From Acidobacteriota bacterium (GTDB lineage: Bacteria > Acidobacteriota > Aminicenantia > UBA2199), in the NCBI GenBank assembly GCA_025456205.1, contig JALOLA010000010.1, positions 5,338 to 69,337 on the forward strand: 64,000 nucleotides of DNA. Direction: 5' to 3'. The translations under genes and the position numbers were made by a program. The notes under the pieces were generated by a model. The model was given only the letters and a program-made list of their open reading frames with translations, had not been told where the DNA came from and ran no database searches. Positions 1 to 64,000 of this stretch are shown one piece after another (the stretch's first letter is position 1; every line of letters starts with the position of its first letter).

Positions 1-1
1 C

Positions 2-715
2 GGCGGCCCGCCGCGGCGCCTGCTGGTTGTTCTCGAGGAGATGATGGAGACGGCCGGGCGCCACGCCGAAATTCTGGGCGTGGGCGTGCGCGACCTGCAC
101 GCCAAGGGGCTGACCTGGGTGCTGGCCCGCCTGCATGTCAGGATCGCCGACGTTCCCGAAGCCGGTGAAACCGTGCACATCGCCACCTGGCCGGCGGGGC
201 GCCACCGCCTGTTCGCCGTGCGCGACTTTCAGCTCCAGGGCGCCGCGGGCAACGAGCTGCTGCGCGCCAGCAGCGCCTGGGCGCTGATGAACCTGGAGAC
301 GCGGCGGCCGGCGCGCCTCGACCCGCACCTGCCCGTGTTCACCCGCCATCCCGCGCGCATGGTCGAGGATGACTTCGCTGCCCTGCCGCCTCCCTATCCC
401 CAAGCCGGCCGGCACGCCTACCGGGCGGATGCCGGGGACATCGACATCAACGATCACGTCAACAACACCGTCTACCTCGACTGGGCGCTGAGATCGGCGC
501 CGGAAAGCGCCCGCCGCCGGCTGCCCCGCAGCCTGGAAGCCGCATTCATGGGCGAGGCGCGCCTGGGCGACGCAGTCGCCTGCCTCAGCGAGATCGGCCG
601 CGCGGACGGCGGGACCGTCCTGCTGCAGAGCCTTCAGGATGAGGCCTCGGGCCGAGAACTGACCCGCCTGCGCACCTATTGGCAAACCGACTCCAAATCA
701 AAAAGCACGATATAA
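2..715 (+). CDS. acyl-ACP thioesterase (5' end off window)
   Basis: Frame is open from nt 2. Carries the hot-dog thioesterase signature [17 protein letters not shown]-terminal [16 protein letters not shown] resembles the family's LQEaa..Ha region. Confidence 0.75.
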
Positions 716-725
716 GGAGGGACCC

Positions 726-1136
726 ATGGGATTCGCCAAGGAATTCAAGGCCTTCGCCATGCGCGGCAACGTCATGGACATGGCCGTGGGCATCGTCATC
801 GGCGTCGCTTTCGGCAAGATCGTCACCTCGCTGGTCAACGACATCATCATGCCTCCCATCGGGGTGCTGATGGGCGGCGTGGATTTTTCCCACCTGGCCG
901 TCACGCTGAAGGCCGCCGCCGGCAGTGAGCCGGCCGTGGCCCTGAAGTACGGCGCCTTCCTCAGCACCATCATCGACTTCCTGATCGTGGCCTTCGCCAT
1001 CTTTCTGGTCATCAAGGGCCTGAACGCCCTGAAGCGGAAAAAGGAGGAGGCGCCGCCCGCGCCGCCCCCGGTCCAGGAGATGATCCTGCGCGAAATCCGG
1101 GACATTCTCCGCAGCAAAGGCGAGAAGATCTTATAA
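726..1136 (+). CDS. mscL: large-conductance mechanosensitive channel
   Basis: [46 protein letters not shown] is canonical MscL. RBS taaggaggg lies upstream. Length 136 aa. Confidence 0.95.
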
Positions 1137-1144
1137 CCGCACTG

Positions 1145-1305
1145 CGTAATTCGTAGGCCGTAATTCGTGATTCGGAAGAGGTCAGGGGAAAGTTCGAACT
1201 GTTGCTGTTTTGCATCACGCTTTGCGAATCACGGATCACGAACTTGAGAGGAGAAAGTCAGTTTTCTTTCTGTCTCGAATCACGAATTACGAATCACGAA
1301 TCACG
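1145..1305. repeat. inverted arrays of 7-nt repeats (CGTGATT / AATCACG)
   Basis: 1145-1172 reads cgtaatt cgtaggc cgtaatt cgtgatt. 1214-1241 and 1278-1305 carry the reverse-complement heptads (aatcacg aattacg aatcacg aatcacg). Confidence 0.8.
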
Positions 1306-2783
1306 AACTTGACCGGCACGGCGATGTCCGAATCGCGCCACAGTACGGCCTCTTCGCGGCCGCGGTCGTCGTTGCGGTCCGAGCCGATGCCGTAGATGGC
1401 CTGCCGCTCGCGGCCAAAGCGGTAGGGCGCGCCGCTGAAGGGGTCGCGCTCGTCGGCCTCGGCAAGCAACTGCCGCAGGGCCGATTCGCCCAGGACCCCT
1501 CCCGGGCCGGCCGCCAGGCGCGCCCGGGCCAGCAGGCGCACCAGGTCGTAGCGTGTTTTCAGCTCGTGGCTGCGGTAGACATAGTGGCGCAGGATCGGCC
1601 AGGTGTAGGGCATGGTCGAGCGCACCATCATTTTCCCCAGCGGGTTGCGCAGCCACCAGAAGGGAGCTTCCCCGACCACGGCGGGAATGCGCCGCCGGGA
1701 CGGTCCCGCTTCCCGCTCCCAGCTCCAGGGCGGCGTCTCCTCCAGCTGCCCGATGCGCTCCCAGGCCGCGCGCAGCATGGCGACGGTCTCATTCTCCTTG
1801 ATGAAAAAAGCGGCCAGGGCATGGACGACGGTGAAAACGCGCGCCCCGGAAATGGCCACGAGCCTCTCCATGGCGTAGAACGCGGCCGGCTCGCGGAAAT
1901 AATCCTTGAGCAGGAAGGGATCGACGACCTTTTCCTCCTTCACCCGGCGGATGGCGGCGCGGAAGCTCAGCCAATGGAAGGCGCGCACGGCGCCCGTGCC
2001 GAAGCGGCCGCTGCCGGCTTGCGCCAGGTTCTCCCGCATCCGCCGCGCGAAGCCCGGGGGGCAGTCCGGGAAATTGAGCAGCGCGGACAGCGCCCGCAGC
2101 GACAGCTCGACCATGGTCCGGCCCAGGGCGTTGACCCTGACGGTGCGGCCGCTGTCGACGAGGCGCAGCCCGGCGGCCAGCGCGGCCAGCAGTCCGTCAC
2201 CGGCCTCCGGCCAGCGGCCGTCCATGGCGGCCAGCACCTGCGCGGCGGCGAAGAGCTTGGCCGCCTGCGTGGCCAGCGTCACGCTGCGGGCGGGGCACTC
2301 CCAGTTCAGGGGGGTGAAATCCTCCAGTGTCCCGGACTGCAGCACCTGGCGGTAGCGCTGCAGCAGCGGGGCGAACCGCTCCTGCCATTGAGCGACCTGG
2401 GAGCGCCGGGCCGCGAAATACACGCCCGAATCCTCGCCCGGGGACAGGGGAAAATACAGGTTCATCCCCTGCCAGTGCCTGGCGACGCCCGCGTTCAGGC
2501 GCGCCAGCCAGCGGCCATAGGGAGAACGATATGGAGCGCCACGGGGCCGGGCGGCGAACAGCTGGCTCACTTCGTGGCGAAAGCTTTCTGCCAGCGGATC
2601 GGTCCCCGGGGCCTCGGCGAAGCCCCAGATGAGGAAAAAGCCGTTGCCGGGCTCCATATTCACCGCCAGCCCATCCGCGGCGGGAACGCCCGGCGGCAAA
2701 CGGGAATCGAAGAGGTTGAGGCCAAGAAAAACCAGGACGAAAAGCGCCAGCGCGGCCGAGCCCCAGAGCAGAAAGCGCTTCAC
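1287..2783 (-). CDS. hypothetical membrane-anchored protein
   Basis: GTG start preceded by ggagg. N-terminal TM/signal anchor MKRFLLWGSAALALFVLVFLGL. Lies downstream of DUF72 and the kinase on the same strand. No family recognised. Confidence 0.6.
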   Translation of the reverse strand: MKRFLLWGSAALALFVLVFLGLNLFDSRLPPGVPAADGLAVNMEPGNGFFLIWGFAEAPGTDPLAESFRHEVSQLFAARPRGAPYRSPYGRWLARLNAGVARHWQGMNLYFPLSPGEDSGVYFAARRSQVAQWQERFAPLLQRYRQVLQSGTLEDFTPLNWECPARSVTLATQAAKLFAAAQVLAAMDGRWPEAGDGLLAALAAGLRLVDSGRTVRVNALGRTMVELSLRALSALLNFPDCPPGFARRMRENLAQAGSGRFGTGAVRAFHWLSFRAAIRRVKEEKVVDPFLLKDYFREPAAFYAMERLVAISGARVFTVVHALAAFFIKENETVAMLRAAWERIGQLEETPPWSWEREAGPSRRRIPAVVGEAPFWWLRNPLGKMMVRSTMPYTWPILRHYVYRSHELKTRYDLVRLLARARLAAGPGGVLGESALRQLLAEADERDPFSGAPYRFGRERQAIYGIGSDRNDDRGREEAVLWRDSDIAVPVKFVIRDS

Positions 2784-2797
2784 GGCCCCGCCTCCGG

Positions 2798-3619
2798 CTA
2801 ATTGTCCCGGCCGGCCGGGCGGCGCTTGAGCAGGATCTCCTTCAGCTGCAGCAGGTTCTTCACCGCCGCCCCCTTGTAATGGTTGTTGCCGGCCACGAAC
2901 ACCTTCTTGGCCTGCTCGCGCAGCCGGGCCACCACCTCGCCGAGGCGGCCGAGCTCGGCCGCGGAATAGGAATAATCATAGCGGGCGTCGCGCCCCTGGC
3001 CGGAGAACCAATCCCGGGCATTGCGGCCGTGCAGCCGCAGGTAGGCCGTATCCCGGGCCGTGACCAGCGCCGTCAGGGGCAGGGACTGCGAGATCTGCGG
3101 CTGGTCGATATTGGTCCAGACCAGACCGTTCCTGCGAAAATGATCCAGCACCTCTTCCTCGAGCCAGCTTTGGTGGCGGAATTCCACGGCCAGCGGCCAG
3201 GCGCGGAACTGCCCGGCCAGCTCGCCCAGGTAGTCGAGGTTCGCCGGATCGTACCTGAACGAATAGGGGAACTGCGCCAGCAGCCCGGACAGCCTGCCGG
3301 CGTCCTCCAGGGGCCGCAGGCATTCGCGGAAACCGTCCAGCATGGGCCTGTCCAGCCGGCGCTCGTGGGTGAACGACTGGTGCAGCTTGAGCCAGAAGCT
3401 GAAACCGGCCAGGCCGGCGGTCTTGTCCACCCAGCCCCGGGTCAATTTCAGGGAGGGGACGCGGTAGAAGCTGGTGTTGACCTCGATGAAATCGAACTGT
3501 TCGGCCAGGAAGGCCAGGGGATTGAAGCGGGCCGGCAGCGTCTCAGGGTAGACCGTCCCCCGCCAGTCGGCGTAGCTCCAGCCCGACGGGCCGAGAAAGA
3601 TGCCCTCAGGACTCGCCAT
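2798..3619 (-). CDS. DUF72 (YecE-like) domain protein
   Basis: GPSGWSYADWRGTVYP...FDFIEVNTSFYR is the typical DUF72 N-terminus. Overlaps the kinase stop by 14 nt. Confidence 0.85.
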   Translation of the reverse strand: MASPEGIFLGPSGWSYADWRGTVYPETLPARFNPLAFLAEQFDFIEVNTSFYRVPSLKLTRGWVDKTAGLAGFSFWLKLHQSFTHERRLDRPMLDGFRECLRPLEDAGRLSGLLAQFPYSFRYDPANLDYLGELAGQFRAWPLAVEFRHQSWLEEEVLDHFRRNGLVWTNIDQPQISQSLPLTALVTARDTAYLRLHGRNARDWFSGQGRDARYDYSYSAAELGRLGEVVARLREQAKKVFVAGNNHYKGAAVKNLLQLKEILLKRRPAGRDN

Positions 3620-5837
3620 CCAGCACTTCCCTCACCTTGGCCAGCAGCGACCTGACCTGGTAGGGCTTCTGGATGAAGCCGCGCACGCCGAGGGCCAGGA
3701 TCTCGTTCACCTTCTCGTTCTGGCTGTAGCCGGTGGAAAACAGGACGCGCACATCGGGGTCGATCTTTTTCAGCTGCAGGAAGGTTTCGCGGCCGCCCAG
3801 CCGGGGCATGACCATGTCCAGGAGCACCATGTCGATGTGCCGGTGCTCCTTGCGGAAGACGGCCACCCCCTCCGTGCCGTCGGCGGCCAGGATCACGCGG
3901 TAGCCGTAGCTTTCCAGGATATCGGCCGCCACCTGGCGGATGGCTTCCTCGTCATCGATGACCAGGATCGCCTCGTGGCCGCCGGGCATCTCCTCATCCG
4001 AAACGGATTCCAGGACCTCGGGCTTGCCGCTCAGGGGCAGGTAGATCTTGAAGGTGGATCCCTGGCCGGCCTCGCTGTAGACGTTGATGAAGCCGCCATG
4101 GTTCTTCACCACGCCGTAGACCATGGAAAGGCCGAGGCCGGTGCCCTTGCCTTTTTCCTTGGTGGTGAAAAAGGGCTCGAATATCCTTCCTCTGACGCTA
4201 TCGTCCATGCCCACGCCGGTGTCGCTCACCGCCAGCACCGCGAACCAGCCCGGCTTGGCCTCGGGCTGGTTGCGGGCGTCACTCTCGCTCAGCCGGGCCA
4301 CCGACGACTGGATGGTCAGGCAGCCGCCGTGGGGCATGGCGTCGCGGGCGTTGACGCACAGGTTCATCAGCACCTGCTGGATCTGGCCGACATCGATCTC
4401 GACCGTGGGCAGGCTCTCGTTCAGTCGCGTCTCGATGGCGATGGACTTGTCCAGGGTGCCGGCCAGGATCTTCAGCGACTCGGAGATCACGCTGTTCAGG
4501 CTGGAGGGACGGATGTCGTACTTGCCGCCGCGGGCGAAGGCCAGGAGCTGCGCGGTCAGCTCGGCGGCGCGGCTGGCGCTCTTCTCGATGGTATCCACCG
4601 GCCGGAAAAAGGGATGGTCGGGATTGATGTTGGTCTTGAGCCACGAGGCGTAGCCCAGGATGCCGCCCAGGATGTTGTTGAAATCATGGGCGATGCCGCC
4701 GGCCAGCAGCCCGATGGACTCCATTTTCTGGGCCTGGATGAAGCGCTCTTCCAGGAGCTTGCGCTCGGAGATGTCGCGCACGTACTCGATCACCCCGGTG
4801 AGGTCGCCGTCCTGGTCGAGGAGCGGGAAAGCGTGCAGCTCCAGCCAGCCCCGCTGGCCGTCGCTGCCGACCAGGGGCACGATGTCCACCTGGGGACTGC
4901 GTTCCCGCAGCGCGCGCAGGGTTGGGCAGACGCGGCAGGGCTCCTGGGTGCCGTAATAGGCCTGGAAGCACTTCTTGCCGGCCAGCGGCAGCTGGTGGGC
5001 GTACCAGCGGTCCATGGCCTGGTTGACCTGCAGGATGTTCAGGTCGCGGTCCAGGACGCTGATCCCGTCCTGGATGCCGTTGAATACCGCCGCCAGGAAG
5101 CGCTGGCTCTCCCTGAGCTCGCGCTCGGCCTGCTTGCGCCACAGCGCGTCGGCGATGTGCTGCGACACGAAGATCAGCAGCTCGCGGTCGCGCTCGGAAT
5201 AATGGAAATCCTCCTGGTAGCTCTGGATGACGAGGACGCCGAAGGTGCGCTCGCCCCGCTTCAGCGGCACGCCCAGCCATTCGCTGGAAGGAGCGCCGAT
5301 CAGCTCGATGGCGTCCTCGGCGGCCATCTGCTCCACCTGCTGGTCCGAGGCCAGCAGCGGCAGGCCCGAACGCAGGACGTACTCGGTCAGCCCCCGGCCC
5401 AGCGCCTTGGGCTGCGGCGCGGCGTCGAACTCGTCGACGAAATAGGGGAAGCTCAGCGTGCTCCCGGCTGGGTCGACCAGGGCGATATAGAAATTGCGGG
5501 CATACAGCAGGCTGGAGATGATGCCGTGGATGGCCGCGTAGAGCGCGTTCATGTCCTCGGCCTGGCTGGCCTTCTCCGAGATCTGGAACAGCGCCGACTG
5601 CAGGACTTCCGACTGGCGGTGCCTGTCGATCTCCTCCTCGAGCTGGTCGTTGGCCTGCTCCAGGGCCAGGGTGCGCTCGCTGACCAGTTCTTCCAGCTGG
5701 TCGCGATAGACGCTCAACTCCGATTCCACCTTGCGGCGGTCGGCGCTGCGGGGTTGCCGGCCTTTATCCCCGCCGGGTGCCTGGCCGGGTTTCGCATCGC
5801 GTACATCAAGGTCTTTTTGGGGCGCCGTTTTTTTCAT
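3606..5837 (-). CDS. hybrid sensor histidine kinase/response regulator (coiled coil-GAF-PAS-HisKA-HATPase-REC, no TM)
   Basis: H-box IAHDFNNILGGILGY. HATPase G-boxes DTGVGM and GTGLGLS. C-terminal receiver ILVIDDE...MVLLDMVMP. Confidence 0.9.
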   Translation of the reverse strand: MKKTAPQKDLDVRDAKPGQAPGGDKGRQPRSADRRKVESELSVYRDQLEELVSERTLALEQANDQLEEEIDRHRQSEVLQSALFQISEKASQAEDMNALYAAIHGIISSLLYARNFYIALVDPAGSTLSFPYFVDEFDAAPQPKALGRGLTEYVLRSGLPLLASDQQVEQMAAEDAIELIGAPSSEWLGVPLKRGERTFGVLVIQSYQEDFHYSERDRELLIFVSQHIADALWRKQAERELRESQRFLAAVFNGIQDGISVLDRDLNILQVNQAMDRWYAHQLPLAGKKCFQAYYGTQEPCRVCPTLRALRERSPQVDIVPLVGSDGQRGWLELHAFPLLDQDGDLTGVIEYVRDISERKLLEERFIQAQKMESIGLLAGGIAHDFNNILGGILGYASWLKTNINPDHPFFRPVDTIEKSASRAAELTAQLLAFARGGKYDIRPSSLNSVISESLKILAGTLDKSIAIETRLNESLPTVEIDVGQIQQVLMNLCVNARDAMPHGGCLTIQSSVARLSESDARNQPEAKPGWFAVLAVSDTGVGMDDSVRGRIFEPFFTTKEKGKGTGLGLSMVYGVVKNHGGFINVYSEAGQGSTFKIYLPLSGKPEVLESVSDEEMPGGHEAILVIDDEEAIRQVAADILESYGYRVILAADGTEGVAVFRKEHRHIDMVLLDMVMPRLGGRETFLQLKKIDPDVRVLFSTGYSQNEKVNEILALGVRGFIQKPYQVRSLLAKVREVLDGES

Positions 5838-6000
5838 GCCACCTCGCAGGGTCTAAGGGCGATTATAAGAAATATTCCTCACAAAAGCAAAAGAATACTT
5901 TCGGGTCCGGGATGTTGTCCAGTGGCAGTGCCAGTGTCAGCAAGAAATTAAAGCAATCGGTTGACGGCAGACGGCATGCGGTTGATGGTCAGGAAGAAGG

Positions 6001-6160
6001 AATTCCAAGACTTAAATTCCAAATCCCAAGCACCAAATTCCAAATAAATTCCATATTCCAATTTCCAAAACGAAAGCCCTTTCAGCTCTTTTTCTTACTT
6101 TTGCCTTTTTACTTTTGATTTTTGCCTTTCTCTATCTCTTTACCTCTTCCTTTCCTCCTG
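6001..6160. repeat. concatenated short-period low-complexity tracts (AAATTCC-like heptads, TTACTTT/TGCCTTT heptads, pyrimidine tract)
   Basis: 6001-6070 reads aattcca agactta aattcca aatccca agcacca aattcca and so on. 6096-6129 (tacttttgcctttttacttttgatttttgccttt) is related to 20864-20895. Confidence 0.75.
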
Positions 6161-6170
6161 ATGTATTCCC

Positions 6171-6360
6171 CGTCACGCGTTACGCGTCACGCGTCACGTA
6201 GTCCGTCTTTTATTCTTTACTGCCCAGGCGGTTTGTGCTTCAAATCGGGCTGGGCATGGATGAGCTATTCTTCCGCGTCACGCGTCACGCGTCACGCGTC
6301 ACGTAGTCCATCTTATATCCTTTACTGCCCAGGCGGTTTGTGTTACAAATCCGGATGGAT
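6171..6360. repeat. tandem duplication (~88 nt x2) of a unit headed by (CGTCACG)n
   Basis: Copies at 6171-6258 and 6274-6360 share cgtcacgcgtcacgtagtcc.tctt.tat.ctttactgcccaggcggtttgtg.t.caaatc.gg. Confidence 0.8.
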
Positions 6361-6372
6361 CAAGGAGGCATC

Positions 6373-6711
6373 ATGATCGTCAAAACCTATACCGACGTCG
6401 CAGCCGAGAAGGTGACCATGGCCGGGGCCGAGAACGTCACCATCCGCTGGCTGCTCGGCAAGGACTCCCCTGCCCCGAATTTTTACCTGCGCCTGTTCGA
6501 GGTGCAGCCCGGCGGCCACTCGCCGTTCCACGCCCACCCGTCCGAGCACGAGATATTCATCCTCGAGGGCCGCGGGCGCATCAATGCCAAGGCGGCCCGC
6601 CACGACGTCGAGGCCGGCAGCTTCGCCCTGGTGGAACCCAACGAGGAGCACCAGTTCGAGAACACCGGGGATGGCGTGCTCAAATTCCTCTGCCTGGTGC
6701 CGAAGGACTAG
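6373..6711 (+). CDS. cupin domain protein
   Basis: RBS caaggagg followed by ATG 6373. Cupin_2 motif GGHSPFHAHPSEHEIFILEGRG. Confidence 0.8.
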   Translation: MIVKTYTDVAAEKVTMAGAENVTIRWLLGKDSPAPNFYLRLFEVQPGGHSPFHAHPSEHEIFILEGRGRINAKAARHDVEAGSFALVEPNEEHQFENTGDGVLKFLCLVPKD

Positions 6712-6969
6712 CTACTCGATCTTCTCCACGACGATGGTCATGCTGGCGGCCAGGGCGGCGATGGCGCCGACGGCGGCCAGCACCGGCAGGAACGCCGCGC
6801 CCACCACGCCCAGGGTGAGAGGGATCTCGATAAGGACCTTGCCCTCATCGTTCTTGAGGATGATGCGCCGGATGTTGCCCTCGTGGATCAGCTCCTTGAT
6901 CTTGTCGACGACCTTGCCGCCGTCCAGCTTGAACTCCTCGCGCCGGCCGCTGTTCTTCTCTTCGCTCAT
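6712..6969 (-). CDS. DUF4342 domain protein
   Basis: FKLDGGKVVDKIKELIHEGNIRRIILKNDEGKVLIEIPLTLGV is the typical DUF4342 pattern. AGGAG lies 6 nt before ATG 6969. Confidence 0.75.
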   Translation of the reverse strand: MSEEKNSGRREEFKLDGGKVVDKIKELIHEGNIRRIILKNDEGKVLIEIPLTLGVVGAAFLPVLAAVGAIAALAASMTIVVEKIE

Positions 6970-7066
6970 GAGCACCTCCTGATGCCCATTGAACGGATAA
7001 CGATCCCCGATAGTTCTCTGCAGGATGAAGATCTTATGTCTTCAGGGAAGACAAAGGGAGGAGTGA

Positions 7067-7170
7067 GGGAAGAATGAGGGAAAGGCAGAGGGAAGACAAA
7101 GTGGGAAAGAGATCCAGCATGTCAGGGCTTTTCCCACTCTCTCTTCCCTCTCTCTTCCCTCATTCTTCCC
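7067..7170. repeat. long imperfect inverted repeat (43-nt purine-rich arm / pyrimidine-rich arm)
   Basis: 7067-7109 (gggaagaatgagggaaaggcagagggaagacaaagtgggaaag) pairs with 7128-7170 (cttttcccactctctcttccctctctcttccctcattcttccc). Confidence 0.8.
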
Positions 7171-7190
7171 TATTTCTTCCCTCTCCTTCA

Positions 7191-7219
7191 TTGACTTGGC
7201 GCCTGAAATAGGCGACAAT
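7191..7219 (+). promoter_or_regulatory. candidate sigma70 promoter of ileS
   Basis: TTGACT, 17-nt spacer, GACAAT. Ends 31 nt before ATG 7250. Confidence 0.4.
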
Positions 7220-7249
7220 AGCCCTTAAAATCAATCCGGAGCCCGAACC

Positions 7250-10018
7250 ATGTCGGAAAAAAAAATGGAGTGGAAAGATACTCTTAACCTGCCGCGCACC
7301 GACTTCCCCATGAAGGCCCAGCTCAGCCTGAAGGAGCCGGAAACCCTGAAGAAGTGGGAGGCGGCCGGGATCTATGAAAAGATCCTGGAGAACCGCGACC
7401 CGCAGCGCTCCTACATCCTGCACGACGGCCCGCCCTATGCCAACGGCAACATCCACCTGGGCACGGCCCTGAACAAGATCCTCAAGGACTTCGTGGTCAA
7501 GAGCCGCTCCATGGCGGGCTTCTACAGCCCCTACGTTCCCGGCTGGGACTGCCACGGCCTGCCCATCGAGCACAAGGTCGACCAGAAGCTCGGGGCGCGC
7601 AAGAAAAACATGACCCAGATCCAGGTCCGCGAGGAATGCCGGCTCTACGCCGAGAAATTCCTCGATTCGCAGCGCGCCGACTTCAAGCGCCTCGGCGTTT
7701 TCGGCGACTGGCAACGGCCCTACACCACCCTCGACCACGAATACGAGGCCACGGTCATCCATTTTTTCAACTCCTTCGTCAGGCAGGGTAACGTCTACCG
7801 CAAGAAGCGCCCGGTATATTGGTGCCTCTCCTGCCGCACCGCCCTGGCCGAGGCCGAGGTCGAGTACCATGACCACTCCTCCCCCTCCATCACCGTGAAG
7901 TTCCCCCTGCGCGCGCTGCCGCCATTCCTCAAGGAGTACTCCGGCCGCGCCGTCTCGATGCTGATCTGGACCACCACCCCCTGGACCATACCGGCCAACC
8001 TGGCCATCGCCGTCCATGCCGGCTTCGACTACGCCCTGTTTGAAATGAAGGGCGAGCTTTACATCGCCGCTTCCGCCCTGCTGCCGGCCATCGCCGCGCT
8101 GAACAACGACGCCTTCAGCAAGCTGCGGGAATTCAAGGGCCGGGAGCTGGACGGCCTCAAGGCCCGTCATCCGCTTTTCGACCGCGATTCGCTGCTGATC
8201 AACACCGACTACGTCCTGCTCGACCAGGGCACCGGCTGCGTGCACACGGCGCCCGGCCATGGCGAGGACGACTACCATGCCGGCGTGGCCCACGGGCTCG
8301 ACATCTACTCGCCGGTGCTGGCCGACGGCCGCTTCGACGAGACGGCCGGCCCCTACCAGGGCCTGCAGGTGTTCCAGGCCAACGAGCGCATCGTGGACGA
8401 CCTGCGCCGGAACGGCAGCCTGCTCCATGCCGGCGCCATCAGCCACTCCTATCCCCACTGCTGGCGCTGCAAGAAGCCGGTCATCTACCGCGCCACGGCC
8501 CAGTGGTTCATCGCCATGGACCATGCCGGCCTGCGCGCCAAGGCGCTGGACGCCATCCAGGGCGCGGCCTGGCTGCCGGCCTGGGGCGAGGAGCGCATCG
8601 CCAGCATGGTGGCCAACCGCCCCGACTGGTGCATCTCGCGCCAGCGCGACTGGGGCGTGCCCCTGCCCGCCTTCTTCTGCAGGAAATGCGAGGAGCCGCT
8701 GCTCGACCCCGCGACCATCGAGAACGTGGAAAAGGCCTTCGCCGCCGGCGGGTCGAACTCCTGGTACAGCCGGGAAGCCTCCGACTTCATCGTCCCCGGC
8801 ACCGCCTGCCCCGCCTGCGGCGGCAGCGAGTTCGAAAAGGGCCGCGACATCCTCGACGTCTGGTTCGAGTCGGGCTCGTCGCACGGCATCCTGCGGCAGC
8901 GCCCCGGCCACCGCTGGCCGGCCGACATGTACCTGGAGGGCGGCGACCAGTACCGCGGCTGGTTCCACTCCTCGCTGCTGGTGGGCGTCAACGCCCTGGG
9001 CGGCTCGCCCTACCGCGCCGTCATCACCCACGGCTGGGTGCTCGATGCCGAAGGCAAGACCATGCACAAGTCGCTGGGCAACGCCATCGAGCCGCAGGAC
9101 ATCATCAAGGACCGCGGCGCCGAGATCCTGCGCCTGTGGTCGGCCATGGTCAACTACCAGGAGGACGTGCGGCTGAGCGAGGAAATGCTCCAGCGCCTGA
9201 GCGAAAGCTACCGCAAGATCCGCAACACCTGGCGCTTCATGCTCGGCGTCCTCGCCGACTACGATCCGCAGCGCGACGCGGCCCACGCCGCGGCAATGGA
9301 TGAGACCGACCGCTACATCCTGCAGCGCCTGCAGGAGGTCAAGGCCCGGGCGCTCAAGGCCTACCAGGACTTCGAATACCACGCCATTTTCCACGCCCTG
9401 TTCAATTTCTTCACCAATGACCTCAGCTCCTTCTACCTGAACTTCCAGAAGGACAACCTCTATTGCAACCGCTTCGACGCCCCGCAGCGCCGCGCCAGCC
9501 AGCATGCCGTCTTCACCCTGCTGCGCGAGACGCTGCTGCTCTTGGCCCCCATCCTCTCCTTCACCTGCGAGGAAGCCTGGGGCTTTCTCCCCCACTGGCC
9601 GGGAAAGGCGGAGTTCATCCACCTGGAGCGCTTCCCGCAGGTCGACGAAGCCCTGCTCCGCGGCGTGGACGCCGGGCGCTGGGAGAGGGTCATGGCCCTG
9701 CGCGACCGCCTGCTGAAGGAGATCGAGGCGGCTCGCGCCCGGAAGCTCATCGGCGATTCGCTCGAGGCCGACATCGAGGTCGTCGCCGTTGGCGAGGACG
9801 AGGCGCTCCTGCGCGAGAACCGCGAGCTGTTCAGGACCATCCTGGTCATCGCCGGCCTCGACGTGCGCGCCGGCGAGGAAGAGGCGATCACCGTGCGCAA
9901 GGCCGGGGGGCGCAAATGCCCGCGCTGCTGGAACTGGGTCGCCGACCCGCCAGCGGGTCGGCACCCCGAGCTCTGCCCGCGCTGCGCCGCCGCCGTGCCC
10001 GCGGCGGCGAAGGAGTGA
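7250..10018 (+). CDS. ileS: isoleucine--tRNA ligase
   Basis: HIGH-region PPYANGNIHLGTALNK and KMSKS-region KTMHKSLGN. C-terminal Zn finger CPRCWNW...CPRC. Length 922 aa. Confidence 0.97.
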   Translation: MSEKKMEWKDTLNLPRTDFPMKAQLSLKEPETLKKWEAAGIYEKILENRDPQRSYILHDGPPYANGNIHLGTALNKILKDFVVKSRSMAGFYSPYVPGWDCHGLPIEHKVDQKLGARKKNMTQIQVREECRLYAEKFLDSQRADFKRLGVFGDWQRPYTTLDHEYEATVIHFFNSFVRQGNVYRKKRPVYWCLSCRTALAEAEVEYHDHSSPSITVKFPLRALPPFLKEYSGRAVSMLIWTTTPWTIPANLAIAVHAGFDYALFEMKGELYIAASALLPAIAALNNDAFSKLREFKGRELDGLKARHPLFDRDSLLINTDYVLLDQGTGCVHTAPGHGEDDYHAGVAHGLDIYSPVLADGRFDETAGPYQGLQVFQANERIVDDLRRNGSLLHAGAISHSYPHCWRCKKPVIYRATAQWFIAMDHAGLRAKALDAIQGAAWLPAWGEERIASMVANRPDWCISRQRDWGVPLPAFFCRKCEEPLLDPATIENVEKAFAAGGSNSWYSREASDFIVPGTACPACGGSEFEKGRDILDVWFESGSSHGILRQRPGHRWPADMYLEGGDQYRGWFHSSLLVGVNALGGSPYRAVITHGWVLDAEGKTMHKSLGNAIEPQDIIKDRGAEILRLWSAMVNYQEDVRLSEEMLQRLSESYRKIRNTWRFMLGVLADYDPQRDAAHAAAMDETDRYILQRLQEVKARALKAYQDFEYHAIFHALFNFFTNDLSSFYLNFQKDNLYCNRFDAPQRRASQHAVFTLLRETLLLLAPILSFTCEEAWGFLPHWPGKAEFIHLERFPQVDEALLRGVDAGRWERVMALRDRLLKEIEAARARKLIGDSLEADIEVVAVGEDEALLRENRELFRTILVIAGLDVRAGEEEAITVRKAGGRKCPRCWNWVADPPAGRHPELCPRCAAAVPAAAKE

Positions 10019-10022
10019 CCCC

Positions 10023-10517
10023 GTGCACCTGAAAGGCAAGAAGCTGTACCTGTTCCTGTTGCCGCTGCTCATCATCCTCGACCAGGCCAGCAAGTGGCTG
10101 GTGACGAAATCCCTGCCGCTGGAAGGCACCCGCGACCTGGTCAAGGGCTTCCTGCGCCTATGGCACGTGCGCAATTCCGGCGCCGTCTGGGGCTTCTTCC
10201 AGGGCCACGACGGCAGTTGGGTGCCGAAGGTGATCACCGCCCTGGCCATCGCCGCCCTGCTGGTGGTCCTGTTCTTCTTCCTGCGCGCCGGCAGGCATGA
10301 GCGGCTGGAGCTCTTCGCCTACACGTTCATCATGGGCGGGGCCATGGGCAACATTATCGACCGCCTGCGCCTGGGCCATGTCGTCGACTTCCTCGATGTC
10401 TACGTCCGCTCATGGCACTGGCCGACCTTCAACGTCGCCGACAGCTGCATCACCATCGGCGTGCTGCTGCTGGCGCTCTCGCTGCTGAAAGGAGGCAAAG
10501 CATGCACCCCATCCTGA
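10023..10517 (+). CDS. lspA: lipoprotein signal peptidase II
   Basis: GTG start 5 nt after the ileS stop. Motifs DQASKWLV, RNSGAVWGFF, IIDRLRLGHVVDF, FNVADSCITIG. Confidence 0.9.
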   Translation: MHLKGKKLYLFLLPLLIILDQASKWLVTKSLPLEGTRDLVKGFLRLWHVRNSGAVWGFFQGHDGSWVPKVITALAIAALLVVLFFFLRAGRHERLELFAYTFIMGGAMGNIIDRLRLGHVVDFLDVYVRSWHWPTFNVADSCITIGVLLLALSLLKGGKACTPS

Positions 10518-11320
10518 TCCAGGCCGGGCCGCTGACCATCGCCAGCTACGGCTTTCTCTTCGCCCTGGGCGTCCTGCTGGGCGTGTTGCTCTGCCTGCGC
10601 CTGGCCAAAAAAGAAGGGCTCGACCTGGCGGTGTTCGCCGACTTCATCTTCTTCGTCATGCTGCTCAGCCTGCTGGGGGCCAAGCTCTGGCTGCTGGTCT
10701 CCAACCTGGGCTACTACCTGAAATACCCCGGCGAGATCAAGTACCTGCTGACCTCGGGAGGCAGCTTCTACGGCGGCCTGATCTTCGGCGCCGTCTTCGC
10801 CGTCTGGTTCATCCGCCGCCACCGCCTGAGCTACCGCCAGCTGGGCGACATCGCCGCGCCGGCGCTGGCCCTGGGCCATTTTTTCGGCCGCCTGGGCTGC
10901 TTCGCCGCCGGCTGCTGCTGGGGGCGCGAGGCCGTGCATTTCCCCTTCGCCGTCACCTTCAGCGACCTCAAGGCCCAGGCCCTGACCGGCGTGCCTCTCT
11001 ACATCCCGCTCTATCCCACGCAGCTGATGGAAGCCGCGCTCAACCTGGGCAATTTCCTTTTCCTGATGCACGTATACAATAAAAGGAAATTCAGCGGCCA
11101 GGCGATCGCCACCTACATGCTGAGCTACTCATTGATCCGCTTCGTCGTCGAATACTTCCGCGGCGATCCCGACCGGGGCTACGTCATCGGCTCCATGGAG
11201 CGACCCTGGACCAGCCTTTCCGTGCCGCAGCTGGTCTCGGTCATCGGCGTCGTCATCGCCCTGCTGCTGTGGCGGGGCTTCAAGAAGAAGGGTGAACAAG
11301 AGCAGCGAATTCAGGGTTAG
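10502..11320 (+). CDS. lgt: prolipoprotein diacylglyceryl transferase
   Basis: MHPILIQAGPLTIASYGFLFALG..., GRLGCFAAGCCWG and EYFRGD motifs. Overlaps lspA by 16 nt. Confidence 0.92.
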   Translation: MHPILIQAGPLTIASYGFLFALGVLLGVLLCLRLAKKEGLDLAVFADFIFFVMLLSLLGAKLWLLVSNLGYYLKYPGEIKYLLTSGGSFYGGLIFGAVFAVWFIRRHRLSYRQLGDIAAPALALGHFFGRLGCFAAGCCWGREAVHFPFAVTFSDLKAQALTGVPLYIPLYPTQLMEAALNLGNFLFLMHVYNKRKFSGQAIATYMLSYSLIRFVVEYFRGDPDRGYVIGSMERPWTSLSVPQLVSVIGVVIALLLWRGFKKKGEQEQRIQG

Positions 11321-12215
11321 GGAATACTGGGAGCGCATCGATCACTTTCTGACCAACGCTCTGCAGACCCTGTCCCGCAGCCGCGTCGAAAAGCTGATGC
11401 GCGAGGGACGGGTCAGCCTCAACGGCGTTGTCGTCCGCAAGAAAAGCGGTGAGGTCTACCCCGGCGACCGCGTCACGGTCGAAATGGAGATCGAGGAAGA
11501 GATCATCTTTGTTCCCTCCCAACCCCTGCGCAAGCTGTTCGAAGACGAATGGCTGCTGGTCATCGACAAGCCCTCCGGACTGCCCGTCCATCCCGGCGCC
11601 GGCGAAAAAACGGAGACCGTGCTCGACATCTTCCGCCACCACTTCCCGCAGATCACCGCCTTTGCCGACCAGGAGCGCCCGGGCATCGTCCACCGCCTGG
11701 ACAAGGACACCTCCGGGGTCCTGATCCTGGCCAAGAGCGAGGAAGCGCTGGACAGGATGCAGGAGCTGTTCCAGGAAAGGGAGATGCAAAAGACCTACCT
11801 GGCGCTGGTCAATGGACGCCTGCGCTTCCGCAACGGCACCATCGACCTGCCGCTGGGACGCAGCCTCAAGAACCGCGCCCGTTTCGAGGTCGTGGGCGAG
11901 GACCGCGAGGACCGGCGCGAGGCGACAACCGATTTCTCGGTGATCCGCGAGTTTAATAAATTCACCTACGTGCGCCTGATGCCGAAAACCGGCCGCACCC
12001 ACCAGCTGCGCGTCCACCTGGCCCACTTCGGCAACCCGGTGCTGGGCGACATCCTCTACGGCAAGGCGCGCGGCAAGGACTTCCCGCGCCTGGCCCTGCA
12101 CGCCTATGCCATCGAATTCGTCCACCCCTTCACCGGCAACCGCGTGCGTGTCACCTCCCCCCTGCCCGCCGACTTGAGAAAATACATGGCGGAGAATTTC
12201 AAGAGGACTTCGTGA
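11292..12215 (+). CDS. rluD: RluA-family 23S rRNA pseudouridine synthase (S4 domain + catalytic HRLDKDTSG)
   Basis: S4-like N-terminus and catalytic motif GIVHRLDKDTSGVLILAKS. The lspA-rluD linkage is common in bacteria. Confidence 0.85.
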   Translation: MNKSSEFRVREYWERIDHFLTNALQTLSRSRVEKLMREGRVSLNGVVVRKKSGEVYPGDRVTVEMEIEEEIIFVPSQPLRKLFEDEWLLVIDKPSGLPVHPGAGEKTETVLDIFRHHFPQITAFADQERPGIVHRLDKDTSGVLILAKSEEALDRMQELFQEREMQKTYLALVNGRLRFRNGTIDLPLGRSLKNRARFEVVGEDREDRREATTDFSVIREFNKFTYVRLMPKTGRTHQLRVHLAHFGNPVLGDILYGKARGKDFPRLALHAYAIEFVHPFTGNRVRVTSPLPADLRKYMAENFKRTS

Positions 12216-12262
12216 CGCGTAACGCGTGACGCGAGGGACCTCGTGACAAGTGACGCGTGACG
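12211..12262. repeat. CGTGACG heptad tracts
   Basis: Reads cgtgacg cgtaacg cgtgacg, then cgtgaca agtgacg cgtgacg. Contains the rluD stop codon. Related to 6171-6200, 6274-6305 and 32609-32622. Confidence 0.8.
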
Positions 12263-12289
12263 CGAAAGAATAAAGAGGCGGAGGGGATC

Positions 12290-12664
12290 ATGGGAAAAAA
12301 CAGGACGGCTCCAAAAACGATCGATGAATACATCAAGACGTTTCCCGGAGATATCCAGGATAAGCTGAAGGCGATGCGCAAAACGGTCCACGCCGCCGCG
12401 CCGGAGGCCGAGGAGAAGATCAGCTACCAGATGCCCACGTTCTATCTCAAGGGCAACCTGGTCCATTTCGCCGCCTTCAAAAAACATATCGGCTTTTATC
12501 CTGCGCCGAGCGGCATCCAGGCTTTTAAAAATGATTTGTCGGTCTATAAAAGTTCCAAGGGCGCCGTGCAATTTCCCATCGACAAGCCGCTGCCGCTGGC
12601 GTTGGTCTCAAAAATTGTAAGATTCAGGGTTTTTGAAAATAACGCAAAATTCAAAGCAAAATGA
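12290..12664 (+). CDS. DUF1801 (YdhG-like) domain protein
   Basis: IDEYIKTFPGDIQDKLKAMRKTV...ISYQMPTFYLKGNLVHFAAFKKHIGFYP. RBS ggaggg precedes ATG 12290. Confidence 0.8.
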   Translation: MGKNRTAPKTIDEYIKTFPGDIQDKLKAMRKTVHAAAPEAEEKISYQMPTFYLKGNLVHFAAFKKHIGFYPAPSGIQAFKNDLSVYKSSKGAVQFPIDKPLPLALVSKIVRFRVFENNAKFKAK

Positions 12665-12667
12665 ATC

Positions 12668-12688
12668 GGGAGGGTTACAAGCCCTCCC
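12668..12688. terminator. hairpin between convergent genes
   Basis: Stem gggaggg / ccctccc with loop ttacaag, between the DUF1801 gene and hicB. No clear U-tract. Confidence 0.35.
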
Positions 12689-12701
12689 CTACTTAAATCA
12701 A

Positions 12702-13028
12702 CTAAATGATCTTCGAAAGGATCAGCTGGTTGATCGATACGTTTTCCTCGGCCGCCTTGATGGCCAGCTCGCGATGCACCTCGGGCGGCACGCGCAGGCT
12801 GAGATGGCCGCGGAATTTCTTCGAGCCCAGGGGCTCCGGGGCTTCCCGCTTCTCGTCGCTCAGCCATTTCAGCGCCGCGGCTACCGCTACCTTGATCTGG
12901 CGCAGGGCCTCTTCCTGGGAACGGCCGTGGGCGCCGAGCCCGGGGAATTCGGCGCAGCGGGCCAAAAACGCGCCGTCTTCCTCAGACCATTCGATGCGGA
13001 AGGTATATCGTTCCACTTTACTTCCCAT
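12702..13028 (-). CDS. hicB: HicB-family antitoxin with C-terminal RHH
   Basis: YTFRIEWSEEDGAFLARCAEFPGLGAHGRSQEEAL matches the HicB fold. C-terminal GHLSLRVPPEVHRELAIKAAEENVSINQLI is RHH-like. Confidence 0.85.
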   Translation of the reverse strand: MGSKVERYTFRIEWSEEDGAFLARCAEFPGLGAHGRSQEEALRQIKVAVAAALKWLSDEKREAPEPLGSKKFRGHLSLRVPPEVHRELAIKAAEENVSINQLILSKII

Positions 13029-13269
13029 GTTTCGCCTCCAATTTTTCCATTGCCCGCCTGACGTCCCGGACCTGGTAGGGCTTGGCCATCTTGCCGTCGC
13101 GCTGCAGGTTGACGAAGGGCCCGCCCGGCCACGGCGTCTTGAAGATGTGATGACTGCCGTTCACTCTCGGTTCACCAAAGAGTTTCCGGCACAGGTTCAG
13201 CAGGTCCTCAAAACGCACGTTCCTCGGGTTGTCGAACAGGCTTCTATCCACAACGTAATAATAGCACAT
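13018..13269 (-). CDS. hicA: HicA-family toxin
   Basis: Contains a GSHHIF motif. Length 83 aa. Overlaps hicB by 11 nt in the usual toxin-first order. Confidence 0.72.
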   Translation of the reverse strand: MCYYYVVDRSLFDNPRNVRFEDLLNLCRKLFGEPRVNGSHHIFKTPWPGGPFVNLQRDGKMAKPYQVRDVRRAMEKLEAKHGK

Positions 13270-13539
13270 ACGCTATCACTTTTCAATTAAATAATCTTGC
13301 TTGTTCCCGTGCGAGAGGGGCGATGGGGACGGATCGTGAAAACATGGAAATGATCACTTCCCCGGTTCTCCCCTTTTTCTGAAATTCTGATACAAGCGCG
13401 ACATGGACAGGCATTGCCGGTCGGCGAAAATGGGCAATTCAACGATCTCGCGAAACGTCAATCCCGCCTGATCGCGCAGGCGAACAAATTCACATTTTCG
13501 CAATCCGTCCCTGAGTACTCGCTTTTGTTCCTGGTCCCT

Positions 13540-13980
13540 CTAATCGGGAATGGTGAGCATGATGACGGCGAAGCGGGGGCCGCGCTTGACGAATGAGCCG
13601 TCCTCGGTTGACACTTGGATCTGGTAGTTGTTGCCCACGCCATAAGTGGAACCGTTCAGCAACTCGCCGCAGACGACCTCGAGCTGCATGTGTCCCGGCC
13701 CGGAATTGGACAGCGGATACAGATGGGCGAAGGTCCCGATGACCTGCCCTCCCCTGACCAACTTGACCCAGTACCCGGTCGTGGCAACATTGACCGCCTC
13801 GAAATGAACAGAGTGCCGCGTTCCGAGCGCCCATTTCGCATTCGCTTTGGGTTCGATTAAACGGATCGTTTTCAGCGTTGCGCCGCTCGTGGTCACTTCG
13901 GCCGCGAAAGACACAGCCGCCAGCACGCCGAGCAGGCACAGGGCAAGAAACCCAACATATGCTTTCTTCACTTTGGACAT
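13540..13980 (-). CDS. small secreted protein (Kre9/KNH-like beta-sandwich pattern)
   Basis: AGGAGG RBS followed by ATG 13980. Signal peptide MSKVKKAYVGFLALCLLGVLAAVSFAAE. Confidence 0.6.
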   Translation of the reverse strand: MSKVKKAYVGFLALCLLGVLAAVSFAAEVTTSGATLKTIRLIEPKANAKWALGTRHSVHFEAVNVATTGYWVKLVRGGQVIGTFAHLYPLSNSGPGHMQLEVVCGELLNGSTYGVGNNYQIQVSTEDGSFVKRGPRFAVIMLTIPD

Positions 13981-14139
13981 GAATCCTCCTGTAGCGATTA
14001 GACTTTTAAAAGCACCATATACAACATTTGTCCCGTTTATCTCAAGCAAATCGGCAAAGTAAGTGTTTTCATTCAGGCTTAGATTCCCATAGCAACAAAG
14101 TCTAGCTCCGTCCCTGGTTCCACACTCAACCCGGGCTTT

Positions 14140-14952
14140 CTAATCGGCCTTCTCCACGAGCAGGCTGAGCTTTCTTTGGGCCGCCTGCAGCAGCGGCGAC
14201 TTGGGAAAGGCCACGGCAAATTGCTCCAGCCGGTGGCGCGCCGGACCGTGAAGCCCGGCTTCCTGCAGCATGGTCACGAGCTGGGACCATGCTCGCTCGC
14301 GCAGGTAACCTTGAACGGAAGGCTCATCGGCGATCAGCTCCAGGGAGCGCATGGCGGTCTCCATGTCCCCTTCCCGATGCAGGACCTGGGCGAGGCGATA
14401 TTGCAATTTGGGGTCAAGGATGCGGTTGTAGGCGGCCAGGTATTCCTTGTAAACCTCCGCCGCCTTTTTCGGGTTCGCGGGCAGATCCTTCCTAATTATC
14501 TTTTCATAAATTTCCCGGCCCTCGGGGAGGCGGGCCCTTGCTTTCTTGCGCGCCAGGTCGAGCATTACAGCCAGGTTTTGCGGGTCGAGCTCAAGGGCGT
14601 AGCGCAGCGCCCCCTCGCCGTCCTTGTGAAAGTTGGGATCCCTCATCGTGTCCGCGCCGATGCCGGCATATTTTTCCCCGGCCGCGGCAATGTGCTGCTT
14701 GAAGAGGAAAGCCAGGAAGGCTCCGACGACCAGGCTGCCGATGTGGGCCCAGTAGCCTACGCCTGAGTTGCCCATGGCAAGCTGCCGGGTTCCGCCCGCG
14801 ATATCGAGCAATAAAAAATAGCCCAGCGGAATAAGCGAGTTGATCCGCAGCCGATAGTAAAGAAAACCGAAGAACTCACTGGAGGCCAAGTGGTTGAGTG
14901 AGGATCTCGAGCCCAGGGTCCTTTCCTTCGCCATCGAGAACATGGTGCCCAA
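14140..14952 (-). pseudogene. 5'-truncated rhomboid-family protease fused to C-terminal TPR region
   Basis: Only the last TM segments remain (…INSLIPLGYFLLLDIAG…VGYWAHIGSLVVGAFLAF, with the catalytic-His motif). The GxSG region is degenerate (LASSEFFG) and sits at the junction near 14880. Upstream TMs are absent. Confidence 0.5.
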
Positions 14953-15127
14953 GCACTTGGATGAAGTGAGAAGTCAGGTGGAGGAAAGAGTTAACAAGAC
15001 AATCGTCGCCGTGAAGGAGCGACTGACCCGGGAGAACAACTATTGGGACCTTAGGGCAAACGAACTGCGAGCACAGGAAGAAGCCGGCAAGCCGAACGCC
15101 AAGATCAATCGCTCTTGGAAAATCTAA
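14861..15127 (+). pseudogene. orphan C-terminal fragment of a large helicase-like protein
   Basis: Open frame with no credible start or RBS. The coiled-coil text ...VKERLTRENNYWDLRANELRAQEEAGKPNAKIN resembles, from memory only, C-termini of MGE-borne SF2 helicase-family proteins. Confidence 0.3.
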
Positions 15128-15203
15128 TACTTCGCGATCTCGCCTTCTTTTTGCGACCACTTTTTTATCGCCTCCAGGTCGACCACGTTGTCCCTGGCGA
15201 CCA

Positions 15204-15527
15204 TCAGGGCCGGCGGCGGCGGATATAGAATTTGTCCTTCTCCGCCTGGGGGAGGAAAGAGTAGGCCTTTTGCAGCAGCGCTTCCAATTCCTTGCGGAAG
15301 GGATAGCGTGGGTTGAGGCCGTACAGCCGCACCTTGCCCCGCAGCTGGCTGTAAAGGAGACCGGCATGCTCCATCTTTCTCAGCTGGTAGAGCACGGTGG
15401 TGAAATTGAAAGAGAAATTGGCGGCGATTTCCCTCGGAAAGGAGTCCTTGTTCGTCAGCAGATAAAGCAGGATCCTTTCCTTGATCGGCGACTCCAGCAG
15501 CGGCTCCAGCATCTTGCCCTCCTTCAA
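15204..15527 (-). CDS. winged-helix transcriptional regulator (ArsR/PadR-like)
   Basis: IKERILLYLLTNKDSFPREIAANFSFNFTTVLYQLRKMEHAGLLYSQLRGKVRLYGLN is a wHTH pattern. Confidence 0.7.
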   Translation of the reverse strand: MKEGKMLEPLLESPIKERILLYLLTNKDSFPREIAANFSFNFTTVLYQLRKMEHAGLLYSQLRGKVRLYGLNPRYPFRKELEALLQKAYSFLPQAEKDKFYIRRRRP

Positions 15528-15616
15528 TGAAACTGATCATATGATCAATTTGATTAAATATTAATGCGGGCCCAAGCGAATGTCAAGGACCAGAAAATAT
15601 CCCTTTTTTATCGTAG

Positions 15617-15781
15617 GGGCGGGTCTCAGACCCGCCCGCTCTTCTTTCGCGACATATCAATCGCGCCACGCCCTGGGTCTCAGACCCACCCTTGTTTTCC
15701 CCAAGCAGTGAACGCAAATTTGCGTTCCCTACCAAGGACAACAAATCCAATTAATCTCAGGGCACGGCACGCCGTGCCCCT
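15617..15781. repeat. cluster of four distinct GC-rich hairpins (REP-like)
   Basis: gggcgggtctcagacccgccc (15617-15637). gggtctcagaccc (15675-15687). gaacgcaaatttgcgttc (15710-15727). gggcacggcacgccgtgccc (about 15761-15780). Confidence 0.7.
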
Positions 15782-15842
15782 ACCCTCGTTATCGATTTCC
15801 GCCCCGGGCTGTTTTGCTGTATAATAACCGCTCTGGTAGCAA

Positions 15843-18137
15843 ATGAAATCCCCAAAAGCGATCCCGGACATCCGCCTCGCCGACATCCCTGAAAAGGGCC
15901 GCCTGCGCCTGCGCTTCACCGGCGTGGTGCAGGGGGTGGGCTTCAGGCCCTTTCTCTACCGGGCGGCAAAGAAGTTCGCGCTGACGGGAACGGTCAAGAA
16001 CCAAGGCTCTGAAGTTTTGCTTGAAATACAAGGCAAGCACTTGCAGGAGTTCATGCGCCATGTCGAGCGCAGCGCGCCGCCGCTGAGCCGTATCGAAACG
16101 CTGAAGTGGGACAAGATAAAAGATAAGCGCGAAACCGGATTCGTCATCCTGGAGAGCAAGGGCAAAGGGGACAAGGACGTCATGGTCTCGCCAGACATCG
16201 CTCTCTGCGCCGCCTGCGCGAAAGAGATGGCCGATCCCAGCGACCGGCGCTACCAATACCCCTTCACCAACTGCACCGACTGCGGCCCGCGCTTCACCAT
16301 CATCGAGGGGCTCCCCTACGACCGCCCCAAGACCACGATGAAGAAGTTTCCCATGTGCCCCGAGTGCCGGAAAGAATATGGCGATTCCGGCAACCGGCGC
16401 TACCACGCCCAGCCCGTCTCCTGCCCGAACTGCGGGCCCAGGCTGCAGTTTAAGATCAAGGGCAGGATCGAGAAGAAAGAGCCGCTTGCGGCCGCGGTCA
16501 AACTGCTGAAAAAGGGGAAAGTCGTGGCGATCAAGGGGATCGGCGGCTATCACCTGGCCTGCCAGGCCGGGAACGGGACGGCATTGGAGCGTCTGCGGCG
16601 CTTCAAGGGACGCGAGAACAAGCCCTTCGCCCTGATGGCGACCATGGCCATGATCCAGAGGCACTGCCGCGTCAGCGCGGCCGAGAAGAGGCTGCTGCAA
16701 AGCCCGCAGGCGCCCATCGTGCTGCTCGAGGCGAAAAAGAACGACCGCCTGCTGCGCCTGGCGGCGCCGGGGCAAAACCGCCTGGGCTTCATGCTCCCCT
16801 ACCCGCCGTTGCACCTGGTACTGATCGGGAAAATGAACGAACCTATGGTCATGACCAGCGCCAATGTCTCGGACGAGCCCATCCTCTTCGATGACACGGC
16901 CAGGGAGCTTCCCGGGCTCTGCGACGCCATTTTGAGCCATGACCGCCCCATCCTCTCGTTCGCCGACGACTCGGTGACCATGGTGTTCGAAAAAGAGCCC
17001 TATTTCATCCGCCGCAGCCGCGGCTTCGTGCCGCTGCCCATCGCCTTGCCCTTCTCCAGCCCGAAGACTGTATTGGCCCTCGGCGGCATGCTCAAGACCA
17101 CGTTCTGCCTGCTGGACAGGGAGCGCGCCTTCATCGGCCCGCACATCGGCGACACCGAATCCAATACGGCGCTGGCCGCCGAAAAGCGGGCCGTACTCCA
17201 TTTCATGAAGCTCTTCTCGCTGCGGCCGGAGGTGGTGGCCATCGACAAGCACCCCGCCTACCCCAACCGCCTGCTGGCCGGGGCCTTCCCCGAGGCAGAG
17301 GTCGTCGAGGTGCAGCACCACCAGGCCCACATCGCCTCGGTGCTGGCCGAGAACGGCGAACCGGGCCCGGTCCTCGGCATCGCTTTGGACGGCACCGGCT
17401 ACGGCGACGACGGCACCATCTGGGGCGGCGAGTTCTTTGTGGGCGGTCTTCGCGGCCTGAAGCGCGTTGGACATCTTCTGCCGGTCTTCCTCCCCGGCGG
17501 CGACGCGGCCGCCCGCGAGCCGTGGCGCACCGCCCTCTCTTTCCTGGTCGCGGCCGGGGAAACCGGGCGCGCCACACGCTTCGCGGCCCGCTTCGGCCGC
17601 AAGGGGGCGCAGGTGCTGGAAACGGTCCGCGAGCGGCGCGGCGGGGTGATGACCACCAGCTGCGGCCGCCTCTTCGACGGCGTCGCGTCGCTGTTGGGCG
17701 TCGGCGAGCGCAACTCCTACGAAGGCGAGCTCCCCGCGCTGCTGCAAGCCGAAGCCGAGCGGGCGCGGCCGCTGAAGAAGGCCTACCCCTACGCCCTGGA
17801 GCGGGAGAATGGCTTGCTCGTCCTGGACCTGCGCCTCGCGATCGAGGCCATGCTGGCCGACAGGCGCGGCCGCGGCGAGAGGGCCTACCGGTTCCACTGG
17901 ACCCTGGCCAACGCCCTTCTCGATATGCTTCTCATCCTGGGGCAGGAAGCGAAAATAACAACAGCGGCCTTGAGCGGCGGCGTGTTCCAGAATATACTGC
18001 TCTTGAAAATGACAAATGATCTGCTCCAAAAGAACGGCTTCACGGTGCTGCGCCAGCGGCTGCTGCCCGCCAACGACGGCGGCATCTCGCTGGGGCAGGC
18101 GGCGCTGGCGGCCATGAAATATCGCAAGGAGAGATGA
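15843..18137 (+). CDS. hypF: [NiFe]-hydrogenase maturation carbamoyltransferase
   Basis: Acylphosphatase domain, two CxxC-x18-CxxC Zn fingers (CAACAKEM...CTDCGPRF; CPECRKEY...CPNCGPRL), plus YrdC and Kae1-like domains. Length 764 aa. Confidence 0.97.
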   Translation: MKSPKAIPDIRLADIPEKGRLRLRFTGVVQGVGFRPFLYRAAKKFALTGTVKNQGSEVLLEIQGKHLQEFMRHVERSAPPLSRIETLKWDKIKDKRETGFVILESKGKGDKDVMVSPDIALCAACAKEMADPSDRRYQYPFTNCTDCGPRFTIIEGLPYDRPKTTMKKFPMCPECRKEYGDSGNRRYHAQPVSCPNCGPRLQFKIKGRIEKKEPLAAAVKLLKKGKVVAIKGIGGYHLACQAGNGTALERLRRFKGRENKPFALMATMAMIQRHCRVSAAEKRLLQSPQAPIVLLEAKKNDRLLRLAAPGQNRLGFMLPYPPLHLVLIGKMNEPMVMTSANVSDEPILFDDTARELPGLCDAILSHDRPILSFADDSVTMVFEKEPYFIRRSRGFVPLPIALPFSSPKTVLALGGMLKTTFCLLDRERAFIGPHIGDTESNTALAAEKRAVLHFMKLFSLRPEVVAIDKHPAYPNRLLAGAFPEAEVVEVQHHQAHIASVLAENGEPGPVLGIALDGTGYGDDGTIWGGEFFVGGLRGLKRVGHLLPVFLPGGDAAAREPWRTALSFLVAAGETGRATRFAARFGRKGAQVLETVRERRGGVMTTSCGRLFDGVASLLGVGERNSYEGELPALLQAEAERARPLKKAYPYALERENGLLVLDLRLAIEAMLADRRGRGERAYRFHWTLANALLDMLLILGQEAKITTAALSGGVFQNILLLKMTNDLLQKNGFTVLRQRLLPANDGGISLGQAALAAMKYRKER

Positions 18138-18139
18138 AG

Positions 18140-18358
18140 ATGTGCCTGGCCGTACCCATGAAAATCATCGAGATCAAGGGCGACATGGCGGTCGTCGAAA
18201 GCGCCGGTTTGCGCCGCGACGTCGGCGTCATGCTGCTCGACAAGGCGAAGCTGGGCGACTGGGTGCTCATCCACGCCGGTTTCGCCATCTCCAAGCTGAC
18301 CCCCAGGCAGGCGCGCCAGACGCTGGCCATCTTCGCGGAGATGCAGGGCCTTGGCTAA
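18140..18358 (+). CDS. hypC: hydrogenase assembly chaperone HypC/HupF
   Basis: MCLAVPMKIIEI... The essential Cys2 requires ATG 18140 rather than ORF-track start 18134. Confidence 0.93.
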   Translation: MCLAVPMKIIEIKGDMAVVESAGLRRDVGVMLLDKAKLGDWVLIHAGFAISKLTPRQARQTLAIFAEMQGLG

Positions 18359-19400
18359 GACCGGGCTGGGCCGCCTCGCCGACCGCTTGCGGGCCTTCCC
18401 CGCCCCGCCGGGCACCAAGATCATGGAGGTGTGCGGCAGCCACACGGTGGCCATCCGCCGCTTCGGCATCCAGCACCTGCTGCCCGCGACGGTGAAGCTC
18501 GTCTCCGGCCCCGGTTGCCCGGTCTGCGTCACTCCCGACCACTTCATCGATGAGGCCATCGCCCTGGCCCGCCAGGGAGTGACCGTCACCAGTTTCGGCG
18601 ACATGCTGCGCGTCCCCGGCAGCCGCTCCGCGCTGGAGAAGGAGCGCGCCGCCGGCTGCGACATCCGCGCCGTCTATTCGCCGCTCGATGCCCTGCGCAT
18701 CGCGGAGCAGGAGGGAAAGGAGACGGTGTTTCTCGCCGTCGGCTTCGAGACCACCGCGCCCGCCATCGCCGCCGTCGCCATCCGCGCCGGCGAAAAAGGG
18801 ATCGCCAATTTTTCGCTGCTCACCGCCCTGCGCCTGGTGCCGCCGGCGCTGAAAGCCCTCATGGCTTCCGATACGGAGCTTTCCGGCTTCCTCCTCCCCG
18901 GCCATGTCTCGGCCGTCATCGGCAGGCAGGCCTATGATTTCCTGCCGGGCCAGCGCCTGCCCGGCGTGATCGCCGGCTTCAGCGCCGAAGACATCATCTC
19001 CTCCCTGATGCTGTTGCTCGAAATGCATAATAAAGGTATATATAAGGTCATGAACAACTACCCGCGCGTGGTGCGCGACGCCGGCAACCCGACATCGCGG
19101 GCGGTGCTGGCCGAGGTCTTTACCACCGCCGACGCCGCCTGGCGCGGCCTGGGCTCCATGCCGCAGAGCGGCCTCGAGCTGCGCCCCGCCTACGCCGCCA
19201 TGGAAGCGCGCCGGCGCTTCGCCATCCGCGTGCGGCCCGGCGCCGCCCGCAAGGCGTGCCGCTGCGGCGACGTGCTGCGCGGCCTGATCGATCCCCCCGC
19301 CTGCCCGCTGTTCAACAAGGCCTGCCGCCCCGACCAGCCGCTGGGGCCCTGCATGGTTTCGTCCGAGGGCAGCTGCAGCGCCTGGGTGACCTATGGATAA
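18351..19400 (+). CDS. hypD: hydrogenase formation protein HypD
   Basis: Motifs MEVCGSHT, GPGCPVCVTP and C-terminal PACPLF. The TTG start is uncertain. Confidence 0.93.
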   Translation: MAKTGLGRLADRLRAFPAPPGTKIMEVCGSHTVAIRRFGIQHLLPATVKLVSGPGCPVCVTPDHFIDEAIALARQGVTVTSFGDMLRVPGSRSALEKERAAGCDIRAVYSPLDALRIAEQEGKETVFLAVGFETTAPAIAAVAIRAGEKGIANFSLLTALRLVPPALKALMASDTELSGFLLPGHVSAVIGRQAYDFLPGQRLPGVIAGFSAEDIISSLMLLLEMHNKGIYKVMNNYPRVVRDAGNPTSRAVLAEVFTTADAAWRGLGSMPQSGLELRPAYAAMEARRRFAIRVRPGAARKACRCGDVLRGLIDPPACPLFNKACRPDQPLGPCMVSSEGSCSAWVTYG

Positions 19401-20394
19401 GGTGCTGCTGGCTCACGGCGGCGGCGGCAGCAAGAGCGCCGAGCTGACCCGGCTCGTTTTCCAGCGCTTTTTGCGCGACCCGCTGCTGCTGGCCATGGAC
19501 GACGCCGCCGTGCTCCCCGGCGGCGGCCCCCCCGGGGGCGTGTTCACCACCGACAGCTTCGTGGTCAAGCCCCTGTTCTTCCCGGGCGGCGACATCGGCC
19601 GCCTGGCGGTCTGCGGCACGGTCAATGACATGGCGGTCATGGGCGCCGAGCCGCTCTACCTCTCCATCGGCTTCATCATCGAGGAGGGCTTCCCGGTCAC
19701 CGCGCTGGAGAAGATTCTGGCCTCCATCGCCCGCGCCTGCCGCGAAAGCGGGGCGCGTATCGTCTGCGCCGACACCAAGGTGGTGGAAAAAGGCAAGGCC
19801 GACGGCCTGTTCATCAACACCTCGGGCATCGGCCGCCCGGCCTTCAAAAAGCCGGTGTCCGCCGCGCGCGTCCGCCCCGGCGACGTGGTGCTGATCAACG
19901 GCCCCATCGGCATGCACGGCATCTCGGTCCTCACCGCCCGCGGCGAGTTCGGCCTGCGCGCCAGCATCCGCAGCGATGTCGCCCCGCTGTGGGGACTGGT
20001 CAAGACCTGCCGGGCGCTCGACATCCCCTTCATGCGCGACCCCACCCGCGGCGGGCTGGCGCAGACGCTGAACGAACTGGCGCAGGCGAAGCGCTTCGGC
20101 GTGCGCATCGAGGAGAGCGAACTGCCCATTCCGAAAAAGGTGGCCGCGGTCTGCGACCTGCTCGGCTTTGACCCGCTGCACGTGGCCAACGAGGGCAAGG
20201 TGCTGATGGTGGCCGCCCGGCGCGACGCGGACAAGGCCCTCAGGCTCCTTCGCGGCCACCCGCTGGGCAGGAGGGCGCGCGTCATCGGCGCCATCACGGC
20301 CGAGAACCCCGGGTGCGTGGTCATGGCCACGAAAGCGGGCAGCGAGCGCATCGTCATGCCGCCGGTCGGGGAGATCCTGCCCCGCATCTGCTGA
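19393..20394 (+). CDS. hypE: hydrogenase maturation protein HypE
   Basis: AIR-synthase-like fold with the invariant C-terminal PRIC. Confidence 0.96.
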   Translation: MDKVLLAHGGGGSKSAELTRLVFQRFLRDPLLLAMDDAAVLPGGGPPGGVFTTDSFVVKPLFFPGGDIGRLAVCGTVNDMAVMGAEPLYLSIGFIIEEGFPVTALEKILASIARACRESGARIVCADTKVVEKGKADGLFINTSGIGRPAFKKPVSAARVRPGDVVLINGPIGMHGISVLTARGEFGLRASIRSDVAPLWGLVKTCRALDIPFMRDPTRGGLAQTLNELAQAKRFGVRIEESELPIPKKVAAVCDLLGFDPLHVANEGKVLMVAARRDADKALRLLRGHPLGRRARVIGAITAENPGCVVMATKAGSERIVMPPVGEILPRIC

Positions 20395-20810
20395 TGCACG
20401 AGGGAGCGGTCGCCGCCGCCATCATCCAGGGCGTCATCGAGGTCCTGGAGAGGGAAAAGGTCGCCGCCGCGAAAACCGTGACCGTGCTCATCGGCCGCCT
20501 GCACCACGTGGTGCCCGACGTGCTGCAGAACCACTATCGCATCCTGAAAAAAGAATATCCGGCCCTGATTCGCTCCAAATTGGCGATCGAGATCGCGCCG
20601 ATACGCGTCACCTGCCGAGCCTGCGGCCGCGAAACCGGGATCGAGCGGCCCGAGTTCGCCTGCGCCCTGTGCGGCTCCATCGACATCGAGATCACCGGCG
20701 GCAGGGAGATGCACCTGAAAGAAGTCATCGGCACAGGGCGCACGGCAGACGGCGAGCCATCGAAGAATAAAGACAAAGTAAAAAGGCAAAAGGCAAAAGG
20801 CAAAAGTTAG
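20394..20810 (+). CDS. hypA: hydrogenase nickel insertion protein HypA
   Basis: ATGA overlap with hypE. MHEGAVAAAII... N-terminus. Zn site CRACG...CALCGS. The Lys-rich tail is encoded by the AAAAGGC repeat. Confidence 0.9.
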   Translation: MHEGAVAAAIIQGVIEVLEREKVAAAKTVTVLIGRLHHVVPDVLQNHYRILKKEYPALIRSKLAIEIAPIRVTCRACGRETGIERPEFACALCGSIDIEITGGREMHLKEVIGTGRTADGEPSKNKDKVKRQKAKGKS

Positions 20811-20895
20811 CTGCCCAGGGATTATTTTTCCCGGAAATGCGCTTCTACAGTTCTTTTCTCTTTACTTTTGCCTTTATACTTTTGCCTTTTGCCTT
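20775..20895. repeat. AAAAGGC / GCCTTTT heptad inverted repeat (long hairpin) between convergent genes
   Basis: 20775-20807 (aaagtaaaaaggcaaaaggcaaaaggcaaaagt) pairs with 20864-20895 (acttttgcctttatacttttgccttttgcctt). A related copy lies at 6096-6129. Confidence 0.8.
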
Positions 20896-20912
20896 GAAAT
20901 AGGAGCGTCTTC

Positions 20913-21731
20913 CTAAAGGCAGCGATAGGTGAACGTGGCCGTGTTGGAGGCCATTTTTTTCAGGGGCTCGAACAGTTCCACCCGCAGGGTCACCGTGCTC
21001 GTCCCGTGCTGGATGGCGGCCGCCACCTCTGCCGGCAGCAGGATCTCCTTGGTGATGGTGAGCGTGCCGGGATTGGGGGTCACGACAAAATCCGGGTTCC
21101 TGTATTCCTTGCGGTAGCCGGCGCTCGGGTGCTCCAGGACGATCTTGAACATTTCCGTGACCTTCAGGTTGCAGCGGAAGGCGATGCGGGCAGAGATCTT
21201 GACCTGGGTGGCGGCGCTGCAGTTCCCCTGGTATTCGGCGGGCAGCAGCGTGAGCGTAATGCTCGTGATCCCGTACGGCACTTCGATGTGCTTGGTATTG
21301 TTGTTCTCGTTGAGCTCGGGGATCTTGTTGTCCTGGTCCATGCCGACCACGATGCCGATGGCGTTGGCGTGCTCCATGCGCATCCGTTCGGCAGGGACGT
21401 CGCAGGGCATTTCCATGGTGACGACCTGCCCATTGCCCGGGAGATTGAGGCTGAACGGGCGGGTGCGGTAGACCAGGCCGTAACCGGCGATCTGCAGGCC
21501 CATCTCGACATTTCCCGAAAAAGGCGAGGGCGAGTTGTTGCGGATCTTGGCGAAGATGCGGTGGGTGGCGCTGAATTCGATGTCGACGACCTCGAAATCG
21601 GGCTTGATGGTCAGATTGGGCTTCCTGGGCTCGAACTGCTGGGCATGGATCCCGACGGCCAGCAGCAGCAGGGCGGCGAAAAGCCCGAGGCACAGGGCAC
21701 GGCGGTTGGGCATGGATGCTATCTTGATCAT
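20913..21731 (-). CDS. secreted CARDB-like domain protein
   Basis: Signal peptide ...LCLGLFAALLLLAVGIHAQQ. CARDB hallmark DQDNKIPELNENNNT. Confidence 0.6.
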   Translation of the reverse strand: MIKIASMPNRRALCLGLFAALLLLAVGIHAQQFEPRKPNLTIKPDFEVVDIEFSATHRIFAKIRNNSPSPFSGNVEMGLQIAGYGLVYRTRPFSLNLPGNGQVVTMEMPCDVPAERMRMEHANAIGIVVGMDQDNKIPELNENNNTKHIEVPYGITSITLTLLPAEYQGNCSAATQVKISARIAFRCNLKVTEMFKIVLEHPSAGYRKEYRNPDFVVTPNPGTLTITKEILLPAEVAAAIQHGTSTVTLRVELFEPLKKMASNTATFTYRCL

Positions 21732-21927
21732 GTTATTTCCTCCTCAAGTTGCCTAGTATATACAGGAGTTTTGAAAATATCTCAAAAAAAAACTGTGGGA
21801 AAGGGATTACCCCATTCGTTTTGATCGCTCTTGCCATCTGCCGTACGTCATGTGCCGTAGGTCGCTATCTTCTGTACCGCCGACTTTTGACTTTGTCTTT
21901 CCGTCCGCCCGGTGCCGCATGCCGAGT

Positions 21928-22611
21928 TCAGCATTGAAAGTTCGGCTTGTTCCTGAGGATCTCGATCCAGCTCTCCATGCCCGCTCCGCTGTGGGCCGAT
22001 ACTTCGACCACGGCGCAGGCCGGGTTCACTTTTTTAATATTCCCCCGCAAGGCAGCAAGCGAAAAATTCTTCAGGGGCAGGAAATCGGTCTTGGTGACCA
22101 GACACAGCTGCGAGACCTGGAAGGCCAGCGGGTATTTCAGCGGCTTGTCCTCGCCCTCGGTGACGCTGATCAGCAGGACGTTCATGTGGGCGCCGACGTC
22201 GAACTCGGCCGGGCAGACCAGGTTGCCGATGTTCTCGACGAACAGGTAGTCCATGCCGTTGGTCCCCAGCTCGGCTACGGCCGCCTGGATCCAGGAGGCC
22301 TCGAGGTGGCAGTCGCCGCCGAATGGGCCGGTATTGATCTGGTAGGCCTGGATGCCCAGCTTCTGCAGGCGCTCGGCGTCCAGCGTGGTCTGGATGTCGC
22401 CCTCGATGACCTTGATGCGCTTGCCCAGCCTCCTGACCGTCTCCTCGACCAGGGTGGTCTTGCCCGATCCCGGCGAACTCATCAGGTTGACGAAGAAAAT
22501 GTTTTTTTCCTTCAGTTCCCGGCGGAGGCCCGCGGCGACGGCGTCGTTGGCCTTGAGCAGCTTCTGCATGACGGTGATTTTCTTCGTATCCATGGGCGTT
22601 TTATAACCCAT
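21928..22611 (-). CDS. hypB: hydrogenase nickel incorporation GTPase HypB
   Basis: P-loop SSPGSGKTTL, EGDIQT and CHLEA motifs. Start chosen at M30 of the ORF; ATG 22593 is also possible. Confidence 0.9.
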   Translation of the reverse strand: MGYKTPMDTKKITVMQKLLKANDAVAAGLRRELKEKNIFFVNLMSSPGSGKTTLVEETVRRLGKRIKVIEGDIQTTLDAERLQKLGIQAYQINTGPFGGDCHLEASWIQAAVAELGTNGMDYLFVENIGNLVCPAEFDVGAHMNVLLISVTEGEDKPLKYPLAFQVSQLCLVTKTDFLPLKNFSLAALRGNIKKVNPACAVVEVSAHSGAGMESWIEILRNKPNFQC

Positions 22612-22691
22612 CCCCGCAGATAAAGCAAGCGCCGGGCCCGGGGCAAATCCGTTGCGCTCTCCAGGCCCGTGCCTGGCGCCGGTCGCCGCAC

Positions 22692-22719
22692 TTGACAACG
22701 TGGTTTAAATTAATATAAT
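22692..22719 (+). promoter_or_regulatory. consensus sigma70 promoter of the hydrogenase operon
   Basis: TTGACA, 16-nt spacer, TATAAT. The -10 ends 15 nt before ATG 22735, giving a very short leader. Confidence 0.6.
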
Positions 22720-22734
22720 GAACCTTAAAAAATC

Positions 22735-24171
22735 ATGACAAACAACATACAAACCATCATCCTACTGACCATTTTTGTGCCCATCGTCGGTTCCTTCGCC
22801 ATCCCCATCGCCGGCCTGGTCTCCAAGCGCGCCCGATCGTTCCTGTCGGTGCTGCTCGCCCTGGCCACCACCGCCTCCTCCATGCTGCTGATCCCCTTCG
22901 CGCTCAGGGGAGGTGAGCTGGCCTTCCGCAAGACACTGGCCATGGGCCTCGACTTCATCGTTGTGGCCGATGCCCTGTCGGTCTTCATGGCCGTGGCCTC
23001 CTCCTTCATCGGCGCCCTGATCGTCATCTACTCCCTGGGCTACATAAGCCACGAGGAGAACCAGAGCGAATACTACTTCATCGTCCTGCTCTTCATCGGC
23101 GCCATGATGGGCCTGGTCTTCTCCGCCAACCTGGTCTTCATGTACCTGTTCTGGGAGATCGCCGCCATCGCCTGCTGGCGCCTGATCGGCTTCTACCGGG
23201 TGCGCGAGTACGTGCTCAAGGCCGACAAGGCTTTCCTGGTGACGTTCTTCGGCGCCGTGTTCATGCTGCTGGGCTTCATCGTCGTGTTCAACCAGACCGG
23301 CACCTTCGACCTCACCGCCATGCGCGGCACGGCCATCCCCGGCATCGCCGTGCTGCTGATCCTGCTGGGCATGTTCTCCAAGTCGGCCACCGTGCCGCTG
23401 CATACCTGGCTGCCCGACGCCGGCGTGGCACCCACCACCGTCACCGCCCTGCTGCACGCGGCGGTGCTGGTCAAGATCGGCGTCTACGCCTATGCCCGCC
23501 TCTTCAGCTATACCTTCAAACTGCCCGAGGGCTGGCAGCAGGCCATCCCCATCCTGGTCGTGTTCTCCAGCCTGGTGGCCGCTGCGGCCGCCGTCGTGGA
23601 GACCGACCTGAAGCGCATCCTGGCCTACTCCACGGTCAGCCAGATCGGCTACATCTTTCTCGGCTTCGCCGTGCTCAACCCCATGGGCGTCTCCGGCTCG
23701 CTGCTCTTCATCCTGATGCACGGGCTGGCCAAGGCCGGCCTCTTCCTCTGCGCCGGCATCGTCATCCACGCCACCCACCAGCGCGACATCCGCCAGATGG
23801 GAGGCATGATCAAGACCATGCCCTGGACGGCCGTCGCCTATATCTTCTGCGCCTTCTCGGTCATCGGCATCCCGCCCTTCGGGGGCTTCTTCTCGAAATT
23901 CATGGTCATCATGGCCACCGTGCAGTCGGGCCGCGTCTGGGTGGCCGCCGCCGCGCTCTTCGCGGCGCTTCTGACCATGTACTACCTGTTCAGGGTGTTC
24001 AGCGCCGTCTTCATGGGCGAGGCCAGGTCCGACCATAAGGAAGGGACGCGCTCCATGGTCTTCGTGGTCGTGGTGCTGGCCGTCCTCTCCCTGCTGGCCG
24101 GCCTCTTCGTCGCCTATCCCACTCAGCTGGCCAATGTCGCCAGCGGCGAAATCTTAAGGTGGATGAAATGA
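22735..24171 (+). CDS. antiporter-like subunit (NuoN/M / MrpD family)
   Basis: 14-TM proton_antipo_M pattern (…PLHTWLPDAGVAPTTVTALLHAAVLVKIG…). Length 478 aa. Confidence 0.9.
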   Translation: MTNNIQTIILLTIFVPIVGSFAIPIAGLVSKRARSFLSVLLALATTASSMLLIPFALRGGELAFRKTLAMGLDFIVVADALSVFMAVASSFIGALIVIYSLGYISHEENQSEYYFIVLLFIGAMMGLVFSANLVFMYLFWEIAAIACWRLIGFYRVREYVLKADKAFLVTFFGAVFMLLGFIVVFNQTGTFDLTAMRGTAIPGIAVLLILLGMFSKSATVPLHTWLPDAGVAPTTVTALLHAAVLVKIGVYAYARLFSYTFKLPEGWQQAIPILVVFSSLVAAAAAVVETDLKRILAYSTVSQIGYIFLGFAVLNPMGVSGSLLFILMHGLAKAGLFLCAGIVIHATHQRDIRQMGGMIKTMPWTAVAYIFCAFSVIGIPPFGGFFSKFMVIMATVQSGRVWVAAAALFAALLTMYYLFRVFSAVFMGEARSDHKEGTRSMVFVVVVLAVLSLLAGLFVAYPTQLANVASGEILRWMK

Positions 24172-26033
24172 ACCCGCAAAACCTGTTGATCCCGATCCTG
24201 CTGCCGCTGCTGCTGGCCCTCTTCTCCTTCCTGCTGCCCAGGGGCGTCAAGCGGCTGCGCGAGGTCGTCTCCGTCCTGGGGGCGGCCCTCTTCGTCTATG
24301 TCGCCGTCGCGTTCTTCGGGCAGAAGGAGACCTTCTTCACCCTGCCCTGGCTGGGCCACGGCATCAACTTCGAGCTGCGCCTATACGGGTTCAGCCAGTT
24401 CATCCTGATCGCCCTGAGCGGCTTCACTTTCCTGATCACGCTCTATTCCACGGTCAGGATGGCCGGCGACCCGCGCATCCGCGAGTATTACGGCTACCTG
24501 TTCCTGACCTCGGCCATGGCCGCCGGCGCCGTGCTGGCCAACAACCTCGTGCCGCTGGTCTTCTTCTGGGAAGGCCTGCTGATCACTTTGTACGCCCTGA
24601 TCACCATCGGCGGCAAGGCCTCGCACCGCACCGCCGTCAAGGCCTTCCTCATCGGCGGCTTCTGCGACTTCTGCATGATCCTGGGCATCGCCATCCTCTG
24701 GTCGCAGACCGGCACCCTGCGCATGTCCGACATCTCGGTCGTGCCCCAGGGGCTGACCGCGGTCAGCTTCTACCTGATGATGATCGGCGCCATCGGCAAG
24801 GCCGGCTCCATGCCGTTCCATACCTGGATCCCCGACGCCGCCGTCGACGCGCCGGTCGCGGTCATGGCCTTCATCCCGGCCGCGCTGGAAAAGCTGCTGG
24901 GCATCTACATGCTGGCGCGCATCTGCCTCGACCTCTTCCAGCTCGAGGTCAACAGCGCCCCCAGCCTGGTGCTGATGACCGTCGGCGCCCTGACCATCGT
25001 CCTGGCCGTCTTCATGGCCCTGATCCAGAAGGACCTGAAGAAGCTGCTCTCCTACCACGCCGTCTCGCAGGTCGGCTACATGATGCTGGGCATCGGCACC
25101 GCCGTGCCCATCGGCATCGCCGGCGGCATCTTCCACATGATCAACCACGCCATGTACAAGAGCGGGCTGTTCCTGGCCGCCGGCTCGGTCGAGCAGCAGG
25201 CAGGCACCACCGAGCTGAAGAAGCTCGGCGGGCTGGCCAAGGCCATGCCCCTGACCGCGCTGGGCTTCATCGTCTGCGCCGCGGCCATCTCGGGCATCTG
25301 GCCCCTGAACGGCTTCGTCTCCAAGGAGATGGTCTTCCACGGCTCCTACGAGACCGGCTACACCATCTTCACCATCGCCGCCTGGCTGGGGGCCATCCTC
25401 ACCTTCGCCTCCTTCCTCAAGGCCGGCCACTCGGTGTTCTTCGGGCCGCGCGGCCTGGAGACCGCCGCCGTGAAGGAAAGCAAGAGCCCGATCACCATCC
25501 CCATCCTGGTCCTGGCCGGCCTCTGCGTCCTGTTCGGCGTCTACAATTCGCTGCCGCTGAAGCTCTTCATCCAGCCCATCCTGGCCGGCCACGCCGCGCC
25601 GGGCGAGCACATCGACTTCACGGCGCACGCCCTGGCCGTCTTCAACCCCATCGCCCTCATCTCCATGGGCTGCCTGCTGCTCGCCTTCGGCCTGCATCTC
25701 TTCGGCTTCAAGCGCGGCGGCAACAAGGCCTACCTCGCTTCCGAGCCCATCCACCGCCTGCCCGTCCTGCACACCCTGTATGACTGGGCCGAGGCCCGCG
25801 TCTTCGACCTCTACGAGCAGGGCATCAAGTTCATCCAGAGCCTGTCCAAGTTCCTGTTCCGCTTCGTCGACCGCCCCATCGACGCCTTCTACGAGAAGGT
25901 CGTCGTCGGCGCCGGCCGGGCCTGCACCGGAGCGCTCAAGGCCGCTCACAACGGCCTGTACGCCAACTACCTGGCCTGGACCGTCGGCGGGCTGGTGATC
26001 ATCGTCTGGGCCATCGGCGCCCTGCTGCGCTAG
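24168..26033 (+). CDS. NuoL-like antiporter subunit with C-terminal lateral helix and terminal TM
   Basis: PFHTWIPDAAVDAPVAVMAFIPAALEK core. C-terminal ...FVDRPIDAFYEKVVVGAG... followed by a final TM. ATGA overlap with the upstream gene. Confidence 0.88.
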   Translation: MNPQNLLIPILLPLLLALFSFLLPRGVKRLREVVSVLGAALFVYVAVAFFGQKETFFTLPWLGHGINFELRLYGFSQFILIALSGFTFLITLYSTVRMAGDPRIREYYGYLFLTSAMAAGAVLANNLVPLVFFWEGLLITLYALITIGGKASHRTAVKAFLIGGFCDFCMILGIAILWSQTGTLRMSDISVVPQGLTAVSFYLMMIGAIGKAGSMPFHTWIPDAAVDAPVAVMAFIPAALEKLLGIYMLARICLDLFQLEVNSAPSLVLMTVGALTIVLAVFMALIQKDLKKLLSYHAVSQVGYMMLGIGTAVPIGIAGGIFHMINHAMYKSGLFLAAGSVEQQAGTTELKKLGGLAKAMPLTALGFIVCAAAISGIWPLNGFVSKEMVFHGSYETGYTIFTIAAWLGAILTFASFLKAGHSVFFGPRGLETAAVKESKSPITIPILVLAGLCVLFGVYNSLPLKLFIQPILAGHAAPGEHIDFTAHALAVFNPIALISMGCLLLAFGLHLFGFKRGGNKAYLASEPIHRLPVLHTLYDWAEARVFDLYEQGIKFIQSLSKFLFRFVDRPIDAFYEKVVVGAGRACTGALKAAHNGLYANYLAWTVGGLVIIVWAIGALLR

Positions 26034-26042
26034 GGAGGAGCC

Positions 26043-27524
26043 ATGTTATTCCTATTCATCATCGTCCCGCTGTTGCTGGCCGGTCTGCTGCCCCTGCTGG
26101 GCAAGCTCTCGAAGCGCTTCCTGCCCGACCTGCTGGCCAGCGCCGCCATGCTCTTCCTGCTCGTGCTCTCGGTCGTCAGCGCCAAGCCGCTGATCGCCGG
26201 CGGCGGCATCATCCAGCAGGCCTTCTGGTTCGGCGCGCCGCTGAACATCCGCCTGCTGCTCGACGGCTTCAGCCTGTTCATGCTCTTCACCATCTCGCTG
26301 GTCAGCTTCGCCGTCACCCTGTACTCGATCAATTACATGGACCACTACGGGGCCAAGGCCAATTACTATGCCCTGCTGCTGGTGATGATCGCCGGCATGA
26401 ACGGCCTGGTCCTGAGCAGCGACCTGTTCAACATCTACATTTTCCTGGAAATGGCCGCCATCGCCTCCTACGCCCTGGTCGCCTTCGGCCGCGGCCATGA
26501 GGAGCTCGAGGCATCGTTCAAATACCTGATGCTCTCCGCCGTCGCCTCGGCCTTCATCCTGTTGAGCATCGCCGTCATTTTCGGCATGACCGGCGGCGTC
26601 AGCTTCGGCACCGTCGCCCAGGGCCTCAAGACCCTGAACGTCAAGTACGTGGTCGGCGTCTGCAGCGGCCTCTTCCTGGCCGGCTTCGGCCTGAAGGCGG
26701 CCCTGGTGCCGTTCCACTCCTGGCTGCCCGACGCCCACCCCTCGGCGCCGGCGCCGATCTCGGCCATGCTGTCGGCCGTGCTGATCAAGGTTTCCGGCGT
26801 CTACGCCATGACGCGCATCTTCCTGAACGTCTTCGGCCTTACGCCGGCGCTGACCACGGTGCTGACCGTCATGGGCGTCGTCTCGATCTTCGTCGGCGCC
26901 CTGGCAGCCCTGGGCCAGAACGACATCAAGCGCATGCTGGCCTACTCCTCGATCAGCCAGATCGGCTACGTGGTGCTCGGCCTGGGCATCGGCACCCCCC
27001 TGGGCATCATCGGCGGCCTTTTCCACCTGTTCAACCACGCCCTGTTCAAGTCGCTGCTCTTCTTGAACGCCGGGGCCGTCGAGCAGTCGACCGGCACGCG
27101 CGCGCTGGACAAGATGGGCGGCCTGGCCAAGGTCATGCCGCTGACGGCGACCACTTCGGCCGTCGCCTCGCTCTCCATCGCCGGCGTGCCGCCGCTGAAC
27201 GGCTTCTGGAGCAAGCTGCTGATCATCATCGCCCTGGTGCAGGCCAAGATGCACGTCCTGGCCGTGCTGGCCGTGCTGGGCAGCGTGATCACCTTGTGGT
27301 ACTACCTGGTGCTGCAGCGCTATGCCTTCTTCGGCAAGCTGAACGAGGCGTGGCAGGGGGTCAGGGAAGCCCCGTTCTGGATGTCGGCCTCGATGGTCCT
27401 GCTGGCCCTGCTCTGCGTCGTCACCGGCCTGGTCTTTCCCTTCGCGATCCACTCGTGGCTGCAGCCCGCCGCCGACGTCCTGGGCCAGGGCATCGGCGTG
27501 GCCCTGAACTTCATCGGATTTTAG
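26043..27524 (+). CDS. antiporter-like subunit (NuoM / MrpD family)
   Basis: PFHSWLPDAHPSAPAPISAMLSAVLIKV core. RBS gggagga. Length 493 aa. Confidence 0.9.
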   Translation: MLFLFIIVPLLLAGLLPLLGKLSKRFLPDLLASAAMLFLLVLSVVSAKPLIAGGGIIQQAFWFGAPLNIRLLLDGFSLFMLFTISLVSFAVTLYSINYMDHYGAKANYYALLLVMIAGMNGLVLSSDLFNIYIFLEMAAIASYALVAFGRGHEELEASFKYLMLSAVASAFILLSIAVIFGMTGGVSFGTVAQGLKTLNVKYVVGVCSGLFLAGFGLKAALVPFHSWLPDAHPSAPAPISAMLSAVLIKVSGVYAMTRIFLNVFGLTPALTTVLTVMGVVSIFVGALAALGQNDIKRMLAYSSISQIGYVVLGLGIGTPLGIIGGLFHLFNHALFKSLLFLNAGAVEQSTGTRALDKMGGLAKVMPLTATTSAVASLSIAGVPPLNGFWSKLLIIIALVQAKMHVLAVLAVLGSVITLWYYLVLQRYAFFGKLNEAWQGVREAPFWMSASMVLLALLCVVTGLVFPFAIHSWLQPAADVLGQGIGVALNFIGF

Positions 27525-27533
27525 GAGAAGCGC

Positions 27534-28019
27534 ATGCATCTTTTTCTATTGATCGGATTGGTCGCCTTTTCCATCATGGCCGTCCTGAGTCGCGACCTGC
27601 TGAAGAGCGCCATCAGCCTGGCCGTGGCCAGCATTTTCCTGGCCCTGGTCTTTTTTCACCTGGGCGCCGTCTATGCCGGGGTGTTCGAGCTCTCGGTGGT
27701 CGCCGGCCTGATCACCGTCCTCTTCATCACCGCCATCGCCCTGACGCGCAACGACGGCGAGGTGGCGGAAAGCAAGCGCCACCGGATCGTCTTCCCGCTC
27801 TTCTTCCTGGCCCTGGCCGTGCTCGACATCCTGGTGATGAGGAAGCTGCTGGGCCAGATCCCCGCCATCCAGGGCGCCGGGAGCGGCACGTTCAGCCAGG
27901 TGCTGTGGAACCAGCGCACCTTCGACCTGGTCGGGCAGGTCGGGGCCATCTTCGCCGGCGTGCTGGCCGTGCTGGCCCTGTTCCGCCACGACAGCCCCAA
28001 GGGGGATAGCCATGAATAA
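27534..28019 (+). CDS. NuoJ-like membrane subunit
   Basis: LGAVYAGVFELSVVAGLITVLFITAIAL parallels NuoJ LGAyFaGalEiiVYaGAImVLFvF. The C-terminal TM is retained. Confidence 0.7.
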   Translation: MHLFLLIGLVAFSIMAVLSRDLLKSAISLAVASIFLALVFFHLGAVYAGVFELSVVAGLITVLFITAIALTRNDGEVAESKRHRIVFPLFFLALAVLDILVMRKLLGQIPAIQGAGSGTFSQVLWNQRTFDLVGQVGAIFAGVLAVLALFRHDSPKGDSHE

Positions 28020-28320
28020 CCTGTGGATACTGAACATGGGCTTCGTCGCCCTGCTCATCGGCATCGGCCTCTACTGCCTGCTGGCCATGAAGAACACGGT
28101 CAAGCTGCTGATCGGCGTCGAGATCATCGCCAAGGGCGTCACCCTGGCCCTGGTGGCCAGCGGCTACGCCCGCGACAACCTGATGCTCGCCCAGGCCATG
28201 GTCATCACCGTCATCGTCATCGATGTCGCCGTCATCGCCACGGCGCTGGCCCTGATCATCAGCATCAACCGCCATACCAAGAGCCTTGACGTCAGCAAAC
28301 TGACCCAATTGAAGGGATAA
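28012..28320 (+). CDS. NuoK / MrpC-like membrane subunit
   Basis: 102 aa with 3 TMs. GIGLYCLLAMKNTVKLLIGVEIIAKGVTL contains the conserved Glu in TM2. Confidence 0.85.
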   Translation: MNNLWILNMGFVALLIGIGLYCLLAMKNTVKLLIGVEIIAKGVTLALVASGYARDNLMLAQAMVITVIVIDVAVIATALALIISINRHTKSLDVSKLTQLKG

Positions 28321-28322
28321 CC

Positions 28323-28658
28323 ATGAAAAACATTATGGAGATCTTCCTCTCGCCGCCGCTGGCCTTTCTGGTCTTCCTGGCCATTTTCTACATCATCTAT
28401 TTCCTGGCCGGGCGCCTGGCCCCCAAGCTCAACCCCGTCGGCGGCAAGCTGAAAAGCTACGCCTGCGGCGAGGACATTCCGGGCAGCAAGCTGCAGTTCG
28501 GCTACCGCCTGTTCTTCTTCATCGCCCTGTTCTTCACCATGATGCACGTGGCGGCGCTGGTGGTAGCGACCTTGCCGTCTGGCCCCATCGCCTATTTCGG
28601 ACTGTTTTACCTGGGCATGATCTTCCTGTCCGTTGCCGCCCTGGTCACGAGGGATTAA
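28323..28658 (+). CDS. NuoA-like membrane subunit
   Basis: KSYACGEDIPG...FFFIALFFTMMHVAAL parallels NuoA YECG...FYLVAMFFVIFDVEAL. Length 111 aa. Confidence 0.65.
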   Translation: MKNIMEIFLSPPLAFLVFLAIFYIIYFLAGRLAPKLNPVGGKLKSYACGEDIPGSKLQFGYRLFFFIALFFTMMHVAALVVATLPSGPIAYFGLFYLGMIFLSVAALVTRD

Positions 28659-28659
28659 C

Positions 28660-29085
28660 ATGATCGAACGTCTGGTCCATTGGTCACGGGTCAAGTCCCC
28701 TTGGGTCCTGCATCTGAACGCCGGCGGCGGCTGCAACGGCTGCGACATCGAGATCCTGGCCGCGCTCATGCCGCGCTTCGACCTGGAACGCTTCGGCGTG
28801 CAGCTGAAAGGGACGCCGCGCCACGCCGACGTCATGATCTGCACCGGGGCCGTCACCCTGCAGAACCGCGACCGCGTCCTGCGCGTCTACGAGCAGGTCC
28901 CCGACCCGAAGTTCGTGGTGGCGGCCGGCGCCTGCGCCATGGCCGGCTGCGTCTACCGCGGCTCCTATCACACCCTGATCGGCATCGACCAGCTGCTGCC
29001 GGTCAACGCCTACGTTCCCGGCTGTCCCTTCCGCCCCGCCGCCCTGATCGATGCGGTGGTCAAGCTGCTCAATTCGGTGAAATGA
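28660..29085 (+). CDS. group 4 [NiFe]-hydrogenase small subunit (NuoB-like)
   Basis: Four cluster Cys: GGGCNGCDIE, AAGACAMAGC, VPGCPFRP. Confidence 0.92.
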   Translation: MIERLVHWSRVKSPWVLHLNAGGGCNGCDIEILAALMPRFDLERFGVQLKGTPRHADVMICTGAVTLQNRDRVLRVYEQVPDPKFVVAAGACAMAGCVYRGSYHTLIGIDQLLPVNAYVPGCPFRPAALIDAVVKLLNSVK

Positions 29086-29086
29086 G

Positions 29087-29563
29087 GTGATCATGAACAA
29101 CGAAGCGATCTTGGAAAAGATAAACGCCGGGCTCAAGGACAAGGTCCTGGAGGCGGCCGCGGCAGCGCCGCGGCGCATCAACCTCAAGGTGGACCGCCAG
29201 CACCTGCTGGGCGTCCTGGCCTACCTCAAGGAGCAGTTCAACATGGCCCACCTGGCCACGATCAGCGGCGTCGACCTGGGCGAGTCCTTCGAGGTGATCT
29301 ATCACCTGTCCAATGACGCCGTCACGGTGAACGTGCGCATGTTGACGCCGCGCCAGGAACCCAGGATCCCCAGCGTCTGCTCCCTGATCCCCGGGGCGAT
29401 CCTCTACGAGCGCGAACTGCAGGACATGTTCGGCATGGTGGTGGAGAACATCCCCGACCCGCGGCGCCTGCTCCTGTGCGATGATTGGCCCGAGGGGCAA
29501 TATCCCCTGCGCAAGGATTGGAAGTTCGAACGCCCCGCCGAGATCATCCCCGGAGGTAAATAA
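29087..29563 (+). CDS. NuoC-like (30 kDa) hydrogenase subunit
   Basis: ...HLATISGVDLGESFEVIYHL...ERELQDMFGMV... is the NuoC/HycE-N pattern. Confidence 0.88.
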   Translation: MIMNNEAILEKINAGLKDKVLEAAAAAPRRINLKVDRQHLLGVLAYLKEQFNMAHLATISGVDLGESFEVIYHLSNDAVTVNVRMLTPRQEPRIPSVCSLIPGAILYERELQDMFGMVVENIPDPRRLLLCDDWPEGQYPLRKDWKFERPAEIIPGGK

Positions 29564-30683
29564 TGGAATACAAGGTTTCCCTGGGACCGCAGCACCCCGC
29601 CCTCCACGAGGCCGTCAGCCTGCGCATGACCCTCGAGGGCGAGGTCATCCGCGACGCCGACCTGAAGCTCGGCTACAGCCATCGCGGCATCGAGAAACTG
29701 GCCGAGGAAAGGAGCTTCATCCAGAACATCTACCTCACCGAGCGCATCTGCGGCATCTGCTCCCACTCCCATACCACCTGCTTCACCCAGGGGGTCGAGC
29801 AGCTGATGGAGCTTGTTCCCGCCCGGCGCGGCCTCTTTATCCGCACCCTGATCGCCGAGCTGGAGCGCGTGCACAGCCACCTGCTGTGGCTGGGCGTCGC
29901 CGGCCAGGAGGCGGGCTTCGAGTCGTTCTTCATGTACACCTGGCGCGACCGCGAGGTCGTCCTGGATATACTGGAATGGATCTCGGGCAACCGCGTGCAC
30001 TACGCCATGAACATCTTCGGCGGCGTGCGCCGCGACATCGACGAGCTGCAGAAGAAGAAGATCCTCGACTCCCTCGACCTGCTGAGGAAGCGCACCGATT
30101 ATTATCTCAACCTCGCCGCCAGCGAGCCGACCTTCATCGGCCGCCTGGCCGGCGTCGGCAAGCTGAGCAAGGAGCAGGCCATCGCCCTCTGCGCCGTCGG
30201 CCCCACCCTGCGCGCCTCGGGCGTGCCCATGGACGTGCGCAAGGACGACCCCTACGCCTCCAAAGCTACAACATGATCGAATACCTGCTCACGAACCTGC
30301 CCGAGGGGCCCTTCAAGGTCAAGGCCCCGCGCAAGGTCAAGCCCAACGAGGTCTATTCGCGCTACGAGGCCCCGCGCGGCGAGAACGTCCACTACATCAA
30401 GAGCAACGGCTCGGACAAGCCCGAGCGCCTGAAGGTCCGCGCCCCCACGCTGGCCAACTACCCGGCTACCGTCGCGATGCTCAAGAACGGCTTCATCGCC
30501 GACATCCCGCTGATCTTCGCCGCCATCGATCCCTGCATCTGCTGCGCCGAGCGCCTGGTGCAGCTGGACGACGCGCGCAGCGGTCGGAGCAACGTCCTGT
30601 CCTTCAGCCAGCTGCGGGCCATGGCGAACGCGCATTACAAGAAAGTCGATCTTACAAAAAAGGAAGCAGCATGGCCATTTTAA
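29563..30683 (+). pseudogene. group 4 [NiFe]-hydrogenase large subunit (NuoD-like), interrupted by an out-of-frame internal deletion near 30259
   Basis: The N-part (frame of 29563) carries RICGICSHSH and stops at 30274-30276. The C-part (frame of ORF 29481..30683) carries EAPRGE...DPCICCAER. About 28 residues between the PY..Y and LPxGP motifs are missing. Confidence 0.8.
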
Positions 30684-31639
30684 AGCCCATCCTCTACATT
30701 CTTGTCTACCCGGGTCTGATCTTCCTGATGGTCTATTCCACCTTTTGCGAGTGGTTCGACCGCAAGCTCTACGCCCGCATGCAGAACCGCATCGGCCCCC
30801 TGCACACCGGGCGCTCCGGCATCCTGCAGCCGGTGGCCGACATCATCAAGCTCTTCGCCAAGGAGGACATCGTTCCGGAAAAAGCCGACAAGCACATGTT
30901 CACCGCCCTGCCGGTATTCGCCCTGGCCATCATCTGCACGGCGGCGCTCTACCTGCCCGTCTGGCACTACAGCGAGGCTCCCTCGTTCATCTCCTTCCCC
31001 GGCGACCTGATCGTCGTGGCCTACCTGCTGACCCTGCCGACGCTGATCTTCTTCCTGGCCGGCTGGCACTCCACCAACTATTTCTCGGCCATCGGCGGCG
31101 TGCGCGTCCTGACCATGCTCTTCGGCTACGAGATCCCGCTGCTGCTGGCCCTGCTCAGCCCGGCCGTGCTGGCCGGCTCCTGGCGCATCCTGGAGATCGC
31201 CGTCTTTTTTCAGAACCGGCCGCTGCTGATGCTGGTCAACATCATCGGCTTCTTCATCGCCCTGATCGCCCTGCAGGCCAAGCTGGAGCGCGTGCCCTTC
31301 GACATCCCCCACGCCGAGACCGAGATCGTCGGCGGTCAATTTACCGAGTACTCGGGCAAGAAGTTGGCCTTCTTCCGCCTGCTCGGCGACATCGAGATGG
31401 TCGTCGGCGCCGGCCTGATCGCTGCCGTCTTCCTGGGCGGCTTCCCGGGCGGCCTGCTGCCCGGGCTGGCCTGGTTCATCGTCAAGACCCTCTTCATCGT
31501 CTTCCTGCTGGCCGCCATGCGCGCCGCCACCAGCCGCATCCGCATCGACCAGATGATCAGCTTTTCCTGGCGCTGGCTGGCGCCCCTCGGCGTGTTGCAG
31601 CTGTTCATCGTCATCATCATCAAGGGGAATATGCCATGA
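30671..31639 (+). CDS. NuoH-like membrane subunit
   Basis: KLYARMQNRIGPLHTGRSGILQPVADIIKLFAKED is the NuoH/HycD signature. Confidence 0.92.
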   Translation: MAILKPILYILVYPGLIFLMVYSTFCEWFDRKLYARMQNRIGPLHTGRSGILQPVADIIKLFAKEDIVPEKADKHMFTALPVFALAIICTAALYLPVWHYSEAPSFISFPGDLIVVAYLLTLPTLIFFLAGWHSTNYFSAIGGVRVLTMLFGYEIPLLLALLSPAVLAGSWRILEIAVFFQNRPLLMLVNIIGFFIALIALQAKLERVPFDIPHAETEIVGGQFTEYSGKKLAFFRLLGDIEMVVGAGLIAAVFLGGFPGGLLPGLAWFIVKTLFIVFLLAAMRAATSRIRIDQMISFSWRWLAPLGVLQLFIVIIIKGNMP

Positions 31640-31995
31640 GCCTCAAATTCGCCCCGTTCCTGCCCGAGCTGCTGCGCAGCCTGTTCAAGAAGCCGGTCAC
31701 GGTCGTCTATCCTTTCCAGAAGGAGGCTGTGGCCGCGGGCTTCCGCGGTACCGTCGTCTTCGACCCCGCCAAGTGCATCGGCTGCAACATCTGCGTCAAT
31801 GACTGCCCGGCCGAGGCCATCGACATCATCCGCGTGTCCGAGACCGAGAAGAAGTTCAAGATGATCCTGCATAACGACCGCTGCATCCACTGCGCCCAGT
31901 GCGTCGACTCCTGCCCCACCAAGACCTACCACATGGACCTGGAATACGAGGTTGCCGCCTTCAGCCGTCACAACCTGAAGATCGAGTACAAGTAA
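31636..31995 (+). CDS. NuoI-like 2x[4Fe-4S] ferredoxin subunit
   Basis: CIGCNICVNDCP and CIHCAQCVDSCP. ATGA-type overlap with the NuoH-like gene. Only the last 119 codons of ORF 30745..31995 are coding. Confidence 0.9.
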   Translation: MSLKFAPFLPELLRSLFKKPVTVVYPFQKEAVAAGFRGTVVFDPAKCIGCNICVNDCPAEAIDIIRVSETEKKFKMILHNDRCIHCAQCVDSCPTKTYHMDLEYEVAAFSRHNLKIEYK

Positions 31996-32087
31996 GACCG
32001 CCCATCGCCGCCAAAAAACCCGCCGCTCACAGACCCGCCGCCGGGCCGGGAGCGGCGTTTCCCTGCCGCGCGGATTTCCGGGAAGCG

Positions 32088-32585
32088 TTGCGTGAGCAGC
32101 TTCGCGGCTCCCAACGCGTCTTCGTCCTGGGCATCGGCATGGACTGGAAGAGCGACGACCGCCTGGGACCGGCCCTGGCGCGGGCCCTGGCGCAGGCGCT
32201 GCCGGCCGAGCCGCGCCTGAGCGTCGTCAGCGGCGGCGAGGCCCCGGAAAACTTCACCGGCGCCATCCGCGCCTTCGCGCCCAGCCATGTCATTCTGCTC
32301 GACGCCGTGGACCACGGCCGGCCTCCCGGCACGGCCTTCCTGGTCGACGAAGGCGCCATCACCATGGGCGACATGACCAGCCACCGCCTGCCCCTGAAGC
32401 TACTGATGCGCTTCCTGGCCGCGAGCATCCCCTGCCGGGTCATCCTGGTCGGCGTGCAGCCGCGGACGCTGCTGCCGGGCCGGCGGCTTTCCTCTCCCGT
32501 GCGCAGGACCGTCGCGCCCCTGGCCGCGTTCTTAGCCGAGGAGATCACCTTCGCTTTGGCGGGACTCCAGGACGATGCAAAGTGA
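32088..32585 (+). CDS. hydrogenase maturation endopeptidase (HycI/HyaD family)
   Basis: VFVLGIGMDWKSDDRLG parallels GxGNxxxxDDGxG, followed by ILLDAVDHG. The TTG 32088 start is a guess; no ATG is available. Confidence 0.75.
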   Translation: MREQLRGSQRVFVLGIGMDWKSDDRLGPALARALAQALPAEPRLSVVSGGEAPENFTGAIRAFAPSHVILLDAVDHGRPPGTAFLVDEGAITMGDMTSHRLPLKLLMRFLAASIPCRVILVGVQPRTLLPGRRLSSPVRRTVAPLAAFLAEEITFALAGLQDDAK

Positions 32586-32608
32586 CGAGAAGTTATCCTA
32601 GAGAATTT

Positions 32609-32622
32609 CGTGACGCGTCACG
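32609..32622. terminator. perfect 14-nt palindrome cgtgacgcgtcacg between convergent genes
   Basis: Same CGTSACG family as 6171, 6274 and 12211. Lies between the protease gene and tonB. Confidence 0.3.
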
Positions 32623-32682
32623 CCGATCAGTTTCCATGCGTTCGCCGTCCGCCTTACGCCCCCTGCCTTGCGCCGAGTCCTT

Positions 32683-33447
32683 CTACTGCGCGGTGAGGCC
32701 GAAGGTGATGGAGACGGTGAAATAGATGGGTCGGGGCACGCCGTCGACGATATAGGGCTCGTAGAGCCACTGGCGCACGGCCGCCCGCGCCGCCTCATGG
32801 AAGATCGGATGGCCGCTGATGATGCGCACGCGGCTGACCCGGCCGTAGATGTCGGTCATGGCCTCGACGATCACCACCCCCTGCAAGCGGTTGGCGAAGG
32901 CGTCCGCAGGGTATTCGGGCTTGACCTCGCGGAGCAGCCTGGGGACCTTCTTGCCGCTGACGAAGAAAGGCTGCTCGCCGGGCAGGGCGCCGCCCAGCAC
33001 GCCGCCCAGCACGCCGCCGATGACGCCGCCCTCGATGCCGCCCTCGACGCCGCCGGGCACGCCCCAGGGAACGCCGCCCTCCACCCCGAAATCAACGCCC
33101 TCGTCCTCTTCGATGGTCACCGGCACCTCGATGGGCGCGACCAGCTTGCCGAAGAAGACAGGGGGCTCGGGATCTTTTTTTTCCTCGGCCGCCTTGGCCG
33201 CCCTGGAGCCGCGCCCGCGGCCGAAGGGCGGGGGGGGCGGCGGCGGCGGGGCCGGCAGGGAGGGGGCGATGATCAGCACGTTGGTCACCTGGATCTCGGG
33301 GAGGTTCGTATCGGCCAGCAGCAGGGGGACCAGCACCAGGGCGGCGATGGCCAGCAGGTGGACGAGCAGGGAGATGGGCATGAGCAGCCAGACGCGGCCG
33401 CGCGCCTGCTGGTCCTGAGGAGTGAGCAGCGATTCATCCAGCATCAA
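32683..33447 (-). CDS. tonB: energy transducer TonB
   Basis: N-terminal TM, Pro-rich PSLPAPPPPPPPP, Gly-rich GGV repeats, and C-terminal TonB_C (KPEYPADAFANRLQGVVIVEAMTDIYGRV...). Confidence 0.88.
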   Translation of the reverse strand: MMLDESLLTPQDQQARGRVWLLMPISLLVHLLAIAALVLVPLLLADTNLPEIQVTNVLIIAPSLPAPPPPPPPPFGRGRGSRAAKAAEEKKDPEPPVFFGKLVAPIEVPVTIEEDEGVDFGVEGGVPWGVPGGVEGGIEGGVIGGVLGGVLGGALPGEQPFFVSGKKVPRLLREVKPEYPADAFANRLQGVVIVEAMTDIYGRVSRVRIISGHPIFHEAARAAVRQWLYEPYIVDGVPRPIYFTVSITFGLTAQ

Positions 33448-33543
33448 AAACCTCGTCTCATCCCTGTTTTCCGTTCACCAATAAGACGTTAGGATACCTC
33501 ATTTTAGCTGAAAAATCCAGTCTGGCGCGGGAAATCCCCGTTG

Positions 33544-35940
33544 TCAGCGTTCCAGGATGATGGGCGCGGCCAGCGCTTCGACGTCGACGGCCAGGATGGG
33601 TGAGTTCTCCATGATCCTGAATTTCTGGACCTTTTCCTCGACGATCAGGGTGCGGCTGTACTTGCCCTCGGCGCTGCTGACGCTGACGGAGACCGGGAAC
33701 ACGAAATCGCTGTCCTCCTGGGAAAAGGTGACCTCGGCCTCGGGGCCGCTGATCGCGACCCGGTAGCGCACCCGGGGCAGCTTGCGCGCATACACCCAGT
33801 TGTTGAAGAATTTCTGCAGCCGGCCCTCGCCGCGGCTGACCTGCTGGATGAAGCGCGAGGAGACGAGGCTCTGGTGCTTGAAGTCGACCAGCACCTGGCG
33901 CAGGCGGCCCAGCACCTCCTCCTCTCCCAGCATCTCCTTGAGCATCATGAAAACCAGCGCCGCCTTGTTGTAGACGATGCTCTGGAACGTCGGCAGGTCG
34001 TCGCTGAGGTTGGCGATGCGCCGGCCGTAGATGATGGGGCCGGCATCGTTGCTGCGCAGCACCCAGCGCTTGGCGCCGGCCAGGACCCTGCGGAACGCGC
34101 TCGCCCCCAGGGTGCTCTCCAGGTACAGCATGGTGGAGAACTGCGCCAGGCCCTCGGTCAGCCACTGGTCCTGGTAGGTTCTCCAGGAAACGACGCCTCC
34201 CCACCACTGGTGGGCCAGCTCGTGGACCAGGTTGTCGCGGTTGACGTCGGTGAACACCACCGGGCTGTCGCTGCGCAGGCGCCGCACCATGCTGATGTCG
34301 TCGTCGATGATGTTGCCGCCCAGGAGGTTGAAGATCACGAAGCCCTGGTGGCTCCAGCCGCCGTAGTTCTGCCAGCGGCGCAGCAGCAGGTTCAGTTCCG
34401 GCAGGTCCAGGGGACCGAACTTTTCCAGCAGGAAATCGACATAGCCCTTGATGGCCTCCACGGAAAAAGAATCCCTTAGACGCAGCTTCGGATTGCCGAA
34501 GACCTGGACCGGCAGCGCGCCGGGGACGGTCGCCAGTTTTCCAAAATTGCCGCAGACGAGCGACACGCCCTTGCTGCCCGGGCTGTCGAAGACGAACTCG
34601 GTGCGCTCGCCCACCTTGCGCCTGGAGCTCAGGCTCCCCGAGGCCAGGCACTCCAGGGGCAGGGGCAGCGAGACCTTCAGCCGGCTTTTGAAGAAATGCT
34701 GGCCCGGGTTGGGGTAGAAGTTCTGGTCGCGGTCCAGGACGAAGAAATCGTCGACGTTCTTGGCCGCGCGGCCGCGCAGGATGACCCTGGCCAGGTCGCC
34801 GCCCTCGCTGCTGGGCTCGATGACCCCGGCGTAGTAAAAACCGAACCGCTTCAGCCCCTCGCCCAGCAGGTAGTAGGTGTCGTCGCGGTGGAACAGCTGC
34901 AGCTCGTGCTGCTGCGACCTGCCGAAGCCCTTGACGACCAGCTTGGGGTCCAGGTTGACGGTCTTGACGTTCGATGGCTCCTTGAAGTCAAGGACCGAGG
35001 TCGCGGAAAGAAAGCCAACCTGGGGATTGAGAAAGAGGTTCAGCTGCAGGTTCTCCAGCTCGTCGACGCCCGCTTGCGTGAACTTGAGGCCCTTCACGGC
35101 ATTGTAGCTCAGGTAGAACTTGTTTTCCGGCAGCAGCACCAGGCTGGTGTCAGGCGAGTTGCCGCTGTTGAAGATGTAGCGGAAATGCGACTTGCCCGGC
35201 CGGCGGTGGAAGATGGCCGTGTTGAATTCGGGGGCGAAGGGGAAGTACCAAAGCTCGTCGAAGTAGGAGACGGGCATCCCCCAGCGCTCCTGGAATATTC
35301 GGTAGAGGGCCAGCACCTCGTCGTCGGCGGGCGCTGCGGATGGCTCGGGCTCGGGCAGGCCGCCCAGCAGATCCTCGGGGCGGCTGAAAATGAAGACGCC
35401 GGCCCGGGCTTCCTTGGCCAGCGTGTCGCTGCGCTCGAGGCGCAGCAGGGTCAGCCGCTCCTCCTCGGAATCAGGCCGGATGCGGAACTCCCAGTCGCCG
35501 CTGAACAGGAACACGTTGCCCATGGGCAGGCCGCGGTAGACGAAGCCCTTTTTAAAATGGATCTCCGCGTCGCCCATGCGCAGCCTGCGGTCGCTGAGGG
35601 CATAGCGGGCGAAGGTGCGGATGAAACCCAGCGGCTTGATGGTGCGCTTCAGCGCCAGGCCGCGGTAGAAGCCGCCCTCCTGCTCGAAGGTGATCTCGCC
35701 GATCTCGGCGAAGCCCGCGAAGCGGGCGAAGAACATCAGGTTGTTGGGCCGCACCAGGCTGAAACCGACCGCCTGGCACTCCTGGAAGTAGGCGGCCAGC
35801 TGCAGGTGCGAATCGTCCCTGAAGCCGGCGGCCAGGGCCGGCCAGTCCTTTTTCTGTATCGCCGTCTCCAGCGATTCCAGGGCCGGGGCCAGGCCCGGGA
35901 GGGCCAAAAGCAGGAACAAGGCCAATATTCGTTTTTTCAT
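33544..35940 (-). CDS. M1-family zinc metallopeptidase (aminopeptidase N-like), secreted
   Basis: Signal peptide, HELAHQWWG followed by WLTEGLAQF (HEXXH-E). Length 798 aa. Confidence 0.88.
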   Translation of the reverse strand: MKKRILALFLLLALPGLAPALESLETAIQKKDWPALAAGFRDDSHLQLAAYFQECQAVGFSLVRPNNLMFFARFAGFAEIGEITFEQEGGFYRGLALKRTIKPLGFIRTFARYALSDRRLRMGDAEIHFKKGFVYRGLPMGNVFLFSGDWEFRIRPDSEEERLTLLRLERSDTLAKEARAGVFIFSRPEDLLGGLPEPEPSAAPADDEVLALYRIFQERWGMPVSYFDELWYFPFAPEFNTAIFHRRPGKSHFRYIFNSGNSPDTSLVLLPENKFYLSYNAVKGLKFTQAGVDELENLQLNLFLNPQVGFLSATSVLDFKEPSNVKTVNLDPKLVVKGFGRSQQHELQLFHRDDTYYLLGEGLKRFGFYYAGVIEPSSEGGDLARVILRGRAAKNVDDFFVLDRDQNFYPNPGQHFFKSRLKVSLPLPLECLASGSLSSRRKVGERTEFVFDSPGSKGVSLVCGNFGKLATVPGALPVQVFGNPKLRLRDSFSVEAIKGYVDFLLEKFGPLDLPELNLLLRRWQNYGGWSHQGFVIFNLLGGNIIDDDISMVRRLRSDSPVVFTDVNRDNLVHELAHQWWGGVVSWRTYQDQWLTEGLAQFSTMLYLESTLGASAFRRVLAGAKRWVLRSNDAGPIIYGRRIANLSDDLPTFQSIVYNKAALVFMMLKEMLGEEEVLGRLRQVLVDFKHQSLVSSRFIQQVSRGEGRLQKFFNNWVYARKLPRVRYRVAISGPEAEVTFSQEDSDFVFPVSVSVSSAEGKYSRTLIVEEKVQKFRIMENSPILAVDVEALAAPIILER

Positions 35941-35958
35941 TGCTGGTATTGTAACCCT

Positions 35959-35987
35959 TTGCAGGCAAAATTAAAATATGGTACAAT
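35959..35987 (+). promoter_or_regulatory. sigma70 promoter of GWxTD module 1
   Basis: TTGCAG, 17-nt spacer, TACAAT. Lies 27 nt before ATG 36014. Confidence 0.5.
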
Positions 35988-36013
35988 AGTTTATCCAGAT
36001 CCGTCATAATAAA

Positions 36014-36973
36014 ATGAAAATGAAAAATTCATCTATTCCCGCGGTTACCCTGGCTCCCCGCCTGGGGCTGAAAGCCCACTGGCTGGGAGGCGTCGTCCTC
36101 CTGATGCTGGCGCTGGCCGGCTGCTCGGCCAAAGGCAGGACCGTGCGCAACGTCCCCGCCGATGACCGGCAGTTCCTTTCCGAGGTCCGCTACATCATCA
36201 CTAAAAAGGAAAGCCGGATCTTCAAGAAGACGCCGCCCGAGGAGCGCCAGCAGTTCATCGAGGAATTCTGGAAGGTGCGCGACCCGGACCCCACCACCGA
36301 GGAGAACGAGTACCGCGACGAATACTATCGCCGCATCGACCTGGCCAACCGCCTGTTCCAGGAAGGAAGCCAGGGCTGGCTGAGCGACCGCGGCCGCATC
36401 CTGATCCTGCTGGGCGAGCCGGAGCGCCGCGACGTCTACCCCACCGGCTACAGCTTCTACGAGCCGCCGGTAGAGATCTGGTTCTACGGCACGTTCCCCA
36501 TCGTGTTCGTCGACACCCACCGCGAAGGCATGTACCGGCTCGATCCCGGCAGCGCCCGCCGCATCAGCATGATCAACACCGCCCAGATGCAGCTGAAGCC
36601 GCAGGGCATCGACCGCAACGTGCGCATGTTCGATTTCACGCTGGCCGTCCAGGCCGCCGGACCGGGCCAGGCCACGCTGCTCATCGCCGTGCCCTACCGC
36701 GTGACCAACCTGGTCCTGAACGAGGCCACCAAGGCCTACGAGACACAGCTCAGGCTGAAGGTGCGCATCAGCGATGATGCGGGCGCGGCGGTGATGGAGA
36801 AAGAGGAGCTGCGCCCGGTGGCCGTTTCGGAGGATATGCTGAAACTGCTGGGCAAGAATATCGCCATCGAGTTCCCCGTGCAATTGCCTGTGGGCAGGTA
36901 CACCGCCCTGGTGACGCTGGAGAACACCGCCGACAGGGCCCAGTCCCGCAAAGAGATCAAGATCAGACTGTGA
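36014..36973 (+). CDS. GWxTD domain lipoprotein
   Basis: Lipobox LALAGC. FWKVRDPDPTT...YYRRIDLANRLF...GWLSDRGRILILLGEP. Confidence 0.85.
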   Translation: MKMKNSSIPAVTLAPRLGLKAHWLGGVVLLMLALAGCSAKGRTVRNVPADDRQFLSEVRYIITKKESRIFKKTPPEERQQFIEEFWKVRDPDPTTEENEYRDEYYRRIDLANRLFQEGSQGWLSDRGRILILLGEPERRDVYPTGYSFYEPPVEIWFYGTFPIVFVDTHREGMYRLDPGSARRISMINTAQMQLKPQGIDRNVRMFDFTLAVQAAGPGQATLLIAVPYRVTNLVLNEATKAYETQLRLKVRISDDAGAAVMEKEELRPVAVSEDMLKLLGKNIAIEFPVQLPVGRYTALVTLENTADRAQSRKEIKIRL

Positions 36974-36992
36974 TCTGAAGGAGAAAATAGAA

Positions 36993-38030
36993 ATGAACGC
37001 AAAGAAATTGTTTGTCCTGGCACTGATCATCCTGCTCACGCTCGCCCTGCCGCTGGCCGCCGCGAAAGGCAAGGCCGCCCCGCAGAAGAGCGGGCAGTCG
37101 GTGCAGATCGCTCCCCAGGTGGCGGCGGTGATGGACGCCAACGTGGCGCTGCGCACGAACCGCAGCGACATCCCCCTCACCTACCTGCGCACGCTCTTCC
37201 TCACCACCCAGCAGAACCTGAACTACCCGGTGTTCATGTTCCAGCTCAAGAATGCCGACCTGGGCTTCGCCGCCCCGGCCGAGACCCCCGATATGCTCAA
37301 GGCCAGCAACTACGCCTTCATCCGCGTCTATCGCCTGGAGAACGGCGCGGCCGGCGAGATCGTCCGCCAGCACTTCATCCGCTTCGACCTGGAAGAGAAG
37401 CTGCCGGGCTTCCAGCCCGAGGCCGTGAACTACTATTCCATCGCCGGCGACACCTACCCGGCCGGCACCTACCTGCTGGCCCTGGCGCTGTGCACCACCG
37501 ATTTCAGCAAGATCACCACCCACTTCGTTGAATTCTCGCTGCCCGATTTTTCGCAGCTCAAGGACCAGCTGGCCACCACGCCCATCTTTTCCGTGAGCTC
37601 GCTGCAGATGCTGCCGGCGGCCGAGACCAAGCTGTCCGTCCACAAGAACTCCTTCGTCTACAACACCCTGCTGCTGGCCCCGGTGGTCAGCAACGAATTC
37701 AAGCCCAGCGAGAACCTCGACCTCTTCTATTTCATCCTCGGCGCCAAGCCCGACACGGCCACCAACGCCCTCAGCCTGCAGATCACCTATGTCTTCAAGA
37801 AAGACGGCAAGGAGGTCAACAAGCTGCCCACCCAGACCGTCAACAGCTACATCATCAGCCAGCCCATCGACTTCACCTTCACCGAGGTGACCAAGAACGC
37901 CAAGGGCGTGGAGACGGAGCGCAAGCAGAAATTGCTGGAAGCCGGGGACTATGTCCTGGAGATCCAGCTGCTGGACACCGTGTCCAAGGCCAAGAGCCTG
38001 CAGGAATTCAAGTTCAAGATCGTTCAGTAA
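36993..38030 (+). CDS. hypothetical secreted protein (resembles the post-GWxTD beta-rich region of the 43157-45214 protein)
   Basis: RBS ggaga. Signal peptide MNAKKLFVLALIILLTLALPLAAA. No named family recognised. Confidence 0.6.
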   Translation: MNAKKLFVLALIILLTLALPLAAAKGKAAPQKSGQSVQIAPQVAAVMDANVALRTNRSDIPLTYLRTLFLTTQQNLNYPVFMFQLKNADLGFAAPAETPDMLKASNYAFIRVYRLENGAAGEIVRQHFIRFDLEEKLPGFQPEAVNYYSIAGDTYPAGTYLLALALCTTDFSKITTHFVEFSLPDFSQLKDQLATTPIFSVSSLQMLPAAETKLSVHKNSFVYNTLLLAPVVSNEFKPSENLDLFYFILGAKPDTATNALSLQITYVFKKDGKEVNKLPTQTVNSYIISQPIDFTFTEVTKNAKGVETERKQKLLEAGDYVLEIQLLDTVSKAKSLQEFKFKIVQ

Positions 38031-38044
38031 TCCCGGTTTTCAAC

Positions 38045-38071
38045 GTGCCGCCCCCTGCCCGGGGGCGGCAC
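38045..38071 (+). terminator. GC hairpin after the 36993-38030 gene
   Basis: Stem gtgccgccccc / gggggcggcac. No strong U-tract. Confidence 0.35.
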
Positions 38072-38158
38072 GATCATCTTCTCCCCCCCTTTTTCCTTTC
38101 TCATCCCTGATCTTTCCCGGCGGTCCGGCCGGTCGGTTTCAATGCAATTCTGATTTTT

Positions 38159-38187
38159 GAATTATTATTCAATTATTTGAATAATTC
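38159..38187. promoter_or_regulatory. AT-rich nested palindrome upstream of the sigma54 promoter
   Basis: gaattattattcaattatttgaataattc, containing ATTCAA-n4-TTGAAT, within GC-rich DNA. Confidence 0.35.
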
Positions 38188-38317
38188 CCCGTTGCGGCGA
38201 GAATTCGCTTTGATCTTAACGATATCTTCGCTTGCAATGCCCGCGGAAAACCTTTCCTGGTCATGATTTTTCCGGTTACCCCGGCACTGGCCTCATGCGG
38301 TCCCCCGCGCCATGACT

Positions 38318-38333
38318 TGGCACGGATATTGCT
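38318..38333 (+). promoter_or_regulatory. sigma54 (-24/-12) promoter of TonB-dependent receptor paralog 1
   Basis: TGGCACGgataTTGCT matches TGGCACG-N4-TTGCW. ATG 38372 lies 39 nt downstream. Confidence 0.62.
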
Positions 38334-38371
38334 TATTTTTTGTTGTATTGTCTAAAAAGGAGGACAAACAA

Positions 38372-41300
38372 ATGAAATCTGCCAGAAGCTTCACCCTGCT
38401 GGCGATCGGCTTGCTCCTGTGCGCAGGACTGCTGACCGCCCAGCAAACCAGTGCCAAGATCTTTGGCACCGTGCAGCTTGAAGACGGATCATTGGTCCCC
38501 GGCGTCACCGTCGAGGCCACCAGCCCCAAGCTGGTCGGCAAATCGACCGCCATCACCGATGAGAACGGCGTCTTCAGACTCGCCAACCTCACCCCCGGCT
38601 CCTACAAGCTGGTATTCACCCTGCAGGGTTTCCAGACCGTTGTCAGGGACGGCATCCAGCTGGCGGTCGAACAGACCCTCAACCTGAAGATCACCATGAA
38701 ACTCGGCAACATCGAGGAAATGGTGACCATCACCGGCCAGGTCGCCCAGATCGACGTCAAGAGCACGGCGAAGGGCATGACCCTGACCAAAGAGGTCTTC
38801 CAGACCCTGCCCAGAGGCCGCAACTTCGACTCGCTGGTGACCGCCGTCCCCGGCGTTTCCAGTGAGACCCTGCTGCTCGGCGGCACGTCGGTCGACGGCG
38901 CCTCCGGCCTGGAAAACATGTACTACATCGACGGCACCGACACCACCAGCATCATCCAGGGCGACTCCGGCCAGAGCGTGTCCTTCGACTTCGTCGACGA
39001 AGTCCAGGTCAAGGCCTCCGGCTACTCCGCCGAATTCGGCGGCTCGCTGGGCGGCGTCATCAACGTCGTCACCCGCTCGGGCGGCAACGAGTTCCACGGC
39101 GAGGTCGTCGGCTATTACAGCGGCGCCCCCCTGCGCAGCGAGTACCGCGACATCCTGGACCTCGACCCCAATGACGACTCCAAGGCCGTCTACCTGCCGT
39201 ACTCCTTCTTCTACGGCGACCAGGACGACCACCGCTTCGAAGGCGGCCTGAACCTCGGCGGCTACATCCTCAAGGACAAGCTGTGGTTCTTCGGCTCCAT
39301 CCTGCCCGTCTACTACACCAACACCCGCACCCTGACCCACTCCTCCGGCGACGTGCGCGACTGGGAACGCACCGAGAACCAGCTGAACTACCAGCTCAAG
39401 CTCACCGCGCAGCCCATGAAGAACCTGCGCCTGGGCGCCAGCGTGGTCAACAACTTCTACAAGTACAAAGGGCAGCTGGCCAACTACGCTCAGGGTGCGA
39501 ATCCGACGGTTTCTTATGATGATTACGGATTCAGCTATCCCAACATGTCGGGCAACTTCACCGCCGACCTGACCGTGGGCAACAACTTCATGTTCAGCGC
39601 CCGCGCCGGCTTCTTCCGCACCGACACCACCAACCAGCTCGTGCAGCCCAGCGACGAGCCCTGCTTCCAGTTCCTGACCGAAGCCCCCGGCGGCTATTTC
39701 AAGACCACCAACATCGGCCTGCTCGATGTGCCCGCCGCCTACCAGCGTCCTTCGGGCTATCAGAACTACTCGCGCGCCAACGTCATGGTCATGAAGAACA
39801 ACATCGCCGAGAAGCTGAGCTTCGGCGCCGACCTCTCCTACTTCGTGAACCTGGGCGGCGAACACTCCTGGAAAGCCGGCTTCAGCTGGGCCCGCAGGGG
39901 CCAGAACGTGGACAACACCGGCAAAGGCCCGGTGCTGTTCTTCGGCTGGAACCGCGACTTCATCGCCTACGGCGTTAACTACGGCCGCGGCAAGTACGGC
40001 TACTACGGCGTGCGCAACAACGCCATCACCGGCCCCTACGGCGACTTCTACAACGCCTACGGCAACATGCTCGCCTTCTACCTGCAGGATTCCTGGACCA
40101 TCGCCAACCGCTTCACCGTGAACTTTGGCGTGCGCGCCGAATCCGAGTACATCCCCTCTTACGCCACCGGCAACCCCGAGTTCGAAGCCCTGAAACCCAT
40201 CGAGTTCAGCCTGGGCGACAAGCTGGCCCCGCGCCTGGGCTTCGTCTGGGACGTCAAGGGCGACTCCTCCCTGAAGGTGTTCGGCTCCTACGGCCTCTTC
40301 TTCGACGTCATGAAGCTCGAGATGGCCGCCGGTTCCTACGGCGGTTTCAAGTGGAAGAGCACCTATTATTCCCTGGATACCTTTGAATGGGACAAGATCG
40401 GCGTCAACGGCAACTTCCCCGGCCGCCAGCTGCTGCCCGGCGGTACCTTCGATTTCCGCGCCCCCTCCTTCGACACCACCGATCCCGACATGAAACCCAT
40501 GTCCCAGCAGGAGATCTCGCTGGGTCTCGAAAAGAGACTGCGTGACGACCTGGCCCTCTCCGTGCGCTATGTCAACAAGAGCCTGCGCAACGCCATTGAA
40601 GACATCGGCGTGCTGCTGCCGGATGGCGAACATTATTACACCGCCAACCCGGGCGGCCCGTTCGTCATTAAGAAGTACAATGAAGCCAAGGCCGCCGGCC
40701 TGATCCCGCAGAACGCCCCGGCCCCGTCCAAAGCCTATCGCGACTACAACGCCGTCAACATCTCCCTCGACAAGCGCTTCTCCAACAACTGGCTGGGCGG
40801 CGTTTCCTACACCTGGAGCCAGCTGAAAGGCAACTACAGCGGCCTGGCCTCCGGTGACGAAGTCGGCCGCACCGACCCGAACGTCGCGCGCTACTTTGAC
40901 TCCTGGTACGTTTCCCTCGACCGGAACCTGAAGGATTCCGTGGGCGTGCTCCCCGGCGACCGCACCCACTACCTGAAGGCCTACGGTTCCTACTCCTTCC
41001 CCTTCGGCGTCACCGCCGGCATGGTCTTCAACGCCTTCAGCGGCACCCCCACCTCCACCGAATGGGCCATGGACTACCAGGGCTACCTGCCTTTCGGCCG
41101 TGGCGACAAGGATCGCGCCCCCTTCCTGTGGTTCGCCAACTTCTACGTTGAATACAACCTCAAGCTCGGCAAGAACAACCTGAACATCAACCTGAACGTG
41201 GACAACATCTTCAACGTGAAGACCGCCCAGCGCATCTACTCGATCTACAACCAGGGCGCCGTGGCCATCTCCGAAGACCGCATCGCGCAGGGTTCCTGGG

Positions 41301-41401
41301 ACATCAACGACTACGAGCCCGTGCTCGACCCGCGCTATCTCATGGAGGCCAACTTCTACGGGCCGCTCACCGCGCGCCTCGGCCTCAAGTTCAGCTTCTA
41401 A
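38372..41401 (+). CDS. TonB-dependent receptor-like outer-membrane protein with N-terminal CarboxypepD_reg domain
   Basis: RBS aaggagg. Signal peptide. IFGTVQLEDGSLVPGVTVEATS... Plug motif YSAEFGGSLGGVINVVTRSGGN. C-terminal beta-signal LGLKFSF. Confidence 0.88.
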   Translation: MKSARSFTLLAIGLLLCAGLLTAQQTSAKIFGTVQLEDGSLVPGVTVEATSPKLVGKSTAITDENGVFRLANLTPGSYKLVFTLQGFQTVVRDGIQLAVEQTLNLKITMKLGNIEEMVTITGQVAQIDVKSTAKGMTLTKEVFQTLPRGRNFDSLVTAVPGVSSETLLLGGTSVDGASGLENMYYIDGTDTTSIIQGDSGQSVSFDFVDEVQVKASGYSAEFGGSLGGVINVVTRSGGNEFHGEVVGYYSGAPLRSEYRDILDLDPNDDSKAVYLPYSFFYGDQDDHRFEGGLNLGGYILKDKLWFFGSILPVYYTNTRTLTHSSGDVRDWERTENQLNYQLKLTAQPMKNLRLGASVVNNFYKYKGQLANYAQGANPTVSYDDYGFSYPNMSGNFTADLTVGNNFMFSARAGFFRTDTTNQLVQPSDEPCFQFLTEAPGGYFKTTNIGLLDVPAAYQRPSGYQNYSRANVMVMKNNIAEKLSFGADLSYFVNLGGEHSWKAGFSWARRGQNVDNTGKGPVLFFGWNRDFIAYGVNYGRGKYGYYGVRNNAITGPYGDFYNAYGNMLAFYLQDSWTIANRFTVNFGVRAESEYIPSYATGNPEFEALKPIEFSLGDKLAPRLGFVWDVKGDSSLKVFGSYGLFFDVMKLEMAAGSYGGFKWKSTYYSLDTFEWDKIGVNGNFPGRQLLPGGTFDFRAPSFDTTDPDMKPMSQQEISLGLEKRLRDDLALSVRYVNKSLRNAIEDIGVLLPDGEHYYTANPGGPFVIKKYNEAKAAGLIPQNAPAPSKAYRDYNAVNISLDKRFSNNWLGGVSYTWSQLKGNYSGLASGDEVGRTDPNVARYFDSWYVSLDRNLKDSVGVLPGDRTHYLKAYGSYSFPFGVTAGMVFNAFSGTPTSTEWAMDYQGYLPFGRGDKDRAPFLWFANFYVEYNLKLGKNNLNINLNVDNIFNVKTAQRIYSIYNQGAVAISEDRIAQGSWDINDYEPVLDPRYLMEANFYGPLTARLGLKFSF

Positions 41402-41430
41402 ACGTCAGCTAATTAGTTAGCCGACTTTTG

Positions 41431-41463
41431 CCCCGCCCCCTTCGGGGGGCGGGGTTTTTTTTT
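41431..41463 (+). terminator. Rho-independent terminator
   Basis: Stem ccccgccccc, loop ttcg, stem gggggcgggg, followed by T9. Confidence 0.85.
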
Positions 41464-41480
41464 GTTAACAAGAACTCCTC

Positions 41481-41609
41481 CAACTCATCCCCTACCCCCT
41501 TCTCTTACGAAGAGAAGGGGCTCAGATACATTCCCCCTCTCTTTGGAAGAGAAGGGGCTCAGATACATTCCCCCTCTCTTTGGAAGAGAGGGGGCCGGGG
41601 GGTGAGTTG
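41481..41609. repeat. 37-nt tandem repeat x3 of a palindromic unit, framed by aactcat...tgagttg
   Basis: Hairpins at 41496-41520, 41533-41557 and 41570-41594 (ccccctctctttggaagagaagggg), separated by the identical 12-nt ctcagatacatt. Confidence 0.85.
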
Positions 41610-41610
41610 C

Positions 41611-41976
41611 CTAACAATTACAGGCAGGATATAGAATTTTCGATAAGAAATCCTCTGGATTACTCTTAATCGCTTCATTTGAGACACGAATGACTTTAAA
41701 TCCAAGTTCCTTGATTATCACGTCGCGGTATTGATCGTGATCCTTTTGTCGAAGATGAATTTTCCCATCAACTTCGATGACCAATTTTTTCTGATAACTC
41801 AAAAAATCGGCAACAAAGAAAATTTTCTTCCCTTCAAACTTGAATATGAGTGGCTGCTGGCGAAGAAACTTGATCTGGAGGAATCCTCTATTTCTTAATC
41901 TTTTCCAGAGTATTCCTTCTCCCTCAGTTTGATTCTTTCTCAATTGTCTAACGATCAATTTTATTTCATCTTTCAC
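41611..41976 (-). CDS. DUF559 (Vsr-like endonuclease fold) domain protein
   Basis: LRKNQTEGEGILWKRLRNRGFLQIKFLRQQPL...VIEVDG..H is the typical DUF559 pattern. The gene is conspicuously AT-rich. Confidence 0.85.
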   Translation of the reverse strand: MKDEIKLIVRQLRKNQTEGEGILWKRLRNRGFLQIKFLRQQPLIFKFEGKKIFFVADFLSYQKKLVIEVDGKIHLRQKDHDQYRDVIIKELGFKVIRVSNEAIKSNPEDFLSKILYPACNC

Positions 41977-42001
41977 TCGGTGATTATTGCATTTCGACCA
42001 T

Positions 42002-42055
42002 AACTCATCAATACCTACCCCTCTCTTTGGAAGAGAGGGGTAGGGGTGAGTTGAG
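42002..42055. repeat. single copy of the same palindromic element as 41481-41609
   Basis: aactcatcaatacc tacccctctctttggaagagaggggta ggggtgagttgag. Confidence 0.85.
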
Positions 42056-42144
42056 AACCTGAATTTTTCCCGTATTACTTTAAATAAATAAAAAGCCGGC
42101 TGCGCGGGCAGCCGGCATGAGATGCAAACAGGCAGGAAAGGGTT

Positions 42145-43104
42145 CTACTTGACGTTGGCCAGCGAGTCGATCAGGCTTTGCACCACCGGCGCCTGGGGCG
42201 ACTCGGGATCGTGCTTGAGGAACTCCTTCAGCTGCTCGACGGCCTTGGCCATTTCGCCCTTGTTCAGGTAGGCGTAGCCCATCTTGAGATAGGGCTCGCT
42301 CCACGCGGGCTTGATCTGGATGGCGAGCTGGTAGTACTCGATGGCCTTGTCGGTCTGGTTGCGGCCGAAGAAGATCTCGGCCACGTTGTAGGCCAGGATC
42401 TCGTCCTTGGGGTTGAGGGCGATCGACTGGGCGAAGTAGTCGCCCGCTTCCTTGAACTTTTCCTGCCGCAGGCAGATCTCGCCGAACGAGGCCAGGGCCT
42501 TGGCCTGCATGACGACGTCGGCTTTTTCCTTGGCCTTGGCCTGGGCGATGGCATACTGCTCGTTGGCCTTGTCGAAATCGCCCTTCTCGCGATAGGTGTC
42601 GCCGATATTGAAATAGATCTGGTAGACGTTGGGGTTGATCTCGGCGAACTTGCTGTAGATATCCAGCGCCTCGTCGAACTTGCGCTCGTTGAAGAGCTGG
42701 TTGCCTCTTTCCAGCTCCAGCATGGAGGCCTCGTCCTTGACGCGGGCCTTCCTTTCCCTGTCCTCGCGCAACAGGATCCTGACCGGCGGGTTCTTTTCCA
42801 GCTGCTGCACTTGCGCCTGGGCGCTGCCGTCCAGGTAGCCGTCGGCGATCACGATCAGCAGGACGCCCCCCGTGCCCAGGCTGATGAAGCTCCATTCGCC
42901 CTTGGCATTGGTGACGGTCTCGTCCTTCAGCCCGCCCTTCTCGAACTCCAGCTTGACGGTGGCGCCGGCGACGGGATCGCCTTTTTCATTGACGACCGAA
43001 CCGGTCAGGCGGCCCTTGCCGCGTCCGGCCTGGGCGAAGGCGATCGAAGTCATGGCGAATAAACAGGCCAGCACGATCCAGGTCTTTTTGTACGTTCCAT
43101 TCAT
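42145..43104 (-). CDS. secreted CarboxypepD_reg-like domain + TPR repeat protein
   Basis: Signal peptide. RLTGSVVNEKGDPVAGATVKLEF. Multiple TPRs (…AIEYYQLAIQIKPAWSEPYLKMGYAYLNKGE…). Confidence 0.8.
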   Translation of the reverse strand: MNGTYKKTWIVLACLFAMTSIAFAQAGRGKGRLTGSVVNEKGDPVAGATVKLEFEKGGLKDETVTNAKGEWSFISLGTGGVLLIVIADGYLDGSAQAQVQQLEKNPPVRILLREDRERKARVKDEASMLELERGNQLFNERKFDEALDIYSKFAEINPNVYQIYFNIGDTYREKGDFDKANEQYAIAQAKAKEKADVVMQAKALASFGEICLRQEKFKEAGDYFAQSIALNPKDEILAYNVAEIFFGRNQTDKAIEYYQLAIQIKPAWSEPYLKMGYAYLNKGEMAKAVEQLKEFLKHDPESPQAPVVQSLIDSLANVK

Positions 43105-43156
43105 CGGCGGATACCTCCATTATGAACAGCCTTGGCGGCTGATTGATTAGACGGGT

Positions 43157-45214
43157 TCATTGTCCGGATTTCTTCAGGGCGTCGACCTTTTCCCTGATCT
43201 GCGGCTGCTTGGCATTGAGCTGCAAAGATTTCTCCCAGGCCTTCAGCGCCTCGGCGGCGTCGCCCAGCTGCAGGAAGCACTCCCCGATCTGGTTGAACAC
43301 GTTGATGTTGGCCCCGAAATGGGTGATGGTGTCGGCATACTGCGAGATCGCTTCCGCGTATTCCCCAAGGCCCTGGTGGGCCTGCGCCAGGGGCAGGGCG
43401 AACTCGAAGCGCTTTTTGCCCTCGACCTGGGGCAGGGCGACCGCCTTGGCCTTGGCGTATTCCTTTTTCTGCAGCAGCAGCTGGCAGTAGTCGAGGCCGA
43501 AGCGGGTGTTGTCGGGGGCTTTGCGGTAGGCCTCATCCAGGAAGGGGAACGCCCGCTCCAGGTCGCGGTTCTGCGCGTGCTGCCGCCCCAGTTCGTTCAG
43601 GAAATAGGAAAAATCGTCGGCAGCGGTCGGAATGGACATCACCCAGGGGCGGGGCAGCACGGGCTGCGGCGTGATGAAAAAATCGCCGCTCTCGCTCATG
43701 AGCTCCTTCCTGCCGCCGTCCAGCAGCCTTGCCTTGAGGGTGTAATAGGCCGCGCCGTAGCCCTTCAGCGGCAGGGTTTCGATGACGTTGGGCAGGGAGC
43801 GCAGGCCGGCGAGGGCGAGCGTTTTCTCCAGGACCTTCTCCTCGCGGCGGAAAAGGGAGAGCTCGACGCTGCCGTTCTTCTCCAGGTCGGGCGTCAGGCC
43901 GTGGAGCTGGAAAAAGACCGTCAGCTCGTCGTCGGCGGTGAAGTCGTTGCGCGGCGACGGCAGCAGGTGGACATTGTCGACACGGAAGGGCTTGTAGGCG
44001 GCGATGCGCGTGACGTCGGCCTTGCGGTTGGCCAGCAGCAGCGCGGACATCCCCGGCTCTTCCCGGGCCGGGATGACGAAATCCTTCTCCATGGTGGTGA
44101 ATTCCTTGGTGGTCAGGTTCTTCATGAAGACGGTGATATGCCAGCTGCCGGGGATGACGGGCATCATGTCCTGGAAGCTGAAGAGCTTGTCCTTGATGGC
44201 GCTCATCTGGCCGGCCGATATCTCGATGGGGATGCGGCGCGACAGCTGGGCGATCATCCTGCCCGAGGCAGCGGAGATGTTGCCCGAGATCTCGATGGTG
44301 GTGTAGTATTTGCCCTGGTGCTCCTCCAGAGAGAGGCGGCGGGGCTCGATCAGGTAGTGGATGAAATAGTGGCCCGAGCGGTCGCGGGCGACGTGGAGCA
44401 GGGAGCTGCTCTCGATGTAGTTGTCGGCGTAATCGACCTCGACCTGGCCGCGGAACTTGAGGAAATTCCTGGCATAGACGCTGTTGACCTTGCGCTGCGG
44501 GGTCTGGGGGATCTTCTCGCGGATGAGCAGGTCGGAGGCCAGCGAAGGCGTGTTGCCCATCGGCTCGCTGGAAATGAGCGAGAGCGAGACCGCGGCCACG
44601 TGGGGCTCGATGTCGATCAGCTGGTTGTAAGCGGCAGTGTAGGAGTTGGGGTCGCCGGCGTAGTCGCGCAGCAGGGCCTGGGGGCCGAACTTGATGGGCG
44701 AGTAGAGCTCGTATTCACCGAGGCCGCTCTGCTTGAAGAAGACCACGCTGAAGGAATCGGGCAGGCCCAGCTTGGCCATGCCCTGGTAGAACCAGATAAT
44801 GGTCGGGTAGATCTCGTTGACGTTCTCGAAGCGCTCGATCTGGTGCGGCTCACCCAGGATGATGAAGGTGCGGCCCATCTCGGTGCGCCAGCCGGGACCG
44901 GGCGAATCCTTGCCGAACCAGTTGTTGGCATAGGCGATGCGCCGGTAATGCTCTTTCTTGAACTCGTTCTCCGGCAGGTTGGGGTTGGGGTTGCGCTGTT
45001 TCCAGAAGGCGCTGATGAAGGTGTCGCGCTCGCGGTCGGAGCCCAGCTGCAGGAACACCTCCTTCTCTGCGGGCGTGATGATGTACACCACTTCTTCCGT
45101 GAGCCACACGCGGTGCTGCGGGGGAAGCTTTTTCAGAAGCTCCTTTTCGCTCTCGGCGAGCAGGGAGAAACAGAAAGCCAGGGCAACGAAAGCCAGCAAT
45201 ATTTTTTTCATCAT
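43157..45214 (-). CDS. GWxTD domain protein with beta-rich middle region and C-terminal TPRs
   Basis: FWKQRNPNPN...HYRRIAYANNWF...GWRTEMGRTFIILGEP. Start set at MMKKILLAF because the promoter lies inside the longer ORF. Confidence 0.82.
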   Translation of the reverse strand: MMKKILLAFVALAFCFSLLAESEKELLKKLPPQHRVWLTEEVVYIITPAEKEVFLQLGSDRERDTFISAFWKQRNPNPNLPENEFKKEHYRRIAYANNWFGKDSPGPGWRTEMGRTFIILGEPHQIERFENVNEIYPTIIWFYQGMAKLGLPDSFSVVFFKQSGLGEYELYSPIKFGPQALLRDYAGDPNSYTAAYNQLIDIEPHVAAVSLSLISSEPMGNTPSLASDLLIREKIPQTPQRKVNSVYARNFLKFRGQVEVDYADNYIESSSLLHVARDRSGHYFIHYLIEPRRLSLEEHQGKYYTTIEISGNISAASGRMIAQLSRRIPIEISAGQMSAIKDKLFSFQDMMPVIPGSWHITVFMKNLTTKEFTTMEKDFVIPAREEPGMSALLLANRKADVTRIAAYKPFRVDNVHLLPSPRNDFTADDELTVFFQLHGLTPDLEKNGSVELSLFRREEKVLEKTLALAGLRSLPNVIETLPLKGYGAAYYTLKARLLDGGRKELMSESGDFFITPQPVLPRPWVMSIPTAADDFSYFLNELGRQHAQNRDLERAFPFLDEAYRKAPDNTRFGLDYCQLLLQKKEYAKAKAVALPQVEGKKRFEFALPLAQAHQGLGEYAEAISQYADTITHFGANINVFNQIGECFLQLGDAAEALKAWEKSLQLNAKQPQIREKVDALKKSGQ

Positions 45215-45245
45215 CAGCCTCGCTGGGACAGACTTCATCGCCGAC

Positions 45246-45274
45246 ATTATAACACTCCCCATTCCGCTTGACAA
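45246..45274 (-). promoter_or_regulatory. sigma70 promoter of the GWxTD-TPR operon
   Basis: On the minus strand: TTGTCA, 17-nt spacer, TATAAT. Confidence 0.5.
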
Positions 45275-45331
45275 GGAAAGTGCGCCACCCCGGCGGCAGG
45301 ATCAAGCGCAGGCTGACCGGAAGCGCATTAG

Positions 45332-45346
45332 AATAATGATATTATT
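45332..45346. promoter_or_regulatory. AT-rich palindrome AATAATgatATTATT
   Basis: Perfect 6-3-6 palindrome in the divergent spacer. Fur-box-like core. Confidence 0.35.
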
Positions 45347-45624
45347 TAGATAGAAGCGCGGGCCGCTGCCACAGCCGAACATTTCTGCCTCTCCAGGTCT
45401 TCATGACCCATTGTTTTCGCCGCCGGCGTTCAAAAAATTGTTCTTTTGATCAATTATTGAAGTGAACGCCGGAATTTTCGCGGTTCCCGGCGCAAAAACA
45501 TGGCTCAGGAGGCTCCAGGCCGGCAGCGCCCAGGACGGGGCAAAGGCTTGAAACCATTTCTCCATAATGGTTTCCAGCAAGAGAACAGGCGCCGGACCCT
45601 TTTATGCCGGTTTGTTACCGCTAT

Positions 45625-45640
45625 TGGCATGAACCTTGCT
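45625..45640 (+). promoter_or_regulatory. sigma54 (-24/-12) promoter of TonB-dependent receptor paralog 2
   Basis: TGGCATGaaccTTGCT. ATG 45683 lies 43 nt downstream, the same geometry as at 38318. Confidence 0.58.
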
Positions 45641-45682
45641 GTCAGAATACTGTTTTGTCAAACAATAAGGAGGACAAACAAA

Positions 45683-48600
45683 ATGAGTACTTGCAAACGG
45701 TACACCCTGCTGGCGATCAGCCTGCTCCTGTGCGCAGGACTGCTGACCGCCCAGCAGACCACTGCCAAGATCTTTGGCACGGTACAGCTTGAAGACGGCT
45801 CGCTGGTCCCCGGCGTCAGCGTCGAAGCCACCAGCCCGAAGCTGGTCGGCAAGGCGACGGCCGTGACCGACGAGAACGGCACGTTCAAGCTCTTCAACCT
45901 GACCCCAGGCACCTACAAGCTGGTGTTCATCCTGGAAGGATTTCAGACCGTGGTCAGGGAAAACATCCCCCTGGTCGCCGAGCAGACGGCCACCATCAAG
46001 GTCGAGATGAAGCTCGGCAACCTGAACGAGGTGGTCACCATCTCCGGCCAGGTGCCGCTGATCGACGTCAAGAGCACGGCCAAGGGCATGACCCCTGACC
46101 AAGGAGATCTTCCAGACCCTGCCCAAGGGGCGCGACTTCAGCACCCTGGTCACGGCCGTCCCCGGCGTCTACAATGAGCCGATGACCGGCGGCCTGTCGG
46201 TCGACGGCGCCAGCGGCGCCGAGAACGTCTTCTTCGTCGACGGCATGGAGACCGGCGAGATCCGCGGCGCCCAGCAGCGCATGCAGGCCGCCTTCGACTT
46301 CATCGACGAGGTGCAGGTCAAGGCCTCGGGCTACCAGGCCGAGTTCGGCGGCTCCATGGGCGGCGTGGTCAACGTGGTCACCCGCTCGGGCGGCAACGAG
46401 TTCCACGGCGAAGTCGTAGGCTACTACCAGGGCAGCGCGCTCCGCGGCAAAACGCGCGACATCCTGCGCCTGTTCCCCGAGGACCCGTCCCAGTATTCCA
46501 AGTACAACTACGAGGACCTGAACAAGCAGGATTTCTCGCGCCTCGAGGGCGGCTTCTCCCTGGGCGGCTATATCATCAAGAACAAGCTGTGGTTCTTCGG
46601 CTCGCTCCTGCCCGTCTATCGCCAGACCGACCGCCAGGTGAATTTCGACGAGCAGGCCGGTGCGCCGCTGGTCAAGTACACCCGCAAGGACAACTGGCTG
46701 AACGGCACCTTCAAGCTTTCGGCCGAACCTGTCAAAAACATGCGCCTGTCGGCATCCTTCGTCAGCAACAGCAACCGCTGGCGCGGCGGCCTGCCCGGCG
46801 ACGACCCCAGCACCGAATTCCCCGACTGGCAGCCCATGGGCTCCTCCGATTTCACCTATGACAAGATGGGGCAGAATGCCCCCACCTGGTCGGCATCCGG
46901 CACCCTCGATTACACCATCGGCAACAACCTTCAGGTATCGGCGCGCTTCGGCCACTACAACCAGAACAACAGCTCCAAGCTGGACCCTCCCGGGATTTAT
47001 TACTATCACCGCACCTACAACGCCGGCGGCGAAGCCGCCTACGGCTGGCCGGCAGACAAGATCCGCCCCAACTTCTGGGAGAACTACACCTGGGGCCTAT
47101 TCTACAAGCTGAGCAAGGCCAACTACACGCGCACCAGCGCCAACCTCGACTTCAACTACTTCCTGAACTTCGCCGGCGAGCACTCGTGGAAGGCCGGCTT
47201 CCAGTACGTGCAGATCATGGACGACTACGACGGCACCTGCCCCAACCCGCTGATCATCCTGCGCGTCGGCCGCCCCTTCCCCTACGAGATCGAGGGCAGC
47301 CCGGTGCCGGCCGGCACTCTGGGCAAGTACGGCTACTACGAGAACCGCTCGCCCTACGGCACGCTGGTCAACAAGGCCCGCTCCAACCGCTATGCCTTCT
47401 ACCTGCAGGACTCGTGGACCATCGGCAACCGCCTGACCCTGAACCTCGGCCTGCGCGCCGAGAACGAGCAGGTCCCCGCCTTCAGCGACCTGCCTGAATA
47501 CAAGGACGTCACCGTCCTCGATTTCGGCTGGGGCAAGAAGCTGGCGCCGCGCCTGGGCTTCATCTATGACGTCTTCGGCGACTCCAGCCTGAAAGTGTTC
47601 GGCTCATTCGGCATTTTCCAGGACTGCATGAAGCTCGCGCTGCCCGAGGGCTCCTACGGCGGTGACCGCTGGGTCAGCCATTACTACGAGCTCGATTCAC
47701 CGAACTGGGACCAGATCGGCGTCAACGGCAACTTCCCCGGCCAGTACTGGGGCAACCTGAACTGGCGCATCCCCTCGATCAACGAGACCGACCCCGACAT
47801 CAAGCCCATGTCCCAGCGCGAAATCTCCTTCGGTCTCGAAAAGAAGATCAATGAGAATCTTTCCATCTCCGCCCGCCTGGTCAACAAGAAGCTGCTGCAG
47901 GCCATCGACGACATCGGCATTTCCATGCCCGCCGGCGAGACCTACTTCATCGCCAACCCCGGCAGCGCCTACGTCGAGGCCCAGTACCAGACCGCCAAGG
48001 ACAACGGCATCCTGCCCGAAAACCTGCCCGCTTCGCAGAAGGCCAATCGTGACTACTATGCGGTCAACCTGGCGATCGACAAGCGCTTCAGCAACAACTG
48101 GCTGGGCGGCATCTCCTACACCTGGAGCCGCCTCACCGGCAATTACGCCGGCCTGAACAGCTCCGACGAGGCCGAGCGCAACGATCCCAACGTCAACCGC
48201 TATTTCGACCTGTGGATGACCGCCTACGACCAGAGCATGAAGCCGATCAACGGCCCGCTGGCCACCGACCGCCCCCACTACTTCAAGGGCTACGTCTCCT
48301 ACGTCTTCCCCTTCGGCCTGACCCTGGGCACGGTGCTCAACGCTTATTCGGGCGTCCCCTTCTCCACCGAGATCACCGTCAACGGCCAGCAGGGCTACTA
48401 CCCCCTCAACCGCTTTGACACCGGCGAGCGCTCCCCCTTCACCGTCAGCGCCGACGTATACGCCGAGTACAACCTGAAACTGGGCAAGAACCACCTCTCC
48501 CTCTCGCTCAACATCCGCAACGTCACCGACGCCAAGACGGCACAGCGCATCTTCGGTTTCTATAACCAGGACGACATCCACATCAGCGACGAGGACCTCA

Positions 48601-48716
48601 TCACCGGCCAGACCGACGTCAAGTCCCTGGTCGAGATCCTCGACCCGCGCTTCGGACAGGGCTACCGCTTCCTGCCCCCGCTGGAGGCGACCCTGGGCCT
48701 CAAGTTCGCTTTCTGA
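45683..48716 (+). pseudogene. TonB-dependent receptor-like paralog with a +1 frameshift (extra C in run 46092-46095)
   Basis: The N-part is highly similar to paralog 1 by eye up to ...DVKSTAKGMT. Paralog 1 reads atgaccctgacc; here it reads atgacccctgacc. The frame resumes as TKEIFQTLPKGRDFSTLVTAVPGV... through to C-terminal LGLKFAF. Confidence 0.8.
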
Positions 48717-48762
48717 TCCGTGCAGACAGCGCGTGAGCTGATCACGCGCTCCATTCGTTTCC

Positions 48763-48797
48763 AGCCCGCCCCGGTTCACCGGGGCGGGCTTTTTTTC
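48763..48797 (+). terminator. Rho-independent terminator
   Basis: Stem agcccgccccgg, loop ttca, stem ccggggcgggct, followed by T7. Preceded by a second hairpin agcgcgtga/tcacgcgct. Confidence 0.85.
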
Positions 48798-48832
48798 TGG
48801 ACAATCCGTTTCCCGTTGAGGTATCATAGAAC

Positions 48833-50221
48833 ATGCGCCCTGCGATCATCGTTACTCTGGCGGTCCTGCTGATCACGCCGGTTGCCTGCCGCCGGCAGCC
48901 GGCCGCCCCCCCCGCCGCCCCGGACATCGTGCTGATCACTTTGGACACGCTGCGCGCCGATCGCCTCGGTTGTTACGGCCATGCCGCCGCGCGCACGCCG
49001 GTCCTGGATGCCTTTGCCGCCTCGGCCTGCCTTTTTGAACAGGCCACCACCGTGAGCAACAACACGCTTCCCGCCCATGCCGCCATTCTCAGCGGCATCC
49101 ATCCCCGGCGGCTGGGAGTGCCGCGCAACGGATTCGAAGTGCCGGCCGCGCAGCGCGGCCTGGCCGTCCTGCTTTCCGGGCAGGGATACGACACGGCGGC
49201 CTTCGTTTCCTGTTCGGTTCTCGACGCCACCTGCGGCCTGCGCAAGGGATTCGCCGTCTATGACGACGAATTCGACATCGAGGAAATCGACCAGGCCCAA
49301 CGGCGCGCTCCGCAAACCGTGCAGCGAGCGCTGGGCTGGCTGGCCCGTCCGGGCGAGAAGCCCCGCTTCCTGTGGCTGCACTGCTTCGATCCCCACTACC
49401 CCTACACACCCCCACCGCCCTATGACCGCCTGTTCTACCCGGAGTACTCCGGGCCCGCGGATGGTTCCATCCGCTTCATTGCCGGCATCCAGGGCCGCCA
49501 CGGTTTCCCGAAGACCCGAACCGGGCCCGATGACTACCGCCGCCTCGCTGCCTTGTACGACGGCGAGATCGCCTTTTTGGACGCCAGCCTCGCCCCGCTC
49601 TTCGCCTACCTCGATCGTCCCGGAGTCAGGGAGCGGACCGTCGTTGTCGTGGTCGCCGATCATGGCGAGAGCCTGACCGAGCACAACTATTATTTCGACC
49701 ACGGCCTGGACGTGTTCCAGCCCAGCATGCACGTGCCGCTGATGATCCGCCCGGCCGACCGTGTTCCGGGACGGCGCATGGCCGAGGCGGTGCAGACCAT
49801 CGACATCTTTCCCACCGTGCTGCGCCTGGCCGGACTGGACGTCCCCAAGACGATCGAAGGCCGAGACCTGTCGCCGCTGCGGCGCGGAAAGGACAAGCTA
49901 CCGGCCGCGACGGCGTTCGGCGAGGCCTGCCAACCATTCGAGGTGGAAGCCCTGGACGGCCGGACCTGGCGCAACGACGCCAAAGCGCAATTCGCCCTGG
50001 CCTGGCCCTGGAAACTGGTTGAAGTGCCCTACCTCGGCCGGACGGAATTGTACCGCCTGGACCGCGACCGCGGCGAGATCAATAATATCGCTGCCGCTCA
50101 CCCACAAATGCGGACCTGGCTGGGCGAGCAGTTGCGGAATTGGCGCCGCGGCGCCGCGGTTTCCGCCCAACGACCGAACCCGGCCAACATGGACAAGATC
50201 CGCGCACTTGGCTATCTGTAG
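48833..50221 (+). CDS. sulfatase-like hydrolase/transferase (alkaline phosphatase superfamily), Thr at the nucleophile position
   Basis: IVLITLDTLRADRLGCYG. The site reads NNTLPAHAAILSG where Cys-type sulfatases have CxPSRxxxxTG. Also VVADHGE. Confidence 0.82.
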   Translation: MRPAIIVTLAVLLITPVACRRQPAAPPAAPDIVLITLDTLRADRLGCYGHAAARTPVLDAFAASACLFEQATTVSNNTLPAHAAILSGIHPRRLGVPRNGFEVPAAQRGLAVLLSGQGYDTAAFVSCSVLDATCGLRKGFAVYDDEFDIEEIDQAQRRAPQTVQRALGWLARPGEKPRFLWLHCFDPHYPYTPPPPYDRLFYPEYSGPADGSIRFIAGIQGRHGFPKTRTGPDDYRRLAALYDGEIAFLDASLAPLFAYLDRPGVRERTVVVVVADHGESLTEHNYYFDHGLDVFQPSMHVPLMIRPADRVPGRRMAEAVQTIDIFPTVLRLAGLDVPKTIEGRDLSPLRRGKDKLPAATAFGEACQPFEVEALDGRTWRNDAKAQFALAWPWKLVEVPYLGRTELYRLDRDRGEINNIAAAHPQMRTWLGEQLRNWRRGAAVSAQRPNPANMDKIRALGYL

Positions 50222-50224
50222 ACC

Positions 50225-52312
50225 ATGAACAGACCGAAGCCGAAAACCTCTCAACCAGCGGCGAAAAGCCGGGGCCGCCTGCGCCAGGTATTGATCCTGC
50301 TGGCCATCGCTTTGGCCGTCCGCGTCCTCTACCTGTACCAGATAGCTCCGAACCCCTATTTCCACAATCCGATCATCGATGCCCAGACCTACGACGAAAT
50401 GGCCGTGGCCATCGCCGCTGGCCAGGAGCCCATCCCGGCGCCATTTTTCCAGCCGCCGCTGTATCCCTACTTCCTCGGGCTGCTCTATGCCCTGTTCGGC
50501 CGCGACCTCCTGCTGGTGCGCCTTGTGCAGATGGCCCTGGGCACGGCCAATGTCTGGTTGTTATACCTGCTGGGCGGCAGGCTGTTCGACCGCCGTGTGG
50601 GCTTCGCCGCGGCGCTGGCCTTCGCCATGTACGGCACAATGCTTTTCTACGAGGGGGAGCTGCTGGCCCCGGTGCTGATCGTCTTCCTCAACCTGCTGCT
50701 GGCACTGGCCGCCATCGCCACAGTGGACAGCCCATCCCTGCCGCGAGCGCTGCTCGCCGGGGTTCTGCTCGGCCTTTCCTCCCTGGCCATGTCGGTGATC
50801 CTGCCCATGGCGCTGGTCATCCCGGCCTATGCCGGGTGGCGATGGCGCCGCGCCCCCGCCCGTCCGAAGGCGGGACGCGCCCTGGCGCTCCTGGCCGCCT
50901 TCGCCGCGGGCATGCTGCTGGTCATCGCGCCTGTCACCTGGCGCAATTGGCGCATCAGCCACGAATTCGTCCCCATCAGCACCAATGGCGGAATCAACTT
51001 CTACCTCAGCACCGGCAGGGATTTCGAGCGCAAGACCGCCATCCGCCCGGGCTACGAGTGGGAGGAATTGCTGACCGAGCCGATCCGCCTCGGCATCCAT
51101 ACAGCAAGCGGCCATTCCGCCTACTTCATGAACAAGGCCCTGGGCCTGATCGCCGCTGACCCTGCAGGCTATGCGGGGCTGCTGCTGAAGAAACTCAGCT
51201 TGTTCGCCAACGGCAACGAGATCATGCGCGACCAGGACATCTACCCCTTCCGGCAATACTCGCCCCTGCTATCGCTGCTGGTATGGAAAAAATGGCTGGC
51301 TTTTCCCTACGGGCTGCTCCTGCCGCTGGCGCTGCTGGGCATGATGCTGGCGTTGCGCTGTCGCGCCCCCGGGGCGGCGCTGCCGCTGGCATTCATCCTG
51401 TCTCATGTCGTTGTGCTGCTGGCCTTTTTTATAACGGCCCGCTATCGCCTGAATATCCTCCCCTTCCTTGTACTGTTCGCCGCCTACGGGGCGCTGCGCA
51501 TGTGGGACCTGCTGCGCCAGCGGCGCTGGACGCAGTCACTCCCGTTGCTGGCGGTGCTGGCGGCCCTGCTGCTTTTCTGCAATTGGCGCAGCGGACCAAT
51601 GAGCCGTGATTTCAGCGTCGACTCCTACTATAACCTGGCTACGAAATTGTTGAAAGCAGGAGAAACGGCGCAGGCCAAGAACTGGCTGCTGAAGGCGATC
51701 GAGCTCGACCCGCTCAATCCTGAGGTCAACGGCAATCTCGGAATGATCTACGAGCAGGAGCGACAGCCTCACGAGGCAAAGAAGTGCTACCTGCGCATCC
51801 TGGAAAGCCATCCCCATGACGTCCAGGCGCACCTGCACCTGGCCGACCTCTGCCTGCGCCTGGGTGAATTCGAAAAGGCCGGCCAGCATTATGAGCAGGT
51901 GCTGCAGGTGGAGCCGGAGAACGAATCGGCCCTGCACGGCACGCAGTTCGCACGCGGCCTTGCCCGTCAGCGCGATGCCGCGGCGCGTTTCCCCATGGTG
52001 CGCAGCATCCTGGAGCAGCTGGGCGCCAAGCCCGACGATCCGGGATTGCTGAACGATCTCGGGGCCGCATATGTCTCCTGCGGCTATCCGGACATGGCCA
52101 TCGAGCCGCTGCGACTGGTCATCGCCGCCGGGCAGCATCTGTCGAGCGCCCACAATAACCTGGGCATCGCGCGCATGCAGCTGGGCGACCGTGATGGCGC
52201 CAAGCGCGAGTTCCTTGCCGCCCTGGCCAGCGACGCAGGCAACGTCAACGCCAAAAGAAACCTGGCGATACTGCTGCAGAGCGGGGAGGAGAAACGTGCG
52301 CCGCGGCCCTGA
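50225..52312 (+). CDS. GT39/ArnT-like (PMT_2) membrane glycosyltransferase fused to C-terminal TPR repeats
   Basis: Polytopic N-half with a first-loop DAQTYDEMA motif. C-terminal TPRs (…AIELDPLNPEVNGNLGMIYEQ…). Confidence 0.7.
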   Translation: MNRPKPKTSQPAAKSRGRLRQVLILLAIALAVRVLYLYQIAPNPYFHNPIIDAQTYDEMAVAIAAGQEPIPAPFFQPPLYPYFLGLLYALFGRDLLLVRLVQMALGTANVWLLYLLGGRLFDRRVGFAAALAFAMYGTMLFYEGELLAPVLIVFLNLLLALAAIATVDSPSLPRALLAGVLLGLSSLAMSVILPMALVIPAYAGWRWRRAPARPKAGRALALLAAFAAGMLLVIAPVTWRNWRISHEFVPISTNGGINFYLSTGRDFERKTAIRPGYEWEELLTEPIRLGIHTASGHSAYFMNKALGLIAADPAGYAGLLLKKLSLFANGNEIMRDQDIYPFRQYSPLLSLLVWKKWLAFPYGLLLPLALLGMMLALRCRAPGAALPLAFILSHVVVLLAFFITARYRLNILPFLVLFAAYGALRMWDLLRQRRWTQSLPLLAVLAALLLFCNWRSGPMSRDFSVDSYYNLATKLLKAGETAQAKNWLLKAIELDPLNPEVNGNLGMIYEQERQPHEAKKCYLRILESHPHDVQAHLHLADLCLRLGEFEKAGQHYEQVLQVEPENESALHGTQFARGLARQRDAAARFPMVRSILEQLGAKPDDPGLLNDLGAAYVSCGYPDMAIEPLRLVIAAGQHLSSAHNNLGIARMQLGDRDGAKREFLAALASDAGNVNAKRNLAILLQSGEEKRAPRP

Positions 52313-53639
52313 GCGGCGACCTCCGGCCCTGAGGCCCTGGTGGCTGGCCCTGCTGCTGGTGCAGGCATTGTTTTGCCTGTCCGCCTGCCGGCGCGGGGAA
52401 AAACCCCAGGCCCGGCCGAACGTAGTGCTGGTGGTCATCGATACGCTGCGCGCGGATCACCTGCCGTTTTACGGATACCGGTCCCTCACCGCGCCATTTC
52501 TCTCCGATCTGGCCGCTCAGGGCGTTGTGTTCGAGTCCTGCTATTCCATCTCGTCCTACACCTCCCCCGCCACAGCCTCCATCCTCACATCGCTCTACCC
52601 GTTCCAGCATGGCGTGCACAAGGGATTGATCGTCACCTTGAACCAGCAGGCCGAGAATCCGACGCTGCAACTAAACCGCATTCCGCAACCCGTGCTGACC
52701 ATGAGCGAATGGCTTCAGGCCGGGGGTTACCGGACATTCGCCGTCGCCGATAATCTCAACATCGGGGAAGCGGAGGGATTCACGCAGGGATTCGACCGCT
52801 TCAGCACCATGAACAATCGCGGCGCCGACCAGGTCAACCGCCAGGTCAAGCTCTGGAAAAGGGAAATGCTCCAGGCGGCGCCCTATTTTCTCTATGTGCA
52901 CTATATGGACCCGCACGCGCCCTACCTGGCCCGTCAGCCCTGGTATGTTCCAGGGGCGGACGAGCTGCAGGAGCAAAAGGCCCGCTACGACAGCGAGATC
53001 CGCTTCGTCGACGAGCGGCTGCGGGAACTGTTCGCCGAATTGTCCTGGGACGAGAACACGATCCTGGTCATCACCGCCGACCACGGCGAGGAATTCCTGG
53101 AGCACGGACAAACCGGCCATGGCAAGACGCTCTATAACGAAGTGCTGCGCGTTCCACTGCTGTTCTGGGGCCAGGCGCCGGCTTTGCAACCGCGACGGGT
53201 CAAGGAAGCTGTTTCCACCCTGGACATCATGCCCACGATCGGCGCCATGCTGGGCTTGACAGCAGAAAAGATATTTTCCGGAATCAGCTTGTGGCCATTC
53301 GCTCGTCCCGCCGGCCCTGCCGAGCCCCGGGCGCTTTTCGCCACCCTGCTCGCCAGCCGTCCGGGCCGGGCCGATATCACGCTGCGGGCCACCCTGTGGG
53401 ATCGCTGGAAACTCATCGTCAGCGGCGAGGAAACCCGGGAGTTATTCGATATCCGCGCGCATCCGCGCGAGCGCATCAACCAATACGGCCGCATTGAGAC
53501 GCAAGCCATCGCCGCCAAACTGAACGGATTGTTCCTTTCGTTCCAGTCCCGCTGCCCTGTCTTTCCCCAGGAAACGGGCGAGCGGCAGATCGACCCGGAG
53601 CTGCTCGCGGAATTGAAAACCCTGGGCTACGTGCGCTAG
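52296..53639 (+). CDS. sulfatase-like hydrolase/transferase lipoprotein, Thr-type
   Basis: GTG start preceded by ggggagga. Lipobox LFCLSAC. VVLVVIDTLRADHL. The site reads SYTSPATASILTS. Also ITADHGEEF. Confidence 0.8.
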   Translation: MRRGPERRPPALRPWWLALLLVQALFCLSACRRGEKPQARPNVVLVVIDTLRADHLPFYGYRSLTAPFLSDLAAQGVVFESCYSISSYTSPATASILTSLYPFQHGVHKGLIVTLNQQAENPTLQLNRIPQPVLTMSEWLQAGGYRTFAVADNLNIGEAEGFTQGFDRFSTMNNRGADQVNRQVKLWKREMLQAAPYFLYVHYMDPHAPYLARQPWYVPGADELQEQKARYDSEIRFVDERLRELFAELSWDENTILVITADHGEEFLEHGQTGHGKTLYNEVLRVPLLFWGQAPALQPRRVKEAVSTLDIMPTIGAMLGLTAEKIFSGISLWPFARPAGPAEPRALFATLLASRPGRADITLRATLWDRWKLIVSGEETRELFDIRAHPRERINQYGRIETQAIAAKLNGLFLSFQSRCPVFPQETGERQIDPELLAELKTLGYVR

Positions 53640-53715
53640 TCCAGCCGTTTGCATTTTTCCAGATTTCTATGGTATACATGGCCCATGAAAATACGCGCAA
53701 AAGTCGCTGGCGTGA

Positions 53716-54501
53716 ATGCCCGATAAGACTGGCTTCTCCATCTCCAGGCGCTTGCGCTCCCTGGCCTCGCTGAAGCTGACCGTCGTCCTGCTGCTGCTGC
53801 TCTGCTTTCTGGTCATCGCCGGCACGGCGCTGCAGGCCGAGAGCGGCCTCTACGCCGCCCAGCGCGCGGTGTTCTCTTCCTGGCTTTTCCTCCTCTTCGG
53901 CGTCGTGCCGCTGCCGGGCATGCTCACGGTCGCCCTGCTGCTCTTCATCAACCTCCTGGCCGCGGCCGCATGGCGACTGCAGTACCGCTGGCGCCGCGCC
54001 GGCCTGATCCTGCTTCATTACGGGCTGCTGCTGCTCATCGCCAGCGGCTTTGTCATCTCGCTCACCGCCCGGGAATATTTCCTGACCCTGCGCGAAGGCG
54101 AGAGCGGCCGTTCCCTAACGCTCGCCGATGGCCGCTCCGGTGCGTCCCTGCCTTTCACCCTGACGCTGCTCGACTTCGAGAAAGCGCTGCACCCCGGGAC
54201 CGACATACCCAAGAGCTTCACCAGCCGGGTGGAGATCCGCGAAGGCCAAGCCCGGCGCCGGGCCGTCATCTCCATGAACCGGCCGCTGCGCCTGCGCGGC
54301 TATACCTTCTACCAGTCCGCCTACGCCGAGGAAGAGGAGGGCAGGGAAAGCTCGACCTTTTCCGTCGTCCAGGGCGCCGGCCGCCGGCTGCCCTACTTCG
54401 CCAGCGCCATGCTCTTCCTCGGGCTGCTGCTCCATTGGCTGGCCATGATCGCGGCGGCCATGAAAAAACGGCAGGCGCCCGGCGCCGGGAGCGCCTTATG
54501 A
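53716..54501 (+). CDS. ccsB: ResB/Ccs1-like cytochrome c biogenesis protein (short form)
   Basis: LRSLASLKLTVVLLLLLCFLVIAGTALQ N-terminus and ...MNRPLRLRGYTFYQSAY core. Confidence 0.75.
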   Translation: MPDKTGFSISRRLRSLASLKLTVVLLLLLCFLVIAGTALQAESGLYAAQRAVFSSWLFLLFGVVPLPGMLTVALLLFINLLAAAAWRLQYRWRRAGLILLHYGLLLLIASGFVISLTAREYFLTLREGESGRSLTLADGRSGASLPFTLTLLDFEKALHPGTDIPKSFTSRVEIREGQARRRAVISMNRPLRLRGYTFYQSAYAEEEEGRESSTFSVVQGAGRRLPYFASAMLFLGLLLHWLAMIAAAMKKRQAPGAGSAL

Positions 54502-56168
54502 AGCGCGCCACCGGCCTGGCCCTGCTGGCCTGCGGACTTCTCGCCGCCGGCTCCCTGCCGGCCGCGACGCCGCGCCTGGAGGCATTCCGCCGCCTGCTGG
54601 TGCTGGAGCAGGGCCGCGTCAAGCCGCTCGATACCTATGCCCGCAACCTGCTGCGGCAGATCTCCGGTGGCTCCTCGCCCGCGGGGCTGGACGCCGTGGC
54701 CTGGATGGCGCGCGTGCTCTTCACTCCCCGGGAAACGCTGGACATGAAGGTGTTCCGCGTCGAACGTTCCGACGTTCTGCCCGCCATCGGCATCGACAAC
54801 AGGGGCCAGGGGCTCTATAGCTTTTCCGATCTTCGCCCCGGCCTCAACCGCCTGCACGGGCTCGCCTACCGCTATGCCGCCGCCGGCGCGGGACGGCCAG
54901 GTGGCTTCGAGAACGAGGTCATGCGCCTGTTCCGGAACATTTCAGTTTATTACGGACTGCTCGACGCGTTCGCCTTTTCCCGCCCCGATGGGCCCATGAC
55001 CGGCGCTGCGCCGCGGGAACCGGCCATCCTGCCGCCGGGCGCCGGGCGCGAGGAACCGTGGCTCGTTCCGGCCCAGGCCTGGGCCCGGAACGCCGCCCTG
55101 CCTGCGGCCATGCAAGACGAGATCGCCCTGCTGGCGGATGCCGCCCGGGCCTATGCCGCGGGCGACAGCCTGGGATTCGACCGCTCCCTTGAAAAATTCA
55201 ACCGCTCGCTCCGCGAGCGCCTCGGCCCGGCAGCCGGCCGCCCCTGGAAGGTCTCCCTGGAGATCGGCTACAACCGCGTCGCCCCTTTCTTCAAAGCCGG
55301 GCTGGCCTACGGGCTGGCGCTGCTCCTGCTCCTTGCGGCGCAGTTTTTCCAACGCCGGCTCCTGCTGAAGCTAAGCGGCCTCGCCCTGCTGGCCGGCTGG
55401 TTGCTGCACGGCGTCGGCATCCTCGCCCGCATGGCGATCATGGGCAGGCCGCCGGTAACCAGCCTCTACGAAACGTTCATTTTCGTCTCCTGGGCAGCCG
55501 CAGCCATGGGCCTGGTCATGGCCTGGATGCGCAGGCAGGAGCTGGGGATACTGGCCGGCGCCGTCGCCGCCCTAGCGCTGCTGGTCATCGCCGGTGGCTA
55601 CGGCCTGGACGGCGACACCATGGGCATGCTCGCGGCGGTGCTCGATTCCAATCTCTGGCTGGCCGTCCACGTGGTCACCATCGCCCTCGGCTACGCCGGC
55701 TGCGTTTTCGCCGGCATCATCGGCCACGTGGCGATTATCCAGGCGCTCAAGCGCCGCCCTGCCGCAATGGCGCGAACCGCCGATGCCCTCCCCGGAATTC
55801 TGGCTTTCGGGCTGGCGTTCACCGCCATCGGCACCCTGATGGGCGGCATCTGGGCCGACCTGTCCTGGGGGCGTTTCTGGGGCTGGGACCCCAAGGAGAA
55901 CGGCGCCCTGCTGCTCATCGCCTGGTGCGCCGTCCTGTTCCATGCCCGCCTGGCGGGCTGGATCGGCCGCGTCGGCTTCGCCGCCGGCAGCGTCGGAGCG
56001 CTGGTCGTTGTCGCCCTGGCCTGGTTCGGAGTCAACCTGCTCGGCCTGGGTTTGCACGCCTATGGCTTCACCTCCGGCGCCAGCCGCGGGCTGCTGGCCT
56101 TCATCCTCCTCGAGCTGGTCTTTCTCGCTGTCGCCGTACCCCTGGCCCGCAAAGGCAGCCGCAGCTGA
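54498..56168 (+). CDS. ccsA: cytochrome c assembly protein CcsA (long form with N-terminal periplasmic domain)
   Basis: WWD motif WGRFWGWDPKENGALL. ATGA overlap with ccsB. The first 176 codons of ORF 53970..56168 are not coding. Confidence 0.88.
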   Translation: MKRATGLALLACGLLAAGSLPAATPRLEAFRRLLVLEQGRVKPLDTYARNLLRQISGGSSPAGLDAVAWMARVLFTPRETLDMKVFRVERSDVLPAIGIDNRGQGLYSFSDLRPGLNRLHGLAYRYAAAGAGRPGGFENEVMRLFRNISVYYGLLDAFAFSRPDGPMTGAAPREPAILPPGAGREEPWLVPAQAWARNAALPAAMQDEIALLADAARAYAAGDSLGFDRSLEKFNRSLRERLGPAAGRPWKVSLEIGYNRVAPFFKAGLAYGLALLLLLAAQFFQRRLLLKLSGLALLAGWLLHGVGILARMAIMGRPPVTSLYETFIFVSWAAAAMGLVMAWMRRQELGILAGAVAALALLVIAGGYGLDGDTMGMLAAVLDSNLWLAVHVVTIALGYAGCVFAGIIGHVAIIQALKRRPAAMARTADALPGILAFGLAFTAIGTLMGGIWADLSWGRFWGWDPKENGALLLIAWCAVLFHARLAGWIGRVGFAAGSVGALVVVALAWFGVNLLGLGLHAYGFTSGASRGLLAFILLELVFLAVAVPLARKGSRS

Positions 56169-56271
56169 ATCGCGCCTGAAGGGCCCGCCTCCGGCCAGAA
56201 GAACAGCGGGGCGCTGGCACCGGCCTTGGATTCCTCGCGGAGGGGCTCGACGACGACTGAGGCCGTGCAAC

Positions 56272-56302
56272 AAAAAAAAGCCCCGGGCCGGCGGCCCGGG
56301 GC
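56272..56302 (-). terminator. Rho-independent terminator of the FGE-domain gene
   Basis: On the minus strand: gccccgggcc / ggcccggggc hairpin followed by T8. Confidence 0.75.
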
Positions 56303-56325
56303 AGCGATTTCAAAAAGGTGCGGGC

Positions 56326-57891
56326 CTACTGTTCCCAGACGATGCGGAAACCGACGGATGGGCTGGTGTAGTCCGGGTAATTATAGTCACGGAAAGAGCA
56401 GCGTAACCGTACTTCCGGGACAGTATAGCTGCCGCTGCGCATGACGCGGTTATCGCCGCTGGCCGCCCCCTGCGGGTTCTTCACGGTGCCCTGGTTGCGG
56501 CACTCCTGGTAGTAACCTTCATCGAACCAATCCTGCACCCATTCCCAGGCGTTGCCGGCCATGTCCAAGGCGCCGACGGCCGAGGCCCCCGACGGTGAGG
56601 AACCGACGAGCTTGGTCCTGCTCCCGCAGCCTCTGAAATTGGCTCGCTCGCAGGTGGGGGTGGCGCTGCCCCAGGGGTAAAGGCGCTGGTCCGTACCCGC
56701 GGCGGCCCGCTCCCACTGCGCTTCGGTGGCCAGGTGGATGTTCTTGCCGGTCTTGGCCGCAAGCCAATCGCAGAACGCCTTGGCGTCGTTCCAGGACACA
56801 TTGATCACCGGCATCTTGCCGCGGCCCCTGCCCGAGTCGCTGGGTTTGGTTCGCGATGTTTCAGTGCAGAAGGCGTCATACTGCGCGAATGTCACCTCGT
56901 GCTTGGCGATAGAATATGCGGTCAGGCTCACCGTATGCACCGGCCTTTCCCGGGAATCGCCGACGCCAAAGTTGTCGCCCATTTCGAAATCCCCGGCCGG
57001 GACGGCGATCCAGCTGATGCCCAGGACATCGATGTCGTAATTGTAGTTCGCGTTGCGGGCCGTCACCACCAGGGCGTGGTCCTGATCCATGGTGATCTGG
57101 CCGCTGGCGGCCAGGATGTTGCCGTCCAGCTTAACTTCCAATGCATCGTAGCCCGACCCCGGCGTATAACTGTAGTCGACCTTCGAGCCGCTTTTGTAGG
57201 TATAGACCCCGGCAGCGGGAGTACCGCTGGCGCCGGCGGAAACGGTCACGGTCAAGGCATAATTTACGGCAGGTTTTTTCTTCTTGGTCAGCAGCAGAAT
57301 GACGGTGATGACGACGCCGACGCCAAGGACGGCCCAGAGCCAGGGGAACTTTTTCTTCTTCTTGAACTGCGCCAGGTCTTCCACTTTTTCGAAGGCGTCG
57401 GGAGCGTCGGCTTCGGCCTGGAGGTCCCCTTTCTCAAGAGCGACGGGAGCGGTGACTTCAGCCGACACCGGCTCTCTCTGCTGGTTCTGCACGGTCCGGG
57501 CGTCCCGCACCTGCTGCTGCACCTGGGTGTAGATCCGGGTGAATTCCTCGGGGAACTTGCCCGTATCGACCTGACGTTCCGGATCCTGCTGCAGGAGCGA
57601 GCGCAGCACGTCGCGGCAAGAGTCCGGATCGTTCAAGGCAAAGTGCACCAGGGAGATATCCAGCAGCAGCCGTTCGCGGTCATTGGCGTTCGCCAGCAGG
57701 CCCTTTGCCTTGTTGAAAGCGGCAAGCGCCTCCTGGAACCGGCCGTTTTCGTAATCGGCCTCTCCCTGGACGACCAGGGCCAGCCCGTCTTCCGCCTGCC
57801 CGGCGGCCAGGGGATAGGCCTCGACCCAAAGCAGGGAAAAAAAACACAGCAGCGTAAGCAGCGAGATTTCCTTGATCCACAGTCGTCTCAT
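56326..57891 (-). CDS. FGE-sulfatase (SUMF1/EgtB-like) domain protein with N-terminal TPR, TM and beta-repeat region
   Basis: GNAWEWVQDWF and RVMRSGSY are FGE-family motifs. TM segment FPWLWAVLGVGVVITVILLL. Confidence 0.85.
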   Translation of the reverse strand: MRRLWIKEISLLTLLCFFSLLWVEAYPLAAGQAEDGLALVVQGEADYENGRFQEALAAFNKAKGLLANANDRERLLLDISLVHFALNDPDSCRDVLRSLLQQDPERQVDTGKFPEEFTRIYTQVQQQVRDARTVQNQQREPVSAEVTAPVALEKGDLQAEADAPDAFEKVEDLAQFKKKKKFPWLWAVLGVGVVITVILLLTKKKKPAVNYALTVTVSAGASGTPAAGVYTYKSGSKVDYSYTPGSGYDALEVKLDGNILAASGQITMDQDHALVVTARNANYNYDIDVLGISWIAVPAGDFEMGDNFGVGDSRERPVHTVSLTAYSIAKHEVTFAQYDAFCTETSRTKPSDSGRGRGKMPVINVSWNDAKAFCDWLAAKTGKNIHLATEAQWERAAAGTDQRLYPWGSATPTCERANFRGCGSRTKLVGSSPSGASAVGALDMAGNAWEWVQDWFDEGYYQECRNQGTVKNPQGAASGDNRVMRSGSYTVPEVRLRCSFRDYNYPDYTSPSVGFRIVWEQ

Positions 57892-57976
57892 TTTTTATCT
57901 CCTCAAGGTTAGATTCATGCGCCTTTGCCAGCGGAAGCAGGGGCATCACTTGTTTTTCAGGTCCGCATCTTTCTAT

Positions 57977-58006
57977 ATTATACTAATATATCAGGGATAA
58001 TGTCAA
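57977..58006 (-). promoter_or_regulatory. sigma70 promoter of the FGE-domain gene
   Basis: On the minus strand: TTGACA, 18-nt spacer, TATAAT, within an AT-rich patch. Confidence 0.5.
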
Positions 58007-58031
58007 TGACTCCCCATGCTGAACCAGGCCC

Positions 58032-59315
58032 TCAATTGCGCTCCAGCAGCTTTCCCAGGAACTTGCTGACCCTGACCAGGATCTGCAGCAGCACGACCAC
58101 CACTTCGTAGAACAGGGTGATGACCACGGCATAGAGCGGCGGATAGATGAAATAAACCAGCGGGTAGAGCAGCAGCCCCTGGAATGAATCGACGGGGAAA
58201 ATTTCAGGCTGCAGCGGCAGCGGCAGGAAGTTCAGCCCGTAATAGCGCAGGATGGGATAGACGGCCAGCAGCACCCAGAAGGCGAGGATGGCGATGCAGA
58301 TGAAGCCCTTGATGGCGTGGCAGAAGTAATCGATACCGGCGTTCTCGTTCTCGGTCACTTCCATGTCCTTCCTGCCGAACTGGACGATCTTGCGGAAATA
58401 GCGGTAGGGATAGAAGAAGTACGATTCGGCCAGCTTGACGATGCCCACGGCCACCGGGTTCTGGCTGGCGGCCAGGAAGTTGACCAGGATGGAGATGAAG
58501 GAGATCAGCGCGGTGATGACGAACCAGGGCTGGTAGAACGTTTCCGGCTGGGCCAGGATGGCCAGGGCGATCAGGACCAGCGGCAGGGCGCCCAGCCAGC
58601 GCCAGGGCAGGCGCAGCAGGCGGTCCCATTTCGGCGTGGCCTTGCCCAGCAGCTTCTGCAGCAGCACCCAGCCGCAGAGCGGCACCAGCAGCAGCAGCAG
58701 GTTGAGCAGCAGCGAGACGATGAGGCCGCCCGTCGTGAACACGCCCAGGCGCGAATAATTCGCCCAGGCGCCGCTGTCCACGCCGATCTTGGCCAGGGCC
58801 GAGACGGCCTGGATGACCTGCGCCAGGCTGACCAGCCCCAGGGCCAGGAAGGCGACGGCCACGAACAGGCGGATGGTGTTCTTCATGCCGACAAAGACGG
58901 CGTCCATGATCTGCGGCTGCGCCGCCAGCAGGTAAAGCACCAGGCCCAGGAACAGGAAGAGGACGAACAGCGGGTTGACCAGGATGCTGAAGGAGAAGAG
59001 GACGACGCGGCCGCCCGCGGTGAACATCAGGTCCAGCTGCTGGAACAGCCAGTGCAGCAGCAGCAGCAGGGCCGGCAGGAACGGCAGTCCCTTGTTTTTT
59101 TCAGCGGTGATGGCCCGGCCCTGCAGGAGCGGGGCCAGGATGAAGTAGCCGCCGACGAACGCCGCCAGGTAGGCCAGGAAATAGGAGATGGTGCCCACCC
59201 GGAACGGCTCGCTGAACTCGCGGAAAAAATTCACCCACAGGCCCATGAAGGCGACCAGCCACAGGGCCAGGTACAGCTTGACGTGGTCGGCACGCTTGGA
59301 CAGATAGACTCCCAT
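58032..59315 (-). CDS. polytopic integral membrane protein, unknown family
   Basis: RBS gaggagga followed by ATG 59315. At least 10 hydrophobic segments. No motif recognised. Confidence 0.6.
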   Translation of the reverse strand: MGVYLSKRADHVKLYLALWLVAFMGLWVNFFREFSEPFRVGTISYFLAYLAAFVGGYFILAPLLQGRAITAEKNKGLPFLPALLLLLHWLFQQLDLMFTAGGRVVLFSFSILVNPLFVLFLFLGLVLYLLAAQPQIMDAVFVGMKNTIRLFVAVAFLALGLVSLAQVIQAVSALAKIGVDSGAWANYSRLGVFTTGGLIVSLLLNLLLLLVPLCGWVLLQKLLGKATPKWDRLLRLPWRWLGALPLVLIALAILAQPETFYQPWFVITALISFISILVNFLAASQNPVAVGIVKLAESYFFYPYRYFRKIVQFGRKDMEVTENENAGIDYFCHAIKGFICIAILAFWVLLAVYPILRYYGLNFLPLPLQPEIFPVDSFQGLLLYPLVYFIYPPLYAVVITLFYEVVVVLLQILVRVSKFLGKLLERN

Positions 59316-59348
59316 GCGATCCTCCTCTTGCGGAAAAATTATAGGAAA

Positions 59349-59377
59349 ATTGTAAAGAAACAGGCGCGGATTGTCAA
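59349..59377 (-). promoter_or_regulatory. sigma70 promoter of the membrane protein gene
   Basis: On the minus strand: TTGACA, 17-nt spacer, TACAAT. Overlaps the stop of the upstream PAP2_C gene. Confidence 0.55.
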
Positions 59378-60099
59378 AGGCCCGGCCCGGCCAGGCCGGG
59401 AAAGCGGCGGCGCAGCCAGCGATCGCCCAGGGTGAACATGGCGAAGGTGACGGCATAGGCGCCGATGACGTCGATGGTGTAGTGCAGGTGCGAAAAGAAC
59501 ACCACCAGCAGGGAAAAAAGCTGCAGCGCCAGGAAGACCCTGGACGCCCTGCCGCCCAACTGCCGCGAGAACAGGTAGAGCAGAAAGGTGGTGGCGATGT
59601 GGCCGGAGAAGAACATGTCCTTGGTCAGGTAGATGCCGGCCGCGTCCCCGAAAAGCGCCCGGTAGGGGTCGACCAGCTTCCACCAGGTCGGCCAGAGGGA
59701 GAAAGGGCGCAGGGCATTGATGTCGGCTCCGAAAGGCGGTCCCAGGCCGGTCAGGGGGATCATCAGGCCGCGTGTCAGCGAGATGGCCCCGTCGATGATG
59801 ATGAAGCGGGCGAACAGCCGGCGGTCGCGCCAGAGCAGGTAGAGGGCGGGCGGGAAATAGCAGGCGATCCACAGGTAGTAGTTGATGTGCGCCAGCCAGT
59901 CCAAGCGCGGCACCAGGCCCAGCAGCAGGTCGGGGACGGTCGGCGCCGGCCGCAGCTCGTTGAGCAGCACCGGGATGAGCATCAGGCTGTGGCAGAGGTA
60001 GCGGAAGACGATGGCCGCCCCCAGGAAAGCGAAAAAAACCCGCCAGGGGTAGCCTGCCGTTCCCGGGCGCAAGCTGGGCATCCTCGTCAGCTGGTTCAT
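59374..60099 (-). CDS. PAP2_C / sphingomyelin-synthase-like phosphotransferase family membrane protein
   Basis: FFSGHIATTF and SHLHYTIDVIGAY match the SMS C3 (SGH) and C4 (HYTxDV) motifs. Start set at MNQLTRM. Confidence 0.7.
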   Translation of the reverse strand: MNQLTRMPSLRPGTAGYPWRVFFAFLGAAIVFRYLCHSLMLIPVLLNELRPAPTVPDLLLGLVPRLDWLAHINYYLWIACYFPPALYLLWRDRRLFARFIIIDGAISLTRGLMIPLTGLGPPFGADINALRPFSLWPTWWKLVDPYRALFGDAAGIYLTKDMFFSGHIATTFLLYLFSRQLGGRASRVFLALQLFSLLVVFFSHLHYTIDVIGAYAVTFAMFTLGDRWLRRRFPGLAGPGL

Positions 60100-60217
60100 G
60101 TCGGTTATCCTGGTCCACCGGGCGGGGCGCAGGCCCGGCGCCTGCGGCCGGCCGCGGCAGGCATCAGGTGTACCACGCCGGCTTTTTTCTGTCAACGCAA
60201 AAAAAATGAGATCGGCG

Positions 60218-60246
60218 TTGACAAGCGGCCTAATTGATACTATAAT
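60218..60246 (+). promoter_or_regulatory. consensus sigma70 promoter of the tetR-hcp operon
   Basis: TTGACA, 17-nt spacer, TATAAT. Confidence 0.65.
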
Positions 60247-60253
60247 GGTTATG

Positions 60254-60271
60254 TTAGTGAACGTTAACTAA
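60254..60271. promoter_or_regulatory. candidate TetR operator palindrome
   Basis: ttagtgaac|gttaactaa, with 8 of 9 positions symmetric per half-site. Starts 8 nt after the -10 element. Confidence 0.55.
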
Positions 60272-60284
60272 CCAGAAGGACAAA

Positions 60285-60878
60285 ATGAAAAAAATCACCG
60301 GCCGCCAGCAGGAAATCGTCGAGGCCGCGCTGGCCATCATCAGCGACCGCGGGCTGGAGGCGCTGACCATCAAGAGCATCGCCGCCCGGGTGGGGTTCAG
60401 CGACGCCGCCGTGTACCGCCATTTCCGCAGCAAGGCGCAGATCCTGAGCACGATCATCGACCTGTTCGCCCGCGACTCGGCGCGTCTGCTGCGGGAGATT
60501 CATGGCTGCTCCTGCGCCGAGCTGGAGAAGATGCGCCTGTTCTTCCTCGACCGCTGCCGGGTTTTTTCCGCCGACCGCGTCCTGGCCACGGTCATGTTCG
60601 CCGAGAACCTCTTCCAGAACGACCCGCTGCTGGCCGCCAAGGTCCGGCAGGTCCTGCAAGGCCATCGCCGCCTGCTTCTGGAGACCCTCCGCGGCGGACA
60701 GCGCAAAAAAACCATCCGCGCCCTCCCGGCCGAGCACCTGTTCACCATGGTCATGGGCTCGCTGCGCCTGCTGGTCCTGCAGTGGCGCATCGGCGGCTAC
60801 GGCTTCGACCTGATGCGCGGCGGGGAAAAGCTCTGGCTGAGCGTGGAGACCGTCATTAAAAACCCGAATGGAGAATGA
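60285..60878 (+). CDS. TetR/AcrR family transcriptional regulator
   Basis: HTH segment LTIKSIAARVGFSDAAVYRHFRSK. Confidence 0.9.
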   Translation: MKKITGRQQEIVEAALAIISDRGLEALTIKSIAARVGFSDAAVYRHFRSKAQILSTIIDLFARDSARLLREIHGCSCAELEKMRLFFLDRCRVFSADRVLATVMFAENLFQNDPLLAAKVRQVLQGHRRLLLETLRGGQRKKTIRALPAEHLFTMVMGSLRLLVLQWRIGGYGFDLMRGGEKLWLSVETVIKNPNGE

Positions 60879-60879
60879 C

Positions 60880-61722
60880 ATGAAAAGAAAGATCATCCGC
60901 ATCGACCGCGAGGTTTGCAACGGCTGCGGCCAGTGCCTGCCCAATTGCCCCGAAGGCGCCCTGCAACTGATCGACGGCAAGGCCCGCCTGGTCTCCGACC
61001 TCTTCTGCGACGGCCTGGGCGCCTGCATCGGCACCTGCCCGCTGGGCGCCATCCACGTCGAGGAGCGCGAGGCCGAGCCCTATGACGAGCGCCGCGTCAT
61101 GGCAAATATCGCCCCGCAGGGAGCGAACGTCATCCAGGCCCATCTCGAGCACCTGGCCGCCCACAACGAAACGGCATATCTGGAACAGGCGCGGCAGTTC
61201 CTGCATGAACAGGGCGTTCCCCTGCCCGAAACAAAAAGGGAAGAGGGCGAAAAATATCATGGCTGCCCGGGATCACAGACACAGGATCGGCGCGGGCAGG
61301 AACCGGCCCGATCCGCGGCCGTGCCTGCTTCAGCGACCACCCGCCCCTCGGAACTGCGCACCTGGCCGGTGCAGCTGCAGCTGCTCAACCCGCAGGCATC
61401 GTTCTTCGACAACGCCGACCTGCTGATCGCCGCCGACTGCGTTCCCTTTGCCCACGCCTCGTTCCATGAGGATTTCGTCACGGGCAGGATCCCGATCATC
61501 TTCTGCCCCAAGCTGGACCATGCCGGCGAGCAGTACCTGGAAAAGCTCGCCGCCATCCTCACCTTGCACCCGGTGCGCTCGCTGCACGTGGTGCACATGG
61601 AGGTCCCCTGCTGCTCGGGGACGACGGCGCTGGTGGCCCAGGCCCTGGCCCGCTCCGGCAAGGACATCCCCGTCCACGACTACACCATTTCGATCCAGGG
61701 CAAGCTGCTTGCCGTGAAATAA
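60880..61722 (+). CDS. 4Fe-4S dicluster domain protein (Hcp-associated)
   Basis: CNGCGQCLPNCP and CDGLGACIGTCP. RBS ggaga precedes ATG 60880. Confidence 0.8.
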   Translation: MKRKIIRIDREVCNGCGQCLPNCPEGALQLIDGKARLVSDLFCDGLGACIGTCPLGAIHVEEREAEPYDERRVMANIAPQGANVIQAHLEHLAAHNETAYLEQARQFLHEQGVPLPETKREEGEKYHGCPGSQTQDRRGQEPARSAAVPASATTRPSELRTWPVQLQLLNPQASFFDNADLLIAADCVPFAHASFHEDFVTGRIPIIFCPKLDHAGEQYLEKLAAILTLHPVRSLHVVHMEVPCCSGTTALVAQALARSGKDIPVHDYTISIQGKLLAVK

Positions 61723-61737
61723 ACCAAGGAGACGACC

Positions 61738-63402
61738 ATGAACATGTTTTGCTATCAGTGCGAACAGACCAGCAACGCCACGGCCTGCACCCGCGTCGGC
61801 GTCTGCGGCAAGAGCCCCGAGGTGTCGCTGCTGCAGGACCTGCTGCTGCACCAGCTGAAGGGCATCGGCTGGCTGGGCCGCGGCCTGCGCCAGATGGGCG
61901 CCGTGGACGATCCCGCCGATCGCTTCGTCATCGAGGCCCTGTTCAGCACCGTGACCAACGTCGACTTCGATCCCCAGCGACTCAAAGCCTGGATCGACCA
62001 GGCCTATCGCGTCAAGGAGGATCTGAAGGAAAAATACCTTGGCCGCTGCGAGCAGAATGACGGCCGGCCCTTTCCGGGCCGGTTCCCCGAGGCCGTCGCC
62101 TTCATCCCGGCCGGGACCATGGAAGGACTGCAAATGCAAGGCGCCGCGGCCGGCATCATGGCCAATCCGGGGCTGAACCCGGATATCCGCAGCCTGCGCG
62201 AGCTTCTGGCCTACGGCCTCAAGGGCATGGCCGCCTACGCCGATCACGCCGCCATCCTCGGCGAGAGCGACAAGGGCGTGAACTCCTTTTTCCACCGGGC
62301 GCTGGCGGCGATGCTCGACGACGGCCTCGCCGTCAGCGACCTGCTGGAGCTGAACATGGAACTGGGCCGGGTGAACCTGCGCTGCATGGAGATACTGGAC
62401 CAGGGGCACACGCAGCGCTTCGGCCATCCCGTGCCGACGCCGGTGTCCCTGGGCGCGCGCCGGGGCCCGGCCATCCTGGTCTCGGGCCATGACCTGCTGG
62501 ACCTCTTCGAGCTGCTGCGCCAGACCGAGGGGCGCGGCATTCAGGTCTATACCCACGGCGAGATGCTCCCCGCCCACGGCTACCCGGGGCTGAAGAAATT
62601 TCCGCACCTGGCCGGCAATTACGGCGGCGCCTGGCAGGACCAGCAAAAGGAGTTCGAGCGCTTCCCCGGTCCGATCCTCATGACCACCAACTGCATCCAG
62701 AAGCCCAGGCCGTCCTATGCCGACCGCATCTTCACCACCGGCCTGGTGGCCTGGCCGGGAGTGACGCACATTCCCGACCGCCGGGACTTCTCGCTGCTGA
62801 TCGCCAAGGCCGTTGAGTCGGGGGGCTTTGCCGCGGACGAAGCGGGCAGGACGATCACCGTCGGCTTCGGCCACCAGGCCGTGCTGGGCGCCGCCGAGCA
62901 GGTAGTGGCCGCGGTGAAGGCCGGCCAGATCAGGCACTTCTTCCTCATCGGCGGCTGCGACGGCGCCAGGAGCGGCCGCAACTACTATAGCGAGTTCGCC
63001 GAAAAGGTCCCCGCCGACTGCGTCATCCTCACCCTGGCCTGCGGCAAGTACCGCTTCAACAAGCTGGATTTCGGGACTGTCGCCGGCCTGCCGCGGCTGA
63101 TGGACGTCGGCCAGTGCAACGACGCCTATTCGGCCATCCAGATCGCCCTGGCCCTGGCCAAGGCCTTCGGGGTGGGCGTCAACGAGCTGCCGCTGTCGCT
63201 GGTCCTCTCCTGGTACGAGCAGAAGGCGGTGATCGTGCTGCTCACCCTGCTGGCGCTCGGCGTGCGCAACATCCGCCTGGGACCGACGCTGCCGGCCTTC
63301 CTGACGCCCAATGTCCTGAAGGTGCTGGTCGACAAGTTCGCCATCAAGCCCATCGGCACGGCCGACGAGGACATCCGCCTGTGCCTGCAGGGCGAGAAAT
63401 GA
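61738..63402 (+). CDS. hcp: hydroxylamine reductase / hybrid cluster protein
   Basis: N-terminal MFCYQCEQT...CTRVGVCGK. Length 554 aa. Confidence 0.96.
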   Translation: MNMFCYQCEQTSNATACTRVGVCGKSPEVSLLQDLLLHQLKGIGWLGRGLRQMGAVDDPADRFVIEALFSTVTNVDFDPQRLKAWIDQAYRVKEDLKEKYLGRCEQNDGRPFPGRFPEAVAFIPAGTMEGLQMQGAAAGIMANPGLNPDIRSLRELLAYGLKGMAAYADHAAILGESDKGVNSFFHRALAAMLDDGLAVSDLLELNMELGRVNLRCMEILDQGHTQRFGHPVPTPVSLGARRGPAILVSGHDLLDLFELLRQTEGRGIQVYTHGEMLPAHGYPGLKKFPHLAGNYGGAWQDQQKEFERFPGPILMTTNCIQKPRPSYADRIFTTGLVAWPGVTHIPDRRDFSLLIAKAVESGGFAADEAGRTITVGFGHQAVLGAAEQVVAAVKAGQIRHFFLIGGCDGARSGRNYYSEFAEKVPADCVILTLACGKYRFNKLDFGTVAGLPRLMDVGQCNDAYSAIQIALALAKAFGVGVNELPLSLVLSWYEQKAVIVLLTLLALGVRNIRLGPTLPAFLTPNVLKVLVDKFAIKPIGTADEDIRLCLQGEK

Positions 63403-63416
63403 ACAGGGAGGAAAAC

Positions 63417-63743
63417 ATGCCTGAAATAATGAACGTAAAGGAGTGGGTGGCCTACCAGAAGGGGGCCGTCGTCAGCAAGACGCTGGTCGAGAAGGAGACG
63501 GGCACGGTCACGCTGTTTGCCTTCGACGAGGGCCAGGCTTTGAGCGAGCACACCGCCCCGTTCGACGCCCTGGTGCAGGTGACGGAAGGCCGCGCGGAGA
63601 TCCGCATCGCCGGAATGCCGCACCAGGTCGGCGCGGGGGAGATGATCATCATGCCCGCCGACCAGGGCCACGCCCTCAAAGCGCTCACTCGCTTCAAGAT
63701 GATGCTGACCATGATCCGCGCCGGCAACAAGAATAAAAAGTAA
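63417..63743 (+). CDS. cupin domain protein
   Basis: RBS agggagga followed by ATG 63417. The text ...TLFAFDEGQALSEHTAPFDALVQVTEGRAEIRI... is cupin_2-like. Confidence 0.75.
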   Translation: MPEIMNVKEWVAYQKGAVVSKTLVEKETGTVTLFAFDEGQALSEHTAPFDALVQVTEGRAEIRIAGMPHQVGAGEMIIMPADQGHALKALTRFKMMLTMIRAGNKNKK

Positions 63744-63843
63744 GAGGAGCAGACAATGACCGCGACGGAAATTCTGGTGGACGAACACCGCCTGGCCGAG
63801 GAAATAACCGCCCTTTCCTAGCCCGCGCCCCCGGCTCCCACTC

Positions 63844-63872
63844 TTGCCAAGGGAGGGGCATTTGTGTACAAT
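63844..63872 (+). promoter_or_regulatory. sigma70 promoter
   Basis: TTGCCA, 17-nt spacer, TACAAT. Lies 26 nt before ATG 63898. Confidence 0.5.
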
Positions 63873-63897
63873 GGGACTTTCCGCCAATGGAGATTCC

Positions 63898-64000
63898 ATG
63901 AACCCCACATTACTCGAGCGATTAGTCTCCCTGCGCCGTCAGTTGGAATCCGAGAAATGCGACGCCACCGCCGGGGAGCGCATCGTCATCCAGGTCGGGT
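63898..64000 (+). CDS. hypothetical protein, 3' end off window
   Basis: Promoter, ggaga RBS and ATG are present. MNPTLLERLVSLRRQLESEKCDATAGERIVIQVG; function not assignable. Confidence 0.4.
   Translation, partial: MNPTLLERLVSLRRQLESEKCDATAGERIVIQVG

Follow-up and report, generated by a model that had tools for sequence, protein, structure and literature searches.

A putative energy-converting group 4 [NiFe]-hydrogenase with eleven complex I-type subunits, encoded by an operon of Aminicenantes (Acidobacteriota)

Introduction

As of 2011, no NuoA- or NuoJ-type subunits were recognized in group 4 [NiFe]-hydrogenases (Moparthi and Hagerhall, PMC3144371). In the literature on the Mbh structure, MbhD and MbhE together correspond to NuoJ, and MbhI to the N-terminal part of NuoA (PMC8679088). 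In 2021, Loh, Herve, and Brune described a [NiFe]-hydrogenase, "Hfo," whose 11 subunits are those of the Fpo/Nuo set and which occurs in Bathyarchaeia, Pyrodictium (Pyrodictium delaneyi), and Ca. Methanomethylicus. Hfo belongs to HydDB group 4g (subgroup 4g-6); its authors explicitly described it as bridging the distance to complex I, and the group 4g/Hfo-type enzymes are biochemically uncharacterized (PMC7886697).

Four other systems are relevant. The 11-subunit complex I types (cyanobacterial NDH-1, Fpo-like, and bacterial Nuo11) lack an NADH module and take ferredoxin as input; their [NiFe] cysteines are lost, and their electron acceptor is quinone or methanophenazine. Hydrogenase-4 (Hyf; group 4a, Escherichia coli) is tied to formate dehydrogenase via HyfA and FdhF. 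The Mbh hydrogenase of Pyrococcus furiosus (group 4d, PDB 6CFW) has one antiporter-like subunit, on which its peripheral module docks, and an Mrp-type module (MbhA/B/C/F). The Mbs/Mbx sulfane reductase (PDB 6U8Y) lacks a [NiFe] site; it, too, has an Mrp module, together with at least two antiporter-like subunits, among them MbsH' with a lateral helix and TM16 (PMC7684303).

Here, we analyzed an operon with the same 11 subunit types as Hfo and the 11-subunit complex I types. With a probability of about 0.7, it encodes a membrane-bound, energy-converting group 4 [NiFe]-hydrogenase of Aminicenantes (Acidobacteriota) composed of 11 complex I/NDH-1/Fpo-type subunits, the mechanism proposed below included.

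Operon layout and gene content

Within the window (the whole stretch of 64,000 nt that was analyzed), positions 22735–32585 hold a [NiFe]-hydrogenase operon of 12 closely spaced genes that run in one direction (+ strand), in the order (L/M/N-like ×3)-J-K-A-B-C-D-H-I-protease. The first-pass annotation, made from the sequence alone, had proposed such a tightly packed set, and sequence and Pfam bear it out (Pfam for all members except the NuoA-like 111-aa one). The protease gene lies inside an over-long ORF (31899–32585), for which GC3 is 0.79, compared with 0.87–0.97 for the remaining operon ORFs. The promoter proposed earlier was also recovered: a promoter-like TTGACA-16-TATAAT site at 22692–22719 (+ strand) matches the sigma-70 consensus at 12 of 12 positions, and three perfect sites of this kind exist across the window, against none expected from shuffled sequence. 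Because the −10 hexamer ends 15 nt from the first ATG (22735), the leader would be very short; no obvious Shine-Dalgarno sequence is present in it.

Hydrogenase maturation genes lie nearby. The genes hypF-hypC-hypD-hypE-hypA occupy 15843–20810 (+ strand), and a hypB-like GTPase gene (21928–22698, − strand; cobW/HypB/UreG domain, 7e-18) is divergent from the operon. As the first-pass annotation had stated, Mrp E/F/G and NuoE/F/G homologs are absent from the operon and the larger window ORFs scanned. The ORF scan also revealed none of the electron-input modules NuoEFG, FdhF, CooS, and FpoF within or adjoining the operon. Hfo likewise has neither an Mrp sodium module nor a NuoEFG/FpoF input module. 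In contrast, Mbh and Mbs differ from this operon by their Mrp modules, and Hyf by its formate module.

Membrane subunits

Three antiporter-like subunits had been proposed, and each indeed carries the Pfam domain Proton_antipo_M. According to the alignment, all three, the 478-aa subunit among them, retain the channel residues (TM5 Glu and TM7, TM8, TM11, and TM12 Lys). The first subunit (478 aa; 22735–24171, + strand; Proton_antipo_M, 5e-69) has NuoL and HyfD as its top NCBIfam models and lacks a C-terminal extension, and the third (493 aa; 26043–27524, + strand; Pfam 8e-75) is MrpD/MbhH/NuoN-like with PRK08376 as its top NCBIfam model (368 bits). The second subunit (621 aa; 24168–26033, + strand) is of the NuoL/MrpA type. 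Its residues 7–616 align with positions 6–609 of the 615 in the NCBIfam NuoL model, and its features include TM15, a lateral amphipathic helix at about 526–593 (long helix 548–593), and TM16 at 598–620. The AF2 model of this subunit (pLDDT 81, pTM 0.80) has full-length Foldseek matches to NuoL (TM 0.76–0.80) and MrpA. These results agree with the NuoL-type lateral helix and terminal TM assigned earlier.

The NuoJ-type subunit (161 aa, five predicted TMs; 27534–28019, + strand) scores above the Pfam thresholds of both Oxidored_q3 (41 bits) and MbhD (31 bits), and MbhE matches weakly at the C-terminus. Among PDB structures, the profile matches MbsD best (3e-10), followed by MbhD (5e-10) and NuoJ (1.4e-5), and the N-terminal half scores better for MbsD/MbhD than for E. 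coli NuoJ. Judged by these profiles, the protein is a fused five-TM NuoJ type, equivalent to MbhD and MbhE joined, whereas the two are split in Mbh. The earlier label of a full-length NuoJ-like protein holds in this respect, with the N-terminal half nearer MbsD/MbhD. Glu52 in TM3 is invariant in the alignment and lines up with the conserved Glu of MbsD (Glu58; PMC7684303). The next subunit (102 aa, three TMs, with Glu37; 28012–28320, + strand; Oxidored_q2, 5e-20) is of the NuoK/MbhG/MrpC type. The label NuoK-like is consistent with its Pfam domain. Its best PDB match is MbhG (5e-13), followed by NdhE (7e-9) and Nqo11 (6e-8); it also weakly matches the C-terminus of HyfE.

The profile evidence identifies the 111-aa protein (three TMs; 28323–28658, + strand) as a genuine full-length NuoA/ND3 homologue, in line with the first-pass annotation. 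Its family profile matches ND3/Nqo7/NuoA at E-values of 9e-8 to 1e-5 over positions 7–105, whereas MbhI is matched only at 0.025 over positions 7–52 (TM1 and loop); the match of the two-TM MbhI to NuoA ends after TM1 and the loop. Pfam PF00507 matches 66 of the 89 family members. The long TM1–TM2 loop contains the invariant motif Y-x-CGED-x-PG-x-K, and the "FDxE" motif of NuoA TM2 is replaced by "MHVA," such that the acidic residues are not conserved. No NuoA or NuoJ is recognized in Hyf (PMC3144371). In comparison, the three-TM NuoA, five-TM NuoJ, and lateral-helix NuoL are all shared with the 11-subunit complex I types. The same affinity is found in the NuoH-like membrane anchor (322 aa; 30671–31639, + strand; Pfam NADHdh, 2e-83), which by sequence score is far nearer to complex I/NDH-1 (Nqo8, 152 bits; NuoH, 147; NdhA, 140) than to the hydrogenase homologues (MbhM, 90; MbsM, 69; HycD, 69).

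Peripheral subunits and the catalytic gene

The NuoB-, NuoC-, NuoH-, and NuoI-like subunits and the HycI-type endopeptidase named earlier were all confirmed by Pfam. The NuoB-like small subunit (141 aa; 28660–29085, + strand; Oxidored_q6, 8e-29) is nearest MbhJ (159 bits; HycG and NdhK, 119 bits each) and its cysteine motif is the hydrogenase-type CxxC (GGGCNGCD), whereas cluster N2 of complex I has a tandem CC. The NuoC-like subunit (156 aa; 29093–29563, + strand; Complex1_30kDa, 3e-31) and the NuoD-like subunit are encoded by separate genes, whereas in Hyf they are fused as HyfG (PMC3144371). The NuoI-like ferredoxin-type subunit (119 aa; 31636–31995, + strand; Fer4_7 and Fer4) contains two CxxCxxCxxxCP motifs for 2x[4Fe-4S], and the HycI-type maturation endopeptidase (165 aa; 32088–32585, + strand; HycI, 4e-14) closes the operon. 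Gene calls in identical contigs agree with the NuoC-like and protease genes. A ferredoxin-type input through a NuoI-like subunit and a C-terminally processed large subunit are features shared with Mbh.

The gene for the [NiFe] large subunit (NuoD-like; 29563–30683, + strand; Complex1_49kDa and NiFeSe_Hases) is disrupted. It is split over two frames, with the N-terminal part at 29563–30276 and the C-terminal part at about 30258–30683, and 85 bp (28 codons plus 1 nt, AIYDEIPFEVCTADSCDVLGRAVVRVKELI) are missing between 30258 and 30259. Due to this frame-shifting deletion, which the first-pass annotation had overlooked, the motifs RICGICSHSH (L1) and DPCICCAER (L2) are both present as claimed, but not in one ORF within the window; no catalytic subunit could be produced from the window sequence as it stands. 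The intact allele encodes 401 aa with both motifs and, as noted earlier, a C-terminal extension, which comprises 42 aa counted after the Arg of L2. Homologues retain both motifs along with all four [NiFe] cysteines.

The loss of 28 conserved codons together with a frame shift, on flanks that are error-free in comparison with locus L090, could indicate a real inactivating mutation and thus a dead locus in this genome. This reading is unlikely, however, given that three public contigs of independent origin, two from JGI samples and one from an NCBI MAG, are 99.9–100% identical on both flanks and have the intact 401-aa gene, and that all 83 related loci are continuous at this position. Furthermore, the other operon genes are intact with high GC3, the junction at 30258/30259 has no microhomology, and comparable indels exist in related MAG assemblies. 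Because otherwise identical contigs are intact, the most likely explanation of the deletion is an artefact of the assembly or sequence, or else a rare variant. Among the related assemblies with local indels, K of L091 has a 48-bp gap and J of L013 is frameshifted.

Many database entries for these proteins are labeled "NADH-quinone oxidoreductase subunit A/D/L," as would suit a complex I-like or Ehr-like oxidoreductase with quinone or a different compound as electron acceptor. Such a function is highly improbable. All four [NiFe] cysteines and both the L1 and L2 motifs are conserved in homologues, the 42-aa tail is a cleavable one, HycI is encoded in the operon, the full hyp set (hypFCDEA and hypB) is adjoining, and in the small subunit CxxC stands where complex I has tandem CC. 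These features argue for a hydrogenase and, together with the gene order, set this operon apart from the 11-subunit complex I types.

Subunit arrangement and proposed mechanism

The similarities form a mosaic, in which B, D, J, and K are nearest Mbh (MbhJ, MbhL, MbhD for the N-terminal part of J, and MbhG), H is nearest complex I, and A has a full-length match to the complex I family only. A three-TM NuoA is found only in complex I-type enzymes, in which TM2–3 of this subunit position the peripheral module next to J/K (PMC7684303, PMC8165549). By analogy, docking most likely follows complex I, with the peripheral module attached at A/J/K, and differs from Mbh and Mbs, where the module sits directly on an antiporter-like subunit. 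Since J, K, B, and D are nearer Mbh/Mbs than complex I, one rival is that the same subunits adopt an Mbh/Mbs-type topology, in which the peripheral module and NuoH-like anchor lie beside an antiporter-like subunit and J/K occupy the distal end; the operon would then encode an Mbs-like enzyme minus the Mrp E/F/G/B sodium module. Consistent with this, these four subunits match Mbh/Mbs best among solved structures, and the 621-aa subunit also aligns end to end with NCBIfam PRK08668 ("NADH dehydrogenase subunit M"), which we take to be Pyrococcus MbsH'. This arrangement is nevertheless improbable. In Mbs, TM15–16 of MbsH' provide the interface loop and a separate NuoA is lacking (PMC7684303), whereas a separate full-length three-TM NuoA is conserved here. 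Moreover, the preference of H for Nqo8 over MbhM and MbsM argues against it, and the absence of Mrp E/F/G/B genes would leave the J/K face uncovered.

With the complex I-like arrangement, we infer the ferredoxin partner, direction, ion, stoichiometry, and subunit positions as follows. Reduced ferredoxin (e.g., from fermentation) would probably donate electrons to the two [4Fe-4S] clusters of the NuoI-like subunit, from which they would pass through the single NuoB-like cluster and reach the NuoD-like subunit, whose [NiFe] site would reduce protons to H2. This site would occupy the place of the complex I quinone pocket. Coupling may proceed via interface loops of D, H, and NuoA (TM1–2 loop) to an "E-channel" of H/A/J/K and on to the three antiporter-like subunits, clamped by the NuoL-type lateral helix, with H+ (or Na+) being moved through the membrane. 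The enzyme is probably reversible, such that ion-gradient-driven ferredoxin reduction by H2 may also occur. The analogous archaeal Hfo, for which ferredoxin coupling and ion translocation are likewise presumed, was proposed to work in the same manner (PMC7886697).

Under standard conditions, electron transfer from ferredoxin (about −500 mV) to H+/H2 (−414 mV) would release only roughly 17 kJ for each H2. Since this would not suffice to pump four ions, it suggests a lower stoichiometry, exchange in some of the modules, or mainly reverse operation. That the four putative ion paths exceed this energy makes H2 uptake, with an ion gradient driving ferredoxin reduction, a possible but less probable physiological direction; it is compatible with the preferred reading and was the published proposal for archaeal Hfo (Loh et al., PMC7886697). 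However, no CO2-fixation or other ferredoxin-consuming module adjoins the operon among the window ORFs scanned. A fermentative lifestyle, which has been described for Aminicenantes and Ca. Saccharicenans, calls for a ferredoxin sink that evolves H2, and this also speaks against uptake.

Distribution and relation to Hfo

Homology of every subunit supports the earlier claim that the operon matches the complex I core in its 11 subunits and keeps the [NiFe] ligands. The accompanying statement that described group 4 enzymes lack NuoA- and NuoJ-type subunits was true in 2011 (PMC3144371), but is outdated by Hfo (PMC7886697). Accordingly, the idea of an architectural intermediate between hydrogenases and complex I has been catalogued for archaea since the 2021 description of Hfo (PMC7886697). 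Compared by its published description, Hfo also keeps the L1/L2 motifs. In contrast, it is archaeal and has the Fpo/Nuo gene order, whereas the operon analyzed here is bacterial and has its own; no description of a bacterial form with this order was found in the literature searched. The operon is a widespread bacterial variant of the Hfo-like idea. In a set of 83 retrieved loci, mostly from Aminicenantes MAGs, the gene order is identical in every untruncated one (58 complete arrays). The same order also recurs in a more distant relative (L086), in which the NuoA-like subunit is a remote family member.

Operon organization and class assignment

The predicted product of window positions 22735–32585 is a group 4 energy-converting, membrane-bound [NiFe]-hydrogenase. 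The 12 genes in this region run in one direction, abut or overlap, and have the order ant-antL-ant-J-K-A-B-C-D-H-I-hycI (ant, antiporter-like subunit; antL, NuoL-type antiporter-like subunit; single letters, the corresponding Nuo-like subunits). Pfam and NCBIfam models identify three Proton_antipo_M proteins (478, 621, and 493 aa), a NuoK/MrpC-type K (102 aa), NuoB-, NuoC-, NuoD-, NuoH-, and NuoI-like proteins, and a HycI endopeptidase encoded by the last gene. The 161-aa J passes the Pfam thresholds of both Oxidored_q3 (NuoJ) and MbhD, and the NuoA match of the single 111-aa A sequence is sub-threshold. When profile searches are included, the A, B, C, D, and H to N types are all found, as in complex I core, NDH-1, and Fpo-like enzymes, in agreement with the first-pass annotation of a full 11-subunit complex I core.

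The operon ORFs have GC3 values of 0.87–0.97 (0.79 in the over-long ORF that holds the protease gene), which are typical of coding sequence at the G+C content of the window (63%). A perfect promoter-like TTGACA-16-TATAAT is located at 22692–22719 (+). In a consensus scan, the 64-kb window contains three perfect TTGACA-N16–18-TATAAT sites, the others being at 57977–58006 (−) and 60218–60246 (+), and 100 shuffles contain none. Only 15 nt separate the −10 hexamer of the operon site from the first ATG, which implies a very short leader, and no Shine-Dalgarno sequence is visible before this ATG. The coordinates, GC3, and promoter scan thus agree with the earlier description of 12 tightly packed, co-directional genes behind such a promoter. 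The reported lack of MrpE/F/G and NuoE/F/G is likewise confirmed: genes for Mrp E/F/G, NuoE/F/G, FdhF, and CooS are absent from the operon and were not found among the approximately 30 larger window ORFs scanned. All 12 operon genes are accounted for, with no Pfam or NCBIfam match to an Mrp E/F/G/B-type sodium module (MbhA/B/C/F).

The [NiFe] ligand motifs of the large subunit are defined as L1, C[GS][ILV]C[AGNS]xxH, and L2, [DE][PL]Cx[AGST]Cx[DE][RL] (Loh et al., 2021; PMC7886697). Both are encoded in the window (RICGICSHSH and DPCICCAER), with all four Cys ligands. Other group 4 features are a NuoB-like small subunit, a NuoH-like anchor, and antiporter-like subunits (Pfam), together with dedicated maturation functions. 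The genes hypF, hypC, hypD, hypE, and hypA are directly upstream, hypB is divergent from the operon, HycI is encoded within it, and a 42-aa C-terminal tail extends the large subunit. A gene for a 272-aa protein with a weak CARDB match lies between hypA and hypB (20913–21731, −), interrupting this maturation cluster.

Complex I NuoD lacks the [NiFe] cysteines and forms a quinone pocket, whereas the D subunit of the window type retains all four. Cluster N2 of complex I NuoB is bound by tandem cysteines. The small subunit B of the operon instead carries a hydrogenase-type CxxC (GGGCNGCD). Ehr complexes, which are hydrogenase-related and reportedly have no [NiFe]-binding cysteines, were rejected as a match since these cysteines are present and conserved across homologs. 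A Hyf-type enzyme was also rejected, given that C and D are separate and the formate module is absent.

A deletion in the large-subunit gene

The D gene is split over two frames, with residues 1–232 encoded within 29563–30276 and the C-terminal 135 residues in another frame. The Pfam matches cover positions 3–117 and 198–271 of the 49-kDa model and leave the part in between empty, and the homologs are 400–401 aa long. Protein and DNA alignments show that the window lacks 85 bp (28 codons and one further base) at the 30258/30259 junction, and because of this deletion L1 and L2 fall in two frames. Both motifs and the approximately 42-aa tail noted in the first-pass annotation are therefore present, but the gene is broken, and the window copy as given is unable to make the catalytic subunit.

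An exact-protein look-up of the NuoH-like product retrieved three public contigs (L089, L090, and L091; two JGI samples and one NCBI MAG) that match the window at 99.9–100% identity to either side of the gap. For L090, the identity is 100% over 1,678 bp of one flank and 6,381 bp of the other. The 85 bp are present in all three, which encode an intact 401-aa D protein with both motifs, and none of the 83 related loci is interrupted at the deletion point. There is no microhomology at the junction, and a search of JGI metagenome contigs with the junction and with a window-specific flank gave no match. Sister assemblies have similar defects of their own, including a 48-bp gap in the NuoK-like gene of L091 (L091:2306–2500 compared with window 28183–28230) and a frameshift in the NuoJ-like gene of the related contig L013 (L013:7952–8410). 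These defects suggest that related MAGs often contain indel errors or heterogeneity. Taken together, these patterns indicate that the 85-bp deletion is most likely an assembly or sequence artifact or a rare variant.

Membrane subunits

The 111-aa A protein belongs to a small and distinct family, with 284 representatives at E ≤ 0.001 among 1.8 billion and members of about 100–115 aa. The loop between TM1 and TM2 has an invariant Y-x-C-G-E-D-x-P-G-x-K, which resembles the Y-E-C-G-F-D of ND3, and the acidic FDxE in TM2 of NuoA is replaced by MHVA. A profile of close homologs gave only marginal PDB matches (E about 0.04), so a broader family was needed, and a profile was built from 89 diverse members obtained by the representative search. 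This profile matches ND3, Nqo7, NuoA, and NdhC chains (E 8.6e-8 to 1e-5), colinear over positions 7–105, and Pfam PF00507 matches 66 of the 89 members. The alternative assignment, to MbhI, has an E-value of 0.025 and extends only over positions 7–52 (TM1 and the loop). Among solved structures, the full-length relatives of A are complex I-type enzymes only. In the AlphaFold2 model (pLDDT 69), the first of three helices is followed by a 26-residue loop. For such an isolated three-helix membrane protein, Foldseek returned no meaningful match and was uninformative, and the profile searches were relied upon. The extent of the profile match, the PF00507 hits, the loop motif, and the three-helix model identify A as a true full-length, 3-TM NuoA homolog, as its first-pass name implied.

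The J protein has five predicted TM segments and an invariant Glu52. It had been annotated as a full-length NuoJ-like protein; the single-protein NuoJ architecture is upheld, but its first three helices score higher against MbsD (3e-10) and MbhD (5e-10) than against Escherichia coli NuoJ (1.4e-5). Each of the 21 J family members passes the Pfam model for NuoJ as well as that for MbhD, with weak MbhE matches in the C-terminal part. These matches and the five TM segments identify J as a fused MbhD and MbhE, which is the NuoJ architecture. The NuoK-like assignment of the 102-aa protein agrees with its NuoK/MrpC-type models, and the nearest match among solved structures is MbhG.

The Glu in TM5 and the Lys in TM7, TM8, TM11, and TM12 are kept in all three antiporter-like proteins. 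One-to-one assignment to L, M, and N is possible only for the NuoL-type subunit. This 621-aa protein aligns end to end with the NCBIfam NuoL model, and its AlphaFold2 model (pLDDT 81, pTM 0.80) has TM15, then shorter helices and a 46-residue helix (548–593), and TM16. Foldseek gave full-length matches to NuoL, with TM-scores of 0.76–0.80 by both normalizations, as well as a full-length match to MrpA. The NuoL-type lateral helix and terminal TM segment proposed in the first-pass annotation are consistent with all three analyses.

Distribution and gene order

When one genome per GTDB species was scanned, relatives of the large subunit were encoded in 475 stretches. The best 80 of these are 69–100% identical and mostly carry Aminicenantes, Ca. 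Saccharicenans, or Acidobacteriota labels, with some WOR-3. Among 83 fetched loci, 45 have the order ant-antL-ant-J-K-A-B-C-D-H-I-protease, 12 have the identical order with no protease match detected, and one has the full array plus an extra upstream antiporter-like match. The remaining loci keep the order and are cut by contig ends, except for one fragment without a detected H. The gene order is thus kept in every untruncated locus, which answers the synteny search proposed with the first-pass annotation. Public names for these proteins include 'membrane-bound hydrogenase subunit alpha', 'NADH-quinone oxidoreductase subunit A/D/L', and 'hypothetical protein'.

The order is also kept in L086, whose NuoA-like protein is only a distant member of the family and whose large subunit carries the [NiFe] L1 motif. 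Another relative (L084:3073–11408) has only two antiporter-like subunits and is arranged as J(200 aa)-K-ant-ant-A-B-C-D-H-HycI, again with the [NiFe] motifs; the NuoA-containing hydrogenase family therefore has several architectures. Two unannotated small proteins precede the L084 operon.

Downstream of the window operon (32683–36973, −/+) are genes for a TonB C-terminal protein, an M1 peptidase, and a GWxTD-domain protein. The identical contigs L089 and L090 share this gene arrangement. The relatives L001 and L002 share only the TonB-M1 pair, and more distant ones (e.g., L003) have another neighborhood, so the genomic context of the operon varies between lineages.

Relationship to Hfo, Mbh, and complex I

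Comparisons with solved structures gave different affinities for different subunits. B is closest to MbhJ (159 bits, compared with 119 bits for HycG and NdhK), and D to MbhL (272 bits; HycE 262, Nqo4 216). In contrast, H is closer to Nqo8 (152 bits), NuoH (147), and NdhA (140) than to MbhM (90), MbsM (69), and HycD (69). By their sequence affinities, the Mbh-like B, D, J, and K and the complex-I-like H and A form a mosaic. Mbh itself (group 4d) differs in having the Mrp-type sodium module MbhA/B/C/F, in having MbhD and MbhE as separate proteins, and in its 2-TM MbhI with a short lateral helix, as opposed to the single 5-TM J and the 3-TM A of the operon.

The first-pass annotation tentatively regarded the architecture as undescribed, on the premise that the described group 4 enzymes lack separate NuoA-type and full-length NuoJ-type subunits. 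Its structural interpretation is supported. The premise held in 2011 (PMC3144371) and was changed in part by the Mbh and Mbs structures (PMC8679088; PMC7684303), and the claim itself is unsupported because an archaeal counterpart, the 11-subunit Fpo-like hydrogenase Hfo of Bathyarchaeia, Pyrodictium, and Ca. Methanomethylicus, is already published (PMC7886697). Loh et al. placed Hfo in HydDB group 4g and argued that it closes the gap to complex I (PMC7886697). Group 4g is a loosely clustered, polyphyletic, and uncharacterized class. Hfo (4g-6) also has 11 FpoABCDHIJKLMN-type subunits, [NiFe] motifs, and no Mrp sodium module. However, its gene order is Fpo/Nuo-like and differs from that of the window and every untruncated related locus. 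No description of an Aminicenantes enzyme with such an architecture was found in the literature searched, in which coverage was partial. The apparent novelty lies in the bacterial variant, which is widespread, conserves a gene order of its own, and combines Mbh-like with complex-I-like subunits.

Two assemblies are described for these complexes, with the peripheral arm on the A/J/K side in complex I/NDH-1 and on the antiporter side in Mbh/Mbs (PMC8165549). For the Aminicenantes-type enzyme, three features favor docking on the complex I side over the Mbh/Mbs side, namely the separate 3-TM NuoA, the complex-I-like NuoH, and the lack of Mrp subunits to cover the J/K face. We tentatively propose, with a probability of roughly 0.3, a bacterial lineage separate from Hfo in which an Mbh-like catalytic module (B, D) and Mbh-like J/K are combined with a complex-I-like NuoH and a genuine NuoA, oriented as in complex I. 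Such a lineage would be an extant representative of the 'flipped' docking step linking Mbh/Mbs-type hydrogenases with complex I, and its abundance in MAGs and enrichments would suffice for structure determination.

The most likely function is putative ferredoxin:H+ oxidoreduction at the [NiFe] site. Coupling may proceed through the D/H/A interface loops and then an H/A/J/K channel, and would drive three antiporter-like modules that the lateral helix would hold in place. Quoted potentials give about 86 mV from ferredoxin to H+/H2, or about 17 kJ per H2, which cannot suffice for moving four ions outward. With four putative ion paths, reverse operation, a lower stoichiometry, or exchange should be considered; reverse operation has been proposed for Hfo (PMC7886697).

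[NiFe] enzymes with the full complex I subunit set are obvious test cases for how one assembly became the other, and among these only the archaeal Hfo has been pointed out so far and none has been purified. The bacterial version, whose operon is strictly conserved in many Aminicenantes and WOR-3 genomes, would be a tractable target for multimer modeling, metatranscriptomics, and cryo-EM. It also sharpens an energetic puzzle, in that a yield of about 17 kJ stands against four putative ion paths.

Other genes in the window

Three large ORFs (1287–2783, −; 36993–38030, +; 58032–59456, −) have coding-like GC3 and match no Pfam family at E ≤ 1e-5. A gene for a hybrid-cluster (prismane/CODH family) protein is located at 61738–63402 (+; 547 bits), 29 kb from the hydrogenase and with no evident link to it.

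Follow-up and report, generated by a model that had tools for sequence, protein, structure and literature searches.

An 85-nt gap in the [NiFe]-hydrogenase large-subunit gene of an Aminicenantia MAG is most likely an assembly artefact

Does the bacterium behind the metagenome-assembled genome (MAG) GCA_025456205.1 lack a working hydrogenase, or does the deposited contig lack part of a hydrogenase gene? We examined a window of 64,000 nucleotides of contig JALOLA010000010.1 (Acidobacteriota; Aminicenantia), in which the catalytic large subunit of a [NiFe]-hydrogenase is spread over two reading frames. An earlier note, made from the letters of the window, had reported an out-of-frame loss of about 28 codons (83–85 nt) in this gene. 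DNA alignment confirms the loss, which amounts to exactly 85 nt. We attribute the gap to an assembly or consensus artefact of the MAG rather than to biology, with a probability of roughly 80%.

The main value of the gap is as a quality flag for MAG annotation. The MAG is the species representative in a genome collection, and annotators would call its only NuoD/large-subunit gene a pseudogene; that call would lead to the conclusion that the organism has no working energy-converting hydrogenase. A true deletion would amount to one more recent gene inactivation in a subpopulation, ordinary in kind and of modest ecological interest.

Anatomy of the gene and of the gap

The frame that opens with the ATG at 29563 (ORF 29563..30276, plus strand) encodes a product of 237 aa that ends ...DDPYASKATT* (...GVPMDVRKDDPYASKATT*). 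Homology resumes at 30258/30259 in the frame of ORF 29481..30683, which reads ...LQSYNMIEYLLTNLPEGPF...EAPRGENVHY...DPCICCAER and stops at 30681–83. In a DNA alignment of the window with 10 same-genus loci the gap measures exactly 85 nt and falls exactly between 30258 and 30259. BLAST against the relative G024 agrees, with 92 subject bases facing 7 query bases between the two high-scoring segments. The 85 nt amount to 28 codons plus one nucleotide and affect 29 residues (VYDEIPFEV.TADSCDVLGRAVVRVKELI), so their absence explains both the affected residues and the change of frame.

The two pieces fall on either side of a hole in the fold. In the NuoD-type profile PF00346 the first piece occupies positions 3–117 and the second positions 197–271, leaving 118–196 unmatched; the first piece also matches the N-terminus of PF00374. 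Against Escherichia coli HycE (7z0s_E), piece 1 aligns up to residue 422 and piece 2 from residue 456, which leaves about 30 residues of the fold unaccounted for. The 3' part, which is colinear with the relatives, aligns to HycE 456–569 and to MbhL 303–380. As deposited, therefore, the NuoD-like fold (PF00346) is covered by two frames rather than by a single continuous polypeptide.

Both nickel-binding motifs are present, one in each frame. The N-terminal motif RICGICSHSH (29743–29772, Cys codons at 29749 and 29758) has the form RxCGxCxxxH and aligns with the CGIC of Pyrococcus furiosus MbhL (6cfw_L) and of HycE. The C-terminal motif DPCICCAER has the form DPCxxCxxR and aligns with DPCLSCTDR in MbhL and DPCYSCTDR in HycE. 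Coordinates of the gene, its motifs and its neighbours are collected in Table 1.

Table 1. Positions in the window of the large-subunit gene, the gap and the surrounding hydrogenase and maturation genes.
Feature	Position	Strand	Basis or remark
hypF	15843-18137	+	Pfam
hypC	about 18137-18355	+	translation MCLAVPMKIIEIKG...
hypD	18351-19400	+	Pfam
hypE	19393-20394	+	Pfam
hypA	20313-20810	+	Pfam
hypB	21928-22698	-	Pfam
Three NuoL/M/N- or MrpA/D-like antiporter subunits	22735-24171, 24159-26033, 26043-27524	+	NCBIfam NuoL, HyfD, MrpD (below equivalog cut-offs)
MbhD/NuoJ-like small membrane subunit	27534-28019	+	family match
NuoK/MnhC-like small membrane subunit	28012-28320	+	family match
111-aa hydrophobic ORF	28323-28658	+	no Pfam or NCBIfam match
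NuoB-like small subunit	28633-29085	+	PF01058; NuoB family
NuoC-like subunit	29087-29563	+	PF00329
Large-subunit gene, 5' part	29563..30258	+	codons 1-232, ending ...DDPYA; PF00346 3-117 and PF00374 N-terminus
N-terminal Ni-binding CxxC	29749..29760	+	Cys63/Cys66 in RICGICSHSH; sequence
Junction without the 85 nt	30258..30259	+	alignment; X1 137-nt contig; X5 contigs; no border microhomology
Large-subunit gene, 3' part	30259..30683	+	opens with the final two letters of an Ile codon; next QSYNMIEYLL..., up to the stop
Premature TGA in the shifted frame	30274..30276	+	overlaps ATG 30273-75
C-terminal Ni-binding motif DPCICCAER	30528..30554	+	second frame; followed by a 42-residue C-terminal extension
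NuoH-like membrane subunit	30671-31639	+	PF00146
NuoI-like 2x[4Fe-4S] subunit	31636-31995	+	NuoI and HycF-like families
HycI-type maturation endopeptidase ORF	31899..32585	+	TIGR00142 hycI 2.3e-28; TIGR00072 above cut-off; family match begins near 32120, true start uncertain

The hydrogenase and its operon

From what is known of these families, the gene encodes the catalytic large subunit of a membrane-bound, complex-I-like group 4 (Mbh/Hyc-type) [NiFe]-hydrogenase. Its expected partners surround it: NuoB-, NuoC-, NuoH- and NuoI-like subunits together with antiporter-like subunits. The full maturation set is also at hand, with hypF, hypC, hypD, hypE, hypA and hypB just upstream of the operon and a HycI-type endopeptidase gene in addition. 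If it works as Mbh and Hyc do, the complex would oxidise a low-potential electron donor, probably ferredoxin, and couple this to proton reduction and ion translocation.

The best match among solved structures is MbhL (6CFW chain L), with an E value of 5.9e-80 over residues 4–359 of an intact relative and of 4.8e-56 for the window's piece 1. MbhL and the window's gene have the CGIC and DPCxxC nickel ligands in common, and where they are aligned MbhL and the Aminicenantes protein share about 40% of residues as read by eye. The Mbh operon likewise combines Mrp-type antiporter-like subunits with NuoB/C/H/I-like partners, whereas the bacterial Aminicenantes system has three NuoL/M/N-like subunits. 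Unlike MbhL, the Aminicenantes protein carries a 42-residue C-terminal extension, and its operon has a hycI protease gene downstream. In E. coli, the C-terminal extension of HycE is processed by HycI, and a HycI homolog lies downstream here. HycE (7Z0S chain E) aligns over the whole core, with its residues 423–455 opposite the 29 that the window lacks. HycE differs in its N-terminal NuoC-like fusion (581 aa in all); here the NuoC-like protein is encoded by a separate gene.

The split large subunit is the only PF00346 locus that we found in the MAG (86.9% complete); a canonical complex I NuoD in addition to it did not turn up at this level of completeness. A literature search on group 4 hydrogenases of Aminicenantes returned nothing bearing on this locus.

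The earlier note had also held that the other operon genes and hypA–F are intact, and this stands. In BLAST comparisons with the contigs of two relatives the 85-nt gap is the sole frame-breaking difference in the 9-kb operon, the remaining length differences (3, 6, 30 and 42 nt) all being in frame. At 27988–28008 the window has 42 nt fewer than the relative G024 and 30 nt fewer than the relative G002, both in frame; these differences fall in the 3' terminal part of the MbhD/NuoJ-like gene, whose product varies in length at its C-terminus. The 111-aa hydrophobic ORF, lying between the NuoK-like and NuoB-like genes, occupies a NuoA-like position.

A wetland metatranscriptome (run X18) contains a 151-nt contig that matches 30272–30390 with one mismatch. 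This points to transcription, in such a habitat, of the 3' part of the gene or of a near relative's.

Intact copies in relatives and in independent sequencing runs

Genomes for comparison were Candidatus Aminicenantes MAGs of the same genus. About 45 relatives were examined, and each encodes the large subunit as one uninterrupted protein of about 400 aa. Sixteen same-genus loci match piece 1 over residues 1–232 (in one case 1–234) at 85–97% identity, and all 16 matches sit in open frames of 401–402 aa. The translated same-genus loci are single proteins of 400–401 aa that read ...DDPYAVYDEIPFEVCTADSCDVLGRAVVRVKELIQSYNMIEF... through the region, and the 5' part in the window is 87–97% identical to their residues 1–232. 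A wider scan that covered one genome per species gave 48 loci, mostly from Candidatus Aminicenantes MAGs, nearly all of which match residues 1–401 of an intact query in one piece. One of the homologs, in MAG MFD04408.bin.2.25 (CAVXAL010000002.1, 1501–2704), matches over 1204 nt, which is not a multiple of three; its best-segment identity is lower (83%), and that MAG's copy may contain a frameshift.

These relatives bear directly on two ways in which the window could be read as a natural gene. Piece 1 stops in an ATGA (30273–76) whose ATG could open piece 2, and each piece keeps one Ni-binding motif, as would be seen if the large subunit were naturally made as two translationally coupled polypeptides without the 29-residue segment. 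Relatives up to 97% identical nonetheless all have a single ORF with the segment, and the missing segment holds a CDV..R..VR..E block whose conservation reaches HycE and MbhL. The ATG at 30273–75 is simply the codon of the conserved internal Met of ...SYNMIE..., which in the alignment of intact relatives is either ATG or ATC (Ile). We therefore regard the overlap of stop and start as coincidental and not as evidence of translational coupling. With an intact form of the same strain also present in run X1 (see below), a natural split is effectively refuted, and the possibility raised in the earlier note that homologs are naturally divided into two polypeptides is false. Bridging of the frame change in vivo by programmed frameshifting or other recoding is just as improbable: nothing speaks for it beyond the existence of two overlapping frames, a frameshift could not supply 29 missing conserved residues, and the relatives do without any shift.

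We examined public sequencing runs as independently built Logan contigs, which drop rare variants. The locus is best represented in run X1, a metagenome from a wetland: 0.83 of its sampled words occur there, and for window 36001–46000 the share is 0.96. From 22 to 34 kb the window is tiled by mismatch-free X1 contigs at 8.5–12x. This tiling and the 0.96 of words show that the window's strain is present in X1, which is probably the source sample of the MAG or a sister of it. Four single-base differences between X1 and the window occur in 12 kb (at 25104, 25106, 27590 and 30584, where the only X1 contigs of at least 99% identity differ from the window), so the identification of X1 as the source stays tentative. 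The MAG consensus thus departs slightly from the dominant path in X1, as strain mixing or a sister sample would lead one to expect.

At the junction, X1 holds the intact sequence. A 225-nt contig (11.6x, zero mismatches) covers 30045–30258 and extends 11 nt beyond 30258 into the intact sequence, reading GTCTACGACGA. A second contig, of 137 nt (8.76x), spans the whole gap: its letters 1–19 equal 30240–30258 and its letters 105–137 equal 30259–30291, with zero mismatches. With both flanks exact, 85 extra letters lie exactly at the junction. The contig's depth roughly equals the strain's total in X1, and it carries the CAA-AGC codons specific to the window. On the intact relative L004 the contig is colinear and gap-free, letters 1–128 corresponding to L004 2178–2305 with 14 substitutions. 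The 85 nt were rebuilt from the table of substitutions against L004 rather than read directly off the contig; the rebuilt letters reproduce both window flanks exactly. Inserting them at 30258|30259 yields a single ORF of 401 aa whose product has 95% identity to the L004 protein, so that with the X1 sequence included a continuous polypeptide spans the NuoD-like fold.

Other runs agree with X1. In X2, X3 and X4 loose contig ends at 30258 and at 30259 read intact sequence. In X5 no letters of the window are skipped at 30258|30259 and 85 letters lie between; in X6, 93 letters lie between 30258 and 30267. The earlier note had named about 84 additional nucleotides restoring one frame as the observation that would overturn a deletion, and these were found, as 85 letters between exact X1 flanks, in contigs rather than raw reads. 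Its statement that the subunit carries a deletion, taken as a property of the organism, is consequently not supported, since contigs from X1–X6 show intact forms. The evidence says that the population carries an intact large-subunit gene.

Assembly error or deletion allele

To account for the loss from the deposited contig, the earlier note had offered recent inactivation, a population variant and assembly collapse as options; the evidence favours the last and leaves the other two less likely. The most probable reading is that the gap is not a real feature but an error of this MAG at 30258|30259, and that in the organism the gene is most likely intact as one ORF of 401 aa. Metagenome assemblies go wrong at conserved, strain-mixed loci, and this locus has both properties. 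At least three variants co-occur in X1 and X3, where the locus is fragmented into unitigs of 31–260 nt; coexistence of so many variants at a conserved locus accounts for a graph chopped into such short pieces. In a graph broken in this way by several coexisting close strains, the deposited contig would have skipped 85 nt. The MAG's own reads would then also carry the 85 nt, the skip having presumably arisen during assembly, scaffolding or polishing. The case resembles the indel and frameshift errors of short-read MAGs at strain-heterogeneous conserved loci in that the MAG is likewise divided (124 contigs), the locus fragmented and the defect unique to the assembly. It differs from a simple graph collapse, which would not predict a gap of 85 nt whose borders share no k-mer.

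The main alternative is that an 85-nt deletion really occurs in the population, as a minority or sample-specific allele that reflects a recent loss of hydrogenase function and that the assembler followed. The deposited contig does contain the deletion, and its borders offer no help to an assembly error: no microhomology or direct repeats were found there (0 nt shared, no shared k-mer), so the gap cannot be put down to a simple de Bruijn-graph collapse. Contig-level data cannot show that a rare variant is absent, and in X1 the left-flank contig stands at 11.6x against 8.76x for the intact one, which leaves room for a few reads elsewhere. Against this, that 11.6x contig itself enters the intact sequence by 11 nt, and assemblers normally take the majority path. 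Elsewhere in the operon, in hycI and in hypABCDEF the genes are intact, with no other frame-breaking difference. Had the gene been lost throughout the source population, no intact allele of the same strain would be expected; the 137-nt contig of X1 is such an allele.

Searches for the window's own form of the junction gave nothing in favour of a deletion allele. No contig spans the junction in that form in any of eight runs (X1–X6, X11 and X18), and no indexed run holds the sampled 31-mers of the junction, a weak test because the 60-nt query (30229–30288) contains only 2 sampled words. An exact look-up in a gene-position collection returned no other record of the truncated 237-aa product, which is likewise weak evidence. 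Thus, no disrupted allele appeared in these data independent of the assembly. Two exact-pattern scans of JGI metagenome contigs gave 0 matches for the strain-specific right flank and for the border of the intact allele, a result that weighs for neither reading. Searched for the 85 nt, which might have ended up on a small separate contig, the rest of the MAG gave chance matches only. Overall, a rare real variant is less likely than a MAG artefact, and we consider it unlikely. The corresponding biological picture, of a hydrogenase-negative minority genotype in a wetland Aminicenantes population, captured by the assembler while its maturation and membrane genes were still intact, is equally doubtful.

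Two local features of the sequence were considered and set aside. Imperfect repeats near the junction (GTGCGC..AAGGA; CCTAC / TAC codons) would, as a cause of the gap, have produced a loss of 90–95 nt rather than 85. Beside the junction, at 30261–30266, the codons of the window are CAA AGC (Gln-Ser), against codons of the CAG/TCC/TCG type (e.g. CAG TCC) in the ten same-genus loci of the alignment; AGC versus TCC or TCG is a switch of serine codon family that needs at least two substitutions. This AGC codon is not an assembly scar: the CAA-AGC variant occurs in the intact X1 contigs and was also seen in contigs of X2–X4, and is therefore a real polymorphism.
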